A stretch of 64,000 nt of DNA, from the NCBI GenBank assembly GCA_002412625.1, contig DHVK01000012.1, positions 30,145 through 94,144 on the forward strand, in the 5' to 3' direction. Both the position numbers and the translations under genes were made by a program. A model generated the notes under the pieces. The model ran no database searches. It was not told the DNA's origin and was given only the letters and a program-made list of their open reading frames with translations. This DNA is from Cloacimonetes bacterium UBA5210. GTDB taxonomy: Bacteria; Cloacimonadota; Cloacimonadia; Cloacimonadales; Cloacimonadaceae. How positions within the stretch are numbered: position 1 is the first letter of the stretch; each line of letters starts with the position of its first letter. Below are positions 1 through 64,000 of the stretch, in pieces.

Positions 1-194
1 AACGCTTGTTCTGCGTGCTCGCGTATTTGCCGAAAGCAACTGTGCAGGCAGCGCTTGGCACGATTCCGCTTGCCCTGGGAGTGCCACAGGGACAGCTCAT
101 TCTGGCAATCGCGGTCATGGCAATCGCAATCAGCGCCCCCTTGGGTCTGATCCTGATAAACACCTTCGGGCATAGGCTTTTGGCCAAAGACTAA
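1..194 (+). CDS. Membrane transporter C-terminal fragment, cation:proton antiporter-like (5' end outside window)
   Basis: The frame is open to the window edge. The hydrophobic tail AYLPKATVQAALGTIPLALGVPQG...ISAPLGLILIN resembles the last TM helices of Na+/H+ exchanger-family proteins. Family call is from memory only. Confidence 0.4.
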   Translation, partial: RLFCVLAYLPKATVQAALGTIPLALGVPQGQLILAIAVMAIAISAPLGLILINTFGHRLLAKD

Positions 195-261
195 GGGCAT
201 CCATCCTCTGCCCAACCCCCCATATTGCCATTCAGGGACAGAGGTAGAATTCTGCTGAGCT

Positions 262-345
262 TGAGCTGATATCGTGCTGTTATCAAGCTGTGGCCATAGG
301 ATAATAACAGCTTGAAACCAGCTTGAACTAAGTTTCATGAATCTG
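262..345 (+). repeat. Dispersed structured intergenic repeat, copy A
   Basis: GAGCTGAT..GCTGTTATCAAGCTGTGGCCATAGGATAATAACAGC..CCAGCTT..TTTCATGAATC. It aligns with the copies at 9428, 16385, 25918 and 36638. An internal 9-bp stem pairs TCAAGCTGT (283-291) with ACAGCTTGA (307-315). Confidence 0.8.
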
Positions 346-426
346 TCGTGGAAGCTTCACCCGGAACGCGGATAAAGATTTGCATTGACAAAAGAGTTGA
401 ATCTTTTAAGCATGGAGACCTAATGA

Positions 427-1707
<1,281 letters not shown>

Positions 1708-1718
1708 AGGAGGTCACC

Positions 1719-2891
1719 ATGAAACTTCGTTTGCTGCCAATACTCATGCTGCTTGCTACCGGGCTTTTTGCTCAGAGCACAAACACGCTGACTGAGCTTC
1801 AAGCTCCGCAATTCAGCAATCCTTTCTATGAAGCCTTTTCCCGAAACTTCGTAGGTTCAGAAGCTGCCGGAAGGGGCTATACGGGTGCCGCGGTGCTAAG
1901 CAGTGCCTCCGGTTCGCTGATCAATCCTGCGGTGATGCTGCCGGATAGCGCCAGTGTGTTTACCGAAATTGGGATCAAGCTGCCTCAGGATGAGGATAAT
2001 CTCCCCTTTAACAGCAACTATATATCCACAGCCCCTCTGGGCTTATTTGGGTTTAGCTTTCCAATTGGCTCAAAACTTGGGCTGGCGGCGATCTATAGCA
2101 ACCCCAAAAGCATTAGCCTGGAATCCTTTAGCATCGTGATCAATCAAGGTGCCTGGATGATTGAACGCAACCCCAAATACTATCTGCATCAATTCAGCGG
2201 CATAGCAAGTTACAGCATTCAGGAAAACGTGAGCCTGGGCTTGTCCCTTCACAACCAGATCCACTATCTGGATGATCCCATATTTCTGCGCACCTACGAC
2301 AGGGTCGAGAGATCCCGCTATGTTCTGCGCTTCCAGCCCGGGATCCTGGTTCAGCAAGGCCCGGTGATGCTTGGGGCTTCTGCCACGCTGCCGGCAGAAA
2401 TCGACTGGGATCTGCGTTACGCGCAGTATGAGACTACGCTGCCGCTTGAACTCACGGGCGGGCTCAGCTATACTAAAGATCACTACAGACTTTCGGCAGA
2501 TCTTGGCTTCATCAACGATTCCGCAGTGGACGACAATTTCTCGGATCGTTACAGCCTGCATCTGGGAGCTGAACAACGCAATGGCAACCGGATTCTGCGG
2601 GCGGGATATATGTATCGCTCCAATGTGTGGGACGGCGAGCTGATGCTGCCGGTGAACACGAGCGCGAATGCGGATTCATCGATGTTTTGGGATGATGTCG
2701 TGCGAAGCCTGCCGATCAAAGATAACTCCCAGCACTTCCTGACCGTGGGGCTGGGTTACTTCTTCAAAGCCGGTCAGCTGAATGTATCCGTTTTGCAGAG
2801 CATCATCGGGGACAATCGGCAGACACAGATCAACCTGGGGCTGAGCGTGAAGCTTAGTACCTTCAGCGGAAGAGAATTACCGCAGAATTGA
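1719..2891 (+). CDS. Secreted/outer-membrane beta-barrel-like protein, function unknown
   Basis: AAGGAGG RBS precedes the ATG at 1719. Signal peptide MKLRLLPILMLLATGLFAQ. The body is rich in alternating aromatic/polar beta-strand-like segments. Confidence 0.6.
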   Translation: MKLRLLPILMLLATGLFAQSTNTLTELQAPQFSNPFYEAFSRNFVGSEAAGRGYTGAAVLSSASGSLINPAVMLPDSASVFTEIGIKLPQDEDNLPFNSNYISTAPLGLFGFSFPIGSKLGLAAIYSNPKSISLESFSIVINQGAWMIERNPKYYLHQFSGIASYSIQENVSLGLSLHNQIHYLDDPIFLRTYDRVERSRYVLRFQPGILVQQGPVMLGASATLPAEIDWDLRYAQYETTLPLELTGGLSYTKDHYRLSADLGFINDSAVDDNFSDRYSLHLGAEQRNGNRILRAGYMYRSNVWDGELMLPVNTSANADSSMFWDDVVRSLPIKDNSQHFLTVGLGYFFKAGQLNVSVLQSIIGDNRQTQINLGLSVKLSTFSGRELPQN

Positions 2892-4018
2892 TGAAACAGT
2901 TTAGTGTTCAGATCCGAGCGATAGACAGCTACGACCTCCCTCTTCTGGAGGATGCGGTCAGTAGCTGGTTCTCTGTTCTGAAAGATAACAAGCTGAAACG
3001 CAGCAAAAGGGTGTTGATCAAACCCAACCTCCTGGGCGCGTACCCACCGGAGCGGGCAGTGACCACGCATCCCCTGGTGATCGAAGCCATCATCCGCTAC
3101 TTTCTGGCACAGAAAAAAGAAGTGTGGGTGGGGGACAGCCCGGGCGGTTCCGTATCTGTTCAAAAAGTATGGCAAACCTGTGGTCTGCAGGATCTTGCCG
3201 ATCGCTATCCGATCCGGTTGGTGAATCTTTCCACACTGCCATTTCGGGAGCTAAACTATGAGGGCACCCCGGTGAAGATCTCCGAAGCACTGTTTAAGTG
3301 TGGCATTGTGATCAATGTGGCCAAATATAAGACCCACTCTCTGATGGCGTTTACCGGAGCGCTGAAGAACCTTTATGGGCTGGTGCCCGGCATGGTGAAA
3401 AGCGAGTATCACCGGATGAACCCGAATACCGGCAGCTTTGCCCGCATGTTGCTGGCGATTTATGGGCTCTGCCGCTCCAAGATTACCTATAATATCATCG
3501 ACGGCATCGACGGCATGGATGGGGCGGGTCCCGCAGCCGGTAATCCCAAACACTTTGGGCTGTTGATGGGCTCGGATAGCATTCCCGCGCTGGATACAGT
3601 GGCTTCACGCATGATGGGTTTCGCGCTGAATGATGTTCCGTATCTGCGGGAAGCTCTGCATATGGAAGGCATTATTCCCTCGCGGATCCGCGTTCCGCAA
3701 AGCTTTTTGCGCCATAGGATCCCCGGTGTGGATATCCGGACGGTGAAGATTAGCAAAGAAAGCCTGAAATATGTGCCAAAGATCTTGCGTTTTGCCTTTC
3801 AAAAAGTATATTATTACTATCCGGTAGTGAGCGAGCGCTGCGTGAGGTGCGGAGTGTGTGTGCGTTCTTGCCCGGTGGAGGCTATTGCCTGGCAAGAAGA
3901 CGGATATCCCAAGGTTGACAAAGATAAATGCATCAAGTGCATGTGTTGTCATGAGCTGTGCCCTAGTCAAGCGGTAGATATCCACAAGTCATTTGTGGCA
4001 AAGAGGTTCTCGGCATGA
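2891..4018 (+). CDS. DUF362-like protein with C-terminal 2x[4Fe-4S] ferredoxin domain
   Basis: ATGA-type overlap with the upstream stop. The C-terminus carries CVRCGVCVRSCP and CIKCMCCHELCP cluster motifs. The N-terminal part resembles DUF362 (VLIKPNLL..., NVAKYKTH). Confidence 0.75.
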   Translation: MKQFSVQIRAIDSYDLPLLEDAVSSWFSVLKDNKLKRSKRVLIKPNLLGAYPPERAVTTHPLVIEAIIRYFLAQKKEVWVGDSPGGSVSVQKVWQTCGLQDLADRYPIRLVNLSTLPFRELNYEGTPVKISEALFKCGIVINVAKYKTHSLMAFTGALKNLYGLVPGMVKSEYHRMNPNTGSFARMLLAIYGLCRSKITYNIIDGIDGMDGAGPAAGNPKHFGLLMGSDSIPALDTVASRMMGFALNDVPYLREALHMEGIIPSRIRVPQSFLRHRIPGVDIRTVKISKESLKYVPKILRFAFQKVYYYYPVVSERCVRCGVCVRSCPVEAIAWQEDGYPKVDKDKCIKCMCCHELCPSQAVDIHKSFVAKRFSA

Positions 4019-4326
4019 AGATCAAAGCAAAGGAAACCCCGAAGATAGTGTCCTATGTGTTTTATATGGCTATCTTTCTGCTTGTGTTGTGGATCGCCTT
4101 ACTGAGCCGCAATAGCTTCTGGAATACGCATCAGCTCCAGCGTAAAGTAGAGTCCCTGGAGCAACAGGCATCCTATCTGCAGACAGTAAACGACTCTCTG
4201 GCAAAAGAAAACGCACGGTTGAAGACAGATCCCGAAGCCGCGGAAAAAGCAGCTCGGGAACAATATGGCCTTACCAAACCGGGAGAGAAGGTGTTCAGGT
4301 TCGTGCCTGCCAAAGAGGACAAGTGA
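4015..4326 (+). CDS. ftsB: Septum formation initiator (FtsB/DivIC family)
   Basis: One N-terminal TM helix and a coiled coil (LQRKVESLEQQASYLQTVNDSLAKENARLK), then AREQYGLTKPGEKVFRF, typical of FtsB/DivIC. ATGA overlap with the upstream gene. Confidence 0.75.
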   Translation: MKIKAKETPKIVSYVFYMAIFLLVLWIALLSRNSFWNTHQLQRKVESLEQQASYLQTVNDSLAKENARLKTDPEAAEKAAREQYGLTKPGEKVFRFVPAKEDK

Positions 4327-5996
4327 AGAAACACCGGTACGATATCGTCGAGATGAGCGAGATTGCTCCCCGGGCGATTACCGAGATCCAACGGCTTGCC
4401 TCCGCTCTTTTCGCCAGGGATTCATCTGCCAGGGAGCAAAGCATAACTGATCTGATCTCCCTGGTATCCCAACATCTGAAAATGATTGGGGATAAACGAC
4501 GCTTTGCGGCCGCGATTGCGGTGTTCTTCGATGCTGCGTTCAGTTGTCTGCAGCACAACCAGCTTAGCAGAAACAGCGAGCTATATAAGTTCTTCATCAT
4601 TCTGAATCACTTGCCGGTGCTGGAGAACTCTCCATTTTATGCGCAGACGCTGGACATCCTATCCCGCTACTTCCGCAAAGATCCATCCATCATCAAGCTC
4701 TTTGATCGATTGCAACTGTTATACTTGTATACAGAAATAGGGAATTTCGAAGCTGCTAAGACATTGGCAAAGGAACTTGAAAAGGAAGTCCCGGAGACGC
4801 ATCTAAGTTTTTTCACTCTATATCAGATTTGCCGATTCAAGGTCTATGATGCAATCAGCGAAGTGGAATCCAAAGTAGAGATACTATTGCGAATCACTAC
4901 CAAGATCTATGATACCGAAGGGGATGAATGCGCTCTGTTCTTGATGGGGCGCTGGTTATGCTCTTTGGAGATCATCAAAGGAACCCCGTTCTACCGGGCA
5001 CTGCTCTGCAATCTCTACGACGACATCAAGGGTTCTCAGTGCCTGAATGCCGCCATGGTTGGCTATGAGCTCTTTTCCATGGACGACAGGCTGATCTCTC
5101 CGGACGAAAAGTTGTGCCTTTACGAAGAGCTGATGGAGTATAAGGAATCGGTACTGAACGCGCAACAACTGAACTCTCTGCATTTCTTTGCCGGAAACTA
5201 TATGAGCGGAAAGAACGAGAACTTCCGGGATAGCATCCAAAGCTTCAAGTCTTCAAACTATTTCTTGCATAAATGCTGGGAACGCCTGATCGGGATTTCC
5301 CGATACCTGAGGCTGCACTGCAATCCCGTGGACTATAAGCTGAGCGTGGGATTTCTGGACAAACTCTATCTGGATCTCTCGCATCAGACGAGCATGCGGA
5401 ACAACAGCTACGTGGAAAACCTCCAGACAAACTTCGACAAGATCGAGGATCTGTATCGCGAAGTAGGCGAACTGTCTTTGCGGGATGCACTTACCGGCCT
5501 CAGAAACAGACGCTATATGGAGAACAACCTAACTCAGATCGTGGCCCTGGCGTTCAGACACAATGCGCCGGTTAGTTTCGCGATGATGGATATCGACCAT
5601 TTCAAGCGCGTGAACGACACCTTGGGTCACGCCGCCGGGGACTATGTATTGCAGGAGCTAAGCAAGAAACTACTCGGGACATTCAGAAAAAGCGATATCA
5701 TCATCCGCTATGGGGGCGAAGAGTTTCTGGTCGTGCTGTTTGATATCGGCCCCGAAAAGTGCATGAAGATGATGCAGGACCTGCGTGAAGATATCCAGAA
5801 CCAGACCTTCCAGTATCAACGACACAGTATCAGAATCACGATCAGTATCGGGCTTTCTTACGAAAAACTAAGCACATCCGGGGATTGCTGCGAGTTGGAT
5901 CGCTTTGTCCAAAACGCTGATGCAGCCTTGTATGAAGCCAAAGCGGCAGGCCGAAACCAGGTGGTTATCAATCAGAAACCGGAAAATCCTGCTTGA
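4323..5996 (+). CDS. Diguanylate cyclase (GGDEF domain) with ~380-aa N-terminal helical sensor region
   Basis: The C-terminal domain carries RDALTGLRNRR, MMDIDHFKRVND and the RYGGEEF active-site motif. The start is uncertain: GTG at 4323 overlaps the upstream stop, and an ATG at 4353 is also possible. Confidence 0.88.
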   Translation: MKKHRYDIVEMSEIAPRAITEIQRLASALFARDSSAREQSITDLISLVSQHLKMIGDKRRFAAAIAVFFDAAFSCLQHNQLSRNSELYKFFIILNHLPVLENSPFYAQTLDILSRYFRKDPSIIKLFDRLQLLYLYTEIGNFEAAKTLAKELEKEVPETHLSFFTLYQICRFKVYDAISEVESKVEILLRITTKIYDTEGDECALFLMGRWLCSLEIIKGTPFYRALLCNLYDDIKGSQCLNAAMVGYELFSMDDRLISPDEKLCLYEELMEYKESVLNAQQLNSLHFFAGNYMSGKNENFRDSIQSFKSSNYFLHKCWERLIGISRYLRLHCNPVDYKLSVGFLDKLYLDLSHQTSMRNNSYVENLQTNFDKIEDLYREVGELSLRDALTGLRNRRYMENNLTQIVALAFRHNAPVSFAMMDIDHFKRVNDTLGHAAGDYVLQELSKKLLGTFRKSDIIIRYGGEEFLVVLFDIGPEKCMKMMQDLREDIQNQTFQYQRHSIRITISIGLSYEKLSTSGDCCELDRFVQNADAALYEAKAAGRNQVVINQKPENPA

Positions 5997-6042
5997 CATA
6001 TATCGCGGAACCAAAATTTCTTTTCTTGATAAGGAGAATGCC

Positions 6043-7146
6043 ATGGCAAAAGTAATAGTAAAAAACCTGAACAAGTTTTATGATAACGGTTTTCACGCCG
6101 TGAAAGACGTGAGCTTTGTGGCTGAAGACAAAGAATTTGTAGTGCTGGTGGGTCCCTCCGGTTGCGGAAAGACCACAGTTCTGCGCCTGATTGCCGGGCT
6201 GGAAGAAATCTCCAGCGGGGACATCCATATCGGCGACAATCTGGTAAACAAAAAGCCACCCAAAGACCGCGACATCGCCATGGTGTTTCAAAACTATGCC
6301 CTATATCCCCACATGACTGTGTATGACAACATGGCTTTTGCCCTCAAACTGAGAGGGGAAAGCAAGGCTGAGATTCAGGGCAAAGTGGACAAAGCCGCCG
6401 CGCTTTTGGGCATCGAAAGCATGCTCACCCGCAAGCCGGCTCAACTCTCCGGCGGACAGCGGCAGCGCGTGGCATTGGGGCGCGCCATTGTGCGCAACCC
6501 CAAAGTCTTCCTCTTTGATGAACCGCTATCCAACCTGGATGCCAAATTGCGCGTGGCAATGCGCGCGGAGATCGTGAAACTGCACCAAACTCTGGCAAAC
6601 ACGATGATCTATGTTACTCATGATCAGGTAGAAGCAATGACCATGGCCGACCGCATTGTGGTGATGAAAGACGGCATCATCCATCAGATCGATACCCCCC
6701 TTGATATCTACAACAAGCCCGCGAACATGTTTGTGGCCGGCTTCATCGGCAGTCCGGCAATCAACATGGTCTCCGGGAAGCTGGTGGCCAAGGACGGCAC
6801 TCTCACTTTTGATAGCGGGGACTACCAGTTAGCGCTCACTCCGGAGCAGACGAAGCGCCTCAAAAACTATGAAAACAAAGCCATTATCATGGGCATCCGC
6901 CCCGAAGATATCTATGACGCCCGTCACGACAGCATGGCGGAATTTCCCCAGAAGTTTACTCCGGTGTGCGACCTCGTAGAGCCCCTGGGCAACGAGTTCC
7001 ATGTCGTGCTGAAGACCAAGCAATACAGCTTTGTAGCTCGCTTTGATCCCAAGGAACTACCCAAAGTAGGCAAAGAACTCCCCGTAACGGTGGACATGGT
7101 GAAGGCTCACTTCTTTGATCCCGAAAGCGAACTGGCTCTCTATTAA
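6043..7146 (+). CDS. Sugar-type ABC transporter ATP-binding protein (MalK/UgpC/MsmX family), no adjacent permease
   Basis: Walker A GPSGCGKTT, signature LSGGQRQR, Walker B FLFDEPLS, and a C-terminal MalK-like regulatory domain. AAGGAG RBS at 6031-6036 with ATG at 6043, so the track ORF start at 5905 is an upstream extension. Confidence 0.93.
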   Translation: MAKVIVKNLNKFYDNGFHAVKDVSFVAEDKEFVVLVGPSGCGKTTVLRLIAGLEEISSGDIHIGDNLVNKKPPKDRDIAMVFQNYALYPHMTVYDNMAFALKLRGESKAEIQGKVDKAAALLGIESMLTRKPAQLSGGQRQRVALGRAIVRNPKVFLFDEPLSNLDAKLRVAMRAEIVKLHQTLANTMIYVTHDQVEAMTMADRIVVMKDGIIHQIDTPLDIYNKPANMFVAGFIGSPAINMVSGKLVAKDGTLTFDSGDYQLALTPEQTKRLKNYENKAIIMGIRPEDIYDARHDSMAEFPQKFTPVCDLVEPLGNEFHVVLKTKQYSFVARFDPKELPKVGKELPVTVDMVKAHFFDPESELALY

Positions 7147-7147
7147 C

Positions 7148-7897
7148 GTGAAGTATCTCGCCATTCTGTTACTCCTGACCTGCATCCCGCTTACAGCTTC
7201 GGTGGGAGAGTATTCCGCGATGGCAAATGCCCTCTCCGGAATCACCCTGCTCTCGGATTCCGTGGCGGATTATGCGATCTCCCCCGTGATGGCGCAAAAG
7301 GGGCTTAGCACTTTCTACAACAGACCATTCAACAGCTCGGAGCTTACCATCCTGGGGCTGCATAACGCGGTGGGAAGAAAGAACATCTTTGTCGGAGTGG
7401 GTACCACCTACCTGCATCACGAGGACTACGTGAAGCACGAACCCTATCTGAATCTGAACTACCGCTTCCATGGCTTAGGCATCGGAGCCACCGGACACAT
7501 GATGTATGACTCTGTGAAAGGAGAGGATGGCGAGTTCGACTTTGCCTATGATCTCGGAGCTGCTTACATTCGTGGCGATTATGGCTTGGAACTCAAACTC
7601 TTGCGCGGGGATAGCGCTGATGAACAGCTTGCTTTTGGCATGAAGGCCGCTCTCAGTCCGGAAGTCACCACTGCCCTGGGCTATGTGAAGGAGAAGAATC
7701 ACGATGATTATTTCCGCTTCGGAATCGCCGCGGAACTGCATGAATACGTCTCCCTCTATGGATCCTGGCAGAACGAGCCCAATCGCTTCGGCATGGGCGT
7801 TCAGCTAAATCTGGATAGCTGGAGTGTGATGTATTCGGTGCGCACCCACACAGCCCTGGATCCCACTCACGCGATTTCCCTGGATATTTATTGGTGA
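7148..7897 (+). CDS. Signal-peptide protein, probable small outer-membrane beta-barrel, function unknown
   Basis: GTG at 7148 gives VKYLAILLLLTCIPLTASVG (signal-like). The C-terminus ends in an aromatic residue (...SLDIYW), as in many OMPs. Confidence 0.5.
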   Translation: MKYLAILLLLTCIPLTASVGEYSAMANALSGITLLSDSVADYAISPVMAQKGLSTFYNRPFNSSELTILGLHNAVGRKNIFVGVGTTYLHHEDYVKHEPYLNLNYRFHGLGIGATGHMMYDSVKGEDGEFDFAYDLGAAYIRGDYGLELKLLRGDSADEQLAFGMKAALSPEVTTALGYVKEKNHDDYFRFGIAAELHEYVSLYGSWQNEPNRFGMGVQLNLDSWSVMYSVRTHTALDPTHAISLDIYW

Positions 7898-9378
7898 AAC
7901 AGGCCCTTGGGCTGATCCTGCTCTTATCCTGTTGCCTTGCCTTCGCTCAGGTGTCCGAAGATGCTTTGCTGGGGGTGCATGAACTGAATCCTCAGGATAT
8001 TTCAGACCAACACACAGATGACAATTACAAAGAATATGAGCCCTTTAGCGGGGCTCTTTCTGTATCCGGATACAGCGGCAGCACGGACTATCTGGTCGGC
8101 TATCTGCACTTCAAACAAGAGTCCTGGCTTGTGCGCGGAGGGATGCGGCTGGAGGATCAGCGATCCGGCAACCTGCAGCTCAAGTTCAAGGATGCCCTGG
8201 CACTGGGGGCATATCGTCCGGCATGGGCGCAAGGTCTTGTCTTTAGTGCCGCAAACCAATCTCCCCGCCTGTTGAATCCGCCCCATCCGCAGAGCCACGC
8301 GCCCTTGGGGCTGGCTCTCAATCTGCAATACAAAGCCTGGGCTGTTCTGGCAGCAGTTTCCGCGGTGGAGCGGGATGTGCGCCTGGCTGGCGAAAGCATC
8401 TCATATCTGCCGCGCACGAAGGGACTTTATCTGGCAAGCACAGACGAACGCCTTGGCGCTTTCGGAGTCGTCTATGCCCGCGACCGCTTCGATGTGGGCG
8501 CCTTGTACTATCATCAGAGCTATAACCGCGGTTTTGCCAATACAGAGCTTGATTCTGTGCTGAACATGGGCAGCACGTTCATCAGGCTGAAGGGGGGAAG
8601 CAATACTGTGCAAGCAGAACTTGCGCTGCAGGGAGGACCAGCCGCCCTGAAGACAATGTGGGAAAGCCATAGCGGCAACCTACACACCCGGGTAGGTTAT
8701 GCCCGCATCGGGAAGTATCAGCGCCCCGCGTATGCGGCAAAGCCTCTGCTCTTGAGTTCTTTGGATGAGCGCGAGGAGATTCGGGCAGAGCTGAAATACA
8801 AGCTGCGCAGAAGCCTCAGCATCGCCGGCGGGACAGTGCTCAATCACCGTCGCGGAAGCCTGGATGATCCTGCCTGGCTGGCGCACAGCAGCGTCCGGAT
8901 AGCGTACCGGGATCGTGAATCGCGGTTTAGCCTCGCCCTGAAGCTGATCGATCGGGAGATCCTGTCTGAGGTGGATAGCAGCTATGTAAACAGCAAGCCG
9001 CTGCATATCCGCCTGCAGCTCAGCGCAGCGCAGCGGGTGCATGATCACTGGAGCGTGGAACTCAACGCGCGCTATCACCATCAGGAAAAGACTGCTGCCA
9101 TAAACAACGGCTCCTACTGGGCTCAACATCTGGTCTATCACCAGAGCCGGCTGAAATTCAAAACCGGATTCTCTGTTCTATCCAGCGCCAATTACAAAAT
9201 GCTGGTGATCGCGGACAACGACCTCGGTTACGAGCTTTGGGGTAAAAGCAATGTGCAGGCAGAACTGGAATGCGCGTTCAGGCTGAAGTGGTGGCATATA
9301 ACGGGGAAAGCTCAGCAGGAGCTGCAGGATAGCCGCCGCACCAAGCTCAGTTTGCGGCTCAGCAGCCGTTTTGGCTGA
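7894..9378 (+). CDS. Signal-peptide protein, probable outer-membrane beta-barrel, function unknown
   Basis: VKQALGLILLLSCCLAFAQ signal peptide. The start overlaps the upstream stop. The long body has alternating beta-strand-like patterns and ends ...RLSSRFG. Confidence 0.5.
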   Translation: MKQALGLILLLSCCLAFAQVSEDALLGVHELNPQDISDQHTDDNYKEYEPFSGALSVSGYSGSTDYLVGYLHFKQESWLVRGGMRLEDQRSGNLQLKFKDALALGAYRPAWAQGLVFSAANQSPRLLNPPHPQSHAPLGLALNLQYKAWAVLAAVSAVERDVRLAGESISYLPRTKGLYLASTDERLGAFGVVYARDRFDVGALYYHQSYNRGFANTELDSVLNMGSTFIRLKGGSNTVQAELALQGGPAALKTMWESHSGNLHTRVGYARIGKYQRPAYAAKPLLLSSLDEREEIRAELKYKLRRSLSIAGGTVLNHRRGSLDDPAWLAHSSVRIAYRDRESRFSLALKLIDREILSEVDSSYVNSKPLHIRLQLSAAQRVHDHWSVELNARYHHQEKTAAINNGSYWAQHLVYHQSRLKFKTGFSVLSSANYKMLVIADNDLGYELWGKSNVQAELECAFRLKWWHITGKAQQELQDSRRTKLSLRLSSRFG

Positions 9379-9427
9379 TCCCAGGCTACAGCTTGCCCCC
9401 TTGCTCCCCTCGCGCCTGATCTGTGCT

Positions 9428-9503
9428 AAAGCTGATTTCAAGCTATGATTATCGTGTGGCCACAGCTTGATAACAGCACAAAATCAGCTTGGTGAAGGCA
9501 GAG
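9428..9503 (+). repeat. Dispersed structured intergenic repeat, copy B
   Basis: AAAGCTGATTT..GGCCACAGCTTGATAACAGCAC..AAATCAGCTT. The terminal 10-bp arms are perfect reverse complements. It lies between convergent genes. Confidence 0.8.
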
Positions 9504-9563
9504 TAAACGCGGGATGGGTGGAGCAGGGCGCTATTTGAGAATCAGGGCAGAATGAGCGCCGGG

Positions 9564-11138
9564 TCAGAGCTCGAAGATTGCCCTAAGCGCTTGCAGGGCA
9601 TTCATATCGCAGCGAATCAAAGGCAGTTTGGGATCTATGAAAGAAGGATATTCCAGCTCCGGGCGAAGGTAGCTTTGCACCCGCTCCCCGGCATACTGCA
9701 GAGGGTTGCGGAATTCGGCAAAACGCCCGTAGCGCACATCCGTGATCTCGCCAAAAGCGATGCGCAGCAGCTTGTTACGCGCCCGCAGGGGCCAGTTCAG
9801 GTTCTTGAACACCGGCACCGGGATGGGCAGATACTGCTGCTGGTATAGATGCCATAGCCTGCGCCCCAGCCTCAGCTTCAGCGGAACTTCCGCCCAAAAA
9901 TCCATCAGCTCGGCATCCCACAGGGGTAAACGCCAGTCATAGCCCAAATCCTCATAGACCCGCACCGAGTTCACAATAAACTTGGCTTGCCGCTCCTGCA
10001 GCTCCCAATATTCATACAAGGATGCTGCGTCCATTGCGCTCATCTGTTCCGGGATATCCAGATAGCGCTCAATTCTTTGCCGGAAGCGTGTCGTTTCTTC
10101 CCGCGAAGGGTGTTTCCACAGCCGATAGTGCCGCGCCAGAATCTGTTCCACAAGCTCATGCCGGCTGAATTCGGTGGCATCTCGATACACGGCAGGAAGA
10201 TGTCCGCTTTGCAGAAAATCTCCGGTATGCCCGGGGATGAAGACGCTGTCATGCGGGATCAGCTTCCGGCTTTTGAGTTCCTTAACTGCCAGCCAATCTT
10301 GAATATGCGCGCTGGAAGTGGCATTCACGGCATACTTATAATGCTGCTTACGCTCGTTTGAGAAGTAGGCTTGGTACCAGCTCTTGTGGGTGTGTTCCAC
10401 AAACAGCCAGGGGATGTTCAGATGCTTTGCCACTTTTCTGGAGATGCGGGCTTCAGCGTTGCCTTTGGCTTCATAACTGAAGGCATAAATAGCGGGATAT
10501 TGCGCGCGTTTCAGCAGATAGGCAATCAGGCGGGAATCCCAGCCTCCGCTCAGGGGGATCACGGCGCTACGGCCGTTCAGCGAAGCGATCAACCGCTCTG
10601 TGGTGTTCCGATGAATCTCATGCAGTTGCGCGCTCAGATCCTTCTCTGAAAGCGAGCTTTCCTTATCGTGACGGTATTTGAAATACGCTTTCAAAACCGG
10701 CTTTTGGCCATCCCGCAGTAGCAGATAATGTCCGGCGGGAATCTGAAAGATCTTGGGGTGGAGCGTATCGTTCCCGCTCACAAAGCCCGTGATCAGGAAT
10801 TCTTCCCACACAGCCCTGTCCTGATCCCGGATGTGGCTGATCTGAAGCGGATCAATGGCCTCGCTGCGATCCGCCAGCAGCCCGTCAGCCGTATAGAACA
10901 GCGGGATGGAGCGGATGCGATCCACCGCTGCAAGTGTGTAACCTTTCCCCTCAAAAACCAAGGCAAAACAGCCGTTAGCCCGGGTGAGCCACGCTTCTAC
11001 TTCTGCCACAGGACTGTCTCCGGTGAAACGCTTGAGGCTCTCCTGTGCGGCGCTCAGCAGGTGTCCAAGGAGATGCAAGCCTGAGGAGTGCTGCCAACCG
11101 CTGCCGCAAAGCTTCACTGTTTCCGGATCCTCTTCCAA
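9564..11138 (-). CDS. Asparagine synthase (AsnB)-like amidotransferase/PP-loop protein
   Basis: PP-loop VIPLSGGWDSR and an overall AsnB-like C-terminal synthetase domain. There is no canonical N-terminal Met-Cys, so glutaminase activity is uncertain. Confidence 0.7.
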   Translation of the reverse strand: MEEDPETVKLCGSGWQHSSGLHLLGHLLSAAQESLKRFTGDSPVAEVEAWLTRANGCFALVFEGKGYTLAAVDRIRSIPLFYTADGLLADRSEAIDPLQISHIRDQDRAVWEEFLITGFVSGNDTLHPKIFQIPAGHYLLLRDGQKPVLKAYFKYRHDKESSLSEKDLSAQLHEIHRNTTERLIASLNGRSAVIPLSGGWDSRLIAYLLKRAQYPAIYAFSYEAKGNAEARISRKVAKHLNIPWLFVEHTHKSWYQAYFSNERKQHYKYAVNATSSAHIQDWLAVKELKSRKLIPHDSVFIPGHTGDFLQSGHLPAVYRDATEFSRHELVEQILARHYRLWKHPSREETTRFRQRIERYLDIPEQMSAMDAASLYEYWELQERQAKFIVNSVRVYEDLGYDWRLPLWDAELMDFWAEVPLKLRLGRRLWHLYQQQYLPIPVPVFKNLNWPLRARNKLLRIAFGEITDVRYGRFAEFRNPLQYAGERVQSYLRPELEYPSFIDPKLPLIRCDMNALQALRAIFEL

Positions 11139-12388
11139 AGAGCCAGGTCGCCCATGCCGGGCAGCAGCAGTTCTTTCAGCGAAAAGCCTTCACCATACTT
11201 CAGCATCGCCAGATAATATAAGCCGTAGCAAACATAGGAAATGGTGGATGCCAGCGCGGCGCCTAAGTTCTGCCAGAGGGGGATGAAGAAGAAATTCAGG
11301 ATGATGTTGATCAACAGGCAGCCCAGTGTGATGCGCAAATGGACCTTTGGCCTGCCGGAGCTGAAGAACCAAGGAGATACAATCTTGGGAATGCAGGCAA
11401 ACAGCACTCCCGGAATGAGCAGCAACATGATCTGCGTTCCGGCTGCGTAGGGCTTGCCATACACATAGGGGATCAGGAAGCTTCCCGGAATGGCGATCAG
11501 ACAGAGCGCCAGGCAGATGGCCATGCAGATGCGGGTTGTGCTAGCCAAAAGGGTTCTGCCGCTGTCACCTTCTGCCAGGTTGTACAGCCTTCCGGTGAGC
11601 GCGGTGTTGATCGAAAGCGGCAAAAGGAAGAGCAGTTCCGCGATGGTCACTGCGATGGTATATACGCCCAAGTCCGCAGAACCCAGATATTGCTTGATCA
11701 TGATCTGATCTGCCCGATAGTGCAAGAAGGCAAACAGGGTGGAAGCCCAGGCTACTCCGCCATAGGCAAACTCCGCTTTCAGGATGCGGGTGGAGATGCG
11801 GGCAAGGTAGCTTTCCTTCAGCTTGATCTGGATCAGAATGAACCACAGAAGCAAGGAAACCACAGTGATCAGAAAGAATGAATTGACCGTCAACACACCC
11901 CAGAGCCAGAGCAGCAGGATGGTTCCGCTTTTCAGGAAGAAAGAGACCAGCCCGATCTGATTGTTCAGAATGATCTTCTCATCCCCGGTCAGCCAAGCCT
12001 GATGATGGCCGATGAAGAGATACGAGACCATCAGCACCAGGCCGCCCACAATCATGAACCAGCTGTAGTTTGCCAGCAGCAGGCCGTATGACCTCAGCAG
12101 GACGATGATCCCGGCGGTTGCCAGGGTCATCAGCGCGAGCGTGTTCACATTGCTGCTATAGATAGCCACCCGGTCGAAGCCGCTTTTCTTCTGATAAAAG
12201 GCCACGGCGGAGGTGATGCCCAGATGCCCGAAATTGCCCAACAGGGTGAAGATCAGGATGAGGTATGCAATGTATCCCTGTCCGGCGGGACCCAATGCCC
12301 GCGCCACCAGGATGCCGGTAAGCATCCCAAACACAATCTTCAGGATCTGTGTGAAGAGATTGTGCCCGATGTTTTTGGTATAGCCCAT
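11114..12388 (-). CDS. Polysaccharide/oligosaccharide flippase (Wzx/MOP superfamily)
   Basis: 424 aa with about 12-14 predicted TM helices. The pattern is typical of polysaccharide biosynthesis proteins, and the gene sits next to glycan-synthesis genes. Confidence 0.7.
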   Translation of the reverse strand: MGYTKNIGHNLFTQILKIVFGMLTGILVARALGPAGQGYIAYLILIFTLLGNFGHLGITSAVAFYQKKSGFDRVAIYSSNVNTLALMTLATAGIIVLLRSYGLLLANYSWFMIVGGLVLMVSYLFIGHHQAWLTGDEKIILNNQIGLVSFFLKSGTILLLWLWGVLTVNSFFLITVVSLLLWFILIQIKLKESYLARISTRILKAEFAYGGVAWASTLFAFLHYRADQIMIKQYLGSADLGVYTIAVTIAELLFLLPLSINTALTGRLYNLAEGDSGRTLLASTTRICMAICLALCLIAIPGSFLIPYVYGKPYAAGTQIMLLLIPGVLFACIPKIVSPWFFSSGRPKVHLRITLGCLLINIILNFFFIPLWQNLGAALASTISYVCYGLYYLAMLKYGEGFSLKELLLPGMGDLALWKRIRKQ

Positions 12389-13411
12389 CTAATCTTTGAA
12401 GATCTCGGCTTGCTCCGCTATGGGGCTCAGGCCCAGATGCTTATATGCTTTGAAGGTTACCTTTCTGCCCTGTGTGGTGCGTTCCAGAAAGCCCTGCTGC
12501 ACCAGATAGGGCTCGAAGATCTCCTCGATCGTGCCGGCGTCTTCACCGATGGCCGTGGCAATGGTCTTGATCCCAACCGGACCGCCCCGGTAGTTCTCGA
12601 TGATGGTGCCCAGGATGCGCTTGTCCATCTCATCCAGCCCTGCGTGATCTACTTGCAGCATAGATAGTGCCGCAAGCGCGATGTCCAAAGTGATGATGCC
12701 GTCTCCGCGGATCTGGGCGTAATCCCGCACTCTTCGGAGCAGGCGGTTGGCGATGCGTGGTGTGCCCCTGCTACGGCGGGCGAGCTCCTTCACTCCATCT
12801 TCCTCAGCGCTCACATTCAGCAGCTTGGCAGAGCGTTTGATGATGCTCTCGATGGACGCTTGGTCATAATAGTCCAGCCTCAGCACGATGCCGAAGCGAT
12901 CCCGCAGAGGGGGAGTCAGCAAGCCGGCGCGGGTGGTGGCTCCGATCAGGGTGAAGGGTTCGATCGGAATCTTCAGTGTCCGGGAGGAGGGTCCGCTATC
13001 CAGGATGATTTCCATTTCGTAGTCTTCCATCGCGGGGTAGATATACTCTTCGATCACGTGGGAAAGGCGGTGGATTTCGTCAATAAACAGTGCTTCATGC
13101 CGCCCCAGGTTGGTCAATACTCCTGCCAGATCGGAGGGTTTTTCGATCACCGGTCCGCTGGAGACGGTGATATTCACCCCCATTTCGCGGGCAATGATGG
13201 TTGCCAGGGTGGTCTTGCCCAAGCCGGGAGGACCGTAGAACAGCACATGATCCAGGGGTTCTCCGCGCAGTCTTGCGGCTTGGATGCTGATGTCCAGGAG
13301 CTCTTTGATGTGGTCCTGCCCCACAAAGTCTTTCAGGGTGCGCGGTCTCAGGGCGCGGTCAAAATCCTTATCTTCGGTTTGCAGGACGGGGTTGTTAATC
13401 CGTTCCAGCAT
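12389..13411 (-). CDS. ruvB: Holliday junction branch-migration ATPase RuvB
   Basis: LRPRTLKDFVGQ, Walker A GPPGLGKTTLA, Walker B FIDEIHRL, and the C-terminal winged-helix region EPYLVQQGFLERT. Confidence 0.97.
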   Translation of the reverse strand: MLERINNPVLQTEDKDFDRALRPRTLKDFVGQDHIKELLDISIQAARLRGEPLDHVLFYGPPGLGKTTLATIIAREMGVNITVSSGPVIEKPSDLAGVLTNLGRHEALFIDEIHRLSHVIEEYIYPAMEDYEMEIILDSGPSSRTLKIPIEPFTLIGATTRAGLLTPPLRDRFGIVLRLDYYDQASIESIIKRSAKLLNVSAEEDGVKELARRSRGTPRIANRLLRRVRDYAQIRGDGIITLDIALAALSMLQVDHAGLDEMDKRILGTIIENYRGGPVGIKTIATAIGEDAGTIEEIFEPYLVQQGFLERTTQGRKVTFKAYKHLGLSPIAEQAEIFKD

Positions 13412-13412
13412 C

Positions 13413-13868
13413 TTATTTGTTCTTGGTTTGGGGGGGTATGATCAGCGGTTCATCCAGCTTGCGGATAAGGTTTGTCCCTTCCGGGATCAGCAATTGCCAG
13501 CCTTTGGTTTCGCCGCTTGCTTTGTGAGTAAGCAGCATGTGCATGGTGTCCCCGGCTAACCATTGCCGTTTGAAATTACCCAGTTGAATGCTCACGATCA
13601 CGGTTCTGGGGAATTTATCGTCGTGGCCCACTTCTTTGATGGCGATGGTGTGGATGGGGTGCGTCTCTGTGGAGATCACTTCCTCCGGGTTGGCTTCCAT
13701 CCAGGCGCGCAGGATGTATTCGTTGGCGCTGGATTTTTCCGCGGCGGTAACGAGCGGCTTGCTGCTGTCGTCCAAAATCAGTTTCTGCACATACACCCGT
13801 GGAATGGTGATTGCCAGCAGTGGCAAGGCCAAAAGCATAATGTACACAAGCGCAAGAATCTTTCTCAT
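13413..13868 (-). CDS. Hypothetical secreted protein
   Basis: N-terminal signal-like segment MRKILALVYIMLLALPLLA. I recognised no other motif. Confidence 0.5.
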   Translation of the reverse strand: MRKILALVYIMLLALPLLAITIPRVYVQKLILDDSSKPLVTAAEKSSANEYILRAWMEANPEEVISTETHPIHTIAIKEVGHDDKFPRTVIVSIQLGNFKRQWLAGDTMHMLLTHKASGETKGWQLLIPEGTNLIRKLDEPLIIPPQTKNK

Positions 13869-13881
13869 GTCTCCTCTCTTA

Positions 13882-14598
13882 TCAGTGCAGGTTTCCCAGC
13901 AATTTGCGGAACTGCAGATGCCACACCATCCAGACTGCTTCCCAAACGATGTGTTTGTTCATTTTGGATACTCCGTTGATGCGTTCAGTGAAGATAATCG
14001 GAATCTCTTTGATGCGAAATCCCTGTACCCAAGCCCGGAAGTTCATCTCGATCTGAAAGGCATAGCCGTCAGAGAGAATGCGATCCAGATTGATGCTTTC
14101 CAATACTTTGCGGTTGAAGCATTTGAAGCCTCCGGTGGGGTCTTTGATCGGCATTGAGGTGATAAAGCGCACATATTTGGAGGCAAAATAGCTGATGAGC
14201 AGGCGCCGGATGGGCCAGTTGACGATATTCACGCCGTTGGAATAGCGGGAACCAATCACCAGGTCATAGTTCTGCGCGGTCTCCAGCAAGCGTGGCACAT
14301 CCGCGGGATTGTGCGAGAAATCTGCATCCATCTCCATGATGAATTCAAAGCCGTTTTTCAGCGCATACTTGAAGCCAGTCACGTATGCCGAGCCGAGCCC
14401 CATCTTGCCGGGACGCTCGATCAGGTGAATCCGCGGTTCGCTTGCCATCTTGGCTTTCACCGCTTTGGCAGTACCGTCCGGGCTGTTATCGTCCAGCACC
14501 AGGATTTCCAGGTCAGCGGTGTCCCGCAAGAGAATGCCGAGCAGGCGATCGATGTTTTCCACCTCGTTATAGGTGGGAATAATGAGCAGAGCTTTCAT
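13882..14598 (-). CDS. GT2 family polyprenol-phosphate mannosyl/glycosyl transferase
   Basis: IIPTYNEVENI and VLDDNSPDGT (GT-A DxD region), with strong resemblance to dolichyl/polyprenyl-phosphate mannose synthases. Confidence 0.85.
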   Translation of the reverse strand: MKALLIIPTYNEVENIDRLLGILLRDTADLEILVLDDNSPDGTAKAVKAKMASEPRIHLIERPGKMGLGSAYVTGFKYALKNGFEFIMEMDADFSHNPADVPRLLETAQNYDLVIGSRYSNGVNIVNWPIRRLLISYFASKYVRFITSMPIKDPTGGFKCFNRKVLESINLDRILSDGYAFQIEMNFRAWVQGFRIKEIPIIFTERINGVSKMNKHIVWEAVWMVWHLQFRKLLGNLH

Positions 14599-15350
14599 TA
14601 CTTGTCCAGATTGTTCCTTAATAGTTGAGTTTCCGGCACGATCCGGAGCTGTTTGGCAGGGCTGCCAACCACGATCGCGGCTTCCTGAACATCTCGGGTG
14701 ACCACCGCTCCCGCGGCCACAGTGCCGTCTGTGCAGATCGTTCTTCCGGGCAGGATCGTAGCGTTCACGCCGATGCGCGCCCCGCTTTGCATGGTAATCC
14801 CCTTGAAGTGGTTGAAGCGTTCCTTGTCTCGTGCCATATAGTTGTCGTTACTCGTGGCCACACACGGCGCTACAAAGCAATAATCCGCGATTTTGGAATA
14901 GGCGGTGATGTAGCAGTTTGTTTCGAACTTGTTACGATCGCCGATTTCCACGAAATTCTCGATGGATACATTGCGGCCTACGATATTCAGATTCCCGATT
15001 TTCACGTTTTCACGGATGGTTGCGAGGTCCGCGATCAGATTGCGTTCGCCGATCTCACACTGGGCATAGATCACCACGTTTGCCCCGATCTGGCAGAAGC
15101 TTCCCACCCTTGCCGGTTCCAGGTTTTCGGGCACTTTGAAGATGCTGCGCGGAGAAGAGAGCGGCTTTTTACCGATGATCACGTTGTCATCGATGCGCAC
15201 GTTATCGCCGATGATGCTTCCGGCGTGGATCACCACATTGTGCCCGATCAGGCAGTTGCTGCCGATTTGCACATCTTCCATGATGATGGCGTTGAACCCG
15301 ATTTTGACCTCTACGCCCAAGCGAGCGCTACTATCTATATGCTGATTCAT
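14598..15350 (-). CDS. Left-handed beta-helix (hexapeptide-repeat) acyl/acetyltransferase
   Basis: Repeated [LIV]-G-x4 hexapeptides throughout (IGSNCLIGHNVVIHAGSIIGDNVRIDDNVIIG...). GGAGG RBS precedes the ATG at 15350, so the track start at 15425 is an extension. Confidence 0.85.
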   Translation of the reverse strand: MNQHIDSSARLGVEVKIGFNAIIMEDVQIGSNCLIGHNVVIHAGSIIGDNVRIDDNVIIGKKPLSSPRSIFKVPENLEPARVGSFCQIGANVVIYAQCEIGERNLIADLATIRENVKIGNLNIVGRNVSIENFVEIGDRNKFETNCYITAYSKIADYCFVAPCVATSNDNYMARDKERFNHFKGITMQSGARIGVNATILPGRTICTDGTVAAGAVVTRDVQEAAIVVGSPAKQLRIVPETQLLRNNLDK

Positions 15351-15442
15351 ATTACCTCCACTTATATAGAGCAAGTTTTTTCTCGACAAAGAATAAGGCA
15401 AGCAAAAAATGTGCCTAAGAAACACATTAGGAGCATTTTGGG

Positions 15443-16333
15443 ATGCAAGAGTGGATAGATCGACACAGACAGTATCTGGCCCTGGAAGGTAAAAGCCCCC
15501 GCACCCTGGATGGATATCAGCTTGATCTGCAGCAGCTTAAGCGCTTCCTGGAAGAGGCTTTCGGAGAGATCGAGCCTTCTCAAATTGGGGTGCTCCACAT
15601 CCGCGCTTTTCTGAAAATGCTCTCTGAACAACCGGATTGCAACAGAACTCTGGGCAGAAAAATCGCCGCCCTGGGATCTTGGTTCAAATTCCTCAAACGC
15701 GTAGGATGCATCCCGGACAATCCCATGCGCAAGATCCGGCGCCCCAAATTCGAAAAAAAACTGCCCAAAGTATTCAGTGAAGAGGAGATGAGCCTGCTGC
15801 TCCGGATACCCGATATCGACAGCATCTATGGCATCCGCAACCTCGCCATCATGGAAACGCTCTATAGCTGTGGCCTGCGCCTGATGGAACTGGCAAATCT
15901 GCGTTTGGACGACATTGACTATCATCGGAAGATCATCCGCGTGATCGGTAAAGGCAGCAAGGAACGGCGCATTCCGCTCGGTTCCAAAGCGCTGGAGGCA
16001 CTTCAGGAATACCTGAAGATCCGCCCGGCACTGCGGCGGGAGCATAGCTCAAACCGGGTGTTTCTGACCCGCAACGGCAAAGATTTTGACACCAAACAAC
16101 TAAATATCATCCTGATGCGCTACATCGATCTGATAGCAAGAGAAAAAGGCTATTCGCCTCACACCATCCGCCATTCATTCGCCACCCATCTGCTTTCCCG
16201 CGGGGCAAGTTTGCGCGCGATCCAAGAGCTTTTGGGGCATGCCGAGCTTTCCACCACTGAAATCTATACCCATGTGAGCCTGGAAGACATCAAGGACGCA
16301 TACGAAAAAGGGCATCCCCGCAGCGGCGAATAA
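15443..16333 (+). CDS. Tyrosine recombinase, XerC/XerD family
   Basis: N-terminal SAM-like domain plus a catalytic domain with ...GLRLMEL..., HTIRHSFATHLL, LLGHAELSTTEIYTHV (R..HxxR..Y signature). Host-like GC. Confidence 0.9.
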   Translation: MQEWIDRHRQYLALEGKSPRTLDGYQLDLQQLKRFLEEAFGEIEPSQIGVLHIRAFLKMLSEQPDCNRTLGRKIAALGSWFKFLKRVGCIPDNPMRKIRRPKFEKKLPKVFSEEEMSLLLRIPDIDSIYGIRNLAIMETLYSCGLRLMELANLRLDDIDYHRKIIRVIGKGSKERRIPLGSKALEALQEYLKIRPALRREHSSNRVFLTRNGKDFDTKQLNIILMRYIDLIAREKGYSPHTIRHSFATHLLSRGASLRAIQELLGHAELSTTEIYTHVSLEDIKDAYEKGHPRSGE

Positions 16334-16384
16334 ACACTCAGCAGCATCCCCGCAGCAGCCGAACTTCATTGCCTGGCGCGTGCT

Positions 16385-16470
16385 AAAGCTGATATTAAGG
16401 CCTTATTAAGCTATGACCACAGCACGATAACAGCCTAAGATCAGCTTAATGCTGCTTTCATGAATCCGGC
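16385..16470 (+). repeat. Dispersed structured intergenic repeat, copy C
   Basis: AAAGCTGATATTAAGG..TTATTAAGCTATGACCACAGCACGATAACAGC..GATCAGCTT..TTTCATGAATCCGG. Confidence 0.8.
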
Positions 16471-16598
16471 GTGGGTGCCGCAAGCCAAGGCTCAGCACCA
16501 AGATTTTCCTTTACAAATCTCCCTGCAAACTCAAGCTTGAACGGTGGTCAATTACAGATTTTCAGGCCCCGCAAATACATGCCCGATGGTGGAATATT

Positions 16599-19358
16599 AT
16601 GAAAGAAAAGCTATATTTAATCGATGGTACCGCGCTATTGTATCGCGCTTACTTCGCCTTTATCCGCAACCCGCTGATCAACAGCAAAGGTGAAAACACT
16701 TCCGCCATCTTTGGGGTGCTAAACTCCTTCATCACGCTGGTCGATAAAATGGATGCAAAGCATGTAGCCATCGCTTTCGACCGCAAAGCGCCTACTTTTC
16801 GGCACCGGGATTATGAAGAATATAAGGCAAACCGGCCTCCCATGCCGGATGATATGCAAGCGCAAATCGCGCCGGTGATGGAGTTTTTTGAAATCATCAA
16901 AGTGCCTCAGATCGGAGCAGATGGGTATGAAGCGGATGACGCTCTGGGGACGATGGGTGAAAGATTCAGGAAAGAATTCGACATCGTATATGTGACCAGC
17001 GACAAAGACTATTGTCAGCTGATCTCAGACGGCAGCGTGCTCTATGACCCGATGAAGGATAACACCATGGATTCTGAGGCGGTGATCAAGAAATATGGCA
17101 TTCACCCGGATCAGTTCATCGATTATCTGGCTTTGATGGGGGATAGCTCAGACAATATTCCCGGGGTCCGCGGGATCGGTCCGGTGGCGGCGCAAAAGCT
17201 TTTGGAACAATACGGCAGCTTGCAGGAAATCTATGCCAAAATCGAAGAGGTGGACCCCAAATATCGCAAGAAATTGGAAGAAAACAAAGCTAACGCCTTC
17301 CTCTCCCAATATCTGGCCCGCATCGTGCTGGATGCCGATGTGGAATTGCCTGCTTCGGAGGATTTACGCTTCGACCCGGCTCTTCTGGGCAAAGCGCTGC
17401 CTCTGCTGAAACGCTATGAGATCAGCAGCCTCCAACGCAAGATCGAAGCGCGCATGAAGGCCACTTCCGCAAGCCCGGAGCCCGAACCGGAACAGGCGGA
17501 TATCTTCGAGACTGCCACGCCCAAGCCTGAACCTGTAGTGGAAAGCCCTGCTCCCGTGGCACCGTTCAAGGCAATCCTGGTTAGCCCGGAGATTCTGGAT
17601 GGCCTGCTGCAAGATCTGGCACTTCACAAAGAGATCAGTCTGGATACCGAGACCGATTCGCTGGATGCCAGAAACGCCAACCTGGCAGGGATATCCCTTT
17701 GTTTTGACGCAAGTACCGCATACTACATCCCTGTGGGGCATCAGATGGCGGATAACCTGCCGCTGCAGGAGACCTTGGATAGGCTCTTCAAAGCACTGAA
17801 CGGGAAGGAGATCATCGGACACAACCTGAAGTATGACTTCCTGGTGCTGGCGCGCTATGGGATGGCGATTCCGGAGCATTTCTTCGATACCATGATCGCC
17901 GCATATATCCTTGATGCTGCCAGTTTTGGCTATTCTCTGGACGATTGCGCGCTAAAAGAACTGGACTACCGCATGATGCCGATCACAAAGCTTATCGGGA
18001 AGGGGCAGAAGCAGATCACTTTTGACCTGGTGAGCCCCCAGGACGCCTGTTTCTACGCCGCGGAAGATGCCTGGGCGGCATATCAGCTGAGCAGCATCTA
18101 CAAGCACCAGCTGCGGCAGAGCCCCGCCCGCGATGTGTATTACGATCTGGATCTTCCGCTGTTACCGGTCCTGATGAATATGGAAGACAATGGGGTCAGC
18201 ATCGATGAAAAGATCCTGGCATCCATCTCGCATCATCTGAATCTGCAGATAAAGCAGCTCAGTGAAGAGCTGTTTGAGGCTGCGGGATATGAGTTTAACC
18301 TCAATAGTACACAGCAATTGGCGAAACTGCTGTTTGAAGACCTGGCTTTGCCCTCGAAGAAGAAGACGAAGAGCGGATACTCCACGGATAATAGCGTGCT
18401 GGAGGCTTTGGCGGAAGAATATGAGATTGCGGGGAAGATCATCGAGTATCGGCAGATGGTGAAGCTGGAAAACACCTATGTGAGCGCGCTGCCCAAGCTG
18501 GTGAATCCGCATAGCGGGCGCATCCACTCCTCCTTCAACCAATGCGTGGCTTCCACCGGGCGCTTGTCTTCCACAAATCCAAACTTGCAGAATATCCCGG
18601 TGCGCACCAAGATTGGACGGGAGATTCGCAAGGCATTTGTGGCAAAAGATGATTCCCGCCTGATCCTGGCGGCGGATTATTCACAAATCGAGCTGCGCCT
18701 GCTGGCACTGATGTCCGGGGATCAGGTGCTGATTCAGGCCTTCAAGGATGGGGTGGATATTCATCGGCAGACTGCTGCCCAGATCAATGGCATCAGCATC
18801 GAAGAAGTGAGTTCAGATCAGCGCCGGGCGGCGAAGACGATCAACTTCGGGCTGCTGTATGGCATGGGGCAGAGGAAACTGGCTCGCGAGCTTAGTATCT
18901 CGCAGACGCAGGCTAAGACCATGATCGAGAGCTATTTCGCGCAGTTTCCTTCTATTCGGGATTATCGGGCAAGCTGCATCGCGCAAGCCAAAGCGGAAGG
19001 GCAGGTGCGGACGATGTTTGGGCGTGTGCTGGAGCTTCCCGGGATTTTCAGCAAAAACAAGGGGATTCAGAGCGAAGCGGAACGCGTGGCGGTGAATATG
19101 CCGATTCAAGGCAGCGCTGCGGACCTCATCAAGCGGGCGATGCTGGCGATATTCCGGCAGATTGAGCACGACGGGCGCATCAAGATGATCATGCAAGTGC
19201 ACGATGAACTGGTGTTTGAAGTGCAGAAGGATTTCATCGAAGAAGCGACCGCGCTGGTGAAGCACGCCATGGAAAATGCGATGCCGGAAGAGCATCGCAA
19301 AATGGTGGAACTGGCTGTGGACGCGGGAATCGGGAAAAACTGGTATGAGGCCCACTAG
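16599..19358 (+). CDS. polA: DNA polymerase I
   Basis: 5'-nuclease domain (LIDGTALLYRAYFA), 3'-5' exonuclease region (SLDTETDSL) and polymerase motifs (DYSQIELR, RRAAKTINFGLLYG, QVHDELVFE). Confidence 0.98.
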   Translation: MKEKLYLIDGTALLYRAYFAFIRNPLINSKGENTSAIFGVLNSFITLVDKMDAKHVAIAFDRKAPTFRHRDYEEYKANRPPMPDDMQAQIAPVMEFFEIIKVPQIGADGYEADDALGTMGERFRKEFDIVYVTSDKDYCQLISDGSVLYDPMKDNTMDSEAVIKKYGIHPDQFIDYLALMGDSSDNIPGVRGIGPVAAQKLLEQYGSLQEIYAKIEEVDPKYRKKLEENKANAFLSQYLARIVLDADVELPASEDLRFDPALLGKALPLLKRYEISSLQRKIEARMKATSASPEPEPEQADIFETATPKPEPVVESPAPVAPFKAILVSPEILDGLLQDLALHKEISLDTETDSLDARNANLAGISLCFDASTAYYIPVGHQMADNLPLQETLDRLFKALNGKEIIGHNLKYDFLVLARYGMAIPEHFFDTMIAAYILDAASFGYSLDDCALKELDYRMMPITKLIGKGQKQITFDLVSPQDACFYAAEDAWAAYQLSSIYKHQLRQSPARDVYYDLDLPLLPVLMNMEDNGVSIDEKILASISHHLNLQIKQLSEELFEAAGYEFNLNSTQQLAKLLFEDLALPSKKKTKSGYSTDNSVLEALAEEYEIAGKIIEYRQMVKLENTYVSALPKLVNPHSGRIHSSFNQCVASTGRLSSTNPNLQNIPVRTKIGREIRKAFVAKDDSRLILAADYSQIELRLLALMSGDQVLIQAFKDGVDIHRQTAAQINGISIEEVSSDQRRAAKTINFGLLYGMGQRKLARELSISQTQAKTMIESYFAQFPSIRDYRASCIAQAKAEGQVRTMFGRVLELPGIFSKNKGIQSEAERVAVNMPIQGSAADLIKRAMLAIFRQIEHDGRIKMIMQVHDELVFEVQKDFIEEATALVKHAMENAMPEEHRKMVELAVDAGIGKNWYEAH

Positions 19359-20059
19359 GAGTGGTGCTTCATGCGCTCCAAGAGGTGTGAACGGCGGCTG
19401 ATCCGATAGAGCCAAAAGACCACGAAAGCGATCAGAACCAAGCCGATGAAGCCGATCACGAACACGAACCAGGGTAGTTCTTTGCGGAATTCGGCGGTCA
19501 TGAATTCGTGAGTATTCCACATCTTGGCGGTGTCGTAAGTCCAGGTGAGGGTCTTGCCTTTGATGTCCACATTGCTGTGGATGGCGTTTGTATCCACAAT
19601 CTTCCAGGGAGCATGCAATTTGTAGCGCCAGACCGGGTGCGTTCCCTGGATTTGGCTGAAATAGCTTTCCAAATCATCATCATCTTCCTGGCTTCCCAAG
19701 GCGATTCGGCGTTTGAAGGTGATGCGGCGTCCGGGCTCTTTGTTCAGGGTAATCTTGCCCCAGAAATCCGCGGCACCGAGCTGGTCGTTGACGTTGTTGA
19801 AAGCTTCCACACTCTTGAATTTGAATACGATATCGTAGATGACGTCCTGGCCTTGACGCTGGACTTTGTAGCTTTCGAGGGTGATTCCGGGCAGGTTCCC
19901 TTTGCGGAGGATTTCTTCCGTATTTTCGTAGGGTGAGCGGTTGATTAGGCGCATTTTGGCCTTGCCTGAGCCGTCTCTATGCAGCCAGAGCTCTTCTTCA
20001 TAGTGCACGCATCCAAATAGCGATAGCATCGCCAGAATGCAGATTGCAAGCCGTTTCAT
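19355..20059 (-). CDS. Hypothetical lipoprotein with C-terminal TM anchor
   Basis: Lipobox MLSLFGC at the N-terminus and a TM helix LPWFVFVIGFIGLVLIAFVVFWLY near the C-terminus. Its 3' end overlaps the polA stop by 4 nt (convergent). Confidence 0.6.
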   Translation of the reverse strand: MKRLAICILAMLSLFGCVHYEEELWLHRDGSGKAKMRLINRSPYENTEEILRKGNLPGITLESYKVQRQGQDVIYDIVFKFKSVEAFNNVNDQLGAADFWGKITLNKEPGRRITFKRRIALGSQEDDDDLESYFSQIQGTHPVWRYKLHAPWKIVDTNAIHSNVDIKGKTLTWTYDTAKMWNTHEFMTAEFRKELPWFVFVIGFIGLVLIAFVVFWLYRISRRSHLLERMKHHS

Positions 20060-20180
20060 CTGATATCCATCCTCACAAGGGTGTTATTATTACCCAAAAT
20101 AGGAATATGCTACTTTTGGCAAGCTTTTTTTAAATTGGTAGTAAAGGTTTGTTCTCTCTCTACGTGGCATATAGTTGTGC

Positions 20181-22244
20181 TTACTCCGGATTGCTGAGCG
20201 CAAGCTTGATTTTGTCTTGCAGCTCCTGGCGGGTGAAGGGTTTGTGTAAGAAGGGGATACTGGGGTCCAAATCACCATGGCGGTTGATCACGGATTCGGT
20301 ATATCCGGACATCAGCATGAGCTTCATTTCGGGGTGTTTGAAGCGGATAATCGCTGCTAATTCCAGCCCGCTCAGGCCGGGCATCACGACGTCTGAGATC
20401 ACCAGCCTGGGCCTCAGACCTTCGTCCTCAATCATGTTCAAGGCCCTGTCCGCGGTATCCGCAAGCAGAACGCTGTAGCCCATTTTCTGGATCATCTTTC
20501 CGCTGAGATCGGAGATAGAGGGGTCGTCTTCCACGATTAGTACCAGTTCTTTGTTCCCTTCTGTTTGCGGCTGGATGATCTTTTCCTGCTTTTCCTGCGC
20601 TACGCCCCGGGCTGCGGGGATCATGATGACGAAAGAAGCGCCTTTGCCGGGCTTGCTATCCACGTGAATATGTCCCTCAGCTTGCCTCACGATTCCATAT
20701 ACTGTGGGCAGACCAAGACCGGTGCCATGCCCTTTGGCTTTGGTGGTAAAGAATGGTTCAAAGATATGTTCCATAATGCCTTTAGTCATGCCGCATCCGG
20801 TATCGCTGATTCTCAGAACGGCATATCTATCCGCTTCGATCATCGGGTGGCGGGAGATGAACATGGCGTCCGCGTCAAAGCTGAAAGTGACGATCTGCAG
20901 CTTGCCGCCCATTTGCATTGCTTCGCGCGCATTGATTACCAGGTTCATGATCACCTGTTCAATCTGGCCAACGTCCGCCATGACCATTGGTACGTCTTCT
21001 CCGAGATCAAGCGTGAAATCGATATCTTCACCGATCAGGCGCATCAGCATTTTGGAGAGGTTGCTGATGGTCTCGTTGATGCTAAGCAATTGCGGCTTGA
21101 TCACCTGTTTCCGGCTGAAGGTAAGTAACTGCCGGGTGAGGCTGGAAGCCCGTTGACCGGCGTTGATGATCTCCTGAATGTCCAGCCGCAAGGGGTCTTT
21201 ATCGTGCAGGTTGTTCATGATCTCTTCAGAGTAGCCCAGGATCACGGTCAGGATGTTATTGAAGTCATGCGCCACTCCTCCGGCGAGTTGGCCGATGGAA
21301 TCCAGCTTTTGGGCCTGGCGCAGTTGCGAGGTTAGCTCTTGCTGGCGGATTTCCGCTTCTTTGCGTTCGGTAACATCCTGAAAGGTGCCTACTACTCTGC
21401 GGATCTTGCCCTCTTCCCACAGTGCTTCAGCGCTTGCCCGGATGAATATCTTGCGCCCTTTCTGGGTGTTATACCAAGTCTCAATCTTGTACGGGGTGCC
21501 GTTTTTAACTATCTCCTGCATCGCCGTCTGCAGCTTTTCCCGGGAGTCGTCCGGGTAGCCCTCCATGCTGATGGCCACTAATTCTTCGTCGGGCATGTCC
21601 GGTTCAAGGTCATGCAGGTGATACATTTCTTCGGTCCAAAAAATGCGCTTTGTATCCAGATCATATTCCCATCCGCCAAGTTTGCTGAGTGCCTGAGTAG
21701 CTTTCAGCAGGTCTTGACTTCTCTGCAGCGCTTCAATCGCCTTTTTGCGTTCGTTTACTTCCATTTCCATTTCCAACATCTTATCTTCAAGCTTGCGCAC
21801 CAGGCGCTCGTTGTATAGTTTCAGTACCGTTTCGTCGGGGTGAATCTCCAGCTGGTCGGAGCCAATGCCGGCCTTGTGTTTTTCCATCACTTGTTCTACT
21901 CTGCGCACAAACATGTCCGGGTCACAGGGCTTGATGATGAAGTCATCGGCGCCGATCTTTCGAGCCAGAATCTCGTCCTGATCACCCTTATAAGTAGCGG
22001 TATAGACAATGAAGGGAATGTGGCGGTATTGGGGATTACGGCGAATTTCCCGGCACAGCGCAAAGCCATCCATCACCGGCATCAGGATATCGCTGATGAC
22101 GAGGTCAATAGCTTCCGTTTTTAGGATGTTCAGAGCCTCTCGACCGTTTTTAGCGTCGAATATTATATTATCACCTGCTCCCATTAGGCTTTGCAGCAAG
22201 TAGAGGTTGTCTGATTGATCGTCCACATTCAGGATTCTCATCAC
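20181..22244 (-). CDS. Hybrid sensor histidine kinase/response regulator (REC-PAS-HisKA-HATPase-REC)
   Basis: N-terminal REC ([14 protein letters not shown]), PAS-like segment, H-box [16 protein letters not shown], HATPase ([21 protein letters not shown]) and C-terminal REC ([13 protein letters not shown]). Confidence 0.92.
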
Positions 22245-22253
22245 TGCTCCTTA

Positions 22254-22628
22254 TTATTTTTGGGATCTCAGAAAGGCTTGTATCTCTTCTGAAAACTTAT
22301 CCGGATCAATCGGTTTTTCGATGTATCCGCTTGCGCCGCATGCCATAGCCAGTTCTCTGTGACCAACCATTGCATAAGAAGACACCGCTACAATCGGGAT
22401 TTCTGCCAGCTCCGGAGTGGCGCGTAATCTTCGCATTACCGTATATCCGTCCATGCCCGGCAGCTGAATGTCTAATAATATAATATCCGGAATATTGTAA
22501 AGCGCCATTTCAATTCCTAACCATCCGCTATCCGCACCCATTACCCGAAAGTCCTCACGTTCCAGAAGATATTGCATCAGAAAGTAATTGTCGCGGTTGT
22601 CTTCTATGATGAGGACGGTTTTTTGCAT
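22254..22628 (-). CDS. Single-domain response regulator (REC)
   Basis: 124 aa. VLIIEDN, DIILLDIQLPGMDG and the conserved K region (GYIEKP). Confidence 0.92.
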   Translation of the reverse strand: MQKTVLIIEDNRDNYFLMQYLLEREDFRVMGADSGWLGIEMALYNIPDIILLDIQLPGMDGYTVMRRLRATPELAEIPIVAVSSYAMVGHRELAMACGASGYIEKPIDPDKFSEEIQAFLRSQK

Positions 22629-24337
22629 GATAGCTCCTCGCCTCTCAGGGGCAGGATGATGGTGAAGTTACTGCCTATTCCCACTTCACTGGTCACCGAT
22701 ATCTCGCCTCCCATTTTCCCGATGATTTTCTGGCTGATGAACAACCCCAGCCCGCTCCCTTCGTATTTGCGATCCATCCCCATCTCCACCTGCATAAAGG
22801 GTTGGAACAATTTATCCAGCATGTCTGCGGGAATCCCGATACCGGTATCCTCGATGCTCAGATGAAGCAAACCCTCATGCTCGAAAGAACTCAGACATAC
22901 ATGGCCGGTTAAAGTGAACTTTACCGCATTGCCTAAAAGATTGAAGAGAACCTGATCAAGTCTGCGGCCGTCCGTGTGGATCGTCCGTGGGCTTTCGCCT
23001 GCTTTGAGGATCAATTCGATGCCCTTTTCCTGGGCCTGAGCACCCATCGTGCTAATGACCTTTTCCAGCAGAGGTGCCAGCTCCAGCTCGGTATAGTGTA
23101 ATTCCAGCTCTCCGGCTTCGATCTTGGAAATATCCAACACATCATTGATCAGGGAAAGCAGGTGCCGGCCACTGGTTTGCACGATCTTCAGCATCTTGAG
23201 CTGTTCCGGATTGAGCGCTCCGGGCATCTCTTTCAGCAAGATTCCCGTGAACCCGATCACCGAATTCAGCGGTGTGCGCAGTTCATGAGACATAGTCGCC
23301 AGGAACGCGGATTTCAGCATGTCTGCCACTTGCGCTTTGTGCATGGCCAGAGCCAGCTCTTCGGTGCGTTCCTCAATGCGTTGTTCCATTTCCAGATTTG
23401 CCTGCATCAGTTCTGCCGTACGCTTGCGAACCTGATGTTTGAAGAGCACTGCTCCCACCATGGACAGCACCAGCGTAACCAGCAGGATGCTCCCGCCCCA
23501 AATGATCCACAGCGGGATGCGGTACTCCTGGGCCTCGCTGGAATGTTTCCTGAGGATTTTGTAATACACGGTATCCGGTCTTCGCTTAAGCTGGATGATA
23601 TGCTGATCAATTGTGTCCAATATCTCTGCATTCCTTCCTTTGGGAGCAGCAAAAAACAATGATGCCGGCTCAAACAGGATACCTGTTTCCTCCAGATTAT
23701 ATCTTAGGGCATTCATCCTGCCGAAATAGTTATTCGTCGCCGCGACATCTGCTTTGTGGTCTTGCACCAGTGCCAAAACATCCTCAAACGTATCTGCCGT
23801 CACCAAGCTTGAGTTCATGCCAAACCCGGTGATCATATCACTCAGCACATTTGCTTGAATGGAATTGTGCAACACTGCCAAGCGTAGGCCGTCCAGATCT
23901 TCAAACGATTTGATCGCATTTCCCTTGCGGGCATAAAGCTGTGTCCAGCTAAACAACACCGGGCTTTGGTGAAAATCCAGGAGCTTGGCCCGCTCGGAAC
24001 TATACGCCACATCCGGCACAAGATCCAGCTCGCCTATTTGCAGAAGACGCAGGTTGTTGTCCCAGTTGTCTTTGTGATACTCGATTTCCCAGCCTTCGGC
24101 AGTTGCTATATGATTCAGGATGTCCACAAAGATGCCGGCGGCTTCACCGTGTTCGTCCCAATATGTCTTGGGTGGATTTTGTGTAAGCCCGACCCTGAGA
24201 GTTCGACCATGTAGCTGAGACCCGAATGTGAGGAAAATCAGCAGAGCGAATAAGGCGCAAAAAGCACCTTGGGTGGTTTTTACGCCATCACCGGCACTCA
24301 TTATGGAGCGGCTATCATTTGCAATCAAATCTCGCAT
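22604..24337 (-). CDS. Sensor histidine kinase with periplasmic solute-binding (SBP_bac_3-like) domain
   Basis: The N-terminal TM is followed by an amino-acid-SBP-like domain and a second TM. H-box MSHELRTPLNSVIGF, then HATPase N/G boxes (LLGNAVKFT, DTGIGI, GSGLGL). Confidence 0.9.
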   Translation of the reverse strand: MRDLIANDSRSIMSAGDGVKTTQGAFCALFALLIFLTFGSQLHGRTLRVGLTQNPPKTYWDEHGEAAGIFVDILNHIATAEGWEIEYHKDNWDNNLRLLQIGELDLVPDVAYSSERAKLLDFHQSPVLFSWTQLYARKGNAIKSFEDLDGLRLAVLHNSIQANVLSDMITGFGMNSSLVTADTFEDVLALVQDHKADVAATNNYFGRMNALRYNLEETGILFEPASLFFAAPKGRNAEILDTIDQHIIQLKRRPDTVYYKILRKHSSEAQEYRIPLWIIWGGSILLVTLVLSMVGAVLFKHQVRKRTAELMQANLEMEQRIEERTEELALAMHKAQVADMLKSAFLATMSHELRTPLNSVIGFTGILLKEMPGALNPEQLKMLKIVQTSGRHLLSLINDVLDISKIEAGELELHYTELELAPLLEKVISTMGAQAQEKGIELILKAGESPRTIHTDGRRLDQVLFNLLGNAVKFTLTGHVCLSSFEHEGLLHLSIEDTGIGIPADMLDKLFQPFMQVEMGMDRKYEGSGLGLFISQKIIGKMGGEISVTSEVGIGSNFTIILPLRGEELSCKKPSSS

Positions 24338-24512
24338 AACATTCCCTTAACACCTCAGCATCGTTATCAATTTTGGCCCGTGCTGATTGCAAACCAAATA
24401 CCATGATAATCCATATTCATGCTTTTTGCAAGCATACTTTGTGTAGCTTGCCGCAGGTATCATGCTTTGCGAAATGCCTTGACCACCATCAATGGTGCCG
24501 GATTGTTGGCGC

Positions 24513-25868
24513 ATGAAAAAAATCCTCTTTGTTGCGCTCAATAGCAGTTGGAGCCAGTCCAACCTCGCTTTCTATTATCTTAGAGAAGTGATTCGCGATC
24601 TTGAATTCACCTCCACCATCGCGTCCTTTACGCTGAAAGAACCGCTGCATCAGGTGATGGAAGATATCTATGCACGGTGTCCGGATGTGATCTGCATGTC
24701 TGCATACATCTGGAACAAGATATACCTGCAGTCCTTGCAGCGGGAGCTAGCCAAAATTCTGCCTCAGGCCAGCTTCGTGATCGGCGGTCCGGAAGCTGCA
24801 GCGTTTTCGGATGCCGCTCGAGCCACTGTCATCATCGGCCCGGGGGAGGCAGCTTTTCGCGAACTGGCTGTGCAGGGTTTCCCGCCCCGAGCAGACCTTG
24901 GCTCCATCGCGCAGCTAGCTCTGAAAGAACTTCCCTTTCCTTATCATCCGGAAGATTTGGCGTTTCTCGCCGATCATCTGATCTACTATGAATGTTATCG
25001 GGGCTGCCCATATTCCTGCGTCTATTGCCTTTCTTCCTGCGACAAACGGCACGAGCCGCGCTTCGATGTTTCCCGAATGCAGGATCGCGACAAGCTGCAC
25101 CGGGAGTTATCGGCTTTGGTCGCCCTTAAACCCCGCACGCTGAAGTTCATCGATCGCAGTTTCAATATCCAGAAGGATCTGGCGCACGAAATCTGGAACT
25201 TCGCCATAGAGCAAGATTTGGATTTTGATCTGCACTTTGAGATCTATCCGGATCTGGTGGAAGAGCGCGATATCGAGCTGCTGGCGCGGGCTCCGGAAGG
25301 CCGCATCCGCTTTGAAGTGGGCATTCAAAGCACAAACGACGCCGTGCTGAGGGCTTGCGGCAGAAATTCAGATTGGCAGAAATCCCGCGCTACACTGCTG
25401 GCACTCAAAGAACGCACAAATGTTCGCGTTCACGCGGACTTGTTGGTTGGTCTGCCCGGAGAAGATTTTGGCTCGATTACCCGTTCTCTTAATGAACTAT
25501 GTCTCTGCGAACCGGCGGCGATCCAACTGGGCATGCTGAAAATCCTGCCGGATACGCCGATGCGCGAAATTGCGCTGGAACGCGGATATCTGTGGATGGA
25601 TCTGCCCCCTTATCAGATTCTCTGTTCAGACACGCTTGATTTTGCCTGCTTGTGCCTGCTGGACGATTTTGCGCATCTCCTCAGCCTATATTGGAACAAG
25701 GAAGAGTACCCCCGGCAGTGGCATCAACTGTTGCAGAAGCATTCCGCGGACCATGTTTTGCAAAGCTTGCGGGAACTGCACAAAAAACATGAGCTGCCCC
25801 TGCACAGCGTTTCCCGCCAAAAACGGGAGATGATTATGCAAAGCTTGGTCGAGAAGCTTTTGGGCTAA
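24513..25868 (+). CDS. B12-binding-domain radical SAM protein (DUF4080-type C-terminus)
   Basis: CPYSCVYC (CxxxCxxC radical SAM cluster motif) follows an N-terminal B12-binding-like domain. The likely start is MKKILFVALNS at 24513. Confidence 0.8.
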   Translation: MKKILFVALNSSWSQSNLAFYYLREVIRDLEFTSTIASFTLKEPLHQVMEDIYARCPDVICMSAYIWNKIYLQSLQRELAKILPQASFVIGGPEAAAFSDAARATVIIGPGEAAFRELAVQGFPPRADLGSIAQLALKELPFPYHPEDLAFLADHLIYYECYRGCPYSCVYCLSSCDKRHEPRFDVSRMQDRDKLHRELSALVALKPRTLKFIDRSFNIQKDLAHEIWNFAIEQDLDFDLHFEIYPDLVEERDIELLARAPEGRIRFEVGIQSTNDAVLRACGRNSDWQKSRATLLALKERTNVRVHADLLVGLPGEDFGSITRSLNELCLCEPAAIQLGMLKILPDTPMREIALERGYLWMDLPPYQILCSDTLDFACLCLLDDFAHLLSLYWNKEEYPRQWHQLLQKHSADHVLQSLRELHKKHELPLHSVSRQKREMIMQSLVEKLLG

Positions 25869-25917
25869 GCATATGCAGCGCAAGCTGCCCCGTTTCTTGC
25901 TCACCAAAGCCGGGATC

Positions 25918-26001
25918 AAGCTGATCTTGAGCCCTTATCAAGCGGTGAGTATGGGAGAATAACAGCTTCAGTTCAGCTTAATACAAGCCTGGTGAATCCG
26001 G
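25918..26001 (+). repeat. Dispersed structured intergenic repeat, copy D
   Basis: AAGCTGATCTTGAGCCCTTATCAAGCGGTGAGTATGGGAGAATAACAGCTTCAGTTCAGCTT..GGTGAATCCGG. Confidence 0.8.
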
Positions 26002-26157
26002 CAGCAAGGTGGTGAAGGATGGTGACCAGAGCTCAGAAAAGCAGGATTATGCACAGCTTATGGGCTTGAACTGCAAGATCTGCAAAGCTTTCTGCTTGAC
26101 AGATATCCGCCCTCGAAAAACCATGCCTTTCCATACAGTAATTTATAAGGAGATATG

Positions 26158-26472
26158 ATGTACGCCATCGTCGACATTAAAGGATTTCAGTTCAGGGCTG
26201 AAAAAAACGCAGTACTTCGCGTTCCCTTGCTGAATACGGCAGAGCCTGGTCAGATCGTTGAATTTGACCGCGTACTCTTGGTCCGCAAGGATGAAGAAGT
26301 ATTTGTTGGCACTCCCGTAATCGAAGGCGCCGCGATCGTAGCAGAAGTTATCGAACACGGTAAAGGTAAAAAGAAGATAATCTATCATCACAAACGCCGC
26401 AAAGGCTATAGAGTGAAAAAGGGTTATCGCGAGCAATTCACCGATATCAAAGTTACCGAGATTCGGGCTTAA
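26158..26472 (+). CDS. rplU: 50S ribosomal protein L21
   Basis: [15 protein letters not shown]... is a typical L21 N-terminus. AAGGAG at 26147-26152. The second ATG (26158) has the better spacing. Confidence 0.96.
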
Positions 26473-26486
26473 GGAAGGTTTGAGAT

Positions 26487-26747
26487 ATGGCACATAAGAA
26501 AGGTGTTGGAAGTAGTCGTAACGGTCGTGACAGCAATCCCAAGTATCGCGGAGTGAAAAAGCACGCGATGGAATTGGTGACCCCCGGCAATATCATTCTG
26601 CGCCAGAAAGGCACCAAGATTCACCCCGGAGCCAATGTCGGCATCGGGCGCGACTTCACCATTTTCAGCCTCATCGATGGTCACGTGAAATTCGTTACCA
26701 AGAAAGCAGGCAAGAAATTCGTAAGCGTTGAACCTATCAGCGAATAA
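26487..26747 (+). CDS. rpmA: 50S ribosomal protein L27
   Basis: [19 protein letters not shown]... is the canonical L27 N-terminus. The gene sits directly downstream of rplU. Confidence 0.97.
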
Positions 26748-26773
26748 GTAATTTAGAAAAGTTAGAGATAATC

Positions 26774-26810
26774 AAACAGCAGAGTTTTTGGCTCTGCTGT
26801 TTGTTTTTTG
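26774..26810 (+). terminator. Rho-independent terminator after rplU-rpmA
   Basis: 11-bp stem AAACAGCAGAG (26774-26784) / CTCTGCTGTTT (26793-26803), followed by GTTTTTT. Confidence 0.85.
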
Positions 26811-26820
26811 GGGATAAAAC

Positions 26821-27579
26821 TTAGTGGATGTGGGTCGCGAGGATCGAAGCCATTTCGCCGCTATCGATCAAATCCTGCAAGGCCTTGCGCACAGCCTCGT
26901 TGTGCTTACCGTTGCGGGGCATGGCTATGGCATATTCTTCTACAGAGTTCAGCTTTAAGCCAATCGTCAGCGGGTATATCTTGGAAAAGCCGTAGGCAGC
27001 GCTGCTATCATTGACCACAAAATCGATCTTGCCATTTATTAAATCCTCTATTGCCTCTGTGTTGCTTACATAGAGGACTAACCTGTCCCGATGCATCAGG
27101 TCTTTATCGACAAGGTTCTCCATGATGTACTGGTGGGCGGTGCTGCTATGCAAGACACCGATCTTGAAGCGCCCCAGCTCTTCTTCGGACGCCGGCATAA
27201 CCGGGCTTTTATTCGAGCCGATCAGCACCTGATGAGCAAGGTAGTAGGGCCGGGTGAATTCTACCTTGCGGGAGCGTTCTTCGGTGATGGACATTGCAGA
27301 AATCACCAAATCCACCTTTTCGGAAAGCAAAGCATGGAGCAGGGTGTCAAACTCCATATTGATGATCTCGTAAGGTAGATCCAGCTTTTCAGCGATCTTG
27401 TGGCTTAAATCAACATCCACACCCACAAAGGCGCTGTCCACGATCGATCCGAAGGGAGGGAACTCTACATTCATCCCCACGCGGAGCACCTGCTTTTCTT
27501 TGGGACTGCAGGAGCTGAACAAAAGGATGATGGTCAGGATAGCGCATAAATGGACAAGCATGTACTTCATCGTCTTCAT
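26821..27579 (-). CDS. Amino-acid ABC transporter substrate-binding lipoprotein (SBP_bac_3 family)
   Basis: Signal/lipobox ...ILLFSSCS, then LRVGMNVEFPPFG and DLVISAMSITEER, typical of polar amino-acid SBPs. The start is chosen among ATGs at 27585/27579/27570. The track start at 27744 overlaps the upstream gene and is rejected. Confidence 0.8.
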   Translation of the reverse strand: MKTMKYMLVHLCAILTIILLFSSCSPKEKQVLRVGMNVEFPPFGSIVDSAFVGVDVDLSHKIAEKLDLPYEIINMEFDTLLHALLSEKVDLVISAMSITEERSRKVEFTRPYYLAHQVLIGSNKSPVMPASEEELGRFKIGVLHSSTAHQYIMENLVDKDLMHRDRLVLYVSNTEAIEDLINGKIDFVVNDSSAAYGFSKIYPLTIGLKLNSVEEYAIAMPRNGKHNEAVRKALQDLIDSGEMASILATHIH

Positions 27580-27641
27580 CTCCATGTTTCGGGTTATGAA
27601 ATGAAGATGCCCGATCCTGGGATCGGGCATCAAAGATTGGG

Positions 27642-28100
27642 TTAGGTTATCTTCTTTACTATCAGTTTGTTTCCGTCGATACCGACAACGCTTACGTGTT
27701 CTCCCGCGTCGATGGCTTGGTTGTCTTCCGAGACGGCCACCCACTCTTCTCCACCTACTTTCACGTGCCCTCTGGCGTCGGAGAGAATCGCGGTGGTCAC
27801 TTGGCCGTTCTTCCCTTTCAGGGCAAAGACGTTCGTTTCTTCACCGGGGTGTGCCAAGACTTTCTTGCCCAGTTTTCGCATGAAAAGAAAAGCGATGAAG
27901 CTGATCACGGAAAACAGTACTATCTGCAACAATACATTGCTCTGCATAAACGGGACGAGCGCGATCAGGCCTGTCGCTATGGCGCCGATGCCCAGAGACA
28001 CAAAGAAAAAAGCCGGATCAAAGATCTCGATGATGATAAAGATGATCCCCAGGATCATCCAAACGTGCCAGGCTAATAGTTCCATAACAAACTCCTGCAA
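27642..28100 (-). CDS. NfeD-family membrane protein
   Basis: Three or four N-terminal TM helices plus a C-terminal OB-like soluble domain (GHVKVGGEEWVAVSEDNQAIDAGEHVSVVGIDGNKLIV). Confidence 0.75.
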   Translation of the reverse strand: MQEFVMELLAWHVWMILGIIFIIIEIFDPAFFFVSLGIGAIATGLIALVPFMQSNVLLQIVLFSVISFIAFLFMRKLGKKVLAHPGEETNVFALKGKNGQVTTAILSDARGHVKVGGEEWVAVSEDNQAIDAGEHVSVVGIDGNKLIVKKIT

Positions 28101-28106
28101 AAGCTC

Positions 28107-29021
28107 TTATTTGTTTTCGTTGTTTTCTTCTTCCTCGTTGGTTGAAGCACCTTTGTCTTTGTAGATACGCTTAATTTTGCGCTTGCTGTTTCCGCCATAA
28201 CCGTAGCGGGAGGAAGATTTGGCGTAGTTCGAATAGCTGCCATAGCCGCCATAGTTGTAACTACCGCCCAAGCCACCGGCACTAAGCCCGCGAATACCTA
28301 ATGCGGAAAGGAAAAACATCAGCAGCTTGGTTCCGAAGTAAACCAGAACCATGCCCACGGCGAAGATTCCCAGCCAGAAGAGATACATAAAACTCAGGTT
28401 TTTTGCTGTTTCCAGCCAGCTGTTACTTTTTTGCCGGGGGACCAGAGTGAGGTAAAGCAATGTGTTCTCGCCTTCACGAAGCTTGTCCAGATTGTTGCGT
28501 GACTGGTGGATCAGGCCGTGGAGCACTTCTTTGCGGCGGTTTTGTTGGTCGGAGGGGTAGCGAACTTTGTCCAGATCGGTTAGTTCGCTTTCGTAGCTTG
28601 CCAGGCGAGCAGTTTCAGTATCGTAATCAAGGTTGACCAGGGAGGTGTCGATCTGCTCGGTCTGTGAGCCCACGGATCCAAAAGTTCTAAGCTCGGCAAT
28701 GATGTTCTCCAGTTCGTTCTGAGGGACGGTGAACAGATATGCGCCGGAGCTGCCTTCGTTTTGCTTGCGGATGCGCTGCTTGCCTTTTTCTTCCATGATC
28801 TTGTTGATGTTTTGCTGGGCTTTGGCGATGTTCTCCGAACTAAAGGAAACCTGCGCCTTGTTGATAAACTTCAGATCCCGAAACTCATTTGCACTGGGCT
28901 TGAAGTTGAATGTGGGCTTTTTGGTGCCTTGATTCTGAAACTGCACAATGGTAGCAGCCAGAGCCAAAAATACGATAAAGATTGCTATTCCACGTACTCT
29001 TCTTTTTGTCTTTTTGTCCAC
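28107..29021 (-). CDS. Membrane protein (DUF4349-like) with Gly/Tyr/Ser-rich and acidic C-terminal tail
   Basis: N-terminal TM, coiled-coil middle, C-terminal TM pair, then GGLGGSYNYGGYGSYSNYAKSSSRYGYGGNS...EEEENNENK. Confidence 0.5.
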   Translation of the reverse strand: MDKKTKRRVRGIAIFIVFLALAATIVQFQNQGTKKPTFNFKPSANEFRDLKFINKAQVSFSSENIAKAQQNINKIMEEKGKQRIRKQNEGSSGAYLFTVPQNELENIIAELRTFGSVGSQTEQIDTSLVNLDYDTETARLASYESELTDLDKVRYPSDQQNRRKEVLHGLIHQSRNNLDKLREGENTLLYLTLVPRQKSNSWLETAKNLSFMYLFWLGIFAVGMVLVYFGTKLLMFFLSALGIRGLSAGGLGGSYNYGGYGSYSNYAKSSSRYGYGGNSKRKIKRIYKDKGASTNEEEENNENK

Positions 29022-29033
29022 TTCGTTCCTCTT

Positions 29034-30722
29034 CTATTTCTTATTTATAAGTTCTTCCGCATGCTTCAATGCGGTCTGAGACAAGTTTCCGGAAAGCATT
29101 CGGGCAATCTCCGGGACTCGTTCTGCCGCGTTTAGAACACGCAGGGTAACACTTGTCTTTTCCTTGGCACTCTTCTCCACCGCGATGTGGGTGTCTGCCA
29201 CTGCTGCGATCTGCGCCAAATGTGTGATGCACAATACAGGATGCTTCTTTGCGATTCCTGCGATGCACTCTGCAACCTTGTCCGCTGTTTTGCCGCCAAT
29301 ACCGCTGTCTATTTCATCCAAAATCAGCAATCTGGCGCTTTCCTTGCTTACCAAAACTTCCTTGATGCCCAGCAGGATCCGGCTCATTTCTCCACCACTG
29401 GCAACCGCCGAGAGACTCTTCAGAGAGCTTCCGGGATTCGCGGAGAACAGAAATTCAACCATATCCGCTCCAGTCTCTGTTAAAGAAGACAAGGCATCGG
29501 ATTGAATGTTTTCAGTTTTACGATTCTTGTCAATCCTAATCTCAAAGCGGGCGTCTTTCATGGCTAGCTTACGTATGCTATCCTGTAGTTCCACATTCAG
29601 TTTGATGGCTGCTTCACGGCGCATCTTGCTCAGGTCATTTGCGTTCTCGATCAGGGTCAAACAATCTCTTTCCAGCCGGTTACGCGTTTCCAGAATGGCG
29701 CTGTCGAAATCGTGTGCCGCCATAATCTCCAGTTCACGCTGGGCAAAAAGCTGTTGCAAGTCATCCACAGATTTTACCTTGTGTTTGTGCAAAAGTGAAT
29801 TGATCAGGTTCAAGCGTTCCTCGATCACTAATAGCCTGCCGGGGTCTGCATTCAGGCTGTCCATGATCGTGGAGAGCTCAAATGATGTGGAGCGCAAGGC
29901 CTCCAGCGCTTCGGTGAGGGATTGGGCAGCGTTTTCCAGAGCGGGGTTCAGCCCTTTGTATTGAGCCAGCATCGCGGAGAAGTGGCTAAGCTGATCAAAG
30001 ATGCTGCTCTCGCTTTCAAACATGGCTTGGTGCATGCTTTGGGATAGATCCAGGATGTCCCTGGAGTGCGACAACAGATCAAACTCTTTTTGCAGTGCCT
30101 GGTCCTCGCCGGCTTTGATGCTGGCGCTGTCCAGTTCCGCGTGTTGATAGCGGTAGAGTTCGATCAGGTGCTTCTGCTCTTCCCGGCGGCGCTGCATATC
30201 TTCCAGTTCGGTCTTCAGGCGTTTCAGCTCGCGCCAGGCCACACGGAAGTCCTCTCTTTGCTTCAGGCAACCGGCATAACGGTCCAGAACTTCCAGCTGG
30301 TAGCCGGGGCTGAGGATCTTCTGTTGATCACGCTGGTGATGGAAATCCAAGAGCAAGGGCTTGAGTGTCTTCATCACAGAAGCACTCACCTTTCTACCGC
30401 CAATGTAATAGGTGGATTTGCCGCTTTTGGAGATCTCTCGCGCCAATAGCAGTTCGTCGTCTTTTTCGTTGTTGATTTCCTGAAGTTGCAGGCAAAGCTC
30501 ATCGTCTCCACCCGGATTGAAGCTGGCTTCCAGATAGATCGGGCGCTCCTTGTCCCAAGCTTCCAGGCCGGCGGGGCTATCCCCAAAGATGATGCCGATT
30601 GAGCCTACCAGGATGGATTTCCCGGCACCGGTTTCGCCGGTTAAAACGGTCAAGCCGGGGCTGAACGGCAAGCGCAGCTCGGGCACCAGAATGTAGTTCT
30701 TGATATAGATTTCGCTAAGCAT
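29034..30722 (-). CDS. recN: DNA repair protein RecN
   Basis: Walker A GETGAGKSILV at the N-terminus, a long coiled coil, and C-terminal SGGEMSRILLG / LILDEIDSGIGG (SMC-like signature and Walker B). Confidence 0.96.
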   Translation of the reverse strand: MLSEIYIKNYILVPELRLPFSPGLTVLTGETGAGKSILVGSIGIIFGDSPAGLEAWDKERPIYLEASFNPGGDDELCLQLQEINNEKDDELLLAREISKSGKSTYYIGGRKVSASVMKTLKPLLLDFHHQRDQQKILSPGYQLEVLDRYAGCLKQREDFRVAWRELKRLKTELEDMQRRREEQKHLIELYRYQHAELDSASIKAGEDQALQKEFDLLSHSRDILDLSQSMHQAMFESESSIFDQLSHFSAMLAQYKGLNPALENAAQSLTEALEALRSTSFELSTIMDSLNADPGRLLVIEERLNLINSLLHKHKVKSVDDLQQLFAQRELEIMAAHDFDSAILETRNRLERDCLTLIENANDLSKMRREAAIKLNVELQDSIRKLAMKDARFEIRIDKNRKTENIQSDALSSLTETGADMVEFLFSANPGSSLKSLSAVASGGEMSRILLGIKEVLVSKESARLLILDEIDSGIGGKTADKVAECIAGIAKKHPVLCITHLAQIAAVADTHIAVEKSAKEKTSVTLRVLNAAERVPEIARMLSGNLSQTALKHAEELINKK

Positions 30723-31606
30723 TATTTACCCAGATGCATCTTGTTACGCAGGATGCGGTAGAAAGTACGCTTGGAGAGCTTGATGAACTGCACTTCCCGG
30801 GGGGACGCGGTGATGTGGATCTCATCCTGATCCAGCACCGGGCAGATATTACAGCCGTCGATCTGCAGCCAAGCCGGTTGAGAGAGCTTGTAGATCTTCA
30901 TGCAGAGCTTTTCATCGGAAGGAAACACCATGGGGCGGATAGTGAGCAGATGCGGGTTGAGCGGGCTTAGCACCATGGCCTTCATTTGCGGGGCCAGGAT
31001 CGGACCTCCCGCGGAGAGCGAATAGGCCGTGGAACCGGTCGGCGTGCAGACCACCATGCCGTCGCAACGAGCGTCAAACACATAGCGTCCCCGGGCAAAG
31101 ATGCGGGCATTGATGAGTCCCGGGTTTTCGCCTTTATAGACTACCGCGTCGTTGAGCGCTTCAGTTTGCAGAAGCACCCGGCCCTCCCGCTTGAGAGTGC
31201 AGATGATCAGCATGCGGGACAGGATTTGATACTTGCCTGCCACCAGGTCCCGGATGGAAGCGCTGATCTCCGGCAAAGTGCTTTCCGAAAGAAAGCCCAG
31301 ATAGCCCAGATTGATCCCCAGGATCGGAGCATTGGCCTTTAGAGCCAGCTCCTTGGCTTTCAGGATGGTGCCATCCCCGCCAAAGACCAAGATGCAATCG
31401 ATGGGTGGCACGACATTGCCATTGTCGAAATCCACCACCTGCACCGGGTCTCGCAGGATCTCTTTTTGGGTACTCTCGCCATAGAAGAGCAGTTCCTTGC
31501 CGCCGTTGCTCTGCGCTTTATCCTCGTCCTTCAGTCTGTAAAGCAGGCTGAAGATGCTGTCTTTATCCGCAAAGCCGGGGTTGATGAAAACCGCAAAGTT
31601 TCTCAT
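30722..31606 (-). CDS. nadK: NAD kinase
   Basis: GGDGTIL motif, NLGYLGFL, TPTGSTAYSLSAGGPI. The start is set at MRNFAVFINPG (31606), which overlaps the rsgA stop by 4 nt. Confidence 0.93.
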   Translation of the reverse strand: MRNFAVFINPGFADKDSIFSLLYRLKDEDKAQSNGGKELLFYGESTQKEILRDPVQVVDFDNGNVVPPIDCILVFGGDGTILKAKELALKANAPILGINLGYLGFLSESTLPEISASIRDLVAGKYQILSRMLIICTLKREGRVLLQTEALNDAVVYKGENPGLINARIFARGRYVFDARCDGMVVCTPTGSTAYSLSAGGPILAPQMKAMVLSPLNPHLLTIRPMVFPSDEKLCMKIYKLSQPAWLQIDGCNICPVLDQDEIHITASPREVQFIKLSKRTFYRILRNKMHLGK

Positions 31607-32667
31607 ATATTCTGCATCACCCACACATAGGATTCATAGCGCATGGGGTCCAGCTTGCCTTCTTCCATGGCAGCCAGCACCGCGCAGCCTTCTTCGTGAA
31701 TGTGTTTACAATCCCGATAGCGGCAATGGGGATAGAAGCGGTCAAAGCCCGGAAAGAGCTTCGGGATCAGCGGCGCGTCGTCCTGGTTCAATGTCAGGGT
31801 CTTGATCCCCGGAGTATCGATCAGGTATCCCCCAAAGCTGAAGGGCAGCATCACCGCCTGCGTGGTGGTATGCTTGCCTTTTTCGTTGAAGTCGCTCACT
31901 TCGGCGGTCAGCAGTTCCAAGCCCGGTTCCAGGAGGTTGATCAGCGAGCTTTTCCCCGCTCCTGAATGTCCGGAAAACACGGTATCCATGTCTTTCAGTT
32001 CATTTTTTAGTTCTTCGATTCCCTCTCCGCTCACGATGGAGCTAAGGATAATCGTGATCCCGGATTCCCGATAGTAGGCGATCTCACCCTCCAGCTCTTC
32101 AAAATCCTCACACAGGTCGATCTTATTGATCACCAGGATGGGGCGGATGTTGAACTTGGCAGAGAGGATCAGATAGCGATCCACCAAACCCGGTTTGAAC
32201 ATTGGCATGCGCCAGGAGCTGGTGATCACCAGTTGATCCACATTCGCCGCCAGGGCGATCTCCTTCTGGAAGCTTCCGGAGCTATAGCGGATCAGGCTGT
32301 TTTTGCGCGGCAGGATGTTCTCCACCCGATTGTCCGGTGCCGGGGAGACATCCACTTCCACATAATCTCCCACTGCCAGGATCGCGCTGCTTTGGTTTTT
32401 GAATTGTTTCAAACGCCCGCCGATGGAGGCGAAAATCACCTCGGAATCAAGCGCTATCCGGCATTGATAATTGCCCATCACTTCGATCACTCTGCCCTTT
32501 TTCAGGATAGCCCCGCTCTTGCGGGAAGCGTCGCGCTTGTGTGCCGAGCGCGCGGTCTTGAATCCGCTGTGCGCGGCAACATCGTCCAGCACGTCAAGAT
32601 CCGGCAGGCTGATGTTTTTCAGCCTGCCGGTATATCGTTTTGCGCGTTTCTTATCTTTTTGTTTCAC
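31603..32667 (-). CDS. rsgA: Ribosome small-subunit-dependent GTPase A
   Basis: Circularly permuted GTPase: NKIDL (G4) precedes GHSGAGKSSLIN (G1). C-terminal zinc motif CRYRDCKHIHEEGCAV. Confidence 0.95.
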   Translation of the reverse strand: MKQKDKKRAKRYTGRLKNISLPDLDVLDDVAAHSGFKTARSAHKRDASRKSGAILKKGRVIEVMGNYQCRIALDSEVIFASIGGRLKQFKNQSSAILAVGDYVEVDVSPAPDNRVENILPRKNSLIRYSSGSFQKEIALAANVDQLVITSSWRMPMFKPGLVDRYLILSAKFNIRPILVINKIDLCEDFEELEGEIAYYRESGITIILSSIVSGEGIEELKNELKDMDTVFSGHSGAGKSSLINLLEPGLELLTAEVSDFNEKGKHTTTQAVMLPFSFGGYLIDTPGIKTLTLNQDDAPLIPKLFPGFDRFYPHCRYRDCKHIHEEGCAVLAAMEEGKLDPMRYESYVWVMQNI

Positions 32668-35588
32668 TTCTTGAATATGGGGCTGATCTTATCAAACAGC
32701 TCCGTAGCTTCTTTGATTTTCGCCTCGTTGCCCATGATGGCATAGTGGTTCTTTTCCATGATGACCTGAATCATTTCCGCATACTGGCGCAGGTCGGCCA
32801 GGGTGGTGCTTAGCACTTCATCGCGGATTTGCTGGCGATCGGCGTGGGTGAACCCGGTGATAAAGTCTCTGTCGGACTGTTCGCCCATCCCTTCCGGAGT
32901 CTTAGGATAATCCATGATCGAGACATCGCCCAGGATGTATTTATCCATCTCGCGTTTACTGCATTGGAAGTTGCGGATAAAATCCGGTACATTGTCATAC
33001 ACTTCCAGGCTTTCGCGCAGGTTTGGATCCCGATAGGAATAGAAATATTGATATCCGTCCAGAGTGAATCCCGCGCCACCGCCGTAAGCTCCGCCTTTCA
33101 CCCGCAATTCCTTGTAGAGAAATTCGTTACTCAGGATGTTCGAGAGCACGCGCAGCTTGCCGGAATAGGGGTATCCTTTGCGGAAGAAGTTGCCGCCCTT
33201 GGCCACGTATTGAATCTTGATCGGGGCAGCGATGCCTTCGTTGATCTGCCGGGTCACAAACTCCTGTGCCACAGGCTCAAACTCATCTGTGCTGAATTGT
33301 GATGCCAGTTCCGTGAGGCTCTCAAAGACTTGCGGAATCAGTTCTTCATTGGCGGTAATGCTCACGATGGATTTGTGGATGCTGAAGAAGTGCTCTTGCA
33401 CCCACTTCAGTTCTCCGATGATCTTTTCGATATCGCTATCCAGGTTTTGCGCAAGGTCACTCAGGAAGTTCAGATAGTCCAAGCCGCCCACTTTATCCTG
33501 AAGTTCATGATACTGCGAGAAGGGCGCGAACATCCGGTTGATGGCCACGCTCACGCCTCTGGAGATCACGGTTTCTTCCATGCCGGCTTTTAGTTCCCGA
33601 ATCAGGCTTTTCACCCGGGAACTATCTTCCAATTCCGGCTTCAGCGCGTATTCCGCGCAAAGCTCCATTAGGCTGGGCACCTTGTCTGCCACCGCTTTTC
33701 CGGTCAGAATCAATTTGGGCAGGATATCGTCCGGGGTCTGATAGCTGTTCATGATGTCCAGATACAGGCTAATCCCGCCGGTGTGGTTGCGGATCTCGTT
33801 ATAGAGTTCACCATAGCTGAAGTTCTGGCTGTTCACCTGTCCCAGCAATTGCGTATAGAGCTTGATCCAGGGCAGATCTTCACGGGAGGCATGGGCGAGA
33901 TCGAAGTAAACCTTCAGATACACAATGCCGTTTGTATGCACGGGGTGTTTCAGCAGGGTAAACTCTTTATAAACTTCCATTTCACAAGGCATAGGCTTGG
34001 TCTCGGGGTCCACATCGCTCAGGCTCAGCAGCGGGATTTTCAGGATATCTTCATCGCTATCCGGCTCTTCCTGCCACTTCTTCAGGTCGTGGTTAAATTC
34101 GATCAAAGCTTTGATCTGAGCAGGGCTCAGGCTCTTTTTATAGGCGTCCAGTTTGGCGCGGGTCGCGGCTTCCTGCTGAGCGATCAGCCCGGGCACCGGC
34201 TCGAAATGGATCTCGCTTTTGTGAGTGTTTTTCAGGCAGACCGCGTCCAGCAATTGCTCAAAGATCGGCTCTTCCAAGCCCCGCCGCAGTTCTTGCAGAT
34301 ATTCTTCAAAAGCCAGCATCTTCAAGGGGTCTCCGCCATGATTCCAGAGCCCCAGGCTGTGCAGGTTGTAAAACAAGCCTTTGGGGAAGCGCTGCATCTG
34401 AGCTTCGCGCAGGAAGAACTCCTTGAAGTTGATCACGGCTTCCATCATCTTTTTGTCAAAACCCTCTGTTACCAGGCGTTTCATCTCGGTTTCGATGATC
34501 AGGGAGAGCTTGCCCAGGTCTTCTTGTTTCACCTGTTTGCAGATAATGGTCATGGTGGGCTGCAAGATGTCGTTTTGCACAGAGATATGCGAATCCTTAC
34601 ACAGCCCGGATTCCCGTATCACGGTTTTCAACGGCGATGCCGGAGTGTACATCAAAAGCTCGCTGAGCAAGGACATCTTCACGTCCAGATAGGGGTCTGT
34701 GACCTTGCCGAAGCTGTAGTTCAGCGCCAGGTAATATTGGTCCGCGGGATCTGTATCATCCGCCAGGGGATACTGGTGAACCAGCTTGATGGCTTCGCTA
34801 AAGGGTTTCTGATAAGGCAATTCCAGCCGGATCCCGGGGTCTTCAAAGTCGGTCAGATATTCCTCATCAATCACCCGCAAAGTGGATTCTATATCCATGT
34901 CCCCATACAGCCAGATCTTGCTGTTGGAAGGGTGGTAATTTTTGGCATGAAACGCGGTGAATTTCTCCTGCGTTAGTTCCGGGATGGCTTCCGGGTCGCC
35001 GCCACTCTCAAAACCGTAGGGCGTGTCCGGAAACTGGGCGTGCATACAGAAGCGCCCGATGATGCTGTCCACGGAAGAAAAGGCGCCTTTCATTTCGTTA
35101 TAGACTACTCCGCGATAATTGATCTCGCCTTCTTCACTAAAGAGCTCGTAATGCCAGCCTTCTTGCTGCAGGATCTTGGGTTCTTCATAGATTCTGGGCT
35201 TTAGCACCGCGTCCAGATACACCCGCATCAGGTTCAAAAAATCCTTATCGTTTGTAGAGGCAACCGGATAGCTGGTCCAGTCCGAGGAAGTCATGGCGTT
35301 GATGAAGGTATTCAGGCTGCCCTTCACCAGCTCCATAAAGGTGCCTTTGGCAGGATAGTTTTTGCTGCCGTTCAGCACAGAGTGCTCCAGAATGTGCGGG
35401 CACCCCGTATCGTCTTCGGGAATGGTTTTGAAGGTGATGTTGAAGGCTTTGTTGTTGTCCGTACAAGCCATGTGGATCAGATCCGCTCCGCTTTTTTGGT
35501 GGCGATAGCGGTTGTAGGTGCAGTTCAGTTCGCGTATTTCCTGGCTTTGAACAAGTTCAAAACCGTGCAACAGCTTTGTTTTCTTCAT
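32664..35588 (-). CDS. M16C-family (PreP/insulinase-like) zinc metalloprotease
   Basis: 974 aa. Inverted zinc motif HILEHSVLNGS near the N-terminus. The length and architecture match presequence-protease-like M16C enzymes. Confidence 0.9.
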   Translation of the reverse strand: MKKTKLLHGFELVQSQEIRELNCTYNRYRHQKSGADLIHMACTDNNKAFNITFKTIPEDDTGCPHILEHSVLNGSKNYPAKGTFMELVKGSLNTFINAMTSSDWTSYPVASTNDKDFLNLMRVYLDAVLKPRIYEEPKILQQEGWHYELFSEEGEINYRGVVYNEMKGAFSSVDSIIGRFCMHAQFPDTPYGFESGGDPEAIPELTQEKFTAFHAKNYHPSNSKIWLYGDMDIESTLRVIDEEYLTDFEDPGIRLELPYQKPFSEAIKLVHQYPLADDTDPADQYYLALNYSFGKVTDPYLDVKMSLLSELLMYTPASPLKTVIRESGLCKDSHISVQNDILQPTMTIICKQVKQEDLGKLSLIIETEMKRLVTEGFDKKMMEAVINFKEFFLREAQMQRFPKGLFYNLHSLGLWNHGGDPLKMLAFEEYLQELRRGLEEPIFEQLLDAVCLKNTHKSEIHFEPVPGLIAQQEAATRAKLDAYKKSLSPAQIKALIEFNHDLKKWQEEPDSDEDILKIPLLSLSDVDPETKPMPCEMEVYKEFTLLKHPVHTNGIVYLKVYFDLAHASREDLPWIKLYTQLLGQVNSQNFSYGELYNEIRNHTGGISLYLDIMNSYQTPDDILPKLILTGKAVADKVPSLMELCAEYALKPELEDSSRVKSLIRELKAGMEETVISRGVSVAINRMFAPFSQYHELQDKVGGLDYLNFLSDLAQNLDSDIEKIIGELKWVQEHFFSIHKSIVSITANEELIPQVFESLTELASQFSTDEFEPVAQEFVTRQINEGIAAPIKIQYVAKGGNFFRKGYPYSGKLRVLSNILSNEFLYKELRVKGGAYGGGAGFTLDGYQYFYSYRDPNLRESLEVYDNVPDFIRNFQCSKREMDKYILGDVSIMDYPKTPEGMGEQSDRDFITGFTHADRQQIRDEVLSTTLADLRQYAEMIQVIMEKNHYAIMGNEAKIKEATELFDKISPIFKK

Positions 35589-35610
35589 TTTGTATTCCTT
35601 AGTTTCAATA

Positions 35611-36486
35611 TTAAATAATCTTGTATGCCTGCAAACCCTCGCGCAGAATTTCGCGGTTCTTATCCTGCAACCGGCAGATGGGTAAACGGAACTCAGCTTC
35701 GATCAGCCCCATCATGTGCAGAGCTTCTTTGGCGGGGATGGGATTGGTCTCGATAAACATCAGTTCGTTCAGTCTATCCATATAAAGGTGTTGAAGCTTG
35801 GCAGCGGCAAAATCCATATTCAAACACGCTGTGATGAGTTCGCTCATCAAGCGCGGGGCAACGTTTGCTGTGACCGAGACGCAGCCCTTGGCACCGATTG
35901 CCATCAACGGCATATTCAGGGCGTCTTCACCACTCATCAGGCTAAAGCCTTCCGGGGCATCGCGAATGATGCGCGTGGCCTGCACCAGATTGCCGCTGGC
36001 TTCTTTGATACCCACGATGTTTGGGCATTCTTTGGCCAGGCGCACTGTGGTCTCGGCTGCCATGTTCACTCCGGTGCGGCCGGGAACGTTGTAGATCACG
36101 ATGGGGATCTTCACCTTGGCAGCGATGCTCTTAAAATACTCATACATCCCGTTTTGAGTCGGCTTGATGTAATATGGAGTGATCACCAGGGCAGAATCCG
36201 CGCCCAGTTCCTCTGCCTTTTTGGTATTGGCAAGGCTCTGTAGATAGTTGTTTGTGCCGGTTCCGATCATCACCGGCACCTTGTCGCCAATTTTTTGCAG
36301 CGCGAAACGCAGCAGAGCGTCTTTTTCGTCGCTGGCAAGGGCGGCTGTTTCCGCCGTGGTGCCCAACAGCAGGATGCCGTGAGTGCCATTCTCCAGATGA
36401 AAAGTGATCAGGTTTTCCAGAGCGTTCCAATCCACGCTGCCATTTTTAAATGGCGTAACGAGAGCAACATAAGATCCTTGTAGCAT
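35611..36486 (-). CDS. dapA: 4-hydroxy-tetrahydrodipicolinate synthase
   Basis: GSYVALVTPF, LLGTTAETAAL, YNVPGRTG and IVGIKEASG motifs. GGAGG RBS precedes the ATG at 36486, so the track start at 36588 is an extension. Confidence 0.95.
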   Translation of the reverse strand: MLQGSYVALVTPFKNGSVDWNALENLITFHLENGTHGILLLGTTAETAALASDEKDALLRFALQKIGDKVPVMIGTGTNNYLQSLANTKKAEELGADSALVITPYYIKPTQNGMYEYFKSIAAKVKIPIVIYNVPGRTGVNMAAETTVRLAKECPNIVGIKEASGNLVQATRIIRDAPEGFSLMSGEDALNMPLMAIGAKGCVSVTANVAPRLMSELITACLNMDFAAAKLQHLYMDRLNELMFIETNPIPAKEALHMMGLIEAEFRLPICRLQDKNREILREGLQAYKII

Positions 36487-36637
36487 CTCTTCCTCCACAA
36501 CTGAAAGCAATATTTTCCCTCTTAATTTCCACATAATCACTGAAAACAGAGGTATTTCCAAACTATCCAAAGCGCAGGATTTCGTCAATATAAATCGCTG
36601 AACACCAAGAGCAGGCCGGATTTACTAAACTAAAACC

Positions 36638-36714
36638 AAGCTGAGTTTAAGCTGTGATCATCGGGTGAGCATAGGAGAATAACAGCACGAAATCAGCTTC
36701 AGTATGATTCGAGG
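36638..36714 (+). repeat. Dispersed structured intergenic repeat, copy E (last one before the foreign region)
   Basis: AAGCTGAGTTTAAGCTGTGATCATCGGGTGAGCATAGGAGAATAACAGCACGAAATCAGCTT..GTATGATTCGAGG. Confidence 0.75.
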
Positions 36715-37159
36715 ACATTAGCTTGGAACTTGGGGGGCTGGGCTTTCAGGACGAAATTCATTGCCTTCCGGATCTGTGATCCTTGCAATAAAGAGTAGAT
36801 CAAAGCCTGAATGCAAGCAGTGCTGTGCAACCTGAACAATGCCAGACTGGATGGAGATGAAAAGCTGATCGCCTTCTGCGAGAACGAACTTAGTAAACAT
36901 CAGTTACTACGCTACCGCGCCCTGCAAAAATTCTGCGCCAAACAACGGAAAAAATCACCCCGAACCTGCAGAATACATCTGCCAACACATTGTTATCCGC
37001 ATGAGATGCTATTGAAGCGAGATTCGCGTTAGTAGGAAGGGGTGAATAAATACCCAAAAAAATAAACAGATATCACTTAACTAGTGATTTTAGAACATAT
37101 AAGCAAGTATACAATGGTTTTTTGGGATGCCATACAAACTAGGTAATAAGGTATATTCT

Positions 37160-37636
37160 CTAATTGCGTTTAAAGATAGACAGAAGCCAACCAATTATGG
37201 TGTGCTTTTTATCATCTCTTTTGATAGGTGAGCAATGGGTTGCATTGATTTCTTTATGATTTTCTGTGTCATCACCATTGGCATTATAAGCATGGCTTCT
37301 AACAAATTCCTCTTGATTCCTACACTCGTTTATTTCTTCTTTTGACCATTGTTTTGCCCATATTACTTGATCATTGGTGATCCAATAGTGAGATTGACAT
37401 TCAAAACTCCAGTTTCCTACGGATGGAAATAATGATATCGTTCTACCATCATACGTCATTTTCCAGTCAATTGGAGAAAGCCGGGTAACAACTTCACCTC
37501 CGCATCCACAACAGCATTTATGAATGATTGTTGAATATTCAATAGAAATATATAGAATCCCATCTTGAATAATATCGGGAATACTATTTACGAATACATG
37601 TCTTAAGTACTTGTGCCTATTCACTTTTGTCTTCAT
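37160..37636 (-). CDS. Cys-rich small protein, DUF6527-like, third gene of the ubiquitination-like operon
   Basis: 158 aa. HKCCCGCGGEVVTRL ... FECQSHYWI looks like a zinc-ribbon Cys/His cluster. It overlaps the upstream E1-like gene by 20 nt. The DUF6527 assignment is from memory of the family and its usual neighbours. Confidence 0.6.
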   Translation of the reverse strand: MKTKVNRHKYLRHVFVNSIPDIIQDGILYISIEYSTIIHKCCCGCGGEVVTRLSPIDWKMTYDGRTISLFPSVGNWSFECQSHYWITNDQVIWAKQWSKEEINECRNQEEFVRSHAYNANGDDTENHKEINATHCSPIKRDDKKHTIIGWLLSIFKRN

Positions 37637-38795
37637 TTACCAAGGCGTTACCATTTAAACAATAAACACTAGAATGCTCATGAGTATCATCATAATAGTA
37701 ACCACAGATTTTTTTCCATTTAATTATTGCTAAAGCTGCACATAATGAATTTAATTCAGCGATTTGTATATCTGATTCGTAAACACCAATTTGTTGAAAA
37801 TCTGTCAATGGGATTCTAGATCTATGATGGTCGCTATATTCTGATGTACAAGTAGTTATTCTTATCAATGCACTAAGCATATCTGATTGCTTTGTTACGC
37901 CTAATCCTGTATCAATAAAGGGGATATGCAGTTCTATCAGTTTGTCTATTATCATTTTCTTTATCTCTGACTTATCGATGCAAATAAAAACGAAATTCAT
38001 TGCAGAAATGTCAATTATATTCTCATCATCAAGATAAACAGCATGTGATGTAATGTTTCGATGCATATTAGAGTATATTCTTTGGAAGTATGTAACTTTT
38101 TTTAGTCCAGCATTTAAATCATCACATGATGGAGCCCCAGGAGCTCGGAATGCATTATGTATAAAAAAGTCATCACCATCATATAGGTGTATTTCTTTCA
38201 CAGGAGTTTTGGCTACGAGATCAAGTATGTATGACCCTGTTCCTCCTAAACCAATAATTCCGATAAATTGATCTTGTAGCTTTTCAGCCAGATGACTAAT
38301 CCCATATATCGATGAAGCAGTATCATAATATTTAAATACGGATTCATTTTCCTCTGTTGCAACGCTTGGAAAGACACAAGGTGTTGCGGATGAATCCAAT
38401 AGACTAACTTGACTAAGCATGATGTTCACATAATTGGTCATCTTTTCATAATAATCTTTGAATTCGTTAGTAGGCCTAGCTGAAAACATATGATTTGATT
38501 TCACTCCTTGGGCTAGTTCTTGTTCAACACTTGAATGCTGAATTTGAAGAATAAGTGTACCGTCACTATTACAAGGAAATTCGCCTGCGAAGTAAACAAC
38601 ATGGTCTGGGGGTTTTGCGACTTTATCACCTTGTTGGGTAAAAGCCGATATTAGAGTTCCCCTTTTGACAATCTTTTCATGATTGAGATAAGGAATACTA
38701 CCTATTAGCAAGAAACCACTTTTAATTTTTAAGTCGTATCCCTCATCTCTTAGTCTTAACAGATCAGGACTATGATTTATTAGTTGCTGTGACAT
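37617..38795 (-). CDS. E1-like ThiF-family adenylyltransferase with N-terminal E2-like domain
   Basis: The C-terminal half carries the Rossmann/adenylation signature FIGIIGLGGTGSYILDL...IHLYDGDDFFIHNAFR. The N-terminal ~150 aa carry DHVVYFAGEFPCNSDG (His-x10-Cys, reminiscent of E2 HPN...Cys). It overlaps the Ubl gene by 26 nt. Confidence 0.75.
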   Translation of the reverse strand: MSQQLINHSPDLLRLRDEGYDLKIKSGFLLIGSIPYLNHEKIVKRGTLISAFTQQGDKVAKPPDHVVYFAGEFPCNSDGTLILQIQHSSVEQELAQGVKSNHMFSARPTNEFKDYYEKMTNYVNIMLSQVSLLDSSATPCVFPSVATEENESVFKYYDTASSIYGISHLAEKLQDQFIGIIGLGGTGSYILDLVAKTPVKEIHLYDGDDFFIHNAFRAPGAPSCDDLNAGLKKVTYFQRIYSNMHRNITSHAVYLDDENIIDISAMNFVFICIDKSEIKKMIIDKLIELHIPFIDTGLGVTKQSDMLSALIRITTCTSEYSDHHRSRIPLTDFQQIGVYESDIQIAELNSLCAALAIIKWKKICGYYYDDTHEHSSVYCLNGNALVNEDKSE

Positions 38796-39051
38796 CGAAG
38801 ATCATACCTTCTTTTACTCTTACAGATTGACCAGCAACCAAAGTGCCCTCAGGCTTATTTCCATGACCTCTGCGATATACCACAGTAAATAAATAATCTG
38901 GCCCTGTTGGTACTGGATCAAAAGCTAATTGAAGCACCTCAGGATACTCTAATTCCCGTGATGTAACAATTTTGGGGCGGCTGTTAACAATAATGTTGTA
39001 CTCATGATTGTTAGCTTTTTCTTCTTGTTCAGTTATCTTTTCATTGTCCAT
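38770..39051 (-). CDS. Single beta-grasp ubiquitin-like protein ('multiubiquitin'-type domain)
   Basis: 93 aa. YNIIVNSRPKIVTSRELEYPEVLQLAF...TLVAGQSVRVKEGMIFDVTATNKS matches my recollection of the prokaryotic Multiubiquitin domain pattern (I.VN......V......L.LA....G.L..G..V.V.DGM.F.V..T). It is the first gene of the coupled operon. Confidence 0.65.
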   Translation of the reverse strand: MDNEKITEQEEKANNHEYNIIVNSRPKIVTSRELEYPEVLQLAFDPVPTGPDYLFTVVYRRGHGNKPEGTLVAGQSVRVKEGMIFDVTATNKS

Positions 39052-39327
39052 TTTAAAAGACCTCCATGTCTTTATTTGTTCTAAGCACTATACATACACA
39101 GTATTGATGCTTTCTTGACAGTCAATTAATGTACACTATCTAGTTTCTTAAACACTCTTTTTATTCCTTTCAAGGAATCGAAACTTAAGAATACTATCCA
39201 TAGCATGGTTAAACTACTTTTATACGGTACTTTCTGTCAAGAATAATTTTGAGTATACAAATTCAAAAATCTTCCACACTAGGTCGAATATGCAAGTGTA
39301 CCAAGTGCATTTCGTTAGAACTATGCT

Positions 39328-40974
39328 CTAAAACTCTATCTCCCCTTGAAAGACTTTATTTTTCTTTATCTCCGGTTTCCTAAACGGGTCTATCGCAGTA
39401 TTAGGCAGATGCACAGGTATCGGATTGGCAAGCAGTTGTTCTGCGGTAACTATCTGGATGCGGGGTATCGAAAATGCTTGACTCATCTGAATTAGACGAT
39501 ATTCAAACTTACCTGCTTTCGCTGCTTCTTCGATCATGCCACGAGTTGGCTCTACCAGTGTTATCAGTATCCCAAAATCTGCATTCTGGCTTTCCACAGT
39601 TCCCTTGAGGTCTCGCACCATCGCGGGATTGATACTCTTTCCACCTTTTACGGAGATAATCCCTTTCCCCACACCGTTTTTCTTGCTGGAATCTATGAAG
39701 TTAATCACCCCATCCACCCCTTTATCACCTGTTTTTACCGTAGGTATGGCGTTTAGCTGGCTAACAGCCCACACTTCAAACTGGAAGGGATCTTTTTCTG
39801 CCAGTTTTGAGGCAGAGAGAAGGTCTTTAGGGGTGCCTTTCACCACAAAGTCCTTTCCTTCCATTATCTTATTCTTTTCGAAGCGTTTCTTGATTACGTC
39901 TATGGATAGATAGGTAATATCCACACCGATCCAATTTCGGTTTAGCCTTTCTGCCACAGCTACAGCCGTTCCACAACCGCAGAAGGGATCAAGGATTACG
40001 TCCCCTTCGTTGCTACCGGCTTTAATGATGCGCTCCAACAAGGCTTCAGGTTTCTGCGTAGGATAGCCTAAACGTTCCTCTTTAGGTGCTATTTTTATAT
40101 CTGTCCAAATATCTGGGCATTTATTACCTTCCATCTCATCTAAGTATCTTATATAGCGAGGGTTTCCACTCTTTGTGTGTAGTATTCGACCCTCTTTGTC
40201 TAATTGTTCCATCTTCTCAATATTATAGACAAAACACCTTGAGGCTGGTGGCGTATAACCCTTCCAAGAATAAACTTGCCCTTTGGATGCTCTTGACATT
40301 GGGGCAGTTAAATCTGTTGCTTGATATCTTCTTCCATTTTCATCTACGTGAGAATAGAAAGCATCTGTATATTCTTTATCATAATCCATAAATTGCTGAT
40401 TCCATTTCCAGTCATTGGTTTTGGAATAAAATAGAATTACGTCATGTATCCAACCAAATTTCTTCTGCACATTGCCTTTGGAATCTGTTCTTTTCCATAT
40501 AATTTCGTTCCTAAAGTTACTTGTCCCAAATACTGCATCCATCAGTAACTTAAGATAGTGGCTGGCAATGGGATCACAATGCAGATAGATACTCCCTGTA
40601 GGCTTCAATACCCGTTTCATTTCCATCAATCGGGGAGCCATCATGCACAGGTATGCCATCAGCGGACAAGCATCCAGATAGCTGCGCATTGCCTTCATCA
40701 AATCTATCAATTTCTGCGGAGGATGCGTTTTCGTTAAGGTGCCCATGATCAGGCTATTATATTCGTCTTCGGCTTTTTCGCCCCAAAGCCAAGTATCTTC
40801 AAATGTTTCTATCTGTGAAGTAGCGCCTTTCACGCCGTCTTTTTCGGGCTTGAAGATGATATTATAATTCCTTCCGCTTTGAAAGGGCGGATCCAGATAG
40901 ATCAAATCTACAGACTCATCTTTAATGTGCTCTTTCATGATGTCCAGATTATCACCATAGTACAATGTATTCAT
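39328..40974 (-). CDS. N6-adenine/N4-cytosine DNA methyltransferase (beta-class) fused to a C-terminal Mrr-like restriction-endonuclease domain
   Basis: Motif IV DPPFQSG lies near the N-terminus and AdoMet motif I VILDPFCGCGT lies later (beta-class order). The C-terminal ~150 aa carry FQFEVWAV...GDKGVDGVINF...GIISVKGGKS (D...x-K PD-(D/E)xK-like, Mrr_cat-like). Confidence 0.8.
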   Translation of the reverse strand: MNTLYYGDNLDIMKEHIKDESVDLIYLDPPFQSGRNYNIIFKPEKDGVKGATSQIETFEDTWLWGEKAEDEYNSLIMGTLTKTHPPQKLIDLMKAMRSYLDACPLMAYLCMMAPRLMEMKRVLKPTGSIYLHCDPIASHYLKLLMDAVFGTSNFRNEIIWKRTDSKGNVQKKFGWIHDVILFYSKTNDWKWNQQFMDYDKEYTDAFYSHVDENGRRYQATDLTAPMSRASKGQVYSWKGYTPPASRCFVYNIEKMEQLDKEGRILHTKSGNPRYIRYLDEMEGNKCPDIWTDIKIAPKEERLGYPTQKPEALLERIIKAGSNEGDVILDPFCGCGTAVAVAERLNRNWIGVDITYLSIDVIKKRFEKNKIMEGKDFVVKGTPKDLLSASKLAEKDPFQFEVWAVSQLNAIPTVKTGDKGVDGVINFIDSSKKNGVGKGIISVKGGKSINPAMVRDLKGTVESQNADFGILITLVEPTRGMIEEAAKAGKFEYRLIQMSQAFSIPRIQIVTAEQLLANPIPVHLPNTAIDPFRKPEIKKNKVFQGEIEF

Positions 40975-41151
40975 AGCAAAAGCTCCTTCATGTGCTTACC
41001 GATTACCTATGAAGCGTAGTAAATGTATCTCAGTATTCTTGTCAACAATTATATTCACCTCCTTCATAGCTATAATCCACCACTTTCCGGGGAGCAGAAT
41101 CCGGCATAAGTTCCGGACTTGGAGCGGGATTCACCAAGATGGTTCTCTTAC

Positions 41152-42498
41152 TCATCGCTCTGTAAACGCATCCAAATATAAGTTCAGACCTGTGCATAAA
41201 CCCAAATGGAGGTTTAGCAGATGAAACTGCTTTCCGGAAGGGGTTGACAATGTTTCCCAATTAGTTTGCCCATCATAAATTCTTACTGCCAGATCATGAT
41301 CAGCTTCCTCCATGAACAGCAATAAGGATTTTAAAGTTCCGGACTTACCTGCCTTCACTTCGATGGGTATCATGCGCTTCCCCCGGATAATCACAAAATC
41401 TACTTCCGCACTCGAATTGCGGGCACTTCGGTTCCAAGTTCCCAGTTCGAAACCGTCTCCGGCAGCCTTTGACAGCAACTGTTGCCCCACCAGATGCTCC
41501 ATGGCCACACCTTTGTAGATGGAGTTCAGCCCTTGATTAGTGAAGTATTGCTCGTGGATATTAGCCTGGAGATTCACGAATCCAGTATCAAGAAAGAGCA
41601 GTTTGGGTCGTTTGCTCAGCTTTGGCAAAGAGGGTAACACCGCATTGCCATAGGGATGCAGCAGTTGCAACAATGAAGCCTGCTCCAACAAAGTGAAGGC
41701 ATTTTTTACGGTTTGAGACCTGAAATCGGATTCTCCAAAATGCTCGAAACTGATCAATTTGCAAGCCTGTGTAGGCGCAGTGTTGATCAAATGCCCTAAA
41801 ACATTGGCCTGATCTCCGGATGCGGCGTATTTTACGGCATCATCGCGATAGGTTTGCAGGAGGTTGCCCAAAATCCTGCGAACATCCATGATATTGCCGG
41901 TTGCCAGCCAAACCCTGATCACTTCCGGCATGCCGCCCACCAAGGCATATTCCAGAAATTTCTCTCTTAAAACAGGATATGCCCAATCCGGGAAAGGGAT
42001 TGTGCCCAATAGCTCCAGCACTTGATCTTGTCCCGCTGCTTGCAAATACTCTTCGAAGTTGCAGGGATGCATCCAAAGATACTCAACCCTACCCACCGGA
42101 ATCTCCAACCGATTACGCTTCAGATATACATCCAGCAAAGAACCTGCAGCAATCACATATAGTTCGGGCATCTTTTCGTAAAAGTAACGGAGGCTAAGCA
42201 GCGCTTGCGGCGAATGCTGAATCTCATCGATAAACAGCAAAATCCTTTTCCCCCGGGCATGAACACCCTTTTTAAGCAGGATGAGATTAAACAGCGAGTC
42301 AACATCAGTGCCGTCAATGAAGATATCACGCTCTGCAGGCACTTCCAGATTGAGCTCGATGAAGCAGTCGAATTCGCTTCCGAACATCCGAACTGCGGTA
42401 GTCTTACCTACTTGTCGGGCTCCACGCAAAACTAATGACTTCCGATAGGGACTTTTTGACCACTCTCTCAGCTGATTAATTATCTGACGATTAAACAT
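41152..42498 (-). CDS. AAA-family ATPase with DUF4143-type C-terminal domain
   Basis: Walker A RGARQVGKTT and Walker B LLFIDEIQ. The C-terminal EVDFVIIRGKRMIPIEVKAGKSG is a PD-(D/E)xK-like motif typical of AAA_14/DUF4143 proteins. Confidence 0.8.
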   Translation of the reverse strand: MFNRQIINQLREWSKSPYRKSLVLRGARQVGKTTAVRMFGSEFDCFIELNLEVPAERDIFIDGTDVDSLFNLILLKKGVHARGKRILLFIDEIQHSPQALLSLRYFYEKMPELYVIAAGSLLDVYLKRNRLEIPVGRVEYLWMHPCNFEEYLQAAGQDQVLELLGTIPFPDWAYPVLREKFLEYALVGGMPEVIRVWLATGNIMDVRRILGNLLQTYRDDAVKYAASGDQANVLGHLINTAPTQACKLISFEHFGESDFRSQTVKNAFTLLEQASLLQLLHPYGNAVLPSLPKLSKRPKLLFLDTGFVNLQANIHEQYFTNQGLNSIYKGVAMEHLVGQQLLSKAAGDGFELGTWNRSARNSSAEVDFVIIRGKRMIPIEVKAGKSGTLKSLLLFMEEADHDLAVRIYDGQTNWETLSTPSGKQFHLLNLHLGLCTGLNLYLDAFTER

Positions 42499-42567
42499 CT
42501 CGATCTCCTAATTCACAATTGGTTCAAATAAATGGAGATAGAAAATCATGTCAAGGTAATTGTAGCC

Positions 42568-42628
42568 ACAAAGTCATCCAAATCCAAGGGTGTTTTGCCT
42601 ACAAAGTCATCCAAATCCAAGGGTGTTT
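42568..42628. repeat. Tandem direct repeat, 2 x 28 bp (period 33 bp)
   Basis: ACAAAGTCATCCAAATCCAAGGGTGTTT occurs at 42568-42595 and again, identical, at 42601-42628. Confidence 0.95.
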
Positions 42629-42676
42629 CACTAAAAGTCGGTCTAATCAGTAACTATCTTTGCTGGATATAAAGAG

Positions 42677-42889
42677 TCAGTGAAAACTTCAATTTGGCTC
42701 ACTGAAAACTTCAAGTGGCAAAATCGGTGGTATTTTGGGCACTTCCCATGGTGGCATTTGGATCACTGATTTCTTCAAATGGCTCACTGAAAACTTCAAA
42801 TGGCTCACTGATTTCTTCAAGGAAAGGTCACTGATTTCTTCAAGAAAGGATCACTGATTTCTTCAAGAAAAGGTCACTGATTTCTTCAA
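42677..42889. repeat. Iteron-like array: 8 copies of the 16-bp motif TCA(C/G)TGA(AAAC/TTTC)TTCAA
   Basis: Copies start at 42677, 42699, 42763, 42784, 42805, 42828, 42851 and 42874. The last six are spaced 21-23 bp apart (about two helical turns). The region is non-coding. Confidence 0.95.
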
Positions 42890-42904
42890 ATGGGTTTTGA
42901 GGAT

Positions 42905-42942
42905 ATAAAAAAACATGGGGAGCACCGGGCGGTGTCCCCATG
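42905..42942 (-). terminator. Rho-independent terminator (minus strand)
   Basis: Hairpin CATGGGGA(G)CACC-GGGC-GGTGTCCCCATG (42914-42942). On the + strand it is preceded by A7, which is a U-tract after the hairpin on the minus strand. Confidence 0.7.
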
Positions 42943-43126
42943 TATCGGAGGGCATTCTATGTAGGGTCTGTAGGCTGTTTGCATTCTCTGATATCACGCC
43001 TTTTTTGTCAAGCATCAATCTGCTATCAATCTTATGCTATTGTGCAGAAAGGACTTGACCACGGTTGCCACTGGTTCTATGTAGAACCCATTAATCAACA
43101 GTCGGGTAACCGAAAAGGAGATCAAG

Positions 43127-43528
43127 ATGAACAAGCAAAACAAGCATGGCAAAGAGCAGGCAACGCTGGAGGAGATGGTGAAATCAGGCAGCCAGCTCGT
43201 ATTGATGAGAGAAGATGGCACGGAGCAGCCTGTTGAAGCTCTGGCAGAGAAGAACGGGGTATTGAAGTTAGGATCAACCATGCGGGTGATCGAGATGGAT
43301 AAGACTGGTTTGAATGGCTCGGAGAGCGATCAGGGAGTTGACGATCCATTCGCGGGTGAGTTCCACTATAGAAGCTGGTGGAATCAGTTCCGGGGACCCT
43401 GGCTGCAGTCGGAGAAGATGACGGAGGAAGAGATCAAAATCAAAGCTGACGATGCCTGGGAATGCAGCGATTACAAGGAGATGATCAACCTGATGGCTGA
43501 GCTGATCTGCAGGCTCGAAAAGAAGTAA
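43127..43528 (+). CDS. Hypothetical acidic protein at the edge of the phage module
   Basis: AAGGAG RBS 6 nt upstream and an intrinsic terminator downstream. I recognised no motif. Confidence 0.6.
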   Translation: MNKQNKHGKEQATLEEMVKSGSQLVLMREDGTEQPVEALAEKNGVLKLGSTMRVIEMDKTGLNGSESDQGVDDPFAGEFHYRSWWNQFRGPWLQSEKMTEEEIKIKADDAWECSDYKEMINLMAELICRLEKK

Positions 43529-43553
43529 GCGGAAGCTAATCTATCACACTTAA

Positions 43554-43578
43554 CCCGGCGATGCCGGGTTTCTCTCTT
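43554..43578 (+). terminator. Rho-independent terminator
   Basis: CCCGGC-GAT-GCCGGG hairpin (43554-43568) followed by TTTCTCTCTT. Confidence 0.65.
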
Positions 43579-43595
43579 GGTCTGGTATCTGCGTT

Positions 43596-44252
43596 TTAGT
43601 AGTACAAGGCGATGATCTGGTACTTCCCTTCCTGTGCATCGAAAACCTGCCCTATGCCGATGGTTATGGTGACCTGAGTACCATCCAGTTTGATGTCGGC
43701 TATATACAGGAAGCAATTGCACTGGTTGGTCAGGATGATATGGGGAATGGTATTGTATTCCTTATCAAGCTTGTGAGAGATGAACCTGTCGTCTCTGATG
43801 CTGGCAGGGGTAGCTTGAGTCTGATCTCCGATTCCCTTATCCTGATCTTGAAGCTCGTGCTGCAGCTTTGAAAGAGTGAACACGCTGTTATCAAGATGAT
43901 TAGCAGATACTGCTCCATTGGCTATCTTGCTTCCGGTTACCACTCCATCCAAGATGTGATTGCCGTAGATACAGTCGTTCTGCAGACCCCTGGCATCGAG
44001 TTTACCGATGGTACAGGTCTTGCCTCCGAAGCTGCCATTGGGGTTGCCACGATTGTCCCAGATCTCATAGAAACCGCAATCGGCTTCAGTTTCGATCAGG
44101 CATTCATAATAGCCTGAGTTTTCGGTTTCATTGAGCCTGATCCCACTCTGCCAGTCGGCTCCGGGTCTGAGTAAACGAACATCCACTCCAGACTGAGGCT
44201 TCCTTGCCCCGTCTTCCATTATATAGTAGCTGATTCCATATTTGAACATCAA
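43596..44252 (-). CDS. Phage tail-tip/receptor-binding-type protein (hypothetical)
   Basis: It is the last gene of the tail block. Call is by position only. Confidence 0.4.
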   Translation of the reverse strand: MMFKYGISYYIMEDGARKPQSGVDVRLLRPGADWQSGIRLNETENSGYYECLIETEADCGFYEIWDNRGNPNGSFGGKTCTIGKLDARGLQNDCIYGNHILDGVVTGSKIANGAVSANHLDNSVFTLSKLQHELQDQDKGIGDQTQATPASIRDDRFISHKLDKEYNTIPHIILTNQCNCFLYIADIKLDGTQVTITIGIGQVFDAQEGKYQIIALYY

Positions 44253-44263
44253 TGCTCCTTCTG

Positions 44264-44716
44264 TTAGTTTGATGTTACAGTGTCGTTATCGTCTTCAATG
44301 ACAATGATTCCGAAGTCGATATAGCCAGGTGATCCGATGTATCTGGATTCGAGTGAGAACTTGACCTTCTCAGGATACTCATGCAGATCATCCGGACACT
44401 TGGGGAACTGAGAGACTGTGACCGGGAACTGGCTCTTGACTTCGTTATAGGCGGTGTATTCGAGAAAGAGTCTGCCAGTTGAGGTAATGAAGCTCATCAG
44501 GGTATAATACTCATCAGGATTGAGGGTTGCCTGCAGATCAAAGGAATCCTCCCTGTATTCATCTCTTTGATGCAGGATGGAAGGATCAAAGGCATTCTTC
44601 TTCTCGATGCGGTACTTACGACGGGGAGAGTATTCTACCTGCCCGGTGGTACAGTTAAAGTAGTATGTTCCTTGAGTGCTGAGTCGGATCAGTCTCCAGC
44701 CCTTTATAGCAGCCAT
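44264..44716 (-). CDS. Phage hypothetical tail-associated protein
   Basis: It overlaps the upstream gene by 13 nt within the tail block. No motif. Confidence 0.4.
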   Translation of the reverse strand: MAAIKGWRLIRLSTQGTYYFNCTTGQVEYSPRRKYRIEKKNAFDPSILHQRDEYREDSFDLQATLNPDEYYTLMSFITSTGRLFLEYTAYNEVKSQFPVTVSQFPKCPDDLHEYPEKVKFSLESRYIGSPGYIDFGIIVIEDDNDTVTSN

Positions 44717-46191
44717 GCTTTCACCTTGTATTCATCATTTATGTAGTCTCTCTCCAGTTCGGTAATGGCATAAACCTTATTCTGGATGCGTATCTTGGAC
44801 TGGAGTGAGAGATTGTATTTGGCAAGCTGATCGATAGTCGTTTCTACGCTCCACTTAGAGTCATAGAAGTCGATCAGGTAGTCTTTGATCAGCCCTTGCA
44901 GTTGATTGGTATCGCCACCCAGGACATCGATGGTTTTGATATCGGGTTTCTCTTGGTTGCCACGCTTGACGATAATGGATACCACATCCTCATCGGCTAT
45001 GTTGTTTATGACAGTGGCATAAGCATCCTTGTTCTTGAGGATGATGTTACCATTGGCAGTGGTGAAGATAGTGGCATTATAGAGCATCAGCATCGCTTGC
45101 AGGGCTTTGAGGTTATCGGTCTGCTCCTCTTGTAAGGTCTCATAAGCCTCTCCGGGCTGTAGCTTAGCCGGGAAGAGATTGCCATGAAAGTGAGCTTCGA
45201 TCCAGTGACCAACGTACTGGCTGCTACCATAGCTTCTGCCATCTAACAAGCCCGTACTGCTGAGTCCCGTGAGGAGGGTAGTACTGGAGATGCCATTATC
45301 ACCAAAGAAGCTGAGGAACTCGTTATAGGCATTATCCAGAGAGGGCAGGTCTTCCACCCAGTCGGTCTTTTCATCATATTCGGATACTACCGGACAGATG
45401 CTGTTATAGAACTTGAAGACTCGACCTCGGTATCTTCCCTGATAGCGTGTGGTGGCAGGACTGGGATAGGTAGCCTGGATCACCTTCTTATAGGCAAAGA
45501 CAAAGGTGATCTTGTTTGCTGCCGTATCCACGATGTAACCCCAAAAGGGTCCCGGCCATCCACTGCTGTGATGAGAGTAGGTCCAGCCTCCGGGGGGATT
45601 GGGAAACTGGATCAGGTCATCGAAATCGATGTGAGCGATGGTTAATGAGTCGCCCGAACCGATATTCATGGTTGGAGGGGTGAACTGATTAGTATAAGGA
45701 ATAGAGATTGGGATAGTCTGTTCAATATCCTGCAAGAAGTAACCGAGTATCCAGATTGGCAGATATCCTGCAGTTAGGGAATAGTAGTGAGTGAGATCGG
45801 AATAGACGGACAAGAGCTTGATCTTATCGTAACAGGTGAACTTGAGGATGCCGGAGCTTACATCGAAGGACAACTGGGAAGTATCGATGATGCCTGTAAA
45901 AAACAGAAAATTATCCCGATAGACCCTAACTTCAAAGTGGGATATATACCGCTCATATTCATTGGTTCCGGAGAGGATGTTATCCTGTATCCAGACAGTC
46001 GGGAAACACTCGAAAGTGAGTCGCTTGGGTTCTCTACTATAGTTGGATACCGCTTGCAGCTTATCGGCTGAGACACTTAGAGTGATGATAGCTCTACTAG
46101 TTGCAGTATCCACCAGGCTATGTTTGATCTGGTTATAGTCGGTTGCATCCGTATTGCCTTGCACGAAGTCTATCTTAAATAGATTCGGCAT
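44704..46191 (-). CDS. Phage distal-tail/baseplate-type structural protein (hypothetical)
   Basis: 495 aa, immediately downstream of the tape measure gene with adjacent stop and start. Call is by position. Confidence 0.45.
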   Translation of the reverse strand: MPNLFKIDFVQGNTDATDYNQIKHSLVDTATSRAIITLSVSADKLQAVSNYSREPKRLTFECFPTVWIQDNILSGTNEYERYISHFEVRVYRDNFLFFTGIIDTSQLSFDVSSGILKFTCYDKIKLLSVYSDLTHYYSLTAGYLPIWILGYFLQDIEQTIPISIPYTNQFTPPTMNIGSGDSLTIAHIDFDDLIQFPNPPGGWTYSHHSSGWPGPFWGYIVDTAANKITFVFAYKKVIQATYPSPATTRYQGRYRGRVFKFYNSICPVVSEYDEKTDWVEDLPSLDNAYNEFLSFFGDNGISSTTLLTGLSSTGLLDGRSYGSSQYVGHWIEAHFHGNLFPAKLQPGEAYETLQEEQTDNLKALQAMLMLYNATIFTTANGNIILKNKDAYATVINNIADEDVVSIIVKRGNQEKPDIKTIDVLGGDTNQLQGLIKDYLIDFYDSKWSVETTIDQLAKYNLSLQSKIRIQNKVYAITELERDYINDEYKVKAWLL

Positions 46192-49020
46192 TTATACCTC
46201 ACTCCTGATCATCTTGCCGGTATCAGCTATCTCGGATACCCTAACCGGGTCATTACTCAAGGGATCAACATTTATCTCGAAGTTGGGCTTGTTATCGGCT
46301 ATGCTCTGCCGGAGAGAACTGAACTCCTCCCGCACCACGGAGACGATGGTGTTCATGATCGCAGTCATACTGCCTCCACCGGAAACAGTGCCACCAGAGC
46401 CATAATATGAGCCCAGGTTGGCAGGCATGGGCACTGAAGGGATAGGCAGACCTGCAAATGCAAGCTTCACCTTTTCGATAGGTGCGAAGTTGAGGAAGTC
46501 AAAGAGGTTCCTACCCAGTGCCTTGACTCTGTCCTTGGCAGTGATGTACTCGTTACCTTCAGCTTCAATCAGGATGCCACCCTCACTATGCGCTTTACCG
46601 ACTAATAGTCCTCCGCTGGCTGCCTTGGGTGGCTCAGTGGATTGGATCACTGCGATATTGGCAAGCCCGGCTCCTATTGCTGCCGCAGCAGCGGTGACTG
46701 CCAGTCCGGGTCCGACCACAGGAATACCAACCATAGACTTATAGGCTGCTGTGGCAGAGGCATAGGTGTCTATCATCGCCTGTCCGATAGCCAGGGTCTT
46801 CCACATGGCAAAGCCTTTCTTACCGAAGATCTCTGAAGTCTTGGCAAGGTCACGCATGATCTGCTGGGCACCTTGCAGGTTCCGCATCTCATAGTCGTTC
46901 CGAATCCGAGCCTTGGCAGCTTCGCTTTGGGCTGTGATCTGCTGTTCGGTAAATCCAGCAGCCAGAAGCTTCTCTCTGCGCTTGGCATAGTACTGTTCTA
47001 TGGCTCTCAGCTCCGCATCCCAGGTTCTATCTGATAGTTCCAAGCTCCGCTGAGTGAACTCGAAGCGGGTATCCAGGAGTTCCTGCTGTTGCCGTCTCTC
47101 TTCTTCAAGCACCTTGCGTCTGGCTTCGGTTTCAGCTTCAATCTGAGCAGATCTGGCTTCGCTGGCTTCTGTCTCCACCCTGACCGACTCATCGGCATAG
47201 TGATCCCTGATAGACTGCAGAAGAGTCTCAGATGCTCCTAAGGACTGAGCCTTGGCAAGCTCTGCATCCCGCTGGATTTCGAGTTCCTTCTGTTTTCTAA
47301 GAACTGCATCGTCAATAGATAGCACATCATACTTCTGCTGTAACTGCCTAAGCTGTTCAAGCTGTCTCTGTCTCTCATCTATGAGCCTCTGAGCGTTATC
47401 AGTACCAGATGAGGATGATTCACCAGCATTACCGGAGTCAAAGCTCAGGTCCGGAGCTTCAAGCATCGCCTGTCTATAGGCTGCACCTATCTGCTGCAGA
47501 TCGTACTTGGCCGCTTGCAGTTGTCCCGTCAAAGCACCGAACTGGTTCAAGCGGCTTTCTAACTTGTTCCACTCTCCATCATTCCCGAAGTATAATGCAG
47601 GATTGAAGCCCATGGCATTGCGGTCACTGGTCAGGAAATCCCAATCCACTGAGTTCATCAATTGCTGTTTGCGGGCTCGGACCCTATCTACCTCAGCCTG
47701 TTGGGAGTCGATCTCAATCTGCAGCTCGGCTACCCTCCTGATCTGAGCATTATACCTCTCTCCATAAACTTCAGCTATCTGTTTCTGCACAAGTGCCTCT
47801 GAAGCATTCCGCAAGGCCGTTGCCAGGTTATTGTAAGATGATGTTTCGAGATCGATGTTGCCTATGTACTCAGAGTAGTTCTCATTGAGTGACCGGATGA
47901 TGTTCTTCATCTCGGTCTTATCTGATACCGTAAGTGAACTGGCAGAGCGTAACTCCAGGAGCCTGGAAGCCAGTAAAGAGAACTTCTCGGCTTCCACCGA
48001 GACCTGTTTCTGAGCTTCTTTGATCTCATCGTTCATAGAACGCTGTGCTACAGTTACCGTATCAGTCTTTACCGAGGCTGCTGCCAGCCCTAAGCCCAAG
48101 GCAGACAATGCACCCACAGCAATACCGATAATCCCTGCCACCGGGTTTATAGCTACCTGCAGAGCATGATAGGCAGCGGTCAAGGCAGTGATAGTGGTTG
48201 TAATAGTTCCGATCAAAGGAATGGCTACTACTATACCGGCAACGAAGCCTTGCATGACCGGAGATAAGCTCTGATAGGCATCCATCAGCCAGCGAAGACC
48301 CTGAAGTAACGGATTGATCAGAACTGTCAGCATATCGCCCACTGTCTCCTGGATGTCTCCCCAGGCATTGGCATTCTGCAATCTCAAATCAGCCAGAGCG
48401 ATAGCTGTGCCACCATAGTCCTCTCCTAACTTCTCAACCAGGTAAGACACCCCTTCAGTCTTGAGCCGGGTATCATCAAGCTCGATGCCATAGCGTCCCA
48501 GCATCTCGGTATGACCATTCAATGCCCGACCCATAAGATCAAATGCACTTTCCACGCTCATCCCGGTGGCTTTGTTGGCTTCGGTAAAGTCCAGCAGAAG
48601 TGGCACAAGCTGTTGTATCTCATCCTTATTCAGCTTGAAGGTCTGCGAGAGTTTGGACATCAAAGCCAGCAGTTGATCATCCTCGAAGTTAGTTAATGAC
48701 TGCATGGCAGAGGCAAACTCACCCATCTCAGCCGCAGCTTCTCCAAAGGCTATCTTTGCCAAAGTAACCGCTTGTCTCTGAGCCAGTGATGCATCCAATA
48801 AACCATTCATGGAACGCACCAGACCACCGACTACCTGGATCACTCCATCGACTGCGATCTTCACATCACGAATGGTAGCCAGAGCCTGTTCTGCAGATAT
48901 CTTGACTGCAGCAGGTTTCTCCACCACAGACTGGGTGGACTCCGCTTCCTGCTTGACTTCGGCAAGCTTCACATTGGCATCGTCTGTGACGAGGATGAGT
49001 TTGAAAGTTAGGTCAGGCAT
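46192..49020 (-). CDS. Phage tail tape measure protein
   Basis: 942 aa. Long Ala/Gln/Glu-rich coiled coils, internal hydrophobic Gly/Ala-rich TM-like segments (GFVAGIVVAIPLIG..., VGPGLAVTAAAAAIGAGLA) and a typical position. AGAGG RBS upstream. Confidence 0.88.
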   Translation of the reverse strand: MPDLTFKLILVTDDANVKLAEVKQEAESTQSVVEKPAAVKISAEQALATIRDVKIAVDGVIQVVGGLVRSMNGLLDASLAQRQAVTLAKIAFGEAAAEMGEFASAMQSLTNFEDDQLLALMSKLSQTFKLNKDEIQQLVPLLLDFTEANKATGMSVESAFDLMGRALNGHTEMLGRYGIELDDTRLKTEGVSYLVEKLGEDYGGTAIALADLRLQNANAWGDIQETVGDMLTVLINPLLQGLRWLMDAYQSLSPVMQGFVAGIVVAIPLIGTITTTITALTAAYHALQVAINPVAGIIGIAVGALSALGLGLAAASVKTDTVTVAQRSMNDEIKEAQKQVSVEAEKFSLLASRLLELRSASSLTVSDKTEMKNIIRSLNENYSEYIGNIDLETSSYNNLATALRNASEALVQKQIAEVYGERYNAQIRRVAELQIEIDSQQAEVDRVRARKQQLMNSVDWDFLTSDRNAMGFNPALYFGNDGEWNKLESRLNQFGALTGQLQAAKYDLQQIGAAYRQAMLEAPDLSFDSGNAGESSSSGTDNAQRLIDERQRQLEQLRQLQQKYDVLSIDDAVLRKQKELEIQRDAELAKAQSLGASETLLQSIRDHYADESVRVETEASEARSAQIEAETEARRKVLEEERRQQQELLDTRFEFTQRSLELSDRTWDAELRAIEQYYAKRREKLLAAGFTEQQITAQSEAAKARIRNDYEMRNLQGAQQIMRDLAKTSEIFGKKGFAMWKTLAIGQAMIDTYASATAAYKSMVGIPVVGPGLAVTAAAAAIGAGLANIAVIQSTEPPKAASGGLLVGKAHSEGGILIEAEGNEYITAKDRVKALGRNLFDFLNFAPIEKVKLAFAGLPIPSVPMPANLGSYYGSGGTVSGGGSMTAIMNTIVSVVREEFSSLRQSIADNKPNFEINVDPLSNDPVRVSEIADTGKMIRSEV

Positions 49021-49112
49021 AGTTAAGTTGATACCTCTTGCTAAGTGTTACAAATCATAGAAAATTATTGACATTTCCAGCTCCATCATTTTGCTTGGTA
49101 CTGGAGCATATT

Positions 49113-49937
49113 ATGAAAAAGAAAATGAAAAGAGGATATGTAGCCATGTTAGATGTCCTCGGATTTAAAGAGTATCTGAGCAAAAGACAAAACTTTGATT
49201 TTTTCTCTTTGTGGAAACAGCTTAAAAAAGAGCTCAACGATCAAAAATATTGCATAGAAAAAGAGATTCAAGGATTTGAAGATTATTGGCATCTTGATGT
49301 GTTATGCCTTTCGGACACATTGGTGTTATGCCTTTCCTGCACAGATGAAAACGAGGAAAATAGAACTATTTTATTAGCGCATATAGTGATCATTTTGGAC
49401 TCCTTTATTGACAGGTACTTTAAACAAGGTATTTATTTTAGAGGGGCTATTAGTTATGGCGACTTCATATGCGATACGAAACAAAATATCGCTATGGGAA
49501 ACGCTATAGATGAAGCATCCGAATGGCACGACAGCACAGATTGGATTGGCATCATTCTTGCTCCTAGTGCTAAATATGCTTACGAAAAAATCATACTTGA
49601 AATACCCATTAATCATCCTTGGAATGGTGAGCTACAAAAACTAGTGAATTATGAAGTTCCTTTTAAATTCAACACATCTTACAAAACACGGGCTTTTATT
49701 TGGTTCAACATACCCGATGGTATTTATATGAGAGGGCTGAAGTTACACGGTTTTTACAGGTTACTATCAAAATCCACTTACTCAAAAACTGTAATAGGCA
49801 AGTATGCTAACACAATCAAATTCATCGAAACAATTTTATCTGTTGATCGGGAAGAGTTCCTGTTAGAGGACGCTAAGAGAAGGAATGATAAGACATCAAA
49901 CTTACTTATAATTCCTAATGAGCAACTCGATTTGTAA
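49113..49937 (+). CDS. Class III nucleotidyl-cyclase/GGDEF-fold-like protein with unknown C-terminal domain (AT-rich moron)
   Basis: YVAMLDVLGFKEY (compare VTVLFADIVGFT), LCLSDTLVLCL (compare iGDavma), IYFRGAISYGDFI and MGNAIDEASEWHD (compare RIGIHTGPV / GDAVNLAARLE). GGAG lies 6 nt before the ATG at 49113. GC is ~27% in a spot count, and the gene runs opposite to the flanking phage genes. Confidence 0.55.
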   Translation: MKKKMKRGYVAMLDVLGFKEYLSKRQNFDFFSLWKQLKKELNDQKYCIEKEIQGFEDYWHLDVLCLSDTLVLCLSCTDENEENRTILLAHIVIILDSFIDRYFKQGIYFRGAISYGDFICDTKQNIAMGNAIDEASEWHDSTDWIGIILAPSAKYAYEKIILEIPINHPWNGELQKLVNYEVPFKFNTSYKTRAFIWFNIPDGIYMRGLKLHGFYRLLSKSTYSKTVIGKYANTIKFIETILSVDREEFLLEDAKRRNDKTSNLLIIPNEQLDL

Positions 49938-50681
49938 CTGAAAACTGCCTGAAACAGTGTACTGCGCTTCGACTTCATCAATGGCGAAGCCTTGGTAGAG
50001 TGTGCGGATGTAAGGGTCATTGTTGTAGGATAGCAGGAACTTCCCTTTGATGTTTTTCAGTGCGGATGCCAGCTCTGCATGCTTGGTAAATGCGTCTGCG
50101 TCTTCTCTGTCGTATAGATGCTCCTTGGTGTAATAGGGTGGGTCGAGGTAGAAGAAGGTGTTGGGCGTATCAAAACGGGCAATGATCTTCTCAAAGTCTT
50201 GCTTTTCGATAATCACCTGCTTGAGCCGTTCCGAGGCAGCTTTTACCTTCTCCAGGTTTCGCAGTGGCATGTATTTATAGCCCTGCATGATGCAGAAGTT
50301 CTTGCTGCGTGAGCCGTAGCTGCAGGATAACTGGAAGTAGAAACGGATAGCCCGTTCAAGTTCTGTTTTGGGCTCATGTTGGGTGAACGTGTCGAACATC
50401 TCCCTGGATACCAAGTACTGGTTCAACTCGGTAACAAACGCTTCAGGATGCTGCTTAACGTACTTCCAGAAGTTCACCAGATCACCATTGATGTCGTTAT
50501 AGACTTCAGTGTATCTGCTCTTCTTGGACAACTGCCAGTCTTCCTTGTTGGCTGATTTCCCGAACAGTATCCAGGCAGCACCGCCAAAGACTTCACAGTA
50601 GATGTCGTGCTTGGGGATGAGAGGCAGTATCTTCTTTCTCAGGAGACGCTTGCCACCTACCCATGAGATGATACTATTCAC
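49902..50681 (-). CDS. Dam-family (D12 class) N6-adenine DNA methyltransferase, copy 2
   Basis: WVGGKRLL, EVFGGAAW (motif I) and YLDPPY (motif IV). 4-nt overlap with the upstream paralog. Confidence 0.88.
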   Translation of the reverse strand: MNSIISWVGGKRLLRKKILPLIPKHDIYCEVFGGAAWILFGKSANKEDWQLSKKSRYTEVYNDINGDLVNFWKYVKQHPEAFVTELNQYLVSREMFDTFTQHEPKTELERAIRFYFQLSCSYGSRSKNFCIMQGYKYMPLRNLEKVKAASERLKQVIIEKQDFEKIIARFDTPNTFFYLDPPYYTKEHLYDREDADAFTKHAELASALKNIKGKFLLSYNNDPYIRTLYQGFAIDEVEAQYTVSGSFQLQIELLIRNYK

Positions 50682-51496
50682 GATATCCCCCTGATCTCTT
50701 TGGTGGTTTTAGCTTTGGTCTTGGCTGTATCCTGATCGGTATCCACGAGGTCGAAATTGGCGATGATCACTTCATTGAACTCGGACTTGCCTTCCTTACG
50801 GTTGATACCCTTGGTTCTGGTGACGTGCCTGATATCATAGCCTTTGTATAGCTTCAGTACTTCCGGGTTGTCATCATAGGAGAGGATAAACCTTCCCTTG
50901 ATGTTCTTCAAGATGTCTCTCAGGGTTTCATGGCTGAACTGCTTGGAGTTTTCGTAAGTGTAACCAAGCATGTAAGGCGGATCGCAATAAAAGAAGTTGC
51001 TCTTGGTGTCGTACTTCTCTATCACTTTCTCATAAGAGAGGTTCTCGATGATGACCATGTCCAGTCTTCTGTGCAGTTCCTTGATGCGTTCCAGACGGTT
51101 ATACATACTGGACGTGCCACGCTTCTGAGATGTACCAAAGCTGTCACCTTTGCTTCCGAATGATCTGGTGATGAGGAACATGAACCGGGCAGCTCTCTGT
51201 ATCTCGGTTAAGCCTTCCTGCTTGAGGATATCGCCAAAGAGCTTGCGACTGGCAACCAGAAAGTCCAGTTCTTTGATCAGCTCATCCGGGTGATACTTCA
51301 CTTGTAGGAAGAGATTGACCAGGCGATAGTCGAGATCATTATAAACTTCCAGATCACCCCACTTGTCTTTGAAGAGCAGCATCCAGGCAGCACCACCGAA
51401 GGGTTCAATGTAGCCCTGAATGTCCTTGGGAACGTATTGTGAGATAGTTTTGCGGAGGAGGCGTTTACCTCCGATCCAGCCGATCAGTGCATCCAT
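50678..51496 (-). CDS. Dam-family (D12 class) N6-adenine DNA methyltransferase, copy 1
   Basis: WIGGKRLL, EPFGGAAW (motif I) and YCDPPY (motif IV). It has a Lys/Thr-rich C-terminal tail. Confidence 0.88.
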   Translation of the reverse strand: MDALIGWIGGKRLLRKTISQYVPKDIQGYIEPFGGAAWMLLFKDKWGDLEVYNDLDYRLVNLFLQVKYHPDELIKELDFLVASRKLFGDILKQEGLTEIQRAARFMFLITRSFGSKGDSFGTSQKRGTSSMYNRLERIKELHRRLDMVIIENLSYEKVIEKYDTKSNFFYCDPPYMLGYTYENSKQFSHETLRDILKNIKGRFILSYDDNPEVLKLYKGYDIRHVTRTKGINRKEGKSEFNEVIIANFDLVDTDQDTAKTKAKTTKEIRGIS

Positions 51497-51596
51497 TAGA
51501 TGTCTCCTTTCATACTTGTCAGGCAGAGCCGTAGGTAGAGCTCCGGTAGAGTGAGGTTAGCGAAGTCCTCAGTAGTGAAGCCAAGCTTACGCATTA

Positions 51597-51947
51597 TCAT
51601 TTCGAAGCTCTCGTAGGGGTATTTTCCTGCACCTTGACCGCTAATCCGAAACTCCCGAGCCAAGCGCTGAACCTCTCTTTGCTGGCTCTGATATAGACGA
51701 AAAAAGCAGAGATATGCTCCAAGGCTTCCAAGGCATCCATTGTATCAGGGTCTTGGTTAGAGATGATGCGGATCAGCTCTTTATCGGCTTCTGATTGGGA
51801 GATGATCTCCAGCAGTTCCAGTTCACTGACCTTGGTTACCTTGCCGGAGAGGAAGTCCTCCAGCTTGGCTTTCAGTGTCGTATTGGAGATAGTGAGGCAG
51901 AGTATCTGCCGCAGTTGTTTATAGCTGAGTTGGGGTTCTCGCTTCAT
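51597..51947 (-). CDS. Phage hypothetical protein (tail assembly chaperone by position)
   Basis: A small acidic protein between the tail-protein gene and the tape measure region. The start is set at the ATG at 51947. Confidence 0.35.
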   Translation of the reverse strand: MKREPQLSYKQLRQILCLTISNTTLKAKLEDFLSGKVTKVSELELLEIISQSEADKELIRIISNQDPDTMDALEALEHISAFFVYIRASKERFSAWLGSFGLAVKVQENTPTRASK

Positions 51948-51963
51948 GGTTTGTTTTCCTTTT

Positions 51964-52164
51964 CTATTGTCCAAAGAACATCTTGATGGCAACGCCGATC
52001 AGCATGAAGAACTGGGTAGTGGAGACGCCCAGAAGCAGCTTCATGTTCGTCTCCACTCTCGCCATACGAGTTACCAGTGAGTTATTGCTGTTACCATTGC
52101 CGTAGATCTCCTCATGCACACTGTCGATGCGCTGTTTGATCTCGGGTTTGCATTGGCAATCCAT
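51964..52164 (-). CDS. Small phage protein with C-terminal TM helix
   Basis: 66 aa. The C-terminal hydrophobic segment is LLLGVSTTQFFMLIGVAIKMFF. Confidence 0.4.
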   Translation of the reverse strand: MDCQCKPEIKQRIDSVHEEIYGNGNSNNSLVTRMARVETNMKLLLGVSTTQFFMLIGVAIKMFFGQ

Positions 52165-52187
52165 GTTTAATCCTTGTGTTTCGATGA

Positions 52188-52739
52188 TTATGCTCCGACT
52201 GGAAGATCCTTAAACAGGTAAATCTTACCTGCAGTCACTCCGGAGAACTCAGTGCTGATAACGACCGTGAACAGACCATCAGCTTCACCCGACCAGTCTA
52301 CTGTCCAGCGTAAGCCATTAAAGATCACTGCGCGGTCTTTACCCTTAGATACGATTACGATAGTCGTGTTCTTGCCCATGAATGAGCTACTCTCAAGGAA
52401 GTCTTTCTGCTTCACAGAGAGACCTACAATACTGAGTTCGATGGTTGAAGTGCGCTTGCCGGGAATGCTGTAGTTCCGGGTCTTGAGCTTGGTGATCTTT
52501 GAATCGGTTTTGCCCGGCTTCTCGGCAAGTTCACCTAAGATGTCATAATTGGTACTTAGCTCGAGGTTAAGGGCAGTCTGGTTGATAAAGTGGGCAGCGA
52601 TATCAAGATCAGTGTAAGTGCCTATCCCGAAGTAGATATCATCGGCAATCATCCCCTCAACTAAAGAAACGAAGTTGAGGTCTTTATCAATCATGGTGCC
52701 CGGATAGACCGGGGGTGTTACAGATGGAGTGGGAGGCAT
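52188..52739 (-). CDS. Phage major tail protein candidate
   Basis: 183 aa and beta-rich, located upstream of the chaperone/TMP region. Call is by position only. Confidence 0.4.
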   Translation of the reverse strand: MPPTPSVTPPVYPGTMIDKDLNFVSLVEGMIADDIYFGIGTYTDLDIAAHFINQTALNLELSTNYDILGELAEKPGKTDSKITKLKTRNYSIPGKRTSTIELSIVGLSVKQKDFLESSSFMGKNTTIVIVSKGKDRAVIFNGLRWTVDWSGEADGLFTVVISTEFSGVTAGKIYLFKDLPVGA

Positions 52740-53090
52740 CTAAAATACTCCCTTGATGGCTTTGCCGATACTGAACAGCCACTTACGGTTGTGGAAGACA
52801 TATTCCACCGCTCCCCCGATAGTGCCGAAGATCTTCATGACCAGATTGGTTTGGTTACTGGGGAGGCTCTTGGTAGCCCGCTCGACTGCCAACTGCTTCT
52901 TGGCATAGTCATCGAGGTCCTTGGTGGCAGGATTGATCTTGATATCCTGGATGATATCGAGGATGATCGCCAGAGCGGAGTTGATCTTGGTCTTATCCAA
53001 GGTCTTACCCGTTATCTTGAAAATGATCCAGACGATCAGGGTGGTGATAAGCCCTAAGATGAAGGCTTGATTGGCAATGATGAAGTCCAT
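52740..53090 (-). CDS. Small phage membrane protein
   Basis: N-terminal TM helix FILGLITTLIVWIIF. Adjacent stop and start with the downstream gene. Confidence 0.4.
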   Translation of the reverse strand: MDFIIANQAFILGLITTLIVWIIFKITGKTLDKTKINSALAIILDIIQDIKINPATKDLDDYAKKQLAVERATKSLPSNQTNLVMKIFGTIGGAVEYVFHNRKWLFSIGKAIKGVF

Positions 53091-53117
53091 TGATACTCCT
53101 TATGTTTTGGTTATTGC

Positions 53118-54860
53118 TTAGGTGGTGAGCTTGAACACTTTCACGAAGCCGGAGATGTAGGTGATCCCGGGACGGATACGGATGTACCAGTGGTACTTCC
53201 AGTCTGCGCCATGGTGCTCAACCTTGAGTTCGGCATCGGTACGGTAACCGATGATGATGAACTTGGGCAGACCGCCGATGATGTAGTCATCAGCCATGAG
53301 ACGTGGCTTTACAGGAATCCCCGCAAAGGATACGTTACCGCCTTCGAGCAGCAGTCTGTCTCCGGCTCCGGTCTCACGTTTGGCGAGTTCGGCTCTGATA
53401 CGGATCAGGTCTTTCTGACTGACATAGAACTTGAAGTTCTCCTGCTCTTCTAACATCTCATCAGAGAAAGCTAGGAGTGCAGCTTCGAAGCGTTTCGCCC
53501 AGTCATTGTAGGTGGTCTTGGAGAGGTTGGTGACATCGGTGGCGGTGGTAGCGAGCTTGATCACTCCATCCAGTCCCTTCAGCTTGGCAGTGGCAGATAC
53601 TCTGTCACCTTTGAAGAGTAGCAGACGGATAGCCTTCTCAGTCTTCTTGGCGATATGGTTCTCTACATAGGCTCCGAAGGCATCCTCACCGTACTTGTCC
53701 TTATAGAACTCCACCACATCCCTGCCTAAGGTAAACTCAGCATTGAGTATCCCAGTGGGGACAGAGAGATCGGCAGTGGCTACGGTCTGAGCTGTAAGAG
53801 CACCATCGAGACTATTCTTGAATACCAGGTCATCAATCAGTCCGGCATCGATCTTCTCATCTTTGAGGAGTGGGATAATCGAGATATCGGAAAGGGTATC
53901 ACCGGGCTGGCTGCCAATCACTTCATCGATAAACAGAGATGTGGTATTAGCATTGAGGATGTTCATGGCTTTACCGGAGTCTACATCGGAGATGCCTTTG
54001 TAGATCTCCCGGTGGCTTGCTTTGACCACGATCTTGTTACCATCGATCATGACTTCTTTATCCGCATTCATCTGATTGCCGTCCGGCTCACCTGAAATGC
54101 TCTTGGAGATAGCTCTGGTCATGGTGACTGAGAGGTCTTTCAGGCTCTTCTCGATGCTCTTGATGGCTTCCGAGACGATTACAGTGCCACTGCTCTTCTC
54201 AAGCTCGGTGATCCGCTCAGTGATGGCAGTGATACCTTTCTGCATCTCACTGTTGTTGTTCAGTTCCGCTACCTTACGCAGGCTGCCCAGTTCGTTCTTG
54301 ATCTCGGCTAAGCTGGCTTCGGTGCCACCGTAGTCATCGGCCCGTCCATAGATGGATACCCCATTGAACTCGCCCTTCTCGACCTTCTGCCAGAGTTCAC
54401 TCTGCAGGTTCTCGCACTTGAGGACTTGCACCCAAGAGCCGACTTTAGCATCGGGGAAATGCTCCCGGTCACTGGTCTTGAGTAGGTAGTTCTCCACTAC
54501 GGTAAACTCCGGTACGGGCTGCATATTGTGGTTTACATCGCATTTGCCGACTAAGCCGTGCTTGGCGAAGTGATCACAGGACTTCTGAATCTCTTCCCGG
54601 GTGTAATAGTCCCCCTGGGAGTCATGGATGTTAGGCTCCATCAGAGTGACGTAAAGCCGTCCTTGAGTGCCTGATGTCTCACTCTTGAACTTGGTGGAGT
54701 TGATCTTGTGTTCAAAGCTCCGTCCGGAAGCATTCTTGACCACAAAGCCTTTCTGGTTAGCCGGGTTCATCTCGTCAAAGAGGAGCGAGACCAGCTCGAC
54801 TTCCACATTGCGCAGTTCGCCCTTTTTGACGATCCTGCTCTTAGTTCCGAAGATATTCAT
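53118..54860 (-). CDS. Fusion of XkdF-like prohead protease/scaffold region and HK97-fold major capsid protein
   Basis: The N-terminal ~180 aa match the XkdF-type pattern (DSQGDYYTREEIQKSCDHF...DVNHN...VVENY...GSWVQVLK...ELWQKVEKGEFNGVSIYG). A coiled-coil linker follows, then a ~300-aa C-terminal region of capsid size and position. Confidence 0.6.
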   Translation of the reverse strand: MNIFGTKSRIVKKGELRNVEVELVSLLFDEMNPANQKGFVVKNASGRSFEHKINSTKFKSETSGTQGRLYVTLMEPNIHDSQGDYYTREEIQKSCDHFAKHGLVGKCDVNHNMQPVPEFTVVENYLLKTSDREHFPDAKVGSWVQVLKCENLQSELWQKVEKGEFNGVSIYGRADDYGGTEASLAEIKNELGSLRKVAELNNNSEMQKGITAITERITELEKSSGTVIVSEAIKSIEKSLKDLSVTMTRAISKSISGEPDGNQMNADKEVMIDGNKIVVKASHREIYKGISDVDSGKAMNILNANTTSLFIDEVIGSQPGDTLSDISIIPLLKDEKIDAGLIDDLVFKNSLDGALTAQTVATADLSVPTGILNAEFTLGRDVVEFYKDKYGEDAFGAYVENHIAKKTEKAIRLLLFKGDRVSATAKLKGLDGVIKLATTATDVTNLSKTTYNDWAKRFEAALLAFSDEMLEEQENFKFYVSQKDLIRIRAELAKRETGAGDRLLLEGGNVSFAGIPVKPRLMADDYIIGGLPKFIIIGYRTDAELKVEHHGADWKYHWYIRIRPGITYISGFVKVFKLTT

Positions 54861-55022
54861 GTAATCTCCTTGTTATTGTTTTGAGTTCATGATTTTATGC
54901 TAAGCCATAATGACAAACCACCATGCCTAACTGTGCGACAGTTTTAGTTAAGCATCGATGAGATTTTACTTGTGCTATTTATGGTGGTTAAGAGACTTGT
55001 ACAAAATGAATAGGGAGAATAT

Positions 55023-55979
55023 ATGTCTCTACAACAAAGCTTTAAATGTTTTATGTCCGAAACGCAATCAATAACCCTCAATATAGTGTTGAACAATGTC
55101 AAAGACCGCTATCTTGAGATGATCGACTCAAGTGATGATGTTTATGTGAATACAATGAAAAACAAAATGCTATCCACTCTTAGCAACATGACGGTTCAGT
55201 ATGATGAGTATCATGGCCAGTTTTATCAGGATTATAGCGAGGTAACTTTGTATTTAATACTGAAACATAATGATCTCGATATAACTCCTTTAGCAAGAAA
55301 GAGTTATAGCACGCCTGATTTCAGAATAGTACTCGCTGGGAAAGATTACTTTGTGGAAAATAAGTGCCTAATGCCTATGAACACAGTAATCAACATGGCT
55401 GGACTTCAAGAGCAGATGTTAGAAGTTAACATAGAACTTGAGGAGAAATCGAAAAAGAAGGGCGTACATTTTGGTGCTCCCATCGTTTGCCAACCTCATA
55501 GAGCTAACACTGAAAAATACAGCCATAATGCCAATCTACTAGTAATAGATAACATTATAAGGAAAGTAGTACAGAATTGTAAATCTTCCCAGTTGTCAAA
55601 AAATACTATTCTCATGATAGATATGACCCATTTACCTCTTCATCATCGACCAACTTCATCAGCATTCATATACCTAGGTTCTGACGAGTTAGTTTATACC
55701 GCTCCATTATGGATATCTTGTTTTGGAAAAATCGGAACACCCGTTTTTGGTGTTAAAGAGTTTCCTCTTGGGAATTTTGAGGGATACATGGAAATCGATG
55801 GTATCTTTAACTCAATCAATGAGCTGAATGCCATAGCTTTCAGGTTCGATGATTGGACTGGTGATTCAGTATTTATTGGATTTGATAGATATGGGTTTGA
55901 CATGGACAGACTAATCCAGTCCTTTTGTAAAGAGAGTAATAATGATCGAAACAGACACTGTTTTCCTTCACTGATGTAG
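55023..55979 (+). CDS. PD-(D/E)xK nuclease-like protein with unknown C-terminal domain (AT-rich moron)
   Basis: YSEVTLYLIL...STPDFRIVLAGKDYFVENKC gives E...PD...(x13)...ExK in the expected order. GGGAG RBS precedes the ATG at 55023. The gene is AT-rich and runs opposite to the flanking portal and capsid genes. Confidence 0.55.
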   Translation: MSLQQSFKCFMSETQSITLNIVLNNVKDRYLEMIDSSDDVYVNTMKNKMLSTLSNMTVQYDEYHGQFYQDYSEVTLYLILKHNDLDITPLARKSYSTPDFRIVLAGKDYFVENKCLMPMNTVINMAGLQEQMLEVNIELEEKSKKKGVHFGAPIVCQPHRANTEKYSHNANLLVIDNIIRKVVQNCKSSQLSKNTILMIDMTHLPLHHRPTSSAFIYLGSDELVYTAPLWISCFGKIGTPVFGVKEFPLGNFEGYMEIDGIFNSINELNAIAFRFDDWTGDSVFIGFDRYGFDMDRLIQSFCKESNNDRNRHCFPSLM

Positions 55980-56002
55980 TTAATTATGTTAAAATTCCAA
56001 TG

Positions 56003-57199
56003 TTACTTTACTCCAAAGTTTCGGCTTTGCATAAAGAGTTGATCATCCGCAGATTGGAGCTTCTCGGTTAGATTGCCGAAGTTGAAGTCGTCCGGAGTGA
56101 GGTTCCACCCGAACTCAAAGTTGAACTCTATTGCCAGGGTAAGTGCGAGGCGATTCTGCAGTGGCTTGACTACGAAGTGGTAGAACATCAGCATATCGCT
56201 CTTGTTATCGCCACCCAGCTGCCCTGGGATCAGCTGTGAGACGATCCTTGCCGGAACCCGGTGATAAGCGAAGATACCTTCCCGCAAGTCTTTCTTAAGA
56301 GTGATGAAGCCACCTTCCCTGTCCTGCTGACGCAGTGGCTCGAGGCGTATCTTCACATCCCGGCTCTCGCTTTCGATTAGTACAGTAGAGTGGCTCTTGG
56401 CATTGCCTTTGACCTCGGTGAGTGCCTTTTCGATCTCGGTATAGGCATCGGTGAGGACTTCATTGCCCTGCTCGTCTGTAACGGTTCCGTCTCTGAGCGT
56501 GCCACCTTCCACAATCACGAAGTAATCGATCATCAGCCCGTTCTTGAAGTTGTTGTAGTCGAAGGTCTTGATCTCGGAGAGTATCTCGACATTAATGGCT
56601 ATCGGCAGGCAGGCCAAGCCCCAGGCATTGCTCTTATGGGTGCTCTTCTTGATGTGGATGATATCGGCATAGGCGAAGTCCTTCTTCTGGTTGTTCTTCA
56701 CTTGGATATAGTTAGGTCGAAAGAAGCCGAACTCGTCATAGTTCTCTACGATCTGCACTTCACTGGGCAGCATACGTTCGAGTCCCATCCACTGTCCCTG
56801 AGCGTTACGCATCTTGATCAGGAAGCCATTCCCACAGGTGAGATAGAACTTGATCATCTCAGCCAGGATAGTGGTCTGGTCTTCACAGGCAGGAAACTCG
56901 GCAGCTTCCATCCAGGACTTTACCTGGCTGTTCTTGCAGTCGAACTCCATGACAGTTGCCATAGACAAGGCATCCACACAACCGGAGTGGTACTCATCAG
57001 TATCCAGGAGGTTGAGCAGGTTACTCATCGAGTAGGGCTGAGAGACCACTTTCTTAGTCTCGGCTGCTTTGGAGATCAGTTGCTTACCGACCCGGCTGCA
57101 CTTGGATAAGTCAATCGGCTCAGGCTTGTATTTGGTCTCCAGGAGTTCAGTAGCAGAACTGATCGCCAGGTTATATCCACCCAGTCGCATCACTCTCAT
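56003..57199 (-). CDS. Phage portal protein candidate
   Basis: 398 aa. Its size, its position upstream of the protease/capsid gene and its C-terminal pattern (AYHRVPARIVSQL...MLMFYHFVVKPLQNRL) resemble HK97-family portals. Confidence 0.6.
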   Translation of the reverse strand: MRVMRLGGYNLAISSATELLETKYKPEPIDLSKCSRVGKQLISKAAETKKVVSQPYSMSNLLNLLDTDEYHSGCVDALSMATVMEFDCKNSQVKSWMEAAEFPACEDQTTILAEMIKFYLTCGNGFLIKMRNAQGQWMGLERMLPSEVQIVENYDEFGFFRPNYIQVKNNQKKDFAYADIIHIKKSTHKSNAWGLACLPIAINVEILSEIKTFDYNNFKNGLMIDYFVIVEGGTLRDGTVTDEQGNEVLTDAYTEIEKALTEVKGNAKSHSTVLIESESRDVKIRLEPLRQQDREGGFITLKKDLREGIFAYHRVPARIVSQLIPGQLGGDNKSDMLMFYHFVVKPLQNRLALTLAIEFNFEFGWNLTPDDFNFGNLTEKLQSADDQLFMQSRNFGVK

Positions 57200-57597
57200 G
57201 CCGATGCTCCTGTTCCTGCCTTGAGCAGGTCGATCTTGGCGATCCTGACCAGTCTGGTACCGTCGATGCGGCTGGTGTAGTATTCCACACTGGGCAAGTC
57301 CCGGTTCATCAGCTTGAGATATAAAGAGCGGAACTTCTCTTTGAGTTGGTAAAGGTCGTTATCTGGATCATCCACGTTCTGAGCATTGACAATCAGAAAC
57401 ACTGTCCAAGCCAAATCAGTACTAACATACTGTCTTGAAGTGCCATTCTTGCCTGTCTCTGAGTCCAGAATCACAATAGCACAGGGCAACTGCTTGGGGA
57501 TAGCATCCTTGTTGAACTGGATGGTCGGGATATCGGAATACTTCAATGCATCGACTATCCGATTCCGGTCTGCGATAAACTTCTCATGAGCGGTCAT
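57196..57597 (-). CDS. Phage head-tail connector/tail-completion-size protein
   Basis: ATGA overlap with the upstream gene when the start is set at 57597. 4-nt overlap with the portal gene. No motif. Confidence 0.4.
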   Translation of the reverse strand: MTAHEKFIADRNRIVDALKYSDIPTIQFNKDAIPKQLPCAIVILDSETGKNGTSRQYVSTDLAWTVFLIVNAQNVDDPDNDLYQLKEKFRSLYLKLMNRDLPSVEYYTSRIDGTRLVRIAKIDLLKAGTGASA

Positions 57598-58082
57598 AGA
57601 CTTACCTCGATAGAACTCAATTGTTGGTATATCCACTGCTCCCGGTTAGCAATAACCTCAGCGAATACATTACGGGCAGCGATGCCTTCCCGCTTGATCT
57701 TGCCCCTAATGAGATAAGCGATCTCAGCTACGGTCAGCAGCTTTCCTGTCTCTTTATCAGTCCAAGACAGGTGCTTGCGTTCGACCCAGGCGATCAGTGG
57801 AGCGATCGGAGTCCAGGAAGGCACTTTGCCACCCAATACAAAAGGCTCGTGTTTGACGTTGGAGCCTACTCTGAGGATCATGGCATCAGGACTGGTCTCA
57901 ACCAGATAACCGGTATTGCCATAAAAGTCACCCTTATCGTAGATCTGCTGTGCCAGTATCTCCTTTCGGGACTCAGCATCGATCACAGAACCGATCAAAT
58001 GCAGACGGCTCTCCAGAGCAGTATAGATAGCCAAGTAGATCTCCCGCATCAGCTCATCCGGTGTGGTATAGCTATCAGGCAT
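57594..58082 (-). CDS. Phage hypothetical (connector-size) protein
   Basis: It lies in the coupled gene block. No motif. Confidence 0.4.
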   Translation of the reverse strand: MPDSYTTPDELMREIYLAIYTALESRLHLIGSVIDAESRKEILAQQIYDKGDFYGNTGYLVETSPDAMILRVGSNVKHEPFVLGGKVPSWTPIAPLIAWVERKHLSWTDKETGKLLTVAEIAYLIRGKIKREGIAARNVFAEVIANREQWIYQQLSSIEVSL

Positions 58083-58540
58083 CAGATCACTCCCACCCGG
58101 ATCACTCTTGGAGGTCGGGGTTTCAACTCATCCAACCGAAGTAAACCAGTGGAATTGAGATAGTCTCGAAGTACGGTCAGTGCTCTCAGTTCAAGGTTAG
58201 CTTTGAATGCGTCAATTTCGCTCCCTGTGAGCAGTTCGGTAGCAGACTGGTCTAATCCTACGGTCTTCACTATTCCCTCGCCCAGGGTCTTCAAATTGAG
58301 AAACTCACAAGTACTGTGCAGCATCAGGAAACAGAACCCAAAACGAAAAGAGATCAGAAATGGCTCTTCCTCCGGCATATCATCCTGTATAGCACGATTG
58401 TAATATTCCGGTAAGACGATGGTTCTGATAGTCTCCATTACGATAGCCTTATGCTCTTTGAATATGCCGTTATCACCCATCTCCTTAGGAAGATTGAGTA
58501 TATCGAGCATGGCATCTATCTCGACCGGGATTGGTATCAC
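58082..58540 (-). CDS. Phage hypothetical (connector-size) protein
   Basis: It overlaps the neighbours by 1-4 nt. No motif. Confidence 0.4.
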   Translation of the reverse strand: MIPIPVEIDAMLDILNLPKEMGDNGIFKEHKAIVMETIRTIVLPEYYNRAIQDDMPEEEPFLISFRFGFCFLMLHSTCEFLNLKTLGEGIVKTVGLDQSATELLTGSEIDAFKANLELRALTVLRDYLNSTGLLRLDELKPRPPRVIRVGVI

Positions 58541-58962
58541 TTGCCTTTTCTCATCAGTTCGGGTAACTCAATCGCCCTGCGACCAACCTGCTTTGCCCAT
58601 TTGGAGGCAAGCATGTTATTAGCAGCCCGTTCCCAGTCACCTGCTTCTATGAACGCAAGGGTGTTTTTGAAGCTAAGTAGTCCTTTTATGCCCATGTTAA
58701 AGCACATATTCAGCAGTACCGATTTACGTACCTCATCAATCTGAAGATAGATTTTTGGAATCTCAGCCAGAATTTGTCTCTCACACTGCAGAATATCGCC
58801 TTCTAAGAGCAAATAAGCTTCCTTCTGAGTGATACCGCAATCATCCAGATTGCGACCAACCCCGATGGTTAATTTACCAGCTGTGCAGCGGTAAGGCTTC
58901 AGCCTCAGACCTTCATGTCTCAGCAGTTGTTCTTTCATGCGTTCCAGTAAGTTAGCTTCCAT
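58537..58962 (-). CDS. Phage lysozyme (T4/GH24-type muramidase)
   Basis: LLRHEGLRLKPYRCTAGKLTIGVGRNL with the catalytic-Glu context E-G, typical of GH24 lysozymes. AAGGAG RBS precedes the ATG at 58962, so the track start at 59091 is an extension. Confidence 0.85.
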   Translation of the reverse strand: MEANLLERMKEQLLRHEGLRLKPYRCTAGKLTIGVGRNLDDCGITQKEAYLLLEGDILQCERQILAEIPKIYLQIDEVRKSVLLNMCFNMGIKGLLSFKNTLAFIEAGDWERAANNMLASKWAKQVGRRAIELPELMRKGK

Positions 58963-59168
58963 TGTGTCTCCTTGCGATGTCAGTGGATACTCTATCCAGT
59001 GCAAGGAAGCCACTACCCTGTATAAACACAAATATGGATGCATAAGGTTGCGACAGATTTTAGTATTGACAGAATCTGACCTTTGAAGCATTAGTAATTA
59101 CCATGAAGAAACATTTACAGGATTTGTCATGGTCGGTGAGAAACACATTGTGATGGAGACGAGTAGTT

Positions 59169-60323
59169 ATGCTACAAGTTAGTAATATTGCAAAAAGTAT
59201 CGATGTATATTCGTTCTTCTCGGGAATAGGGCTTTTAGACCTAGGTTTCGAGAATGCAGGATTCAATATAGAGTTTGTTAGTGATATAAAGAGAGCATTC
59301 TTACATGGATATCAATATGCAAGAAAGTGTATGAAACTTTCAGCTCCCATGTATGGGTATTGGAACGCTAGCATCGACGAAGCTTTAGATAACAGATTGG
59401 AAAACTCTTTGAAAAATGCGCTATGTGATTCAAAGTCCAGAAATCAAAGGGTCTTTTTTGTTGGGGGTCCCCCATGTCCAGATTTCTCTGTCGGTGGAAA
59501 AAACCACGGTAAGAATGGAGATAATGGCAAGTTATCAAAATCATATGTAGATATAATCCTAGAATACAAGCCCGATGGTTTTTTGTTTGAGAATGTCAAA
59601 GGCTTGTGGCGCACCAAAAGACACCGTGAATTCTACGAAGAGATTAAGGCAATCCTGATTAAGAATGGGTATAGAGTCACAGAAAGCTTAGTTAATGCAA
59701 TTGAGTATGGAGTCCCGCAGGACAGGGAACGAATTATCCTAATCGGGTTTCATGAATCTTTTCTGAAGTTGAGTAAGCATCATGAGCAAAATGGATATTT
59801 AACAGATTTTCCGTGGGATAAGTACAAGGAGCATAATCTATCTGAAATAAGTGGATTGCCCTGGCCCCAAACAACTGAATTCCATTCAAATTCAAAGAGT
59901 TCATGCCCAGCTGGTATCAATGTTGAACTGGCAGTCGAATACTGGTTTACGAAAAACAATGTTTTGAAGCATCCAAACACTCATCATTGCTTCGTGCCAA
60001 GAGCTGGACTAGCAAAGTTTAAAACGATTGCAGAAGGTGACGTTTCAAAAAAGTCTTATAAACGGCTTCATCGGTGGAGATATTCTCCAACTGCTGCATA
60101 TGGCAATAATGAAGTGCACCTACATCCCTATTTTGAAAGAAGAATATCAGTGGCTGAGGCACTATCTATTCAATCTTTGCCTGCAGAGTTCAATTTACCC
60201 AATGACATGTCATTATCCGATATGTTTAAATCTATCGGGAATGGGGTTCCATACCTGTTGGCTTTAGGAATAGCTAAAACAATCTTGTCTTACTTAGGAG
60301 AAAATGATGTCGGTGACTGTTAG
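59169..60323 (+). CDS. dcm: DNA (cytosine-5)-methyltransferase
   Basis: Motif I FFSGIGLLDLGF, motif IV GGPPCPDFS, motif VI FLFENVKGL, motif VIII QDRERIILIGF and C-terminal GNGVPYLL. Confidence 0.95.
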   Translation: MLQVSNIAKSIDVYSFFSGIGLLDLGFENAGFNIEFVSDIKRAFLHGYQYARKCMKLSAPMYGYWNASIDEALDNRLENSLKNALCDSKSRNQRVFFVGGPPCPDFSVGGKNHGKNGDNGKLSKSYVDIILEYKPDGFLFENVKGLWRTKRHREFYEEIKAILIKNGYRVTESLVNAIEYGVPQDRERIILIGFHESFLKLSKHHEQNGYLTDFPWDKYKEHNLSEISGLPWPQTTEFHSNSKSSCPAGINVELAVEYWFTKNNVLKHPNTHHCFVPRAGLAKFKTIAEGDVSKKSYKRLHRWRYSPTAAYGNNEVHLHPYFERRISVAEALSIQSLPAEFNLPNDMSLSDMFKSIGNGVPYLLALGIAKTILSYLGENDVGDC

Positions 60324-61386
60324 CAATATAATACATGCAATCAACAAGTTGGATAAGAATATACACTACAATTACATCGATAATACTACAACCACGAAAA
60401 TCATTATTGATGAAGTAAGGCAGCCTGAAGGCCCCATCTATATCAAACGATACGACCCTAACAAGGGCAAGGGTACAATTGAAGCTATCAGAACATCAAT
60501 ATCATCACAAATGCTCTTAAGAATAGCTAATGCTGTTTCGGAAAACTACCCTATCAATATTGACAGGATACTTGGAGCGAGCTACAATACAAGATCAGCA
60601 CTTGAAGCTCTTTTAGCATATACTCCCGAGTTTTACTATTGCTATCCAGGAAGGATACAAAAAACAAGCACAGGTTCTAAAGTAGTAAGCGGACATAAGC
60701 ACCTTCTCTACAGACCAGATAATCCTCACGCTCAAGGCGTAATAGTAGAGGCTAAAACAGACTTTGTAATTTCTGAAATACCAACTGCAGAAGCCGTATA
60801 CGACGCTATTGAAATTCCTGTTTTTCCAAATAGTCCCGAGTTGGATATTGATATCCAAAGAAGGCATGCACAGATTCAGATAGCATTATTGTTTATAGGT
60901 GTCCAACTGGGTTCATCCATTTGGGTGGCACAAAATGATCGAGGAATTCAATACCGGGGTAGTAAATTGTGCGAAATCGAAGGAGTTATTAATGACCTTA
61001 AGAAAGTTCAGCAAATACAAGCATACCATGACGCACAAAGGGCAGCGTCATATATTGACGTTATTTGGTTCAGAAACTCGAGATTCATGCCAGCAGTATT
61101 CGAGATTGAGCACACGACTGGAGTAGTCAGGGGTTTATCCAGAATGATGGAGTTTAAAAGTAAGATTCCTCCAATTGACACTAGATGGGTAATTGTTGGA
61201 GAAGAATCTCTGCGATCAAAAGTCATAGAGTTAGCTAACCAAAATCAGTATAAGGATATGAATACAAGATTCATGTCATATGGTGCAGTCGAGGAGCTCT
61301 TTTCGCTTTGTCAACGGAGGCGGATTAAAGGTATCAACGATGATTTTTTAGATTGTTTTATGGAGTACTGCGTTGTAAATGGATAA
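60304..61386 (+). CDS. Putative type II restriction endonuclease (cognate of the Dcm methylase)
   Basis: It lies between the m5C methylase and vsr, overlapping both. Candidate PD-(D/E)xK-like core YIDVIWF...MPAVFEIEHT. I recognised no specific family. Confidence 0.55.
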   Translation: MMSVTVSNIIHAINKLDKNIHYNYIDNTTTTKIIIDEVRQPEGPIYIKRYDPNKGKGTIEAIRTSISSQMLLRIANAVSENYPINIDRILGASYNTRSALEALLAYTPEFYYCYPGRIQKTSTGSKVVSGHKHLLYRPDNPHAQGVIVEAKTDFVISEIPTAEAVYDAIEIPVFPNSPELDIDIQRRHAQIQIALLFIGVQLGSSIWVAQNDRGIQYRGSKLCEIEGVINDLKKVQQIQAYHDAQRAASYIDVIWFRNSRFMPAVFEIEHTTGVVRGLSRMMEFKSKIPPIDTRWVIVGEESLRSKVIELANQNQYKDMNTRFMSYGAVEELFSLCQRRRIKGINDDFLDCFMEYCVVNG

Positions 61387-61819
61387 TACTACTCCTGAAA
61401 TCCGTAGCAGAATGATGAAAGCAAATAGGTCATGCAACACCAAACCGGAATTGGTTATTCGAAGTATGATCCACAGAATGGGCTTCAGGTATCGTGTTAA
61501 CCTGAAGGTGATTCCTGGAAAACCAGATATTGCATTCACCAAAATGAAAAAAGCAATTTTCATACATGGTTGTTTTTGGCATCAACACGATGTAGGCTGT
61601 AGTTGTGCACATCTTCCACAATCAAATAAAGATTATTGGTCGAAAAAGTTTACGTACAACAGACAAAGAGATATTGCAGTACAAAAAGAACTAACCGATT
61701 TAGGGTGGAGATATTTGATCATTTGGGAGTGTGAACTAAATGACATTGACATAGTGAGAAATAAAGTTTTATACTTCCTCAATAACAACGAATATACGTC
61801 TAAATTGGTAAATGAATAA
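61379..61819 (+). CDS. vsr: Very short patch repair endonuclease
   Basis: RSRMMKANRSCNTKPELVIRSMIHRMGFRYRVN, PGKPDIAF and IFIHGCFWHQH are canonical Vsr motifs. Confidence 0.93.
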   Translation: MDNTTPEIRSRMMKANRSCNTKPELVIRSMIHRMGFRYRVNLKVIPGKPDIAFTKMKKAIFIHGCFWHQHDVGCSCAHLPQSNKDYWSKKFTYNRQRDIAVQKELTDLGWRYLIIWECELNDIDIVRNKVLYFLNNNEYTSKLVNE

Positions 61820-64000
61820 TTCAACCGTAACCCATTCAGAACTTGAAACTAACGGAAGTAACCAACACATGAAAACTAACTTTACTGTAAACGCTAAAGT
61901 GGAGCAATTACTAGGCAGGCACTTGATTACCAATAAGACAGTTGCCCTATATGAGCTGATAAAGAACTCATATGATGCGGGTGCAAGGAATGTCTACATT
62001 AGGTTTAAAGGGTTTAAACTTATCGTGAATCCTGATGATAGCACATGGGACAAATTAAAGAAGGCTAATCCTACGACTAAAACGTTATGTTCTGACTCAA
62101 ATTCACTGATAGAAATACAAGACGATGGAAGCGGAATGACTGATGTGGAGATTCTTGATAATTGGCTACAGCTAGGCACAGCGATAAAGGAAGACATCGA
62201 CGAAATCGATTATGTTGTTAGCAATGGTGCTGTTGAAAAAATTGATAGTAAGCCACAAGACTTAAACCAGCAATATCTTAAAAGAATCCTGAATGGAGAA
62301 AAAGGCATCGGAAGACTTGGTGTCGATATTCTTGGTTCAAAACTCGAATTAAAAGCAGTTAGCTCTCTAAATACGAGTCGTTTGAGCTCAATCATAGTGA
62401 ATTGGGATGCTTTTAACGATCATACAAAGAAGATTGAAGATATAAAACTGGAGCTTCATACAACAGAAAATAGTAGTCTGATGTCCTCAGGGGTAAAGCT
62501 CACTATAAGTAATCTTAGAGAAAGATGGTCTCTTTATGATTATGATATTGTAGTTAAAAACTTGAGAAAAATGGTTGCCCCTGACGTCGTTGACAATCTT
62601 GATTTTCAAATTCATATAGAGATTTATCGATCTGAGCTTGATAGTGCCCCGAGTGATAGTTATATAATAAAAAATGATGTTTTTTCAAACTTATCGACAT
62701 TTGTGCAGGCAGAAATCATGGCATCTGGAGTTTATAATTACTCAATAACCTATCAGGGAGTGGTTGCTGAGAAAGGTACGGGGGAATTTCTTTTCCATAA
62801 CGATAATGAGAGGTTTGGGCGAGCCAAGTTTCGAGCCTATTATCTTGATAGCAATGACAAGGGAAAGTTCACAAAACTTACGGGTGTGTCAACAAGGGAC
62901 TATGGGAATATACGTTTATACAGGGACGCGTTCCGGGTATTACCCTACGGTGAACCAGAAAATGATTGGTTGCGTATTGACCAGAAACACTCTCAGGGAT
63001 TATTCAGAACCTTAGGATCAAGAGATTTGTTAGGGTATGTTCAAATATCAAGAAAGCAGGATTGGCAAAATTCTCGCCTAAGAGATTCAACAAATAGATT
63101 GGGGTTGATTGAAGACGATCCGGCTTTTCTCAAACTAAGGGATGACTTTATCTGGACTGTACTTAAAAAGCTGCAAAGTTTCATATTCAAGCGTATCGAA
63201 TATGAGTCTCGAGGAGAAACTGACCTTCTGAAACTAAAGATCTCTGAGTTTAAAAGAGCTTTTGACGACGATGTAGAGTCTATAACAAAAATAATCCAAG
63301 AAATGCCACTAAGTCAGCCACAAAAAGAAACTCTTATAAAGGAGATGGATGACTTTCACGAAAAGTACGAGGAACCTGTAAGAAATCTTGCTAAGATGAC
63401 TCAATCGATTGATAATAGAATTAAATTGCTGGCGAGCTTATCTAGTTCTGAAACCCTCCTTTTTAAACTGTTTCATGAAGTGAAAACAAGTATCAGCATG
63501 TTAAAGTCATTAGTCATTGAGAGCGAGATGGAGAATCCCGAGGTTGTTTGGGAGGATTTTTATTTTGGCATAGATCGAATTCAAAAGTTCGTAGATTTTG
63601 CACTTAAAAGCGTGAACCCAATTTTGCTGCCGTCTGAAAGCATTCCAGTTAATGGTTTTATTAAGCAATTTATTGCCGCTGTACTGCCTAAACTAAGACT
63701 TGAAAACATAAAGATTCAAAACAACTTGTCAGATGCAGTTAACAATATTGATGTTCAGATAAACAGACACTCTCTCGACATTGCTATATCTAACCTAATC
63801 GACAATGCGTGCAAGGCTGTTTTTGAAGCACAAACAAAGATTATATCGCTTGACTATTTAATTAGTGATGATAGCTTTGTTCTGATGATTTCAGATACTG
63901 GTCGAGGATTGTCGCGGGATGCCAGGTTAACGCTTTTTTCTCTCGGAGAAACTACAACCAGAAATCTGCAAGGCTCAGGTATTGGCTTAACATTTACAAA
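61812..64000 (+). CDS. Large dual-ATPase protein: N-terminal MORC/HATPase_c_3-like GHKL domain plus C-terminal histidine-kinase-like DHp+CA module (3' end outside window)
   Basis: This ORF is not in the supplied track. My manual translation from the ATG at 61812 stays open to position 64000 (~729 codons). N-terminal Bergerat motifs are YELIKNSYDAGA, IQDDGSGM and GEKGIGRLG. C-terminal motifs are the H-box-like LFHEVKTSISML, N-box SNLIDNACKAV, G1 SDTGRGL and G2 GSGIGL. Confidence 0.75.
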   Translation, partial: MNNSTVTHSELETNGSNQHMKTNFTVNAKVEQLLGRHLITNKTVALYELIKNSYDAGARNVYIRFKGFKLIVNPDDSTWDKLKKANPTTKTLCSDSNSLIEIQDDGSGMTDVEILDNWLQLGTAIKEDIDEIDYVVSNGAVEKIDSKPQDLNQQYLKRILNGEKGIGRLGVDILGSKLELKAVSSLNTSRLSSIIVNWDAFNDHTKKIEDIKLELHTTENSSLMSSGVKLTISNLRERWSLYDYDIVVKNLRKMVAPDVVDNLDFQIHIEIYRSELDSAPSDSYIIKNDVFSNLSTFVQAEIMASGVYNYSITYQGVVAEKGTGEFLFHNDNERFGRAKFRAYYLDSNDKGKFTKLTGVSTRDYGNIRLYRDAFRVLPYGEPENDWLRIDQKHSQGLFRTLGSRDLLGYVQISRKQDWQNSRLRDSTNRLGLIEDDPAFLKLRDDFIWTVLKKLQSFIFKRIEYESRGETDLLKLKISEFKRAFDDDVESITKIIQEMPLSQPQKETLIKEMDDFHEKYEEPVRNLAKMTQSIDNRIKLLASLSSSETLLFKLFHEVKTSISMLKSLVIESEMENPEVVWEDFYFGIDRIQKFVDFALKSVNPILLPSESIPVNGFIKQFIAAVLPKLRLENIKIQNNLSDAVNNIDVQINRHSLDIAISNLIDNACKAVFEAQTKIISLDYLISDDSFVLMISDTGRGLSRDARLTLFSLGETTTRNLQGSGIGLTFT

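Follow-up and report, generated by a model that had tools for sequence, protein, structure and literature searches.

Three minus-strand genes, bubA, bubBD and bubE, lie side by side in the window, the 64,000-nt stretch of the Cloacimonetes bacterium UBA5210 genome that we analyzed (Table 1). The original prediction, made from the letters alone, had described three minus-strand ORFs with overlaps of 26 and 20 nt, and our coordinates matched it exactly; the motifs that it quoted (IIGLGGTGSYILDL, LYDGDDFFIHNAFR, DHVVYFAGEFPCNSDG and CCCGCGG) were all found in the translations. The AT-rich island in which it placed the genes was also borne out, since the mean GC content of the operon was 35.3% as compared to 52.1% for window positions 1-36596. 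Along its length the operon varied between 31 and 39% GC, against ~51% in the left flank. The three genes are probably translationally coupled through their overlaps. A scan of the region for sigma-70 consensus promoters and terminators gave nothing better than shuffled sequence.

Table 1. Features of the bub locus, with positions in the window
Feature	Position	Strand	Basis and remarks
Left border of the acquired region and 560-nt non-coding spacer before bubE	36597..37159		End of blastn homology, GC drop
bubE	37160..37636	minus	158 aa, ATG start; predicted DUF6527 Ser/His protease with C4 zinc site C41, C43, C45, C80; DUF6527 PF20137, E 9.3e-24
His83 codon of bubE, predicted catalytic	37388-37390	minus	Aligned to Citrobacter H102
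Ser72 codon of bubE, predicted catalytic	37421-37423	minus	Aligned to Citrobacter S92
bubBD/bubE overlap, putative translational coupling	37617..37636	minus	20 nt; length varies among relatives
bubBD	37617..38795	minus	392 aa, ATG start
bubBD C-terminal ThiF/E1 adenylation domain (BubD part)	37617..38288	minus	Residues ~170-392; ThiF PF00899, E 1.4e-12
Crossover-loop Tyr339 codon of bubBD	37779-37781	minus	Adenylation domain
Arg217 codon of bubBD	38145-38147	minus	Adenylation domain
bubBD N-terminal E2-like domain (BubB part)	38319..38768	minus	Residues 10-159; Pfam DUF6791, E 1.5e-51
Ser105 codon of bubBD	38481-38483	minus	E2-like domain
Cys75 codon of bubBD, within P-C-N motif	38571-38573	minus	E2-like domain, which also has Arg107 and His65
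Dual-coding bubA/bubBD overlap	38770..38795	minus	26 nt; last 8 codons and stop of bubA (...D-V-T-A-T-N-K-S, stop) are the first codons of bubBD in another frame (M-S-Q-Q-L-I-N-H-S)
bubA	38770..39051	minus	93 aa, ATG start; predicted single beta-grasp Ubl (Ubl1 type), ~16-residue acidic N-terminal tail, C-terminus ...T-N-K-S93
Upstream intergenic region, presumed promoter	39052..39327	minus	276 nt; GGAGG 9 nt before the bubA ATG; no regulator gene

Family identity and conservation of the operon

Profile searches returned the families that had been anticipated, Multi_ubiq (PF14452), ThiF (PF00899) and DUF6527 (PF20137), as well as DUF6791 for the N-terminal domain of BubBD. BubA matched Multi_ubiq with an E-value of 4e-16 (59 bits, cutoff 24.5), BubBD scored 525 bits against the NCBIfam equivalog PRK06153.1-4 (cutoff 352), and PF20137 carries the label BubE in the precomputed Pfam matches. 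Residues 17-93 of BubA matched 9cd2, the crystal structure of BubA from E. coli ZDHYS365 (phmmer E=7.8e-12), and homology to this solved structure supports the beta-grasp fold that had been suggested for the 93-aa protein. Judged by sequence, the three genes are an intact Type II Bub (formerly 6E.2) operon, BubA-BubBD-BubE, of a kind already described and characterized biochemically by Ye, Gong, Chambers and Corbett (bioRxiv 10.1101/2024.11.21.623953). The original prediction had mentioned 'Bub' pathways of which one subtype has E2-E1 fusions, and this description corresponds to the Type II Bub/6E.2 architecture.

Co-conservation of the three genes had been named beforehand as a point on which the prediction could fail. 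We found the gene order A-BD-E in 78-80 of 80 related loci, distributed across many phyla and archaea. The bubA stop codon lay 26 nt inside bubBD in 59 of the 78 loci as called, the remainder differing only by longer ORF start calls; an ATG occupied the -26 position in 72/74 unique sequences, and per-column nucleotide conservation was high across the overlap. Because the same gene order and the 26-nt overlap recur in 78-80/80 independent loci, the arrangement is far beyond chance. At the BD/E junction the relatives had -4 nt (37 loci) or -20 nt (8 loci), so the length of this second overlap is not conserved. Type II Bub operons were also carried on 136 plasmids. This known family is large, with members in the thousands; the locus is an ordinary one among them, and nothing in it is categorically new.

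Predicted catalytic residues of BubBD and BubE

We compared BubBD with its E. coli homologue, taking the E. coli Type II Bub sequences from Table S2 of the published study, a machine-read text with small errors. A global alignment of the two proteins (392 vs 398) had 159 identical residues, ~40%. All of the published functional residues were kept, the sole deviation being a Lys to Arg change at position 107, and mutation of the equivalent K108 in E. coli BubBD did not abolish activity (bioRxiv 10.1101/2024.11.21.623953). Among 76 homologues this position was K in 70 and R in 4. The segment HMFS105AR107P aligned with HWFS106NK108P of the E. coli protein, and R217, within HNAFR, aligned with R219 in HNSFR. 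Y339 fell at the alignment position of Y342, beside a low-pLDDT loop (334-338); since the machine-read E. coli sequence misses that letter, this assignment follows from alignment position and invariance. The corresponding residues were S105 (75/76), R217 (76/76) and Y339 (75/76), while H65 was present in 75/76 and C75 in 72/76 of the homologues. The nucleotide-binding loop GLGGTG was located at G182-G187.

A His...Cys active site of the E2 type had been proposed for the N-terminal domain, and this proposal did not hold. In the published system the nucleophile, acting via an oxyester, is the serine that corresponds to Ser105, which is conserved (the 75/76 residue above). The spacing, given as His-x10-Cys, is in fact H65-x9-C75, and the residues numbered Cys95 and Ser97 are Cys75 and Ser77 (off by 20), positions 95 and 97 being Ala and Gly. 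Ser77 was not conserved among the homologues. By analogy with the E. coli enzyme, we assign Ser105 as the putative oxyester-forming E2 nucleophile of BubBD in place of the His...Cys pair.

Foldseek searches with the full-length BubBD model were dominated by the E1 domain, and the best matches of the adenylation domain were the Citrobacter BubCD structures 9eav/9ea5/9ea4 (E 6e-12 to 1e-11). Residues 1-142 were re-modelled separately with AF2, and the model (pLDDT 91) had an N-terminal helix, a 4-strand meander, a hairpin and a single C-terminal helix. This model matched nothing in the PDB at E<=0.001; E2s (7uv8 Rad6, 2h2y, Atg10 4ebr and UFC1) recurred only at TM 0.35-0.43 and E ~0.4-1. Alignment of the N-terminal profile with Citrobacter BubB and human UBE2D2 by hhalign was not significant, and the family profile HMM retrieved only E1-type proteins from the PDB sequences.

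BubE was 41% identical to an E. coli BubE, and its C41/C43/C45, S72, C80 and H83 aligned with C57/C59/C61, S92, C99 and H102 of the Citrobacter protein. Conservation was complete for C41/C43/C45 and S72 (76/76 each) and nearly so for C80 and H83 (75/76 each). The C-terminal tail, TIIGWLLSIF, is hydrophobic. The original prediction had stated that the locus has no JAB deubiquitinase; a JAB peptidase was indeed absent from the neighbors, but the DUF6527 protein is itself predicted to be the deconjugating Ser/His protease BubE, so that a "DUB" is present.

Genomic context of the operon

Sister genomes for the synteny comparison were reached via M16 peptidase relatives. Homology by blastn to two sister Cloacimonadaceae contigs stopped at window position 36596/36599, and the GC content fell at the same point. 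Synteny with the sister genomes was broken at 36,597, and the operon lies inside an insertion, 27 kb or more in length, that is specific to this strain. We read the operon as horizontally acquired DNA at the edge of this insertion, beside dapA, as its sequence composition and the loss of homology suggest. The neighbors were those named in the original prediction: the operon is flanked by dapA (PF00701) and by a gene for a fusion of an N6_N4 methyltransferase with an Mrr_cat domain. We considered a functional link of this MTase-Mrr gene and of the nearby AAA_14/DUF4143 gene to Bub and rejected it, because they co-occurred with the operon in only 2/80 and 0/80 related loci, respectively.

Type II Bub operons are often accompanied by CapH+CapP (31%) or CapW/BrxR (8%) regulators, which are not obligatory (bioRxiv 10.1101/2024.11.21.623953). 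We detected a divergent HTH_3 and Peptidase_M78 pair (CapH/CapP, DNA-damage-responsive) upstream of the operon in 38/80 relatives, and tblastn found no CapH/CapP homologue in the window. Since regulators are not a defining feature, this absence leaves the Type II membership unaffected.

The stretch at 43.6-59 kb has prophage genes for a tape-measure protein (at 46192-49020, with tail genes downstream), a portal, a protease-capsid protein and a lysozyme. On account of a weak Cas7 match, we considered the genes of 942, 495, 150 and 218 aa without a Pfam match as a novel defence operon; they are prophage tail genes, because the 942-aa protein is a tail tape-measure protein according to PHROGs.

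This setting is what favors the alternative that survives best, in which the genes are an accessory module of a prophage or other mobile element that serves the element, e.g. in superinfection exclusion, counter-defence or the tagging of host or competing-phage proteins, and belong to the adjacent prophage-like region and not to an independent defence island. The operon sits between the tail end of the prophage-like structural module and the host dapA, within one insertion, and three IMG/VR contigs place Type II Bub beside a serine integrase, inovirus Zot/replication genes or head genes. On the other hand, the window contained no terminase or integrase, and a search for a tRNA, an Rfam family or an att-like direct repeat that would delimit a mobile element found none. 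The structural prophage genes had a GC content of 46-51% vs 35% for the operon, and this difference suggests separate origins. BubBD was absent from all 50,697 deposited phage genomes, which argues that prophage cargo status is not typical of the Bub family, and was present in only 3-4 of 2.9 million viral contigs. On balance we find the accessory-module account unlikely, at something like one chance in five. It bears on the biological role of the operon and not on its biochemistry.

Discussion

The best overall explanation for the locus, to which we give a probability of roughly 0.88, is a horizontally acquired Type II Bub operon whose conjugation mechanism can be transferred by analogy from the E. 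coli and Citrobacter systems. The homologues from these organisms carry out ATP-dependent Ubl conjugation via oxyester intermediates and BubE-dependent deconjugation (bioRxiv 10.1101/2024.11.21.623953). We propose that the same steps operate here. The ThiF-like domain of a BubBD homodimer would bind BubA and adenylate the Ser93 carboxylate with ATP, assisted by Arg217. Tyr339, on a flexible crossover loop, would then attack the adenylate to give a BubA~Tyr oxyester. A second oxyester would form when BubA is passed to Ser105 of the E2-like domain, probably that of the other protomer, before BubA is moved onto a lysine of a target. The zinc-stabilized Ser72/His83 protease BubE, with its hydrophobic tail, may strip BubA off the targets and would therefore restrain the pathway. 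The basis of this mechanism is one preprint describing in vitro work with an E. coli homologue that is ~40% identical (bioRxiv 10.1101/2024.11.21.623953). The same study reports no phage-defence phenotype for any Bub operon (bioRxiv 10.1101/2024.11.21.623953); judged from its context only, the present operon may have an antiphage role or act in a stress response.

Among ubiquitin-like conjugation systems, only the Bub pathways have been reported to work wholly through oxyester (Tyr, Ser) and not thioester intermediates. The present locus, from an uncultured Cloacimonadota lineage of anaerobic environments, exemplifies them in compact form: its Ubl has a single beta-grasp domain, and a regulator is absent. 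Several of its features might extend the published model. The C-terminus of Type II BubA is T-x-[K/R/Q]-S-COOH, in which the Ser, and not a Gly, is invariant (75/75 homologues). The near-invariant Cys75 lies inside an HPN-like (H/F)-P-C-N motif of the Type II E2 domain, and the accessible portion of the published Type II Bub text contains no mutation of it (bioRxiv 10.1101/2024.11.21.623953); because the residue is kept and, in that portion, never mutated, it could take part, together with Ser105, in a thioester relay or in the transfer to the target. The conserved 26-nt dual-coding overlap might do more than couple translation, e.g. by giving a +1 frameshift product that mimics the Ubl-E2 fusion of Type I. 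Finally, the prophage-border position could mean that the system has its role in conflicts between phages or between phage and host; this, if true, would offer a route to the target. This reading as a whole, with additional chemistry (C-terminal Ser, Cys75, frameshift) and a conflict role at the prophage border, seems to us improbable, on the order of one in ten. The insertion-border context, together with the C-terminal Ser, Cys75 and the dual-coding overlap, could aid the design of experiments on function.

A second alternative is a sulfur-carrier or cofactor pair of the ThiF/MoeB-ThiS/MoaD kind, or an MccB/PaaA-like peptide-modifying adenylase, with the beta-grasp protein thiocarboxylated or otherwise modified. 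The E1 domain does resemble ThiF, MoeB, TcdA, MccB and PaaA in sequence and fold, and with the homodimeric adenylating enzymes of the ThiF/MoeB/UBA5 type it has in common the Rossmann-type domain, the GxGxxG loop and the conserved Arg (Foldseek E ~1e-9). However, those enzymes have no N-terminal DUF6791 and act on Gly-Gly-ended carriers, whereas BubA terminates in Ser; the crossover-loop residue of UBA5 is a Cys. Moreover, thiamine, molybdopterin and sulfurtransferase genes were absent nearby, the strongest matches were to Bub-specific families and structures, and the homologous system makes ATP-dependent protein-protein conjugates, all of which makes this alternative very improbable.

Least probable is a Cap2/Cap3 module of the CBASS type or a Bil module, whether complete or decayed to a fragment: PADLOC, which has no Bub model, matched BubBD with its 'E1-E2' (Cap2-like) models only weakly (E 3e-7 and worse) and only over the adenylation domain (residues ~170-290), for which reason we rejected the assignment, as the original prediction had done; no CD-NTase or JAB peptidase was found among the adjacent genes and no effector nearby, the crossover loop lacks a catalytic Cys, and all of the ORFs are complete and keep the conserved catalytic residues, so that they are not a remnant. 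Bil and CBASS Cap2 likewise perform bacterial E1/E2-based protein conjugation in mobile or defence loci, but they work through catalytic cysteines (thioesters) and have a JAB deconjugase, neither of which is present here. Nor does the locus have the separate multi-domain E1 of Bil, or the conjugation of a CD-NTase, in place of a Ubl, that marks CBASS.

As a Type II Bub operon, the locus may be set beside the two systems from which its mechanism is transferred. Type I Bub (6E.1) of Citrobacter sp. RHBSTW-00271 (BubAB, BubCD and BubE; PDB 9ea4, 9ea5, 9ea8, 9eae and 9eav) provides the best structural match of the E1 domain (Foldseek E 6e-12), and shares the Tyr/Ser oxyester logic and the BubE protease family. 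In Type I, Ubl and E2 form one fusion protein and JAB peptidase and E1 another, whereas the present locus has a separate 93-aa BubA, DUF6791 before the E1 and no JAB. The Type I Ubl is released by cleavage after a C-terminal Gly, in contrast to the C-terminal Ser of BubA here, and the E2 serine is accompanied by His and Asp in Type I but by Lys and His in Type II.

The Type II Bub operon of E. coli ZDHYS365 (BubA WP_053069300, BubBD WP_063617865 and BubE WP_074146335) has the same three genes in the same order. Common to both are a fusion of an E2-like domain with an E1 domain (~392-398 aa), the Ser (FSx[K/R]P), the Arg (HNxFR), the crossover-loop Tyr, the BubE pattern CxCxC...PS...CxxH and a BubA ending in ...T-[DN]-K-S, and neither has a JAB peptidase. 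They differ in that BubA has one beta-grasp domain (93 aa) here and three (222 aa) in E. coli ZDHYS365, and in the Arg that replaces Lys108 in a BubBD that is only ~40% identical. The present operon lies at a prophage border in an uncultured Cloacimonadota host, whereas that of E. coli ZDHYS365 lies at a tRNA-inserted element. A further E. coli locus is a Type II Bub different from the published ZDHYS365 one.

Identification of a Type II Bub operon

We searched the products of the three minus-strand genes next to dapA, named here bubA, bubBD and bubE, against Pfam. All the profile matches forecast by the original prediction were obtained: Multi_ubiq for the ubiquitin-like protein (Ubl) BubA (4.3e-16), ThiF (1.4e-12, residues 170-298) for the E2-E1 fusion BubBD, and DUF6527 (9.3e-24) for BubE. 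In addition, DUF6791 matched the N-terminal part of BubBD (1.5e-51, residues 10-159). BubBD also fell in NCBIfam equivalog PRK06153.1-4 (525 bits against a cutoff of 352). Among PDB sequences, BubA matched the crystallised 'multi-ubiquitin domain protein' of E. coli ZDHYS365 (9cd2, E=7.8e-12), while BubBD matched TcdA and Citrobacter BubCD. PADLOC (2023) had no Bub model and gave only weak Cap2-type matches to the BubBD adenylation domain. Bub operons (formerly 6E/DUF6527) were defined by Ye, Gong, Chambers and Corbett, and their Type II (6E.2) consists of BubA, BubBD and BubE, typically without a JAB peptidase (bioRxiv 10.1101/2024.11.21.623953). The companion Bub paper reports a single beta-grasp domain in 40% of Bub Ubls. 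The window locus is a complete Type II Bub operon, apparently functional, whose Ubl has a single domain. In substance, the earlier reading of a ubiquitin-like conjugation operon held.

An ORF check gave the same overlaps as first noted, 26 nt and 20 nt, and every peptide motif cited was found in the window proteins. The AT-rich setting was also borne out, with 35.3% GC in the operon against 52.1% in window positions 1-36596. Proteins identical to all three are recorded from MAG GCA_002345525.1 (contig DDWG01000044.1), where they are annotated as hypothetical, and PF20137 is already named 'BubE' in precomputed Pfam labels. The family has thousands of members, with 7,133 of 8,000 scored candidates reaching E<=1e-10; the window operon adds one member to an already described family and its interest is modest.

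Catalytic residues and structure models

With E. coli Type II proteins, BubA conjugation was ATP-dependent and was lost with BubBD R219A, Y342F or S106A, while mutation of K108 did not abolish it (bioRxiv 10.1101/2024.11.21.623953). Its authors concluded that Bub chemistry proceeds via Tyr and Ser oxyesters, not Cys thioesters, and that BubA conjugates are stripped by BubE acting as a Ser/His protease that depends on zinc; they found no phage-defence phenotype for Bub (bioRxiv 10.1101/2024.11.21.623953). Looking for subsequent studies of what Bub systems do, we found nothing beyond this preprint and its companion paper.

Two alignments of the window BubBD were made, one to 29 homologues from databases and one to the BubBD of 80 genome loci. 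Ser105 (75/76), Arg217 (76/76) and Tyr339 (75/76) were essentially invariant and aligned with E. coli S106, R219 and Y342 (sequence from Table S2, bioRxiv 10.1101/2024.11.21.623953); Tyr339 was mapped by alignment position and invariance, since the text copy of Table S2 drops the Tyr letter. The Lys beside the E2 serine is replaced by Arg107 in the window protein, as in 4 of 76 sequences, which should not matter because the E. coli K108 mutation leaves activity. A His...Cys arrangement had been proposed as the E2-like active site; the alignment instead points to Ser105 and Tyr339 as the probable nucleophiles. Both residues of the proposed pair exist (His65 and Cys75), with nine residues between them rather than ten, and the positions given as Cys95/Ser97 are in fact Cys75/Ser77. 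Cys75 (window 38571-38573) is itself near-invariant (72/76); in the E2-like domain it belongs to a motif, (H/F)-P-C-N, that resembles HPN. The Bub family is described as without a conserved catalytic cysteine, and the BubBD mutations found in the preprint's text and legends are at S106, K108, R219 and Y342 (bioRxiv 10.1101/2024.11.21.623953).

In BubE, Cys41/43/45/80, Ser72 and His83 were conserved in 75-76 of 76 sequences and aligned with Citrobacter C57/59/61/99, S92 and H102. The C-terminal TIIGWLLSIF corresponds to the hydrophobic extension described for BubE in the Bub preprint. By analogy, the window DUF6527 protein is a predicted deconjugating protease.

An AF2 model of full-length BubBD (pLDDT 80) matched Citrobacter BubCD crystals best (E 6e-12), followed by ThiF, MoeB, UBA5 and MccB. 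Residues 1-142 modelled alone gave a confident model (pLDDT 91, pTM 0.85) with N-terminal helices, a four-strand meander, the P-C-N loop, a beta-hairpin that terminates in Ser105, and a single long helix. Foldseek of this model against PDB returned nothing at E<=0.001; its weak matches included recurring E2 proteins (Rad6, Plasmodium E2, Atg10, UFC1) at TM of just 0.35-0.43. No significant similarity emerged when profiles of the N-terminal domain were compared to Citrobacter BubB and UBE2D2. These comparisons neither contradicted nor independently supported the E2/UBC fold whose absence had been named as a refuting condition; the putative E2 assignment of this domain rests on Pfam family membership, the compatible topology, published AF3 models and the S106A mutant.

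Co-conservation and a dual-coding overlap

The relatives' scan, with one genome per species, yielded at least 571 loci, and the best 80, from many bacterial phyla and some archaea, were analysed. The three genes proved co-conserved in other genomes, as a BubE homologue lay directly downstream of bubBD in 80/80 of these best loci and a BubA homologue (about 90-360 aa) directly upstream in 78/80; in both remaining loci the match begins no more than ~120 nt from the contig end. The sole other recurrent neighbour was a divergent HTH_3 and Peptidase_M78 pair of CapH/CapP type (38/80), which was looked for in the window and not found.

In nearly all related loci the stop codon of bubA falls 26 nt into bubBD, and the stretch is highly conserved at the nucleotide level. 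This overlap (window 38770-38795) forms a dual-coding segment conserved across phyla, with consensus ATGTCACAGCAACTGATAAATCGTAG. Its bubA frame reads as the end of BubA (N-V-T-A-T-D-K-S), and the +1 frame as the start of BubBD (M-S-Q-Q-L-I-N). The bubBD ATG was at -26 in 72 of 74 unique sequences, and the bubA stop codon was TAG in 66 and TAA in 8. We found no discussion of the overlap in the two Bub papers. All 75 BubA homologues of related loci carry an invariant C-terminal Ser in the pattern T-x-[K/R/Q]-S (window Ser93, 38773-38775), and the published E. coli BubA likewise ends in TDKS. The Type II BubA proteins examined end in Ser, whereas Type I BubA and ubiquitin-like proteins generally end in Gly; the main text of neither Bub paper comments on this Ser.

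Genomic context

Features of the Bub operon and its surroundings (window positions)
Feature	Position	Strand	Remarks
Non-coding spacer	36597-37159		560 nt; between synteny/GC breakpoint (~36,597) and bubE stop
73-aa ORF	36811-37032	+	Sole ORF in spacer; no Pfam match
bubE	37160-37636	-	ATG start, 158 aa
bubBD	37617-38795	-	ATG start, 392 aa
bubA	38770-39051	-	ATG start, 93 aa
MTase-Mrr	39328-40974	-	548 aa; N6_N4 (beta-class) DNA methyltransferase + C-terminal Mrr_cat / NA-iREase1-like nuclease domain
AAA_14 + DUF4143 ATPase	41152-42498	-	PADLOC candidate defence family PDC-S01, full length, 1.9e-151
Tandem-repeat tract	42552-42894		Intergenic, AAA_14/DUF4143 gene to 133-aa plus-strand ORF
Four tightly packed genes	43596-49020	-	942/495/150/218 aa; no Pfam matches
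Two adjacent Dam-type D12 methyltransferases	49902-50681, 50678-51496
XkdF-type protease fused to virion structural domain	53118-54860		Protease-capsid fusion
Portal protein	56003-57199
Lysozyme	58537-59091
Dcm methyltransferase, 360-aa protein, Vsr	59169-61819

By its flanking M16 peptidase, the host belongs to Cloacimonadota/Cloacimonadaceae. The window and its sister genomes share a dapA-M16-RsgA-NADK-RecN block. Upstream of dapA the sisters carry a housekeeping ParA/CbiA-type Fe-S cluster; in the window this cluster is missing and DNA homology ends at ~36,597, and therefore all of the window beyond 36.6 kb is strain-specific. We saw neither an integrase nor a terminase, and no tRNA or att repeat. 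The spacer next to bubE may be what is left of the junction of the insertion. Neither the MTase-Mrr gene nor the AAA_14/DUF4143 gene was seen to be co-conserved with Bub across the 80 loci. An MTase-Mrr homologue adjoins a Bub operon in only 2/80, so the window gene probably serves defence or epigenetics independently of Bub; no separate restriction gene adjoins it. The repeat tract holds ~9 copies of a 21-23-nt unit (core TCACTGA(A/T)(A/T)(A/T)CTTCAA) and a 33-nt unit present ~2x; it may resemble iterons or be an array of regulatory binding sites where two modules meet. Among the four packed genes, the 942-aa product hits tail tape-measure families of PHROG (6.5e-14), so the four are probably prophage tail genes; a PADLOC match to Cas7 in this group was weak (6e-4) and likely spurious. 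The stretch at 49902-61819 is prophage-like and rich in R-M genes, and its Dcm, 360-aa and Vsr proteins probably make up a type II R-M system that includes an endonuclease for very-short-patch repair.

Distribution on mobile DNA

The Type II Bub family was found on 136 plasmids, in 3 of 5,426 complete E. coli genomes, in none of 50,697 deposited phages, and in 3-4 of 2.9 million IMG/VR contigs, beside integrase, inovirus genes or head genes. One such contig (IMGVR_UViG_3300013102_000221) carries the operon at its end together with Zot-like and replication initiation genes; because these are of inovirus type, it suggests that filamentous phages can carry Type II Bub. Of the three E. coli genomes, CP61_Sichuan (NZ_CP053730.1 1330625-1343035) holds a Type II Bub operon distinct from the published E. 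coli one, and its BubA has 251 aa. Directly upstream of the operon are genes for a UvrD-helicase-domain protein of 1,136 aa and for two small hypothetical proteins; copies of ISVsa5 (IS4-like) flank the operon.

What the first reader, a model, noticed from the sequence alone, without database searches (positions are those of the whole stretch)
49038..49937. AT-rich opposite-strand moron encoding a nucleotidyl-cyclase-fold-like protein between the methylases and the tape measure gene
The 274-aa product lines up by eye with the conserved beta1-alpha1 and catalytic elements of class III cyclase/GGDEF-type palm domains:
- YVAMLDVLGFKEY (first metal Asp)
- LCLSDTLVLCL (second Asp)
- IYFRGAISYGDFI
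- MGNAIDEASEWHD

A ~110-aa C-terminal region follows with no recognisable motif. The gene is ~27% GC in a spot count, against ~50% for the flanking phage genes. It has its own GGAG RBS and a TTGACA hexamer at 49068-49073, and it is transcribed against the late operon. It fills exactly the gap between the Dam-like gene and the tape measure RBS.

Its 3' end overlaps the convergent methylase ORF by 36 bp. The last 12 codons of that methylase are therefore encoded in moron-type DNA, which suggests the insertion remodelled the methylase C-terminus.

Cyclase-based anti-phage systems (Pycsar, CBASS, type III CRISPR signalling) normally pair a cyclase with an effector, and no effector is adjacent here. 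The protein may be a single-chain system, a prophage-encoded superinfection-exclusion factor, or a counter-defence or signalling enzyme.
Basis: partly seen in the sequence, partly recalled or inferred. Interest (0 to 1): 0.7.

Follow-up and report, generated by a model that had tools for sequence, protein, structure and literature searches.

The report
Prophage moron encoding cyclase-fold enzyme
A prophage carries, in a swap-in slot between its DNA-methylase and tail tape-measure genes, an AT-rich gene for a very divergent adenylyl/guanylyl-cyclase-fold enzyme; the gene belongs to a large, undescribed family that in bacteria and archaea often lies beside restriction and abortive-infection genes, so it is a credible but untested candidate for a new phage-conflict enzyme.

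Summary
Window 49113-49937 (+) encodes a real 274-aa protein, 35% GC (not 27%) against 48-51% in its flanks, antisense to the late operon.

- **Insertion:** related phages have the methylase stop abutting the tape-measure start (empty site), or about 30 unrelated AT-rich cargos in the same slot.
- **Fold:** the AlphaFold2 model (pLDDT 89) matches only class III cyclase catalytic domains in its top 50 PDB hits (best E 5.8e-6).
- **Catalytic residues:** the two metal-binding Asp residues are kept in 244/246 and 257/257 homologues. The helix-4 Asn/Arg pair of canonical cyclases is not kept.
- **Databases:** no Pfam, NCBIfam or PADLOC model detects the protein.
- **Family:** it has ≥1,400 clusters at 50% identity. 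Many cellular members sit in a two-gene operon with, or are fused to, a PF21648 protein of unknown function. Their commonest neighbours are R-M, Abi and ATPase genes.
- **Phage clade:** it is solo and hypervariable, 34-44% identical where the neighbouring methylase is 83-91%.

The claimed remodelling of the methylase C-terminus is refuted. Function is inferred: an active NTP-using enzyme in phage-host conflict. It is not a Pycsar, CBASS or GGDEF member.

The parts
49113..49937 (+). Gene for the 274-aa divergent class III cyclase-fold protein (stop included)
   Evidence: ORF and translation. Homologues align from the N-terminal MKKKMKRGYV. AF2 model has pLDDT 88.9 and pTM 0.86. Foldseek top 50 hits are all class III cyclase domains.
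49128..49697 (+). Cyclase-homology-like core, residues 6-195 (β1-α1-α2-β2-β3-α3-β4-β5-α4-β6-α5-β7-β8)
   Evidence: Secondary-structure order in the model. Foldseek alignments of 180-225 columns to 172-200-aa cyclase domains, TM about 0.5-0.58 normalised to the target. hhalign register over 134-158 columns.
49152..49154 (+). Codon of Asp14 (end of β1), putative first metal-binding Asp
   Evidence: GAT at 49152-49154. D in 244/246 family sequences. Aligned to the Asp of the cyclase 'faDi~gFt' motif.
49314..49316 (+). Codon of Asp68 (β2-β3 hairpin turn), putative second metal-binding Asp
   Evidence: GAC at 49314-49316. D in 257/257 sequences. Aligned to the cyclase 'GD' Asp. The hairpin lies between strands 59-66 and 69-76.
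49722..49898 (+). C-terminal three-helix extension (residues 204-262) carrying the near-invariant K230-Y-x-N233-T motif
   Evidence: Helices 204-219, 228-242 and 246-262. K230 in 227/230 and N233 in 214/230 sequences.
49103..49106 (+). GGAG ribosome-binding site, 6 nt before the ATG
   Evidence: Read from the sequence. GGAG or GAGG lies at the same place in syntenic homologues.
49028..49033 (+). TTGATA, positional equivalent of the TTGAC(A) found at the cargo boundary of this hotspot
   Evidence: It starts 8 nt after the tape-measure start codon (49020). A TTGAC starts 8-13 nt after that codon in 37 of 45 occupied slots, whatever the cargo. It is absent from empty sites. Promoter function is inferred.
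49068..49073 (+).
   Evidence: Read from the sequence. No matching -10 by the sigma-70 scan. Function is uncertain.
49021..49901 (.). 881-bp AT-rich inserted segment (the moron cassette) between the tape-measure start codon and the methylase stop codon
   Evidence: GC 34-38% here against 47-51% in the flanks. Relatives L097, L140, L141 and L144 have only 2-24 bp here. 57 other relatives carry 221-2,073 bp of varied cargo.
49902..49937 (.). 36-bp convergent overlap of the moron's 3' end with the 3' end of the first D12 methylase gene
   Evidence: ORF coordinates. The methylase C-terminus is conserved in relatives. The moron tail, residues 264-274, has pLDDT<50 and is not conserved.
49902..50681 (-). 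Flank: Dam-like (D12) DNA methyltransferase, 259 aa
   Evidence: phrog_56 E 1.3e-68. PF02086 on the syntenic genes.
46192..49020 (-). Flank: tail tape-measure protein, 942 aa
   Evidence: phrog_3336, phrog_1506 and phrog_2854 tape-measure families.

Best explanation
The gene is the cargo of a moron cassette. The cassette sits in a hypervariable slot of an uncultivated siphovirus-like prophage, between the second of two Dam-like methylase genes and the tape-measure gene, and is read against the late operon.

Its product is a very divergent member of the class III nucleotidyl-cyclase fold. It has a cyclase-homology-like core (res 6-195) and a conserved three-helix C-terminal cap.

Inferred mechanism:
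- Like all enzymes of this fold, it acts as a head-to-tail dimer.
- Asp14 and Asp68 hold two divalent metals.
- Arg110 and Lys185, and perhaps Lys230 and Asn233 from the cap, hold the triphosphate of an NTP.
- The NTP is converted to a nucleotide product with release of pyrophosphate.
- The helix-4 Asn/Arg pair that stabilises the cyclisation transition state is replaced (Asp133; no Arg). The product therefore need not be a canonical 3',5'-cNMP.

Inferred role:
- The protein belongs to a large family with no hit in Pfam, NCBIfam or PADLOC. Its cellular members are translationally coupled or fused to a PF21648 (Vch_cass3-like) protein with a His-rich N-domain, and often lie among R-M, Abi and ATPase genes.
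- The phage clade has shed that partner.
- I therefore read the phage protein as a lysogen-expressed conflict enzyme. The most likely roles are prophage-encoded immunity or exclusion, acting through a nucleotide product or through NTP consumption.

Shown: gene, insertion, fold, residue conservation and family context. Inferred: catalysis, dimerisation, expression in the lysogen and biological role.
For: **Insertion and moron status**
- Empty sites exist with the methylase stop abutting or overlapping the tape-measure ATG (L097 TAATG; L140, L141 and L144 with 20-24 bp).
- 57 of 61 related phages have this slot occupied. About 30 unrelated ORF types occur, with slot GC 29-43% against 44-53% in the flanks. 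Nine carry the cyclase-like gene.
- A positionally conserved TTGAC(A) is present in 37/45 occupied slots.

**Fold**
- pLDDT is 88.9.
- There are 42 PDB hits at E<=1e-3, and the top 50 are all class III AC/GC domains. Best is 1wc5_A at E 5.8e-6, TM 0.58.
- The best BFVD hit is also a guanylate cyclase domain, but it is weak at E 0.05.

**Register of catalytic motifs**
- hhalign of a 230-sequence family profile against six PDB cyclase domains gives P 0.0017.
- It aligns LDvLG~K with faDi~gFt, fSDT with ~GD, RGAIS~G with RiGi~tG, GpAIdEA with G~~VnlA~R, and P~K with ~KG.

**Conservation over 258 unique sequences**
- D14 244/246; D68 257/257; R110 255/258.
- G116 257/258; G129 255/255.
- K185 216/237; K230 227/230.

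**Family context**
- A partner gene lies at position -1 on the same strand, with start and stop overlapping or a few bp apart, in 38 of 92 loci (31 distinct partner sequences) across many phyla.
- Partner-enzyme fusions exist: L026 (445 aa), P0096 and P0128.
- Hand-picked neighbours include HsdR x3, HsdS, an Eco57I-type methylase, an SMC/AAA_15 ATPase, a Cas12-like protein, and SNF2 and UvrD helicases.
- The commonest Pfam families among 143 neighbours of 47 loci are AAA_21, AbiEii, ResIII, Methylase_S and AAA_15.

**Arms-race signature**
- The syntenic homologues are 34-44% identical. The adjacent methylases are 76-94% identical and the tape-measure proteins 52-77%.

**Lysogeny**
- The window is a bacterial chromosome (PolA, histidine kinases) joined to the phage module.
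- Related contigs carry an S24 repressor-type gene.
Against: - No enzymatic or phenotypic data exist.
- At sequence level the cyclase link is marginal. The target has no Pfam PF00211 hit, and only 1 of 37 relatives hits it, at E 0.0084. The first hhalign, with a shallow profile, aligned only β1.
- The canonical helix-4 Asn/Arg pair is not conserved, so cyclase chemistry is uncertain.
- No effector or partner is encoded in the 64-kb window or in the phage relatives.
- The slot is not a dedicated defence hotspot. Other cargos include a CrcB fluoride channel, ankyrin repeats and DUF3775.
- The neighbour survey of cellular loci has no background control and used crude ORF calling. It also recovers capsule-synthesis genes.
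- The sigma-70 scan calls no promoter or terminator for the window gene.
Confidence: 0.5

Rival explanations
1. Counter-defence. The phage carries a partner-less copy of the enzymatic subunit of a host two-gene system. The copy subverts that system, either by forming mixed, misregulated dimers with the host enzyme (cyclase-fold enzymes build their active sites across the dimer interface) or by titrating the host PF21648 partner. Alternatively, it makes a nucleotide that blocks a host immune receptor.
For: - The phage clade is the sister group of the partner-associated cellular clade and always lacks the partner.
- Fusions show that enzyme and partner interact physically.
- MAGs of the presumed host phylum (Cloacimonadota) carry the full two-gene system (L029).
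- The gene lies next to two Dam-like methylases, a classic anti-restriction load.
Against: - A pure decoy would not need its catalytic residues, yet D14, D68, R110 and K185 are all kept in the phage clade.
- Orientation against the late operon is typical of lysogen-expressed genes, not of early anti-defence genes.
- One phage-clade member (L015) lies beside a type IIG R-M-like gene in a MAG contig, a defence-like context.
Confidence: 0.17
2. Lysogenic conversion by second messenger. The enzyme makes an ordinary cyclic nucleotide that rewires host physiology (metabolism, motility, biofilm, or the lysis-lysogeny decision) for the benefit of the lysogen. No immune role is involved.
For: - It has the class III cyclase fold with a conserved metal site.
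- The same slot carries host-fitness cargo such as CrcB in other phages.
- No effector is adjacent.
Against: - The family's cellular members are coupled to a dedicated partner, and their commonest neighbours are R-M and Abi genes rather than housekeeping signalling genes.
- Extreme divergence between otherwise near-identical phages is unusual for a housekeeping-type regulator.
- The Asn/Arg pair needed for efficient cyclisation is missing.
Confidence: 0.13
3. Toxin of a toxin-antitoxin-like addiction or abortive-infection module. In cells the upstream PF21648 protein would be the antitoxin. In the phage the toxin would be controlled in some other way, for example by antisense late transcription.
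For: - The gene order, with the partner upstream and stop and start overlapping, resembles type II and type IV TA operons.
- Neighbours include other TA pairs (PIN-MazE, ParE-RelB) and AbiEii genes.
- The late operon must transcribe through the gene in antisense to reach the tape-measure gene (read from the sequence).
Against: - A solo toxin kept in at least ten related phage genomes without any antitoxin is hard to maintain.
- The AbiEi-like hit of the partner covers only 22 residues and is not borne out by the model, which shows a helical N-domain and a Vch_cass3-like C-domain.
Confidence: 0.12
4. Catalytically dead scaffold. The cyclase-like fold is retained only as a binding module, and the conserved acidic and basic residues serve ligand or partner binding.
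For: - The helix-4 Asn/Arg pair is lost.
- No profile-level membership in PF00211.
Against: Near-absolute conservation of both metal Asp residues, the β4 Arg and the β7-β8 Lys across 258 sequences and across bacteria and archaea is the usual signature of an active site.
Confidence: 0.06

Closest known systems
Class III nucleotidyl cyclase catalytic domains (Pfam PF00211; e.g. Spirulina CyaC 1WC5, P. aeruginosa CyaB 3R5G, M. tuberculosis Rv1900c 1YBT, soluble guanylate cyclase)
   Same: - Same fold and strand/helix order. The top 50 Foldseek PDB hits are exclusively this family.
- The Asp on β1, the Asp in the β2-β3 turn, the Arg at the start of β4 and the Lys in the β7-β8 hairpin align in register and are conserved.
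   Different: - Not detected by the PF00211 HMM. Sequence identity to PDB cyclases is 9-14%.
- The helix-4 transition-state Asn is Asp, and the Arg is not conserved.
- No Lys or Glu at the base-specifying β2 position (read from alignment A1).
- It carries an extra conserved three-helix C-terminal cap with a K-Y-x-N-T motif.
- It is a single stand-alone domain with no sensor domain.
[quoted passage not shown]
   Same: A class III cyclase-fold enzyme in a small operon, often beside other defence genes. By analogy, it may work through a nucleotide product.
   Different: - No PADLOC PycC hit for the target or for four relatives.
- The partner is neither a TIR nor a transmembrane protein. It is a soluble PF21648/His-rich protein of unknown function, encoded upstream and sometimes fused.
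- The phage copy has no partner at all.
GGDEF diguanylate cyclases and minimal Cas10-type polymerase/cyclase (mCpol, Panoptes)
   Same: Related palm-type nucleotidyltransferase core, with the second metal-binding acid in the β2-β3 hairpin. mCpol systems show that a small stand-alone palm enzyme can be an immune signal generator (PMC12657230, from its abstract).
   Different: - The hairpin motif is (L/I)SDT, not GG[DE]EF or GGDD.
- No Pfam GGDEF hit.
- Neither family appears among the top 50 Foldseek PDB hits.
Prophage-encoded nucleotide-synthetase defences with a regulator, e.g. mycobacteriophage Phrann gp29 ((p)ppGpp-synthetase-like) with gp30, and toxic small alarmone synthetase TA pairs (recalled from general knowledge, not tested here)
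   Same: The concept is the same: a small nucleotide-converting enzyme carried by a prophage or a TA-like pair, held in check by an adjacent protein and used against superinfecting phage.
   Different: - The enzyme fold is unrelated (RelA/SpoT against class III cyclase).
- No regulator lies next to the window gene.
Phage morons and accessory-gene hotspots in late operons (lambda and HK97 morons, P2/P4 hotspots)
   Same: - Different base composition, opposite orientation and presence/absence polymorphism at a fixed intergenic site.
- Many alternative cargos, with a promoter-like element travelling with the cargo.
   Different: The position (methylase/tape-measure junction) and this cargo have not, as far as I could find, been described. 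Promoter and terminator are not demonstrated.

Membership tests
Class III nucleotidyl cyclase (PF00211) | Cyclase-homology-domain fold (β1-α1-α2-β2-β3-α3-β4-β5-α4-β6-α5-β7-β8) | tested here: met
   AF2 model with pLDDT 88.9 has this order of elements. Foldseek gives 42 PDB hits at E<=1e-3, and the top 50 are all class III AC/GC domains.
Class III nucleotidyl cyclase (PF00211) | Score above the Pfam gathering threshold for PF00211 | tested here: not met
   No hit for the target even at E<=10. One of 37 relatives hits at E 0.0084. PDB sequence searches give no cyclase.
Class III nucleotidyl cyclase (PF00211) | Two metal-binding Asp residues, on β1 and in the β2-β3 turn | tested here: met
   D14 and D68 align to the cyclase Asp residues. 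They are kept in 244/246 and 257/257 sequences. The three-dimensional geometry was not checked.
Class III nucleotidyl cyclase (PF00211) | Transition-state Asn and Arg on helix α4 (N-x3-R) | tested here: not met
   The aligned positions are Asp133 (D in 177/253, N in 13) and a variable residue (E in the window, mostly A elsewhere).
Class III nucleotidyl cyclase (PF00211) | Phosphate-binding Arg (β4) and Lys (β7-β8) | tested here: met
   R110 in 255/258 and K185 in 216/237 sequences. Both are aligned in register by hhalign; K185 aligns only at the relaxed alignment (MAC) threshold, -mact 0.05.
Class III nucleotidyl cyclase (PF00211) | Dimerisation and cyclic-nucleotide synthesis | not testable with these tools
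   No multimer prediction or biochemistry was available.
Pycsar | PycC-type cyclase recognised by the PADLOC models | tested here: not met
   Zero PADLOC hits for the target at E<=10 and for P0035, P0015, P0020 and P0007 at E<=1.
Pycsar | Adjacent effector with a TIR or transmembrane domain | tested here: not met
   The window neighbours are the tape-measure and methylase genes. In cellular relatives the conserved neighbour is the PF21648 protein. Its AF2 model has a helical N-domain and a Vch_cass3-like α+β C-domain, and neither Pfam nor Foldseek reports a TIR or transmembrane domain for it.
GGDEF diguanylate cyclase (PF00990) | GG[DE]EF hairpin motif and a PF00990 hit | tested here: not met
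   The hairpin reads LSDT or ISDT. No PF00990 hit among 37 members.
CBASS CD-NTase | cGAS/DncV-like Pol-β nucleotidyltransferase fold and the PADLOC CBASS models | tested here: not met
   The fold is the class III cyclase palm. No PADLOC hit.
Phage moron | Base composition different from the flanks and orientation opposite to the operon | tested here: met
   35.0% GC against 47.6-51.1%. The gene is on the + strand inside a - strand late operon.
Phage moron | Presence/absence polymorphism at a fixed site in related phages | tested here: met
   Of 61 relatives with both flanks, 4 have empty sites, 9 carry the same family and 48 carry other cargo.
Phage moron | Own promoter and terminator | tested here: inconclusive
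   No sigma-70 promoter or terminator is called in the window. However, a TTGAC(A) lies at a fixed distance from the tape-measure start in 37/45 occupied slots, and the window has TTGATA there.
New two-gene module (PF21648 protein + cyclase-fold enzyme) | Conserved partner immediately upstream or fused | tested here: not met
   The partner HMM finds nothing at E<=10 in the six-frame translation of the window or of 11 of the viral-contig loci, 7 of them phage-clade. The window gene belongs to the solo phage clade.

The most novel reading that the evidence does not exclude
The window gene and its relatives are the enzymatic core of a previously unrecognised, widespread immune module of bacteria and archaea. 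The module pairs a divergent class III cyclase-fold synthase with a His-rich PF21648 protein.

The phage clade would be a single-gene derivative. It either gives the lysogen immunity to superinfection or hijacks the host module. Because the canonical cyclisation residues are replaced, its nucleotide product would be non-canonical.
Probability: 0.3. Interest if true: 0.8.

Novelty: new variant of a known kind. Interest (0 to 1): 0.6.

Why it matters
- **Blind spot in the catalogues.** If the enzyme is active, this clade of at least 1,400 clusters at 50% identity would extend nucleotide-converting conflict enzymes to a class III-cyclase-fold family. No Pfam, NCBIfam or PADLOC model detects that family.
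- **Altered chemistry.** The active site keeps the metals but has lost the Asn/Arg pair. This hints at a product other than a standard cNMP.
- **A new partner type.** The partner protein is known only as an 'integron cassette protein' of unknown function.
- **A natural dissection.** The phage clade is a solo enzyme without the partner, so it is a convenient single-gene entry point for experiments.
- **A defined hotspot.** The methylase/tape-measure junction of this phage lineage is a cleanly bounded moron hotspot, with empty sites and about 30 cargo types. It could be mined for further accessory genes.

Tried and rejected
- **Direct family look-ups gave nothing useful.** Pfam found only MATH at E 0.12. 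NCBIfam and PADLOC found nothing. PHROGs found phrog_23933 (unknown function) at E 5.7e-4.
- **Sequence searches of the PDB gave chance hits only.** With the protein the hit was DNA ligase at E 0.26. With the 37-sequence profile it was ClpB at E 0.26.
- **The first hhalign was too shallow.** The 37-sequence profile against six cyclase domains aligned only β1. A 230-sequence profile was needed for the full register.
- **No viral structural relatives.** Foldseek against viral models (BFVD) gave nothing at E<=1e-3.
- **No useful GenBank phage relatives.** There is one distant unannotated hit for the protein. The capsid/protease finds no close relative of the phage.
- **No partner in the window.** The partner HMM had no hit at E<=10 in the window or in the phage loci.
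- **Methylase remodelling rejected**.
- **The partner is not a wHTH AbiEi-like antitoxin.** The PADLOC hit covers 22 residues only. Neither the model nor Foldseek shows such a domain.
- **The slot is not a dedicated defence hotspot.** Its cargos are heterogeneous and mostly unknown.
- **Exact-sequence look-up failed.** P0001 is not on record.
- **Promoter and terminator scans gave nothing above shuffle expectation**.
- **Literature.** I found no paper on PF21648/Vch_cass3 beyond the 2013 structural-genomics report (PMC3548836), and none describing this family.
Full report
**1. The observation**

The ORF list gives 49038-49937 (+) as a 299-aa TTG-initiated frame. The biologically supported start is ATG 49113, preceded by GGAG at 49103-49106. 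Homologues align from this N-terminus.

All four quoted motifs are present. The gene lies between the tape-measure start (49020, - strand) and the stop of a Dam-like methylase (49902, - strand), whose ORF it overlaps by 36 bp. PHROG hits confirm the tape-measure protein and two tandem D12 methyltransferases.

GC is 35.0%, not ~27%. The tape-measure gene is 51.1%, the methylases 47.6-48.3% and the window 48.7%. TTGACA at 49068-49073 is real. However, the sigma-70 scan finds no promoter upstream of the gene and no terminator.

The rest of the window shows a bacterial chromosome (PolA, histidine kinases, PreP peptidase) joined to a phage structural module from about 43.6 kb. The element is therefore a prophage.

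**2. It is an insertion in a hotspot**

I fetched 68 viral contigs that encode the same methylase at 81-96% identity. Both flanks could be located in 61 of them:
- In 4, the methylase stop abuts the tape-measure start. L097 has an overlapping TAATG; L140, L141 and L144 have 20-24 bp.
- In 9, the slot holds 800-900 bp with a homologue of the window gene.
- In 48, it holds 221-2,073 bp of other sequence. This falls into about 30 unrelated ORF types, mostly on the strand opposite to the late operon.

Slot GC is 29-43% against 44-53% in the flanks. Identifiable alternative cargos are a CrcB channel, an ankyrin-repeat protein, DUF3775 and a weak HNH; the rest are unknown.

Read in the direction of the cargo, a TTGAC(A) starts 8-13 nt after the tape-measure start codon in 37 of 45 non-redundant occupied slots, whatever the cargo. 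Empty sites lack it.

The 'moron' reading is thus well supported. Promoter function remains an inference.

**3. The methylase was not remodelled**

The methylase is 258-260 aa in all relatives. Its C-terminus (…YTVSGxFQxxxELLIRNY) is conserved whether or not the cargo overlaps it. PHROG 56 matches residues 1-258 of 259.

The overlap arises because the moron's own tail runs into the methylase 3' end. That tail (residues 264-274) has pLDDT<50 and is not conserved in the family.

**4. Fold**

With a 37-sequence alignment, AlphaFold2 gives pLDDT 88.9 and pTM 0.86. The element order is that of a cyclase-homology domain (residues 6-195), followed by three helices (204-262).

Foldseek against the PDB returns 42 hits at E<=1e-3. 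The top 50 are all class III adenylyl or guanylyl cyclase catalytic domains: CyaC 1wc5 (E 5.8e-6, TM 0.58 on the target), soluble GC, soluble AC, AC9, CyaB and Rv1900c. The best hit in the viral model library is also a guanylate-cyclase domain, but it is not significant.

**5. Sequence-level link and catalytic residues**

No Pfam, NCBIfam or PADLOC model detects the protein. One of 37 relatives touches PF00211 at E 0.0084.

To test the register I retrieved six real cyclase-domain sequences from PDB alignments (alignment A2). A 230-sequence family profile aligns to them with P 0.0017 over 134-158 columns. The equivalences are:

| Family motif | Cyclase motif | Residue in the window protein |
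|---|---|---|
| LDvLG~K | faDi~gFt | Asp14, first metal Asp |
| fSDT | ~GD | Asp68, second metal Asp |
| RGAIS~G | RiGi~tG | Arg110 |
| GpAIdEA | G~~VnlA~R | Asp133 in place of Asn |
| P~K | ~KG | Lys185 |

Conservation over 258 unique family sequences:

| Residue | Kept in |
|---|---|
| D14 | 244/246 |
| D68 | 257/257 |
| R110 | 255/258 |
| K185 | 216/237 |
| K230 | 227/230 |
| N233 | 214/230 |

By contrast, the helix-4 Asn is Asp (177/253) and the Arg position is variable. The metal and triphosphate site is therefore kept, but the residues that stabilise the cyclisation transition state in canonical cyclases are not. The residue roles come from established knowledge of mammalian AC C1/C2. 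The mapping here rests on alignment and secondary-structure register, not on superposition.

**6. The family**

An exhaustive HMMER search finds 1,427 clusters at 50% identity with E<=1e-3, and 211 with E<=1e-10. Nearly all are stand-alone proteins of 220-290 aa. Members occur in many bacterial phyla and in archaea such as Methanosarcina and a Promethearchaeota MAG.

*Partner gene.* I called ORFs in 92 fetched loci. In 38 of them (31 distinct partner sequences) a conserved gene of about 220 aa lies immediately upstream on the same strand, usually with overlapping stop and start.
- It carries PF21648 ('Integron cassette protein', M1E1E6-like) in its C-terminal half.
- It matches PDB 3fy6 (Vch_cass3), by sequence at E 1.2e-10 and by fold at E 2.5e-4.
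- Vch_cass3 is a dimeric α+β protein of novel fold and unknown function (PMC3548836).
- The N-terminal half is a helical domain with invariant histidines H56, H68, H69 and H90; H88 is kept in at least 90%.

*Fusions.* Partner and enzyme are fused in L026 (445 aa, Methanosarcina, between HsdS and HsdR), in P0096 and in P0128. This argues for a physical complex.

*Neighbours.* Hand-picked neighbours include three HsdR, an HsdS, an Eco57I-type methylase, an SMC/AAA_15 ATPase, a Cas12-like protein, and SNF2 and UvrD helicases. In a systematic sample of 143 neighbours from 47 loci, the commonest Pfam families are AAA_21, AbiEii, ResIII, Methylase_S, AAA_15 and SMC_N. Capsule-synthesis genes also appear, as they do, where TA pairs sit alongside. 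This fits variable or defence-island DNA, but I had no background control.

**7. The phage clade**

A neighbour-joining tree places the window protein with the other phage-borne copies, plus one MAG copy that lies beside a type IIG R-M-like gene. This clade is sister to the partner-associated clade.

The partner HMM finds nothing in the six-frame translation of the window or of the phage loci.

Across six syntenic phages the protein is 34-44% identical to the window copy. The first methylase is 83-91% identical, the second 76-94%, the tape-measure protein 52-77% and the next tail gene 59-78%. The low GC (34-40%) persists in every copy. Such allele turnover at a fixed site is typical of genes under conflict-driven selection. 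Cassette replacement would give the same pattern.

**8. Mechanism**

*Shown:* a real, inserted, opposite-strand gene; a class III cyclase fold; a conserved two-Asp/Arg/Lys site; a family coupled to a PF21648 protein and often next to R-M and Abi genes; a solo, hypervariable phage clade.

*Inferred:*
- The protein dimerises head to tail, binds two metals through Asp14 and Asp68, and converts an NTP with release of pyrophosphate.
- The product may not be a standard 3',5'-cNMP.
- The gene is expressed from the prophage. Late antisense read-through towards the tape-measure gene would silence it during lytic growth.
- It serves in phage-host or phage-phage conflict, most likely as lysogen immunity or exclusion.

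Rivals are counter-defence by mimicry of a host subunit, second-messenger lysogenic conversion, a TA-type toxin, and a dead scaffold. They are weighed in the Rival explanations section.

**9. Comparison and novelty**

The protein works like a class III cyclase at the level of fold and metal site. It fails the PF00211 profile test and the Asn/Arg test, so I do not file it as an ordinary member.
- It is not Pycsar: no PycC model hit and no TIR or TM effector.
- It is not GGDEF or mCpol: no GG[DE]EF or GGDD hairpin, and neither family is in the top 50 fold hits.
- It is not CBASS: the fold is different.

I found no paper describing the family or its partner beyond the 2013 cassette structure. I rate it a new variant of a known kind, namely cyclase-fold enzymes in conflict systems, and of moderate-to-high interest. 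The fold call and the hotspot are solid. The function is an untested but directly testable hypothesis.

Noticed in passing
L096-L163 (slot next to the tape-measure start); window 49028-49033: A TTGAC(A) starts 8-13 nt after the tape-measure start codon in 37 of 45 occupied slots, whatever the cargo ORF. Empty sites lack it. The window has TTGATA in that register. It looks like a -35 element that travels with every cassette, or a hotspot boundary signal.
   Followed up: partly
window 49902-51496, 59169-60323, 39328-40974: The region carries a heavy methylase load. Two tandem Dam-like D12 methylase genes with a 4-bp overlap sit inside the late operon. A C5 cytosine methylase lies at 59169-60323. 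An N6_N4 methylase fused to an Mrr-type endonuclease domain lies just outside the structural module.
   Followed up: partly
L001 4306-4956 (also L002-L006, L080, L081): Related phages carry a second opposite-strand moron between the 495-aa tail gene and the tape-measure gene. It is 216 aa, with weak HEPN-type hits (RiboL-PSP E 0.004; PADLOC RTasHEPN E 0.0017). The window lacks it: 44704-46191 abuts 46192.
   Followed up: partly
L026 4305-5642: A Methanosarcina MAG encodes a 445-aa natural fusion of the PF21648 partner (res 2-218) and the cyclase-fold enzyme (res 224-441). It sits between the HsdS and HsdR genes of a type I R-M system. P0096 and P0128 are further fusions.
   Followed up: partly
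partner proteins, e.g. L039 4300-4971 (alignments A3, A4): The N-terminal helical domain of the partner has an invariant or near-invariant His cluster (A-H-x-L-H, P-K-H-H-x-Y-M-x-x-N-R, F-Y-x-H-x-H-P). This suggests a metal site or catalytic centre. No known fold match was found for this half.
   Followed up: partly
L116 6777-7322 and L149 6830-7315: In two related phages the same slot holds a CrcB-like fluoride channel gene (PF02537, E 5.8e-30) on the late-operon strand. This is a host-fitness cargo rather than a defence gene.
   Followed up: partly
L042 6005-8998: A Cas12-like protein (RuvC_1 E 1.8e-46 plus REC1) lies directly downstream of a partner/enzyme pair in a Phascolarctobacterium MAG.
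   Followed up: no
window 53118-54860: A 580-aa ORF combines a head-maturation protease region (res 14-232) with a virion structural/capsid-like region (res 288-560). It appears to be a protease-capsid fusion. The syntenic gene in relatives carries PF14550 (Peptidase_S78_2).
   Followed up: no
window 41152-42498: An AAA_14/DUF4143 ATPase gene lies next to the methylase-Mrr fusion, in the stretch between the chromosomal genes and the start of the phage structural module (about 43.6 kb). It could be a small defence islet or part of the prophage accessory region.
   Followed up: no
MT835554.1 8982-9401 (hit H1): This is the only GenBank phage record with any similarity to the protein. It is an unannotated human-gut 'Bacteriophage sp.' contig, 25% identical over residues 9-158 (E 2e-3).
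   Followed up: no

Follow-up and report, generated by a model that had tools for sequence, protein, structure and literature searches.

The window, a 64,000-nucleotide stretch of a Cloacimonadota contig, carries a module of structural and lysis genes of ~15 kb in which a 318-aa ORF lies between a gene for an XkdF-type protease-capsid fusion and the portal gene (Table 1). As the initial annotation had proposed, the ORF splits genes that are normally contiguous, the portal-capsid gap being 120 bp or less (median 45 bp) in 95 of 105 sister loci. Its description as an AT-rich, opposite-strand accessory gene (moron) was also borne out, with a GC content of 0.366 versus ~51% in the flanking genes (capsid 0.515, portal 0.509), as were its own ribosome-binding site, a GGGAG Shine-Dalgarno sequence 5 nt before the start codon, and its divergent orientation relative to the capsid gene, with the two starts 162 bp apart. 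The ORF converges with the portal gene, the stop codons being separated by 23 bp. Homologues align from residue 1, which favours the 318-aa start rather than the one in the database, which gives 308 aa. The protease-capsid protein is 85-96% identical among close sister elements.

Table 1. Features of the portal-capsid junction and of the carrier element, in window coordinates.
Feature	Position	Strand	Evidence or remark
Cyclase-fold-like AT-rich moron, 299 aa	49038-49937	+	Second slot of the element
Two Dam-class (D12-class) methylase genes	49902-51496	Late-operon orientation	3.5 kb from the nuclease ORF
Left border gene, XkdF-type protease-capsid fusion, Peptidase_S78_2	53118..54860	-	PF14550, E = 7.6e-35
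Inserted cassette, about 1147 bp	54872..56018	.	blastn versus empty-site locus L058
Cassette 5′ untranslated and presumed promoter region	54872..55022	+	GGGAG at 55013-55017
318-aa ORF, PD-(D/E)xK-type family member without annotation	55023..55979	+	ATG start
Residues 1-60, N-terminal three-helix region	55023..55202	+	AF2 helices 3-15, 28-36, 40-54
Residues 61-200, catalytic core	55203..55622	+	Conservation and AF2 elements
Catalytic codons	E73 55239-55241; P98-D99 55314-55319; E112 55356-55358; K114 55362-55364	+	
Residues 201-318 and stop codon, alpha/beta C-terminal region	55623..55979	+	AF2 and alignments
Right border gene, portal protein, Phage_portal	56003..57199	-	PF04860, E = 3.5e-13

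The edges of the insertion were located by blastn comparison with L058, an empty-site locus whose portal and capsid genes are 98% and 96% identical to those of the window. Homology stops at window position 54871 and resumes at 56019, and the cassette so delimited replaces the ~86-bp portal-capsid spacer of empty-site relatives and reaches 16 bp into the 3′ end of the portal gene. The capsid-side edge is identical in the ORF-bearing sisters L001, L003 and L005, and a paralogous element in the same genome (L147) is collinear with the window up to 54871 and again from 56028; this boundary is constant across all comparisons. The ORF-bearing sisters possess AGGGAGA or AGGAGAG at the same distance from the start, with a TTGACA or TTGACG hexamer upstream. 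A sigma-70 consensus scan of the 5′ region of the cassette found no promoter on the plus strand, so the cassette promoter is presumed, and searches of the cassette returned no convincing boundary repeats, Rfam family or terminator.

Relatives of the portal gene were found in 45 genome loci and 174 IMG/VR stretches. The carrier element has no integrase or replication genes, and a terminase looked for in the genome was not found, which renders the 'prophage' label of the initial annotation doubtful. A module lacking these genes may represent a particle that has been domesticated, not a prophage, and the logic of lysogen protection is weakened accordingly. The earlier statement that no methylase is paired with the ORF holds for the cassette, which has no methylase next to the ORF, although a pair of Dam-class genes is found at a distance of 3.5 kb. 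They are core genes of the element, present in 63 loci that include ORF-less sisters.

Related elements that carry a homologue all have it in the same slot, as would be expected of a conserved syntenic core gene; this candidate interpretation was rejected by a survey anchored on the portal gene, which finds ORF-less sisters and identifies the impression of a syntenic core as ascertainment bias. The ORF was absent from all 105 sister loci so surveyed, and it is present in this slot in the window, L001-L007 and L148. The 10 sister loci with wider gaps have other inserts of 150-933 bp. Five distinct alternative inserts bear an ORF, all of them AT-rich and encoded on the opposite strand, and one was identified as AbiGi by both Pfam (PF10899, 34 bits versus a cut-off of 22.4) and PADLOC. 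Slot content thus falls into six kinds, namely empty (~90% of copies), the nuclease ORF, and ORFs of 92, 150, 164 and 264 aa, the last being AbiGi. The second element copy in the genome of the window, L147, has an empty slot with a 78-bp gap, and the closest relatives by flanks, L058 and L013 (portal 98% identical), are without the ORF. The gene is accessory and sporadic. Among ORF-bearing sisters, portal and capsid are 87-95% and 86-90% identical to those of the window, whereas the ORF itself is only 43-44% identical and no DNA alignment of the cassettes is possible. In each of the three lineages that bear it, the ORF has a GC content of 0.35-0.37 versus 0.49-0.54, and distant family members are 2-6 points below the GC of their loci. 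A fixed slot between core genes, with variable cargo that includes a known defence gene, characterizes the junction as a hotspot.

Beyond the slot, database searches returned 180 representatives at E ≤ 1e-3 after clustering at 50% identity, mostly of 310-350 aa and aligned over their full length, from at least Cloacimonadota, Alphaproteobacteria and Gammaproteobacteria. The ORF is single-copy in its genome and has a strong match in 1 of 232 genomes of the phylum. One of two marginal Cloacimonadota matches, a 330-aa ORF in L143, was rejected as a family member, since it matches over the core alone and has ExF in place of ExK. Searches of Pfam, NCBIfam, PHROGs and PADLOC with the 318-aa ORF yielded no family match, the sole PADLOC hit being DrmD at E = 0.016 and 12.5 bits. 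Searches of Pfam, PADLOC and PHROGs with all 116 aligned members gave nothing above chance singletons, and none of the 116 matched any of the 5027 models of PADLOC-DB v2.0.0 (2023) at E ≤ 1e-3. The family has no entry in any of the four collections searched and is in this sense previously undescribed; a literature search likewise retrieved no publication dealing with these elements or with accession WP_004708988. With tblastn, the ORF had no match in 50,697 genomes of isolated phages or in plasmids, and a proteobacterial member retrieved one 'hypothetical protein' on an Acinetobacter plasmid. Fusions within the family comprise one GNAT, one metallo-beta-lactamase and one helical N-terminal extension of ~110 aa without annotation. 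Genes abutting family members upstream and downstream are unrelated to one another, including the upstream neighbours (181-224 aa) of three loci, and no conserved partner was seen. The family stands alone, with neither a conserved partner gene nor a methylase.

The signature that had been read from the ORF, E ... PD ... ExK in the strings EVTLYLIL (E73), TPDFRIV (P98, D99) and YFVENKC (E112, K114), was confirmed by the homologues. D99 and E112 are 13 residues apart. In 125 family members, E73, P98, D99, E112 and K114 are 96-99% conserved and rank among the top columns of the protein, and in a separate alignment of 116 relatives (A2; pairwise identity only 16-57%, mean column identity 22%) D99 never varies and the other four are conserved in at least 90%. 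Per residue, across 116-125 members, E73 reaches 98%, E112 96% (the rest being D) and K114 99%. Conservation of the motif residues, on which the initial annotation had staked its proposal, thus stands at 96-100% for the five positions, and the alignments indicate strong purifying selection on E73, D99, E112 and K114 across a multi-phylum family. Conservation is uneven along the protein. Residues 1-60 are the least conserved part (mean information 1.3 bits), and residues 171-200, with K181, N185, K187 and Q190, form the most conserved block. The C-terminal region retains S/G226-G227, L229, W230, F234, G235 and G260.

Structure prediction was informative only with a deep alignment, as AF2 with a shallow alignment of 8 sequences left the C-terminal half at pLDDT below 50. 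The deep alignment afforded a single compact unit with a pLDDT of 93.7 and a pTM of 0.92. Within it, helix 62-82, strands 86-89, 100-104 and 107-115, helices 121-143 and 171-185, and strand 195-200 follow the alpha-beta-beta-beta-alpha-beta order of the canonical nuclease core. E73 lies in helix 62-82, D99 just before strand 100-104, and E112 and K114 on strand 107-115, such that the predicted fold puts the motif residues on the canonical nuclease core. The supposed C-terminal domain of ~190 aa fared less well as a clearly separate unit, given the best-conserved block at 171-200 and the one compact model. Residues 201-318 have no recognisable relative and gave no family, PDB or BFVD match.

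Sequence searches of the PDB found no match with an 8-sequence profile; with the 116-sequence profile the best matches were SfsA (E = 0.07) and a VRR-NUC nuclease, both sub-threshold, and in the weak SfsA alignment E, (P)D and ExK are matched column for column. Foldseek matched the core to RecU, Hjc, I-Ssp6803I and VRR-NUC proteins, with an rmsd of 1.7-3 Å over 43-55 residues. About 40 of the best 50 PDB matches, and many BFVD matches, are PD-(D/E)xK enzymes, and members of this superfamily dominate both match lists. The E-values are weak (PDB at least 0.15; BFVD at least 0.03, with a core probability of up to 0.99), and the nuclease-fold similarity is confined to a catalytic core of ~45 residues at E-values of 0.03-0.3, no single match being significant. 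Over the whole protein, no significant similarity to solved or viral predicted structures was found (TM ≤0.22), and hhalign comparison of the family with two Mrr_cat proteins was negative. The profile and fold searches that the initial annotation had recommended thus recovered PD-(D/E)xK matches on the core, but no sensor fold. The proposal that the C-terminal part senses a ligand, in the manner of Cap4, NucC, Card1, SAVED or CARF, was not supported: searches of Pfam, PADLOC and PDB sequences and with Foldseek showed no counterpart, and the sole Foldseek match of sensor-effector type was Cdn1 (9u49), with a probability of 0.16 and an rmsd of 14 Å.

Distant relatives provide further clues to function. 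In a raw tally of 11 neighbourhoods they are stand-alone genes, mostly among defence or mobile-element genes. Individual members reside next to a type I R-M system and DUF4062; with E1, E2 and multi-ubiquitin genes and UvrD helicases; with HipA, Fic and an nSTAND-S8 protease; directly downstream of AbiEi/AbiEii; with HipA and AbiEi; or with CBASS, AbiJ and HEPN genes, where the CD-NTase has its own Cap15 effector. Other contexts include MmeI-type R-M, Mrr, integrases or a RepC plasmid, a Tn3 cargo with SbcCD-like and AAA_21 ATPases, an ICE with ArdC and ParB in which AddAB-like helicase-nucleases lie alongside, and an IS-rich Acinetobacter plasmid. No defence genes were seen in the neighbourhood of L141.

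Overall, we assign a probability of roughly 60% to the reading that the ORF was acquired horizontally as cargo of a fixed portal-capsid hotspot and encodes a metal-dependent PD-(D/E)xK nuclease of an undescribed single-gene family, with a predicted role in defence. A defence or exclusion role, already a candidate in the initial annotation, is credible on comparative grounds and is the best-supported reading, with AbiGi in the slot of a sister element and distant relatives mostly near defence and mobile genes. Its own expression signals, opposite in strand to the late structural operon, would allow the nuclease to be made during quiescence of the element and to cut invading DNA from phages or other mobile elements; such cutting would protect the host and hence the resident element too. 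Discrimination of self from foreign DNA could reside in the family-specific N- and C-terminal parts around the core. Within the defence reading, about half of the weight falls on direct, type IV-like restriction that may attack modified bases, DNA ends or replication structures, and about a quarter on a latent nuclease that infection would trigger, leading to abortive infection. The ORF is solitary, as a type IV enzyme would be, and no known modified-base reader domain was found in Pfam, PDB or Foldseek searches; the family-specific C-terminal region could be a new reader of this kind.

A role outside defence is unlikely, though it has some appeal. The nuclease might act in repair or recombination, in breaking down host DNA when particles are made, or in rivalry between the two copies of the element, and the top core fold matches are indeed the Holliday-junction resolvases RecU and Hjc. 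One family member lies beside AddAB-like helicase-nucleases, and since the element has no recognisable terminase, unusual DNA processing is conceivable. The resolvase likeness, however, is limited to the universal core of ~45 residues, the gene is oriented against the structural operon, and what surrounds family members is mainly defence and toxin-antitoxin genes, not repair operons. Absence of the nuclease from the 105 sisters and from the in-genome paralogue implies that the core biology of the element does not need it.

We consider it improbable, though less so than the two possibilities that follow, that the ORF is a free-standing homing endonuclease, which would cut the empty portal-capsid junction of ORF-less sisters and have its gene copied by repair. 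The sporadic presence of the gene at one intergenic site among closely related elements fits such a cycle, the core fold matches include I-Ssp6803I, a homing enzyme of the PD-(D/E)xK type, and the second, ORF-less element copy of the genome would offer an obvious target. Yet that copy is still empty, and the nearest relatives of the window by flanks, L058 and L013, also lack the gene. Recent homing is disfavoured because it should leave near-identical genes with co-converted flanks, whereas same-slot copies have unalignable DNA and 43-44% identity between flanks that are 81-95% identical. Furthermore, the slot is used by unrelated cargo without a nuclease family match, including AbiGi, and the distant members examined are all in chromosomal islands, plasmids and transposons, not between conserved phage genes. 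The lack of any match in the 50,697 phage genomes also argues against homing, and the ORF is probably not such an enzyme.

Restriction-modification was already doubted in the initial annotation, which held that the ORF is not an ordinary type II enzyme, and no cognate methylase was found. Type II enzymes are single PD-(D/E)xK proteins near this size with idiosyncratic folds, and HindIII appears among the weak fold matches, which raises the prospect of a solitary restriction endonuclease protected in trans by the two D12-class methyltransferases of the same element. This is very unlikely. The methylases are core genes that ORF-less loci retain and hence have no specific tie to the nuclease, and, lying in the late-operon orientation, they would have to protect the whole chromosome during quiescence. 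Among distant members, methylases are near only two and belong to complete type I or MmeI-type systems. Least probable of all is a split signalling system in which the cyclase-like moron makes a nucleotide signal that activates the nuclease through its C-terminal region: although both genes are AT-rich, on the plus strand and inserted in one element, they co-occur only in this window, the nuclease is missing from all six sister loci in which the cyclase-like gene has a homologue, the other slot contains unrelated ORFs of 104 and 126 aa in the nuclease-bearing L001/L002 and L005, no sensor fold or family such as SAVED or CARF was found, and the distant neighbourhoods offer no conserved cyclase partner, the lone CD-NTase being served by Cap15. 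The missing co-occurrence largely refutes this pairing, as genes that assort independently do not support a signalling partnership. On our best reading, the ORF is neither a restriction-modification enzyme nor a cyclase-paired effector.

Mrr is a type IV (modification-dependent) restriction enzyme, and Shedu SduA is a single-gene nuclease defence. The nuclease family resembles both as a stand-alone PD-(D/E)xK gene that has no methylase and occurs in defence islands and mobile elements. Unlike Mrr, it has no sequence match to Mrr_cat and no recognisable reader or sensor domain, and unlike Shedu it matches no PADLOC model, a collection that should cover Shedu. Cap4, NucC and Card1/Cdn1 likewise combine a nuclease core with an extra region of similar size, but in the ORF neither SAVED nor CARF was found, and it has neither a conserved cyclase nor a CRISPR partner. 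With the PD-(D/E)xK superfamily at large it shares the E...PD...(12 aa)...ExK arrangement on a predicted alpha-beta-beta-beta-alpha-beta core, which superposes on SfsA, VRR-NUC, Hjc/RecU and I-Ssp6803I at ~2-3 Å over ~45 residues; the three-helix N-terminus and the alpha/beta C-terminal region of ~120 residues are the family's own.

The slot also has a known parallel. In P2-like prophages, anti-phage genes vary at a hotspot that adjoins the portal gene, for example old/tin between gpA and gpQ (PMC9122126), and the P2-like and P4 hotspots (Rousset et al. 2022, PMC9122126) share with the Cloacimonadota slot a fixed position by the portal, bounded by core genes, and varied cargo, which in the Cloacimonadota slot includes AbiGi. 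In contrast, the Cloacimonadota slot lies inside the head-morphogenesis operon, between portal and protease-capsid, and its carrier is a ~15-kb module without terminase or integrase in an uncultured host, with ~90% of the slot copies empty.

Should the defence reading be correct, the ORF would extend the immune repertoire by a compact nuclease family (~320 aa) that has no partner gene, and, as self would have to be told from foreign DNA without a methylase, its family-specific domains could reveal a new mode of DNA recognition or a reagent enzyme. If it proves ordinary, it is one more orphan restriction-like nuclease. A more ambitious proposal, to which we give somewhat less than even odds, is that the ORF founds a new and widespread single-gene anti-phage family, in which a fold without known relatives surrounds the PD-(D/E)xK core and reads foreign DNA in a new way, and that the portal-capsid junction of this terminase-less, multi-copy Cloacimonadota element is a dedicated slot for the exchange of immunity genes. 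The slot analysis shows that the hotspot logic of P2 and P4 in E. coli is also at work in the head-gene operon of elements from an uncultured phylum of anaerobic digesters. Given that the slot behaves as a hotspot, its other cargos, the ORFs of 92, 150 and 164 aa, and the cyclase-like gene of the second slot become candidates as well.

The 318-aa ORF encoding a candidate PD-(D/E)xK nuclease is divergent from the protease-capsid gene and convergent with the portal gene, and its GC content is 0.366 versus 0.515 and 0.509 in these two neighbours. Coordinates, strands and GC content thus agree with the initial annotation of an AT-rich, opposite-strand ORF between portal and capsid. Consensus scans, which may not suit the Cloacimonadota, recognised no promoter or terminator on the + strand. 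Only 23 bp separate the ORF and portal stop codons and no terminator is predicted at 55980-56018, so ORF transcripts could read antisense into the portal gene.

Features of the ORF, other occupants of the portal-capsid slot and neighbourhoods of distant family members (L numbers denote related loci; other coordinates are window positions)
Feature	Location	Strand	Remarks
ORF, 318 aa	55023..55979	+	ATG start; Shine-Dalgarno GGGAG 5 nt upstream
XkdF-type protease-capsid fusion, 580 aa	53118..54860	-	PF14550, E = 7.6e-35
Portal gene	56003..57199	-	PF04860, E = 3.5e-13
AbiGi-family gene, 264 aa	L020:7182-8136 (Cloacimonetes UBA5614 contig)		Alone in portal-capsid slot
92-aa slot protein	L086, L091	opposite	Read in both
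~365-bp slot insert	L086, L091, L103, L119, L121		Same size in all five
150-aa slot protein	L111 (531-bp insert)	opposite	
164-aa slot protein	L017 (576-bp insert)	opposite	
Distant member	L010		Type I R-M, DUF4062
Distant member	L009		E1, E2 and multi-ubiquitin genes; UvrD helicases
Distant member	L011		HipA, Fic, nSTAND ATPase with S8 protease
Distant member	L138		AbiEi/AbiEii directly upstream
Distant member	L139		CBASS (CD-NTase, Cap15), AbiJ, HEPN
Distant member	L140		HipA, AbiEi
Distant members	L150, L152		MmeI-type R-M, Mrr, tyrosine recombinases
Distant member	L151		RepC plasmid
Distant member	L153		Tn3 cargo region with SbcCD-like and AAA_21 ATPases
Distant member	L008		Conjugative element with ArdC and ParB
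Distant member	L149		IS-rich Acinetobacter plasmid; family gene annotated 'hypothetical protein'
Distant member	L141		No obvious defence genes

Context look-ups through homologues of the ORF were misleading, as every locus found in this way had the portal/ORF/capsid arrangement. The survey was re-anchored on the portal protein, giving 45 genome loci and 80 IMG/VR loci, 105 of which hold both border genes. The portal-capsid gap is at most 120 bp in 95 of these (median 45 bp), other inserts of 150-933 bp occupy the slot in 10, and a homologue of the ORF is present in 0 of 105, which excludes a core function in the element. The ORF occurs once in the window's 2.58-Mb genome. The element itself is present there twice; its other copy, on a different contig, is collinear with window positions 43995-59074 at 75-88 % nucleotide identity and has a portal-capsid gap of 78 bp; among 232 species genomes of the phylum, a strong match was found in the window's genome alone. 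Relative to an empty-site locus (L058; portal 98 % and capsid 96 % identical), the cassette spans ~54872..56018, with 1147 bp replacing ~86 bp and the right break lying 16 bp inside the portal gene. The last ~5 portal codons are substituted by the cassette, and portal C-termini thus differ between filled and empty elements. In related elements that bear the ORF, the boundary on the capsid side is the same; identity to the window is 86-95 % for the flanking proteins versus 43-44 % for the nuclease, and the cassette DNA is unalignable.

The other inserts with clear ORFs have a GC content of 0.33-0.42 against ~0.50, with genes on the strand opposite the portal gene and products of 92, 150, 164 and 264 aa. 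The largest belongs to the AbiGi abortive-infection family, exceeding the Pfam gathering score and also matching in PADLOC; no AbiGii partner is present in that insert. The three smaller proteins have no Pfam or PADLOC match and are possible additional candidates for defence or anti-defence genes. The portal-capsid junction is thus a genuine exchange hotspot with the nuclease ORF among its rarer cargos. In this it resembles the hotspots of P2 and P4, where old and tin adjoin the P2 portal gene (Rousset et al. 2022, PMC9122126).

The carrier element spans ~15 kb and comprises lysozyme, three connector-size genes, portal, protease-capsid, tail genes, two Dam methylases, tape measure and distal tail genes. 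Genes for an integrase, for replication or for a terminase are absent from it, Terminase_6N and TerL_ATPase have no match anywhere in the 92 %-complete genome, and four copies lie on one Cloacimonadales contig (CAXXTU010000002.1). Instead of a prophage, the element may represent a GTA-like particle or one domesticated in another way; the cargo would then have another beneficiary but the same nature. On its left the element is flanked by defence-like genes, with a DUF6791-ThiF protein (37617-38795), an N6_N4 methylase fused to Mrr_cat (39328-40974) and an AAA_14/DUF4143 ATPase (41152-42498); on the right flank are a Dcm, 360-aa and Vsr cassette and a kinase-like gene. Portal genes 89-98 % identical were also found on contigs binned as Spirochaetales, Gammaproteobacteria, Omnitrophota and Staphylococcaceae MAGs (L015, L021, L027/L028 and L039), which are most likely mis-binned Cloacimonadota element contigs and not evidence of cross-phylum spread.

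The ORF product has no family match in Pfam, NCBIfam, PHROGs or PADLOC and lies outside every curated family tested. A word-indexed search retrieved only seven relatives (41-57 % identity); HMMER run exhaustively against 1.8 billion representatives gave 180 at E ≤ 1e-3, mostly of 310-350 aa and matching end to end. In a 125-member alignment, the proposed motif residues were among the best-conserved columns (E73 98 %, P98 97 %, D99 98 %, E112 96 % with the remainder D, and K114 99 %), a result that bears out the nuclease signature on the very point named beforehand as its refutation test. A second conserved block comprises K181, N185, K187 and Q190, and W230 and G260 are conserved as well. Family alignment A2, with 116 sequences and a mean column identity of 22 %, has just two invariant columns, D99 and G260. 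No family member matched a PADLOC model, matches to PHROGs did not go beyond chance, and 50,697 phage genomes contained no match. A 330-aa ORF from the same order (L143:1321-2313) fits the family profile over the core only (hhalign probability 76 %) and has E-x-F where the family has E-x-K; it is possibly a degenerate relative or a very distant one.

Structure prediction from a shallow alignment was poor in the C-terminal half; with A2 the model was confident (pLDDT 93.7, pTM 0.92). The modelled core consists of helix 62-82 (E73), strand 86-89, strand 100-104 (P98-D99 just before it), strand 107-115 (E112-x-K114), helices 121-143 and 171-185, and strand 195-200, a predicted alpha-beta-beta-beta-alpha-beta order that is canonical for PD-(D/E)xK enzymes. 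In a PDB sequence search, the top match was SfsA (E = 0.07), pairing E with E, PD with LD and ExK with ExK, and a VRR-NUC 'Nuclease' was also listed. Foldseek against the PDB placed ~40 of its top 50 matches in the superfamily, including RecU, PrfA, Hjc, I-Ssp6803I, FokI, HindIII, Bax1 and SfsA, and the viral structure library returned VRR-NUC proteins, resolvases and restriction enzymes. Although weak, the similarity to known members is consistent, with matches confined to ~45-55 core residues at ~2-3 Å and E-values of 0.03-1. Whole-chain TM-scores did not exceed 0.22, and the regions around the core are therefore without a known structural relative. A ligand-sensing C-terminal region, one of the candidate roles in the initial annotation, is not supported: no CARF, SAVED, Cap4/NucC/Card1-like or other sensor fold was found, the lone Cdn1 match having a probability of 0.16 and an rmsd of 14 Å. 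Nor is the part after residue 125 clearly a separate domain, as residues 171-200 form the best-conserved segment and the modelled protein folds into a single compact unit.

A raw tally of the surroundings of distant members (21-28 % identity) covered eleven distinct neighbourhoods. The gene was stand-alone in every one, and it has no conserved partner, since the genes that abut it in one locus are unrelated to those in the next. Family members lie 2-6 GC points below their surroundings. The nuclease is without a partner gene, and its family resides mostly in defence or mobile-element neighbourhoods.

Overall, the ORF is a horizontally exchanged accessory gene, in whose product catalytic-type residues of the PD-(D/E)xK kind, under strong constraint, lie on a predicted nuclease core. 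The product probably acts against phages or mobile elements (roughly 0.6). We infer that the ORF would be expressed from its own signals, against the late-operon direction, and that its product would cut invading DNA, with family-specific N- and C-terminal parts supplying target discrimination; by analogy, it would work like solitary PD-(D/E)xK restriction or defence nucleases. The ORF represents a new family in a known superfamily and would serve a known ecological role; it is a sensible candidate rather than a surprise, since orphan nucleases of this sort still to be tested are numerous. With clean evidence for the hotspot and an accessory fold without known relatives, it merits a bench test.

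Within a defensive role, direct restriction-like action is favoured over infection-triggered abortive infection, by about 2:1 as a matter of judgement and not as a result, because the single compact modelled enzyme has no sensor domain, partner or antitoxin. The sporadic, site-specific distribution would also fit a homing endonuclease, but copies are only ~43 % identical inside well-conserved flanks, the paralogous site in the same genome is still empty, unrelated cargo without a nuclease family match shares the slot, and all distant members examined reside outside phages; these four points argue against homing. Restriction-modification with methylases acting in trans is improbable, since the two Dam-class genes are core genes found in 63 loci, ORF-less ones included, and are unpaired with the nuclease, in keeping with the original observation that no methylase accompanies the ORF. 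A split cyclase-nuclease pair with the 299-aa cyclase-like moron (49038-49937) is not supported because the two genes assort independently: homologues of the moron (34-43 % identity) occur in six IMG/VR elements (L067, L083, L106, L111, L119 and L121), 0/6 with the nuclease, and nuclease-bearing elements carry unrelated 104- and 126-aa ORFs without a family match in its place. This second variable slot (49021-49908) lies between the Dam methylase gene dam259 and the tape-measure gene, with gaps of 0-900 bp in related elements.
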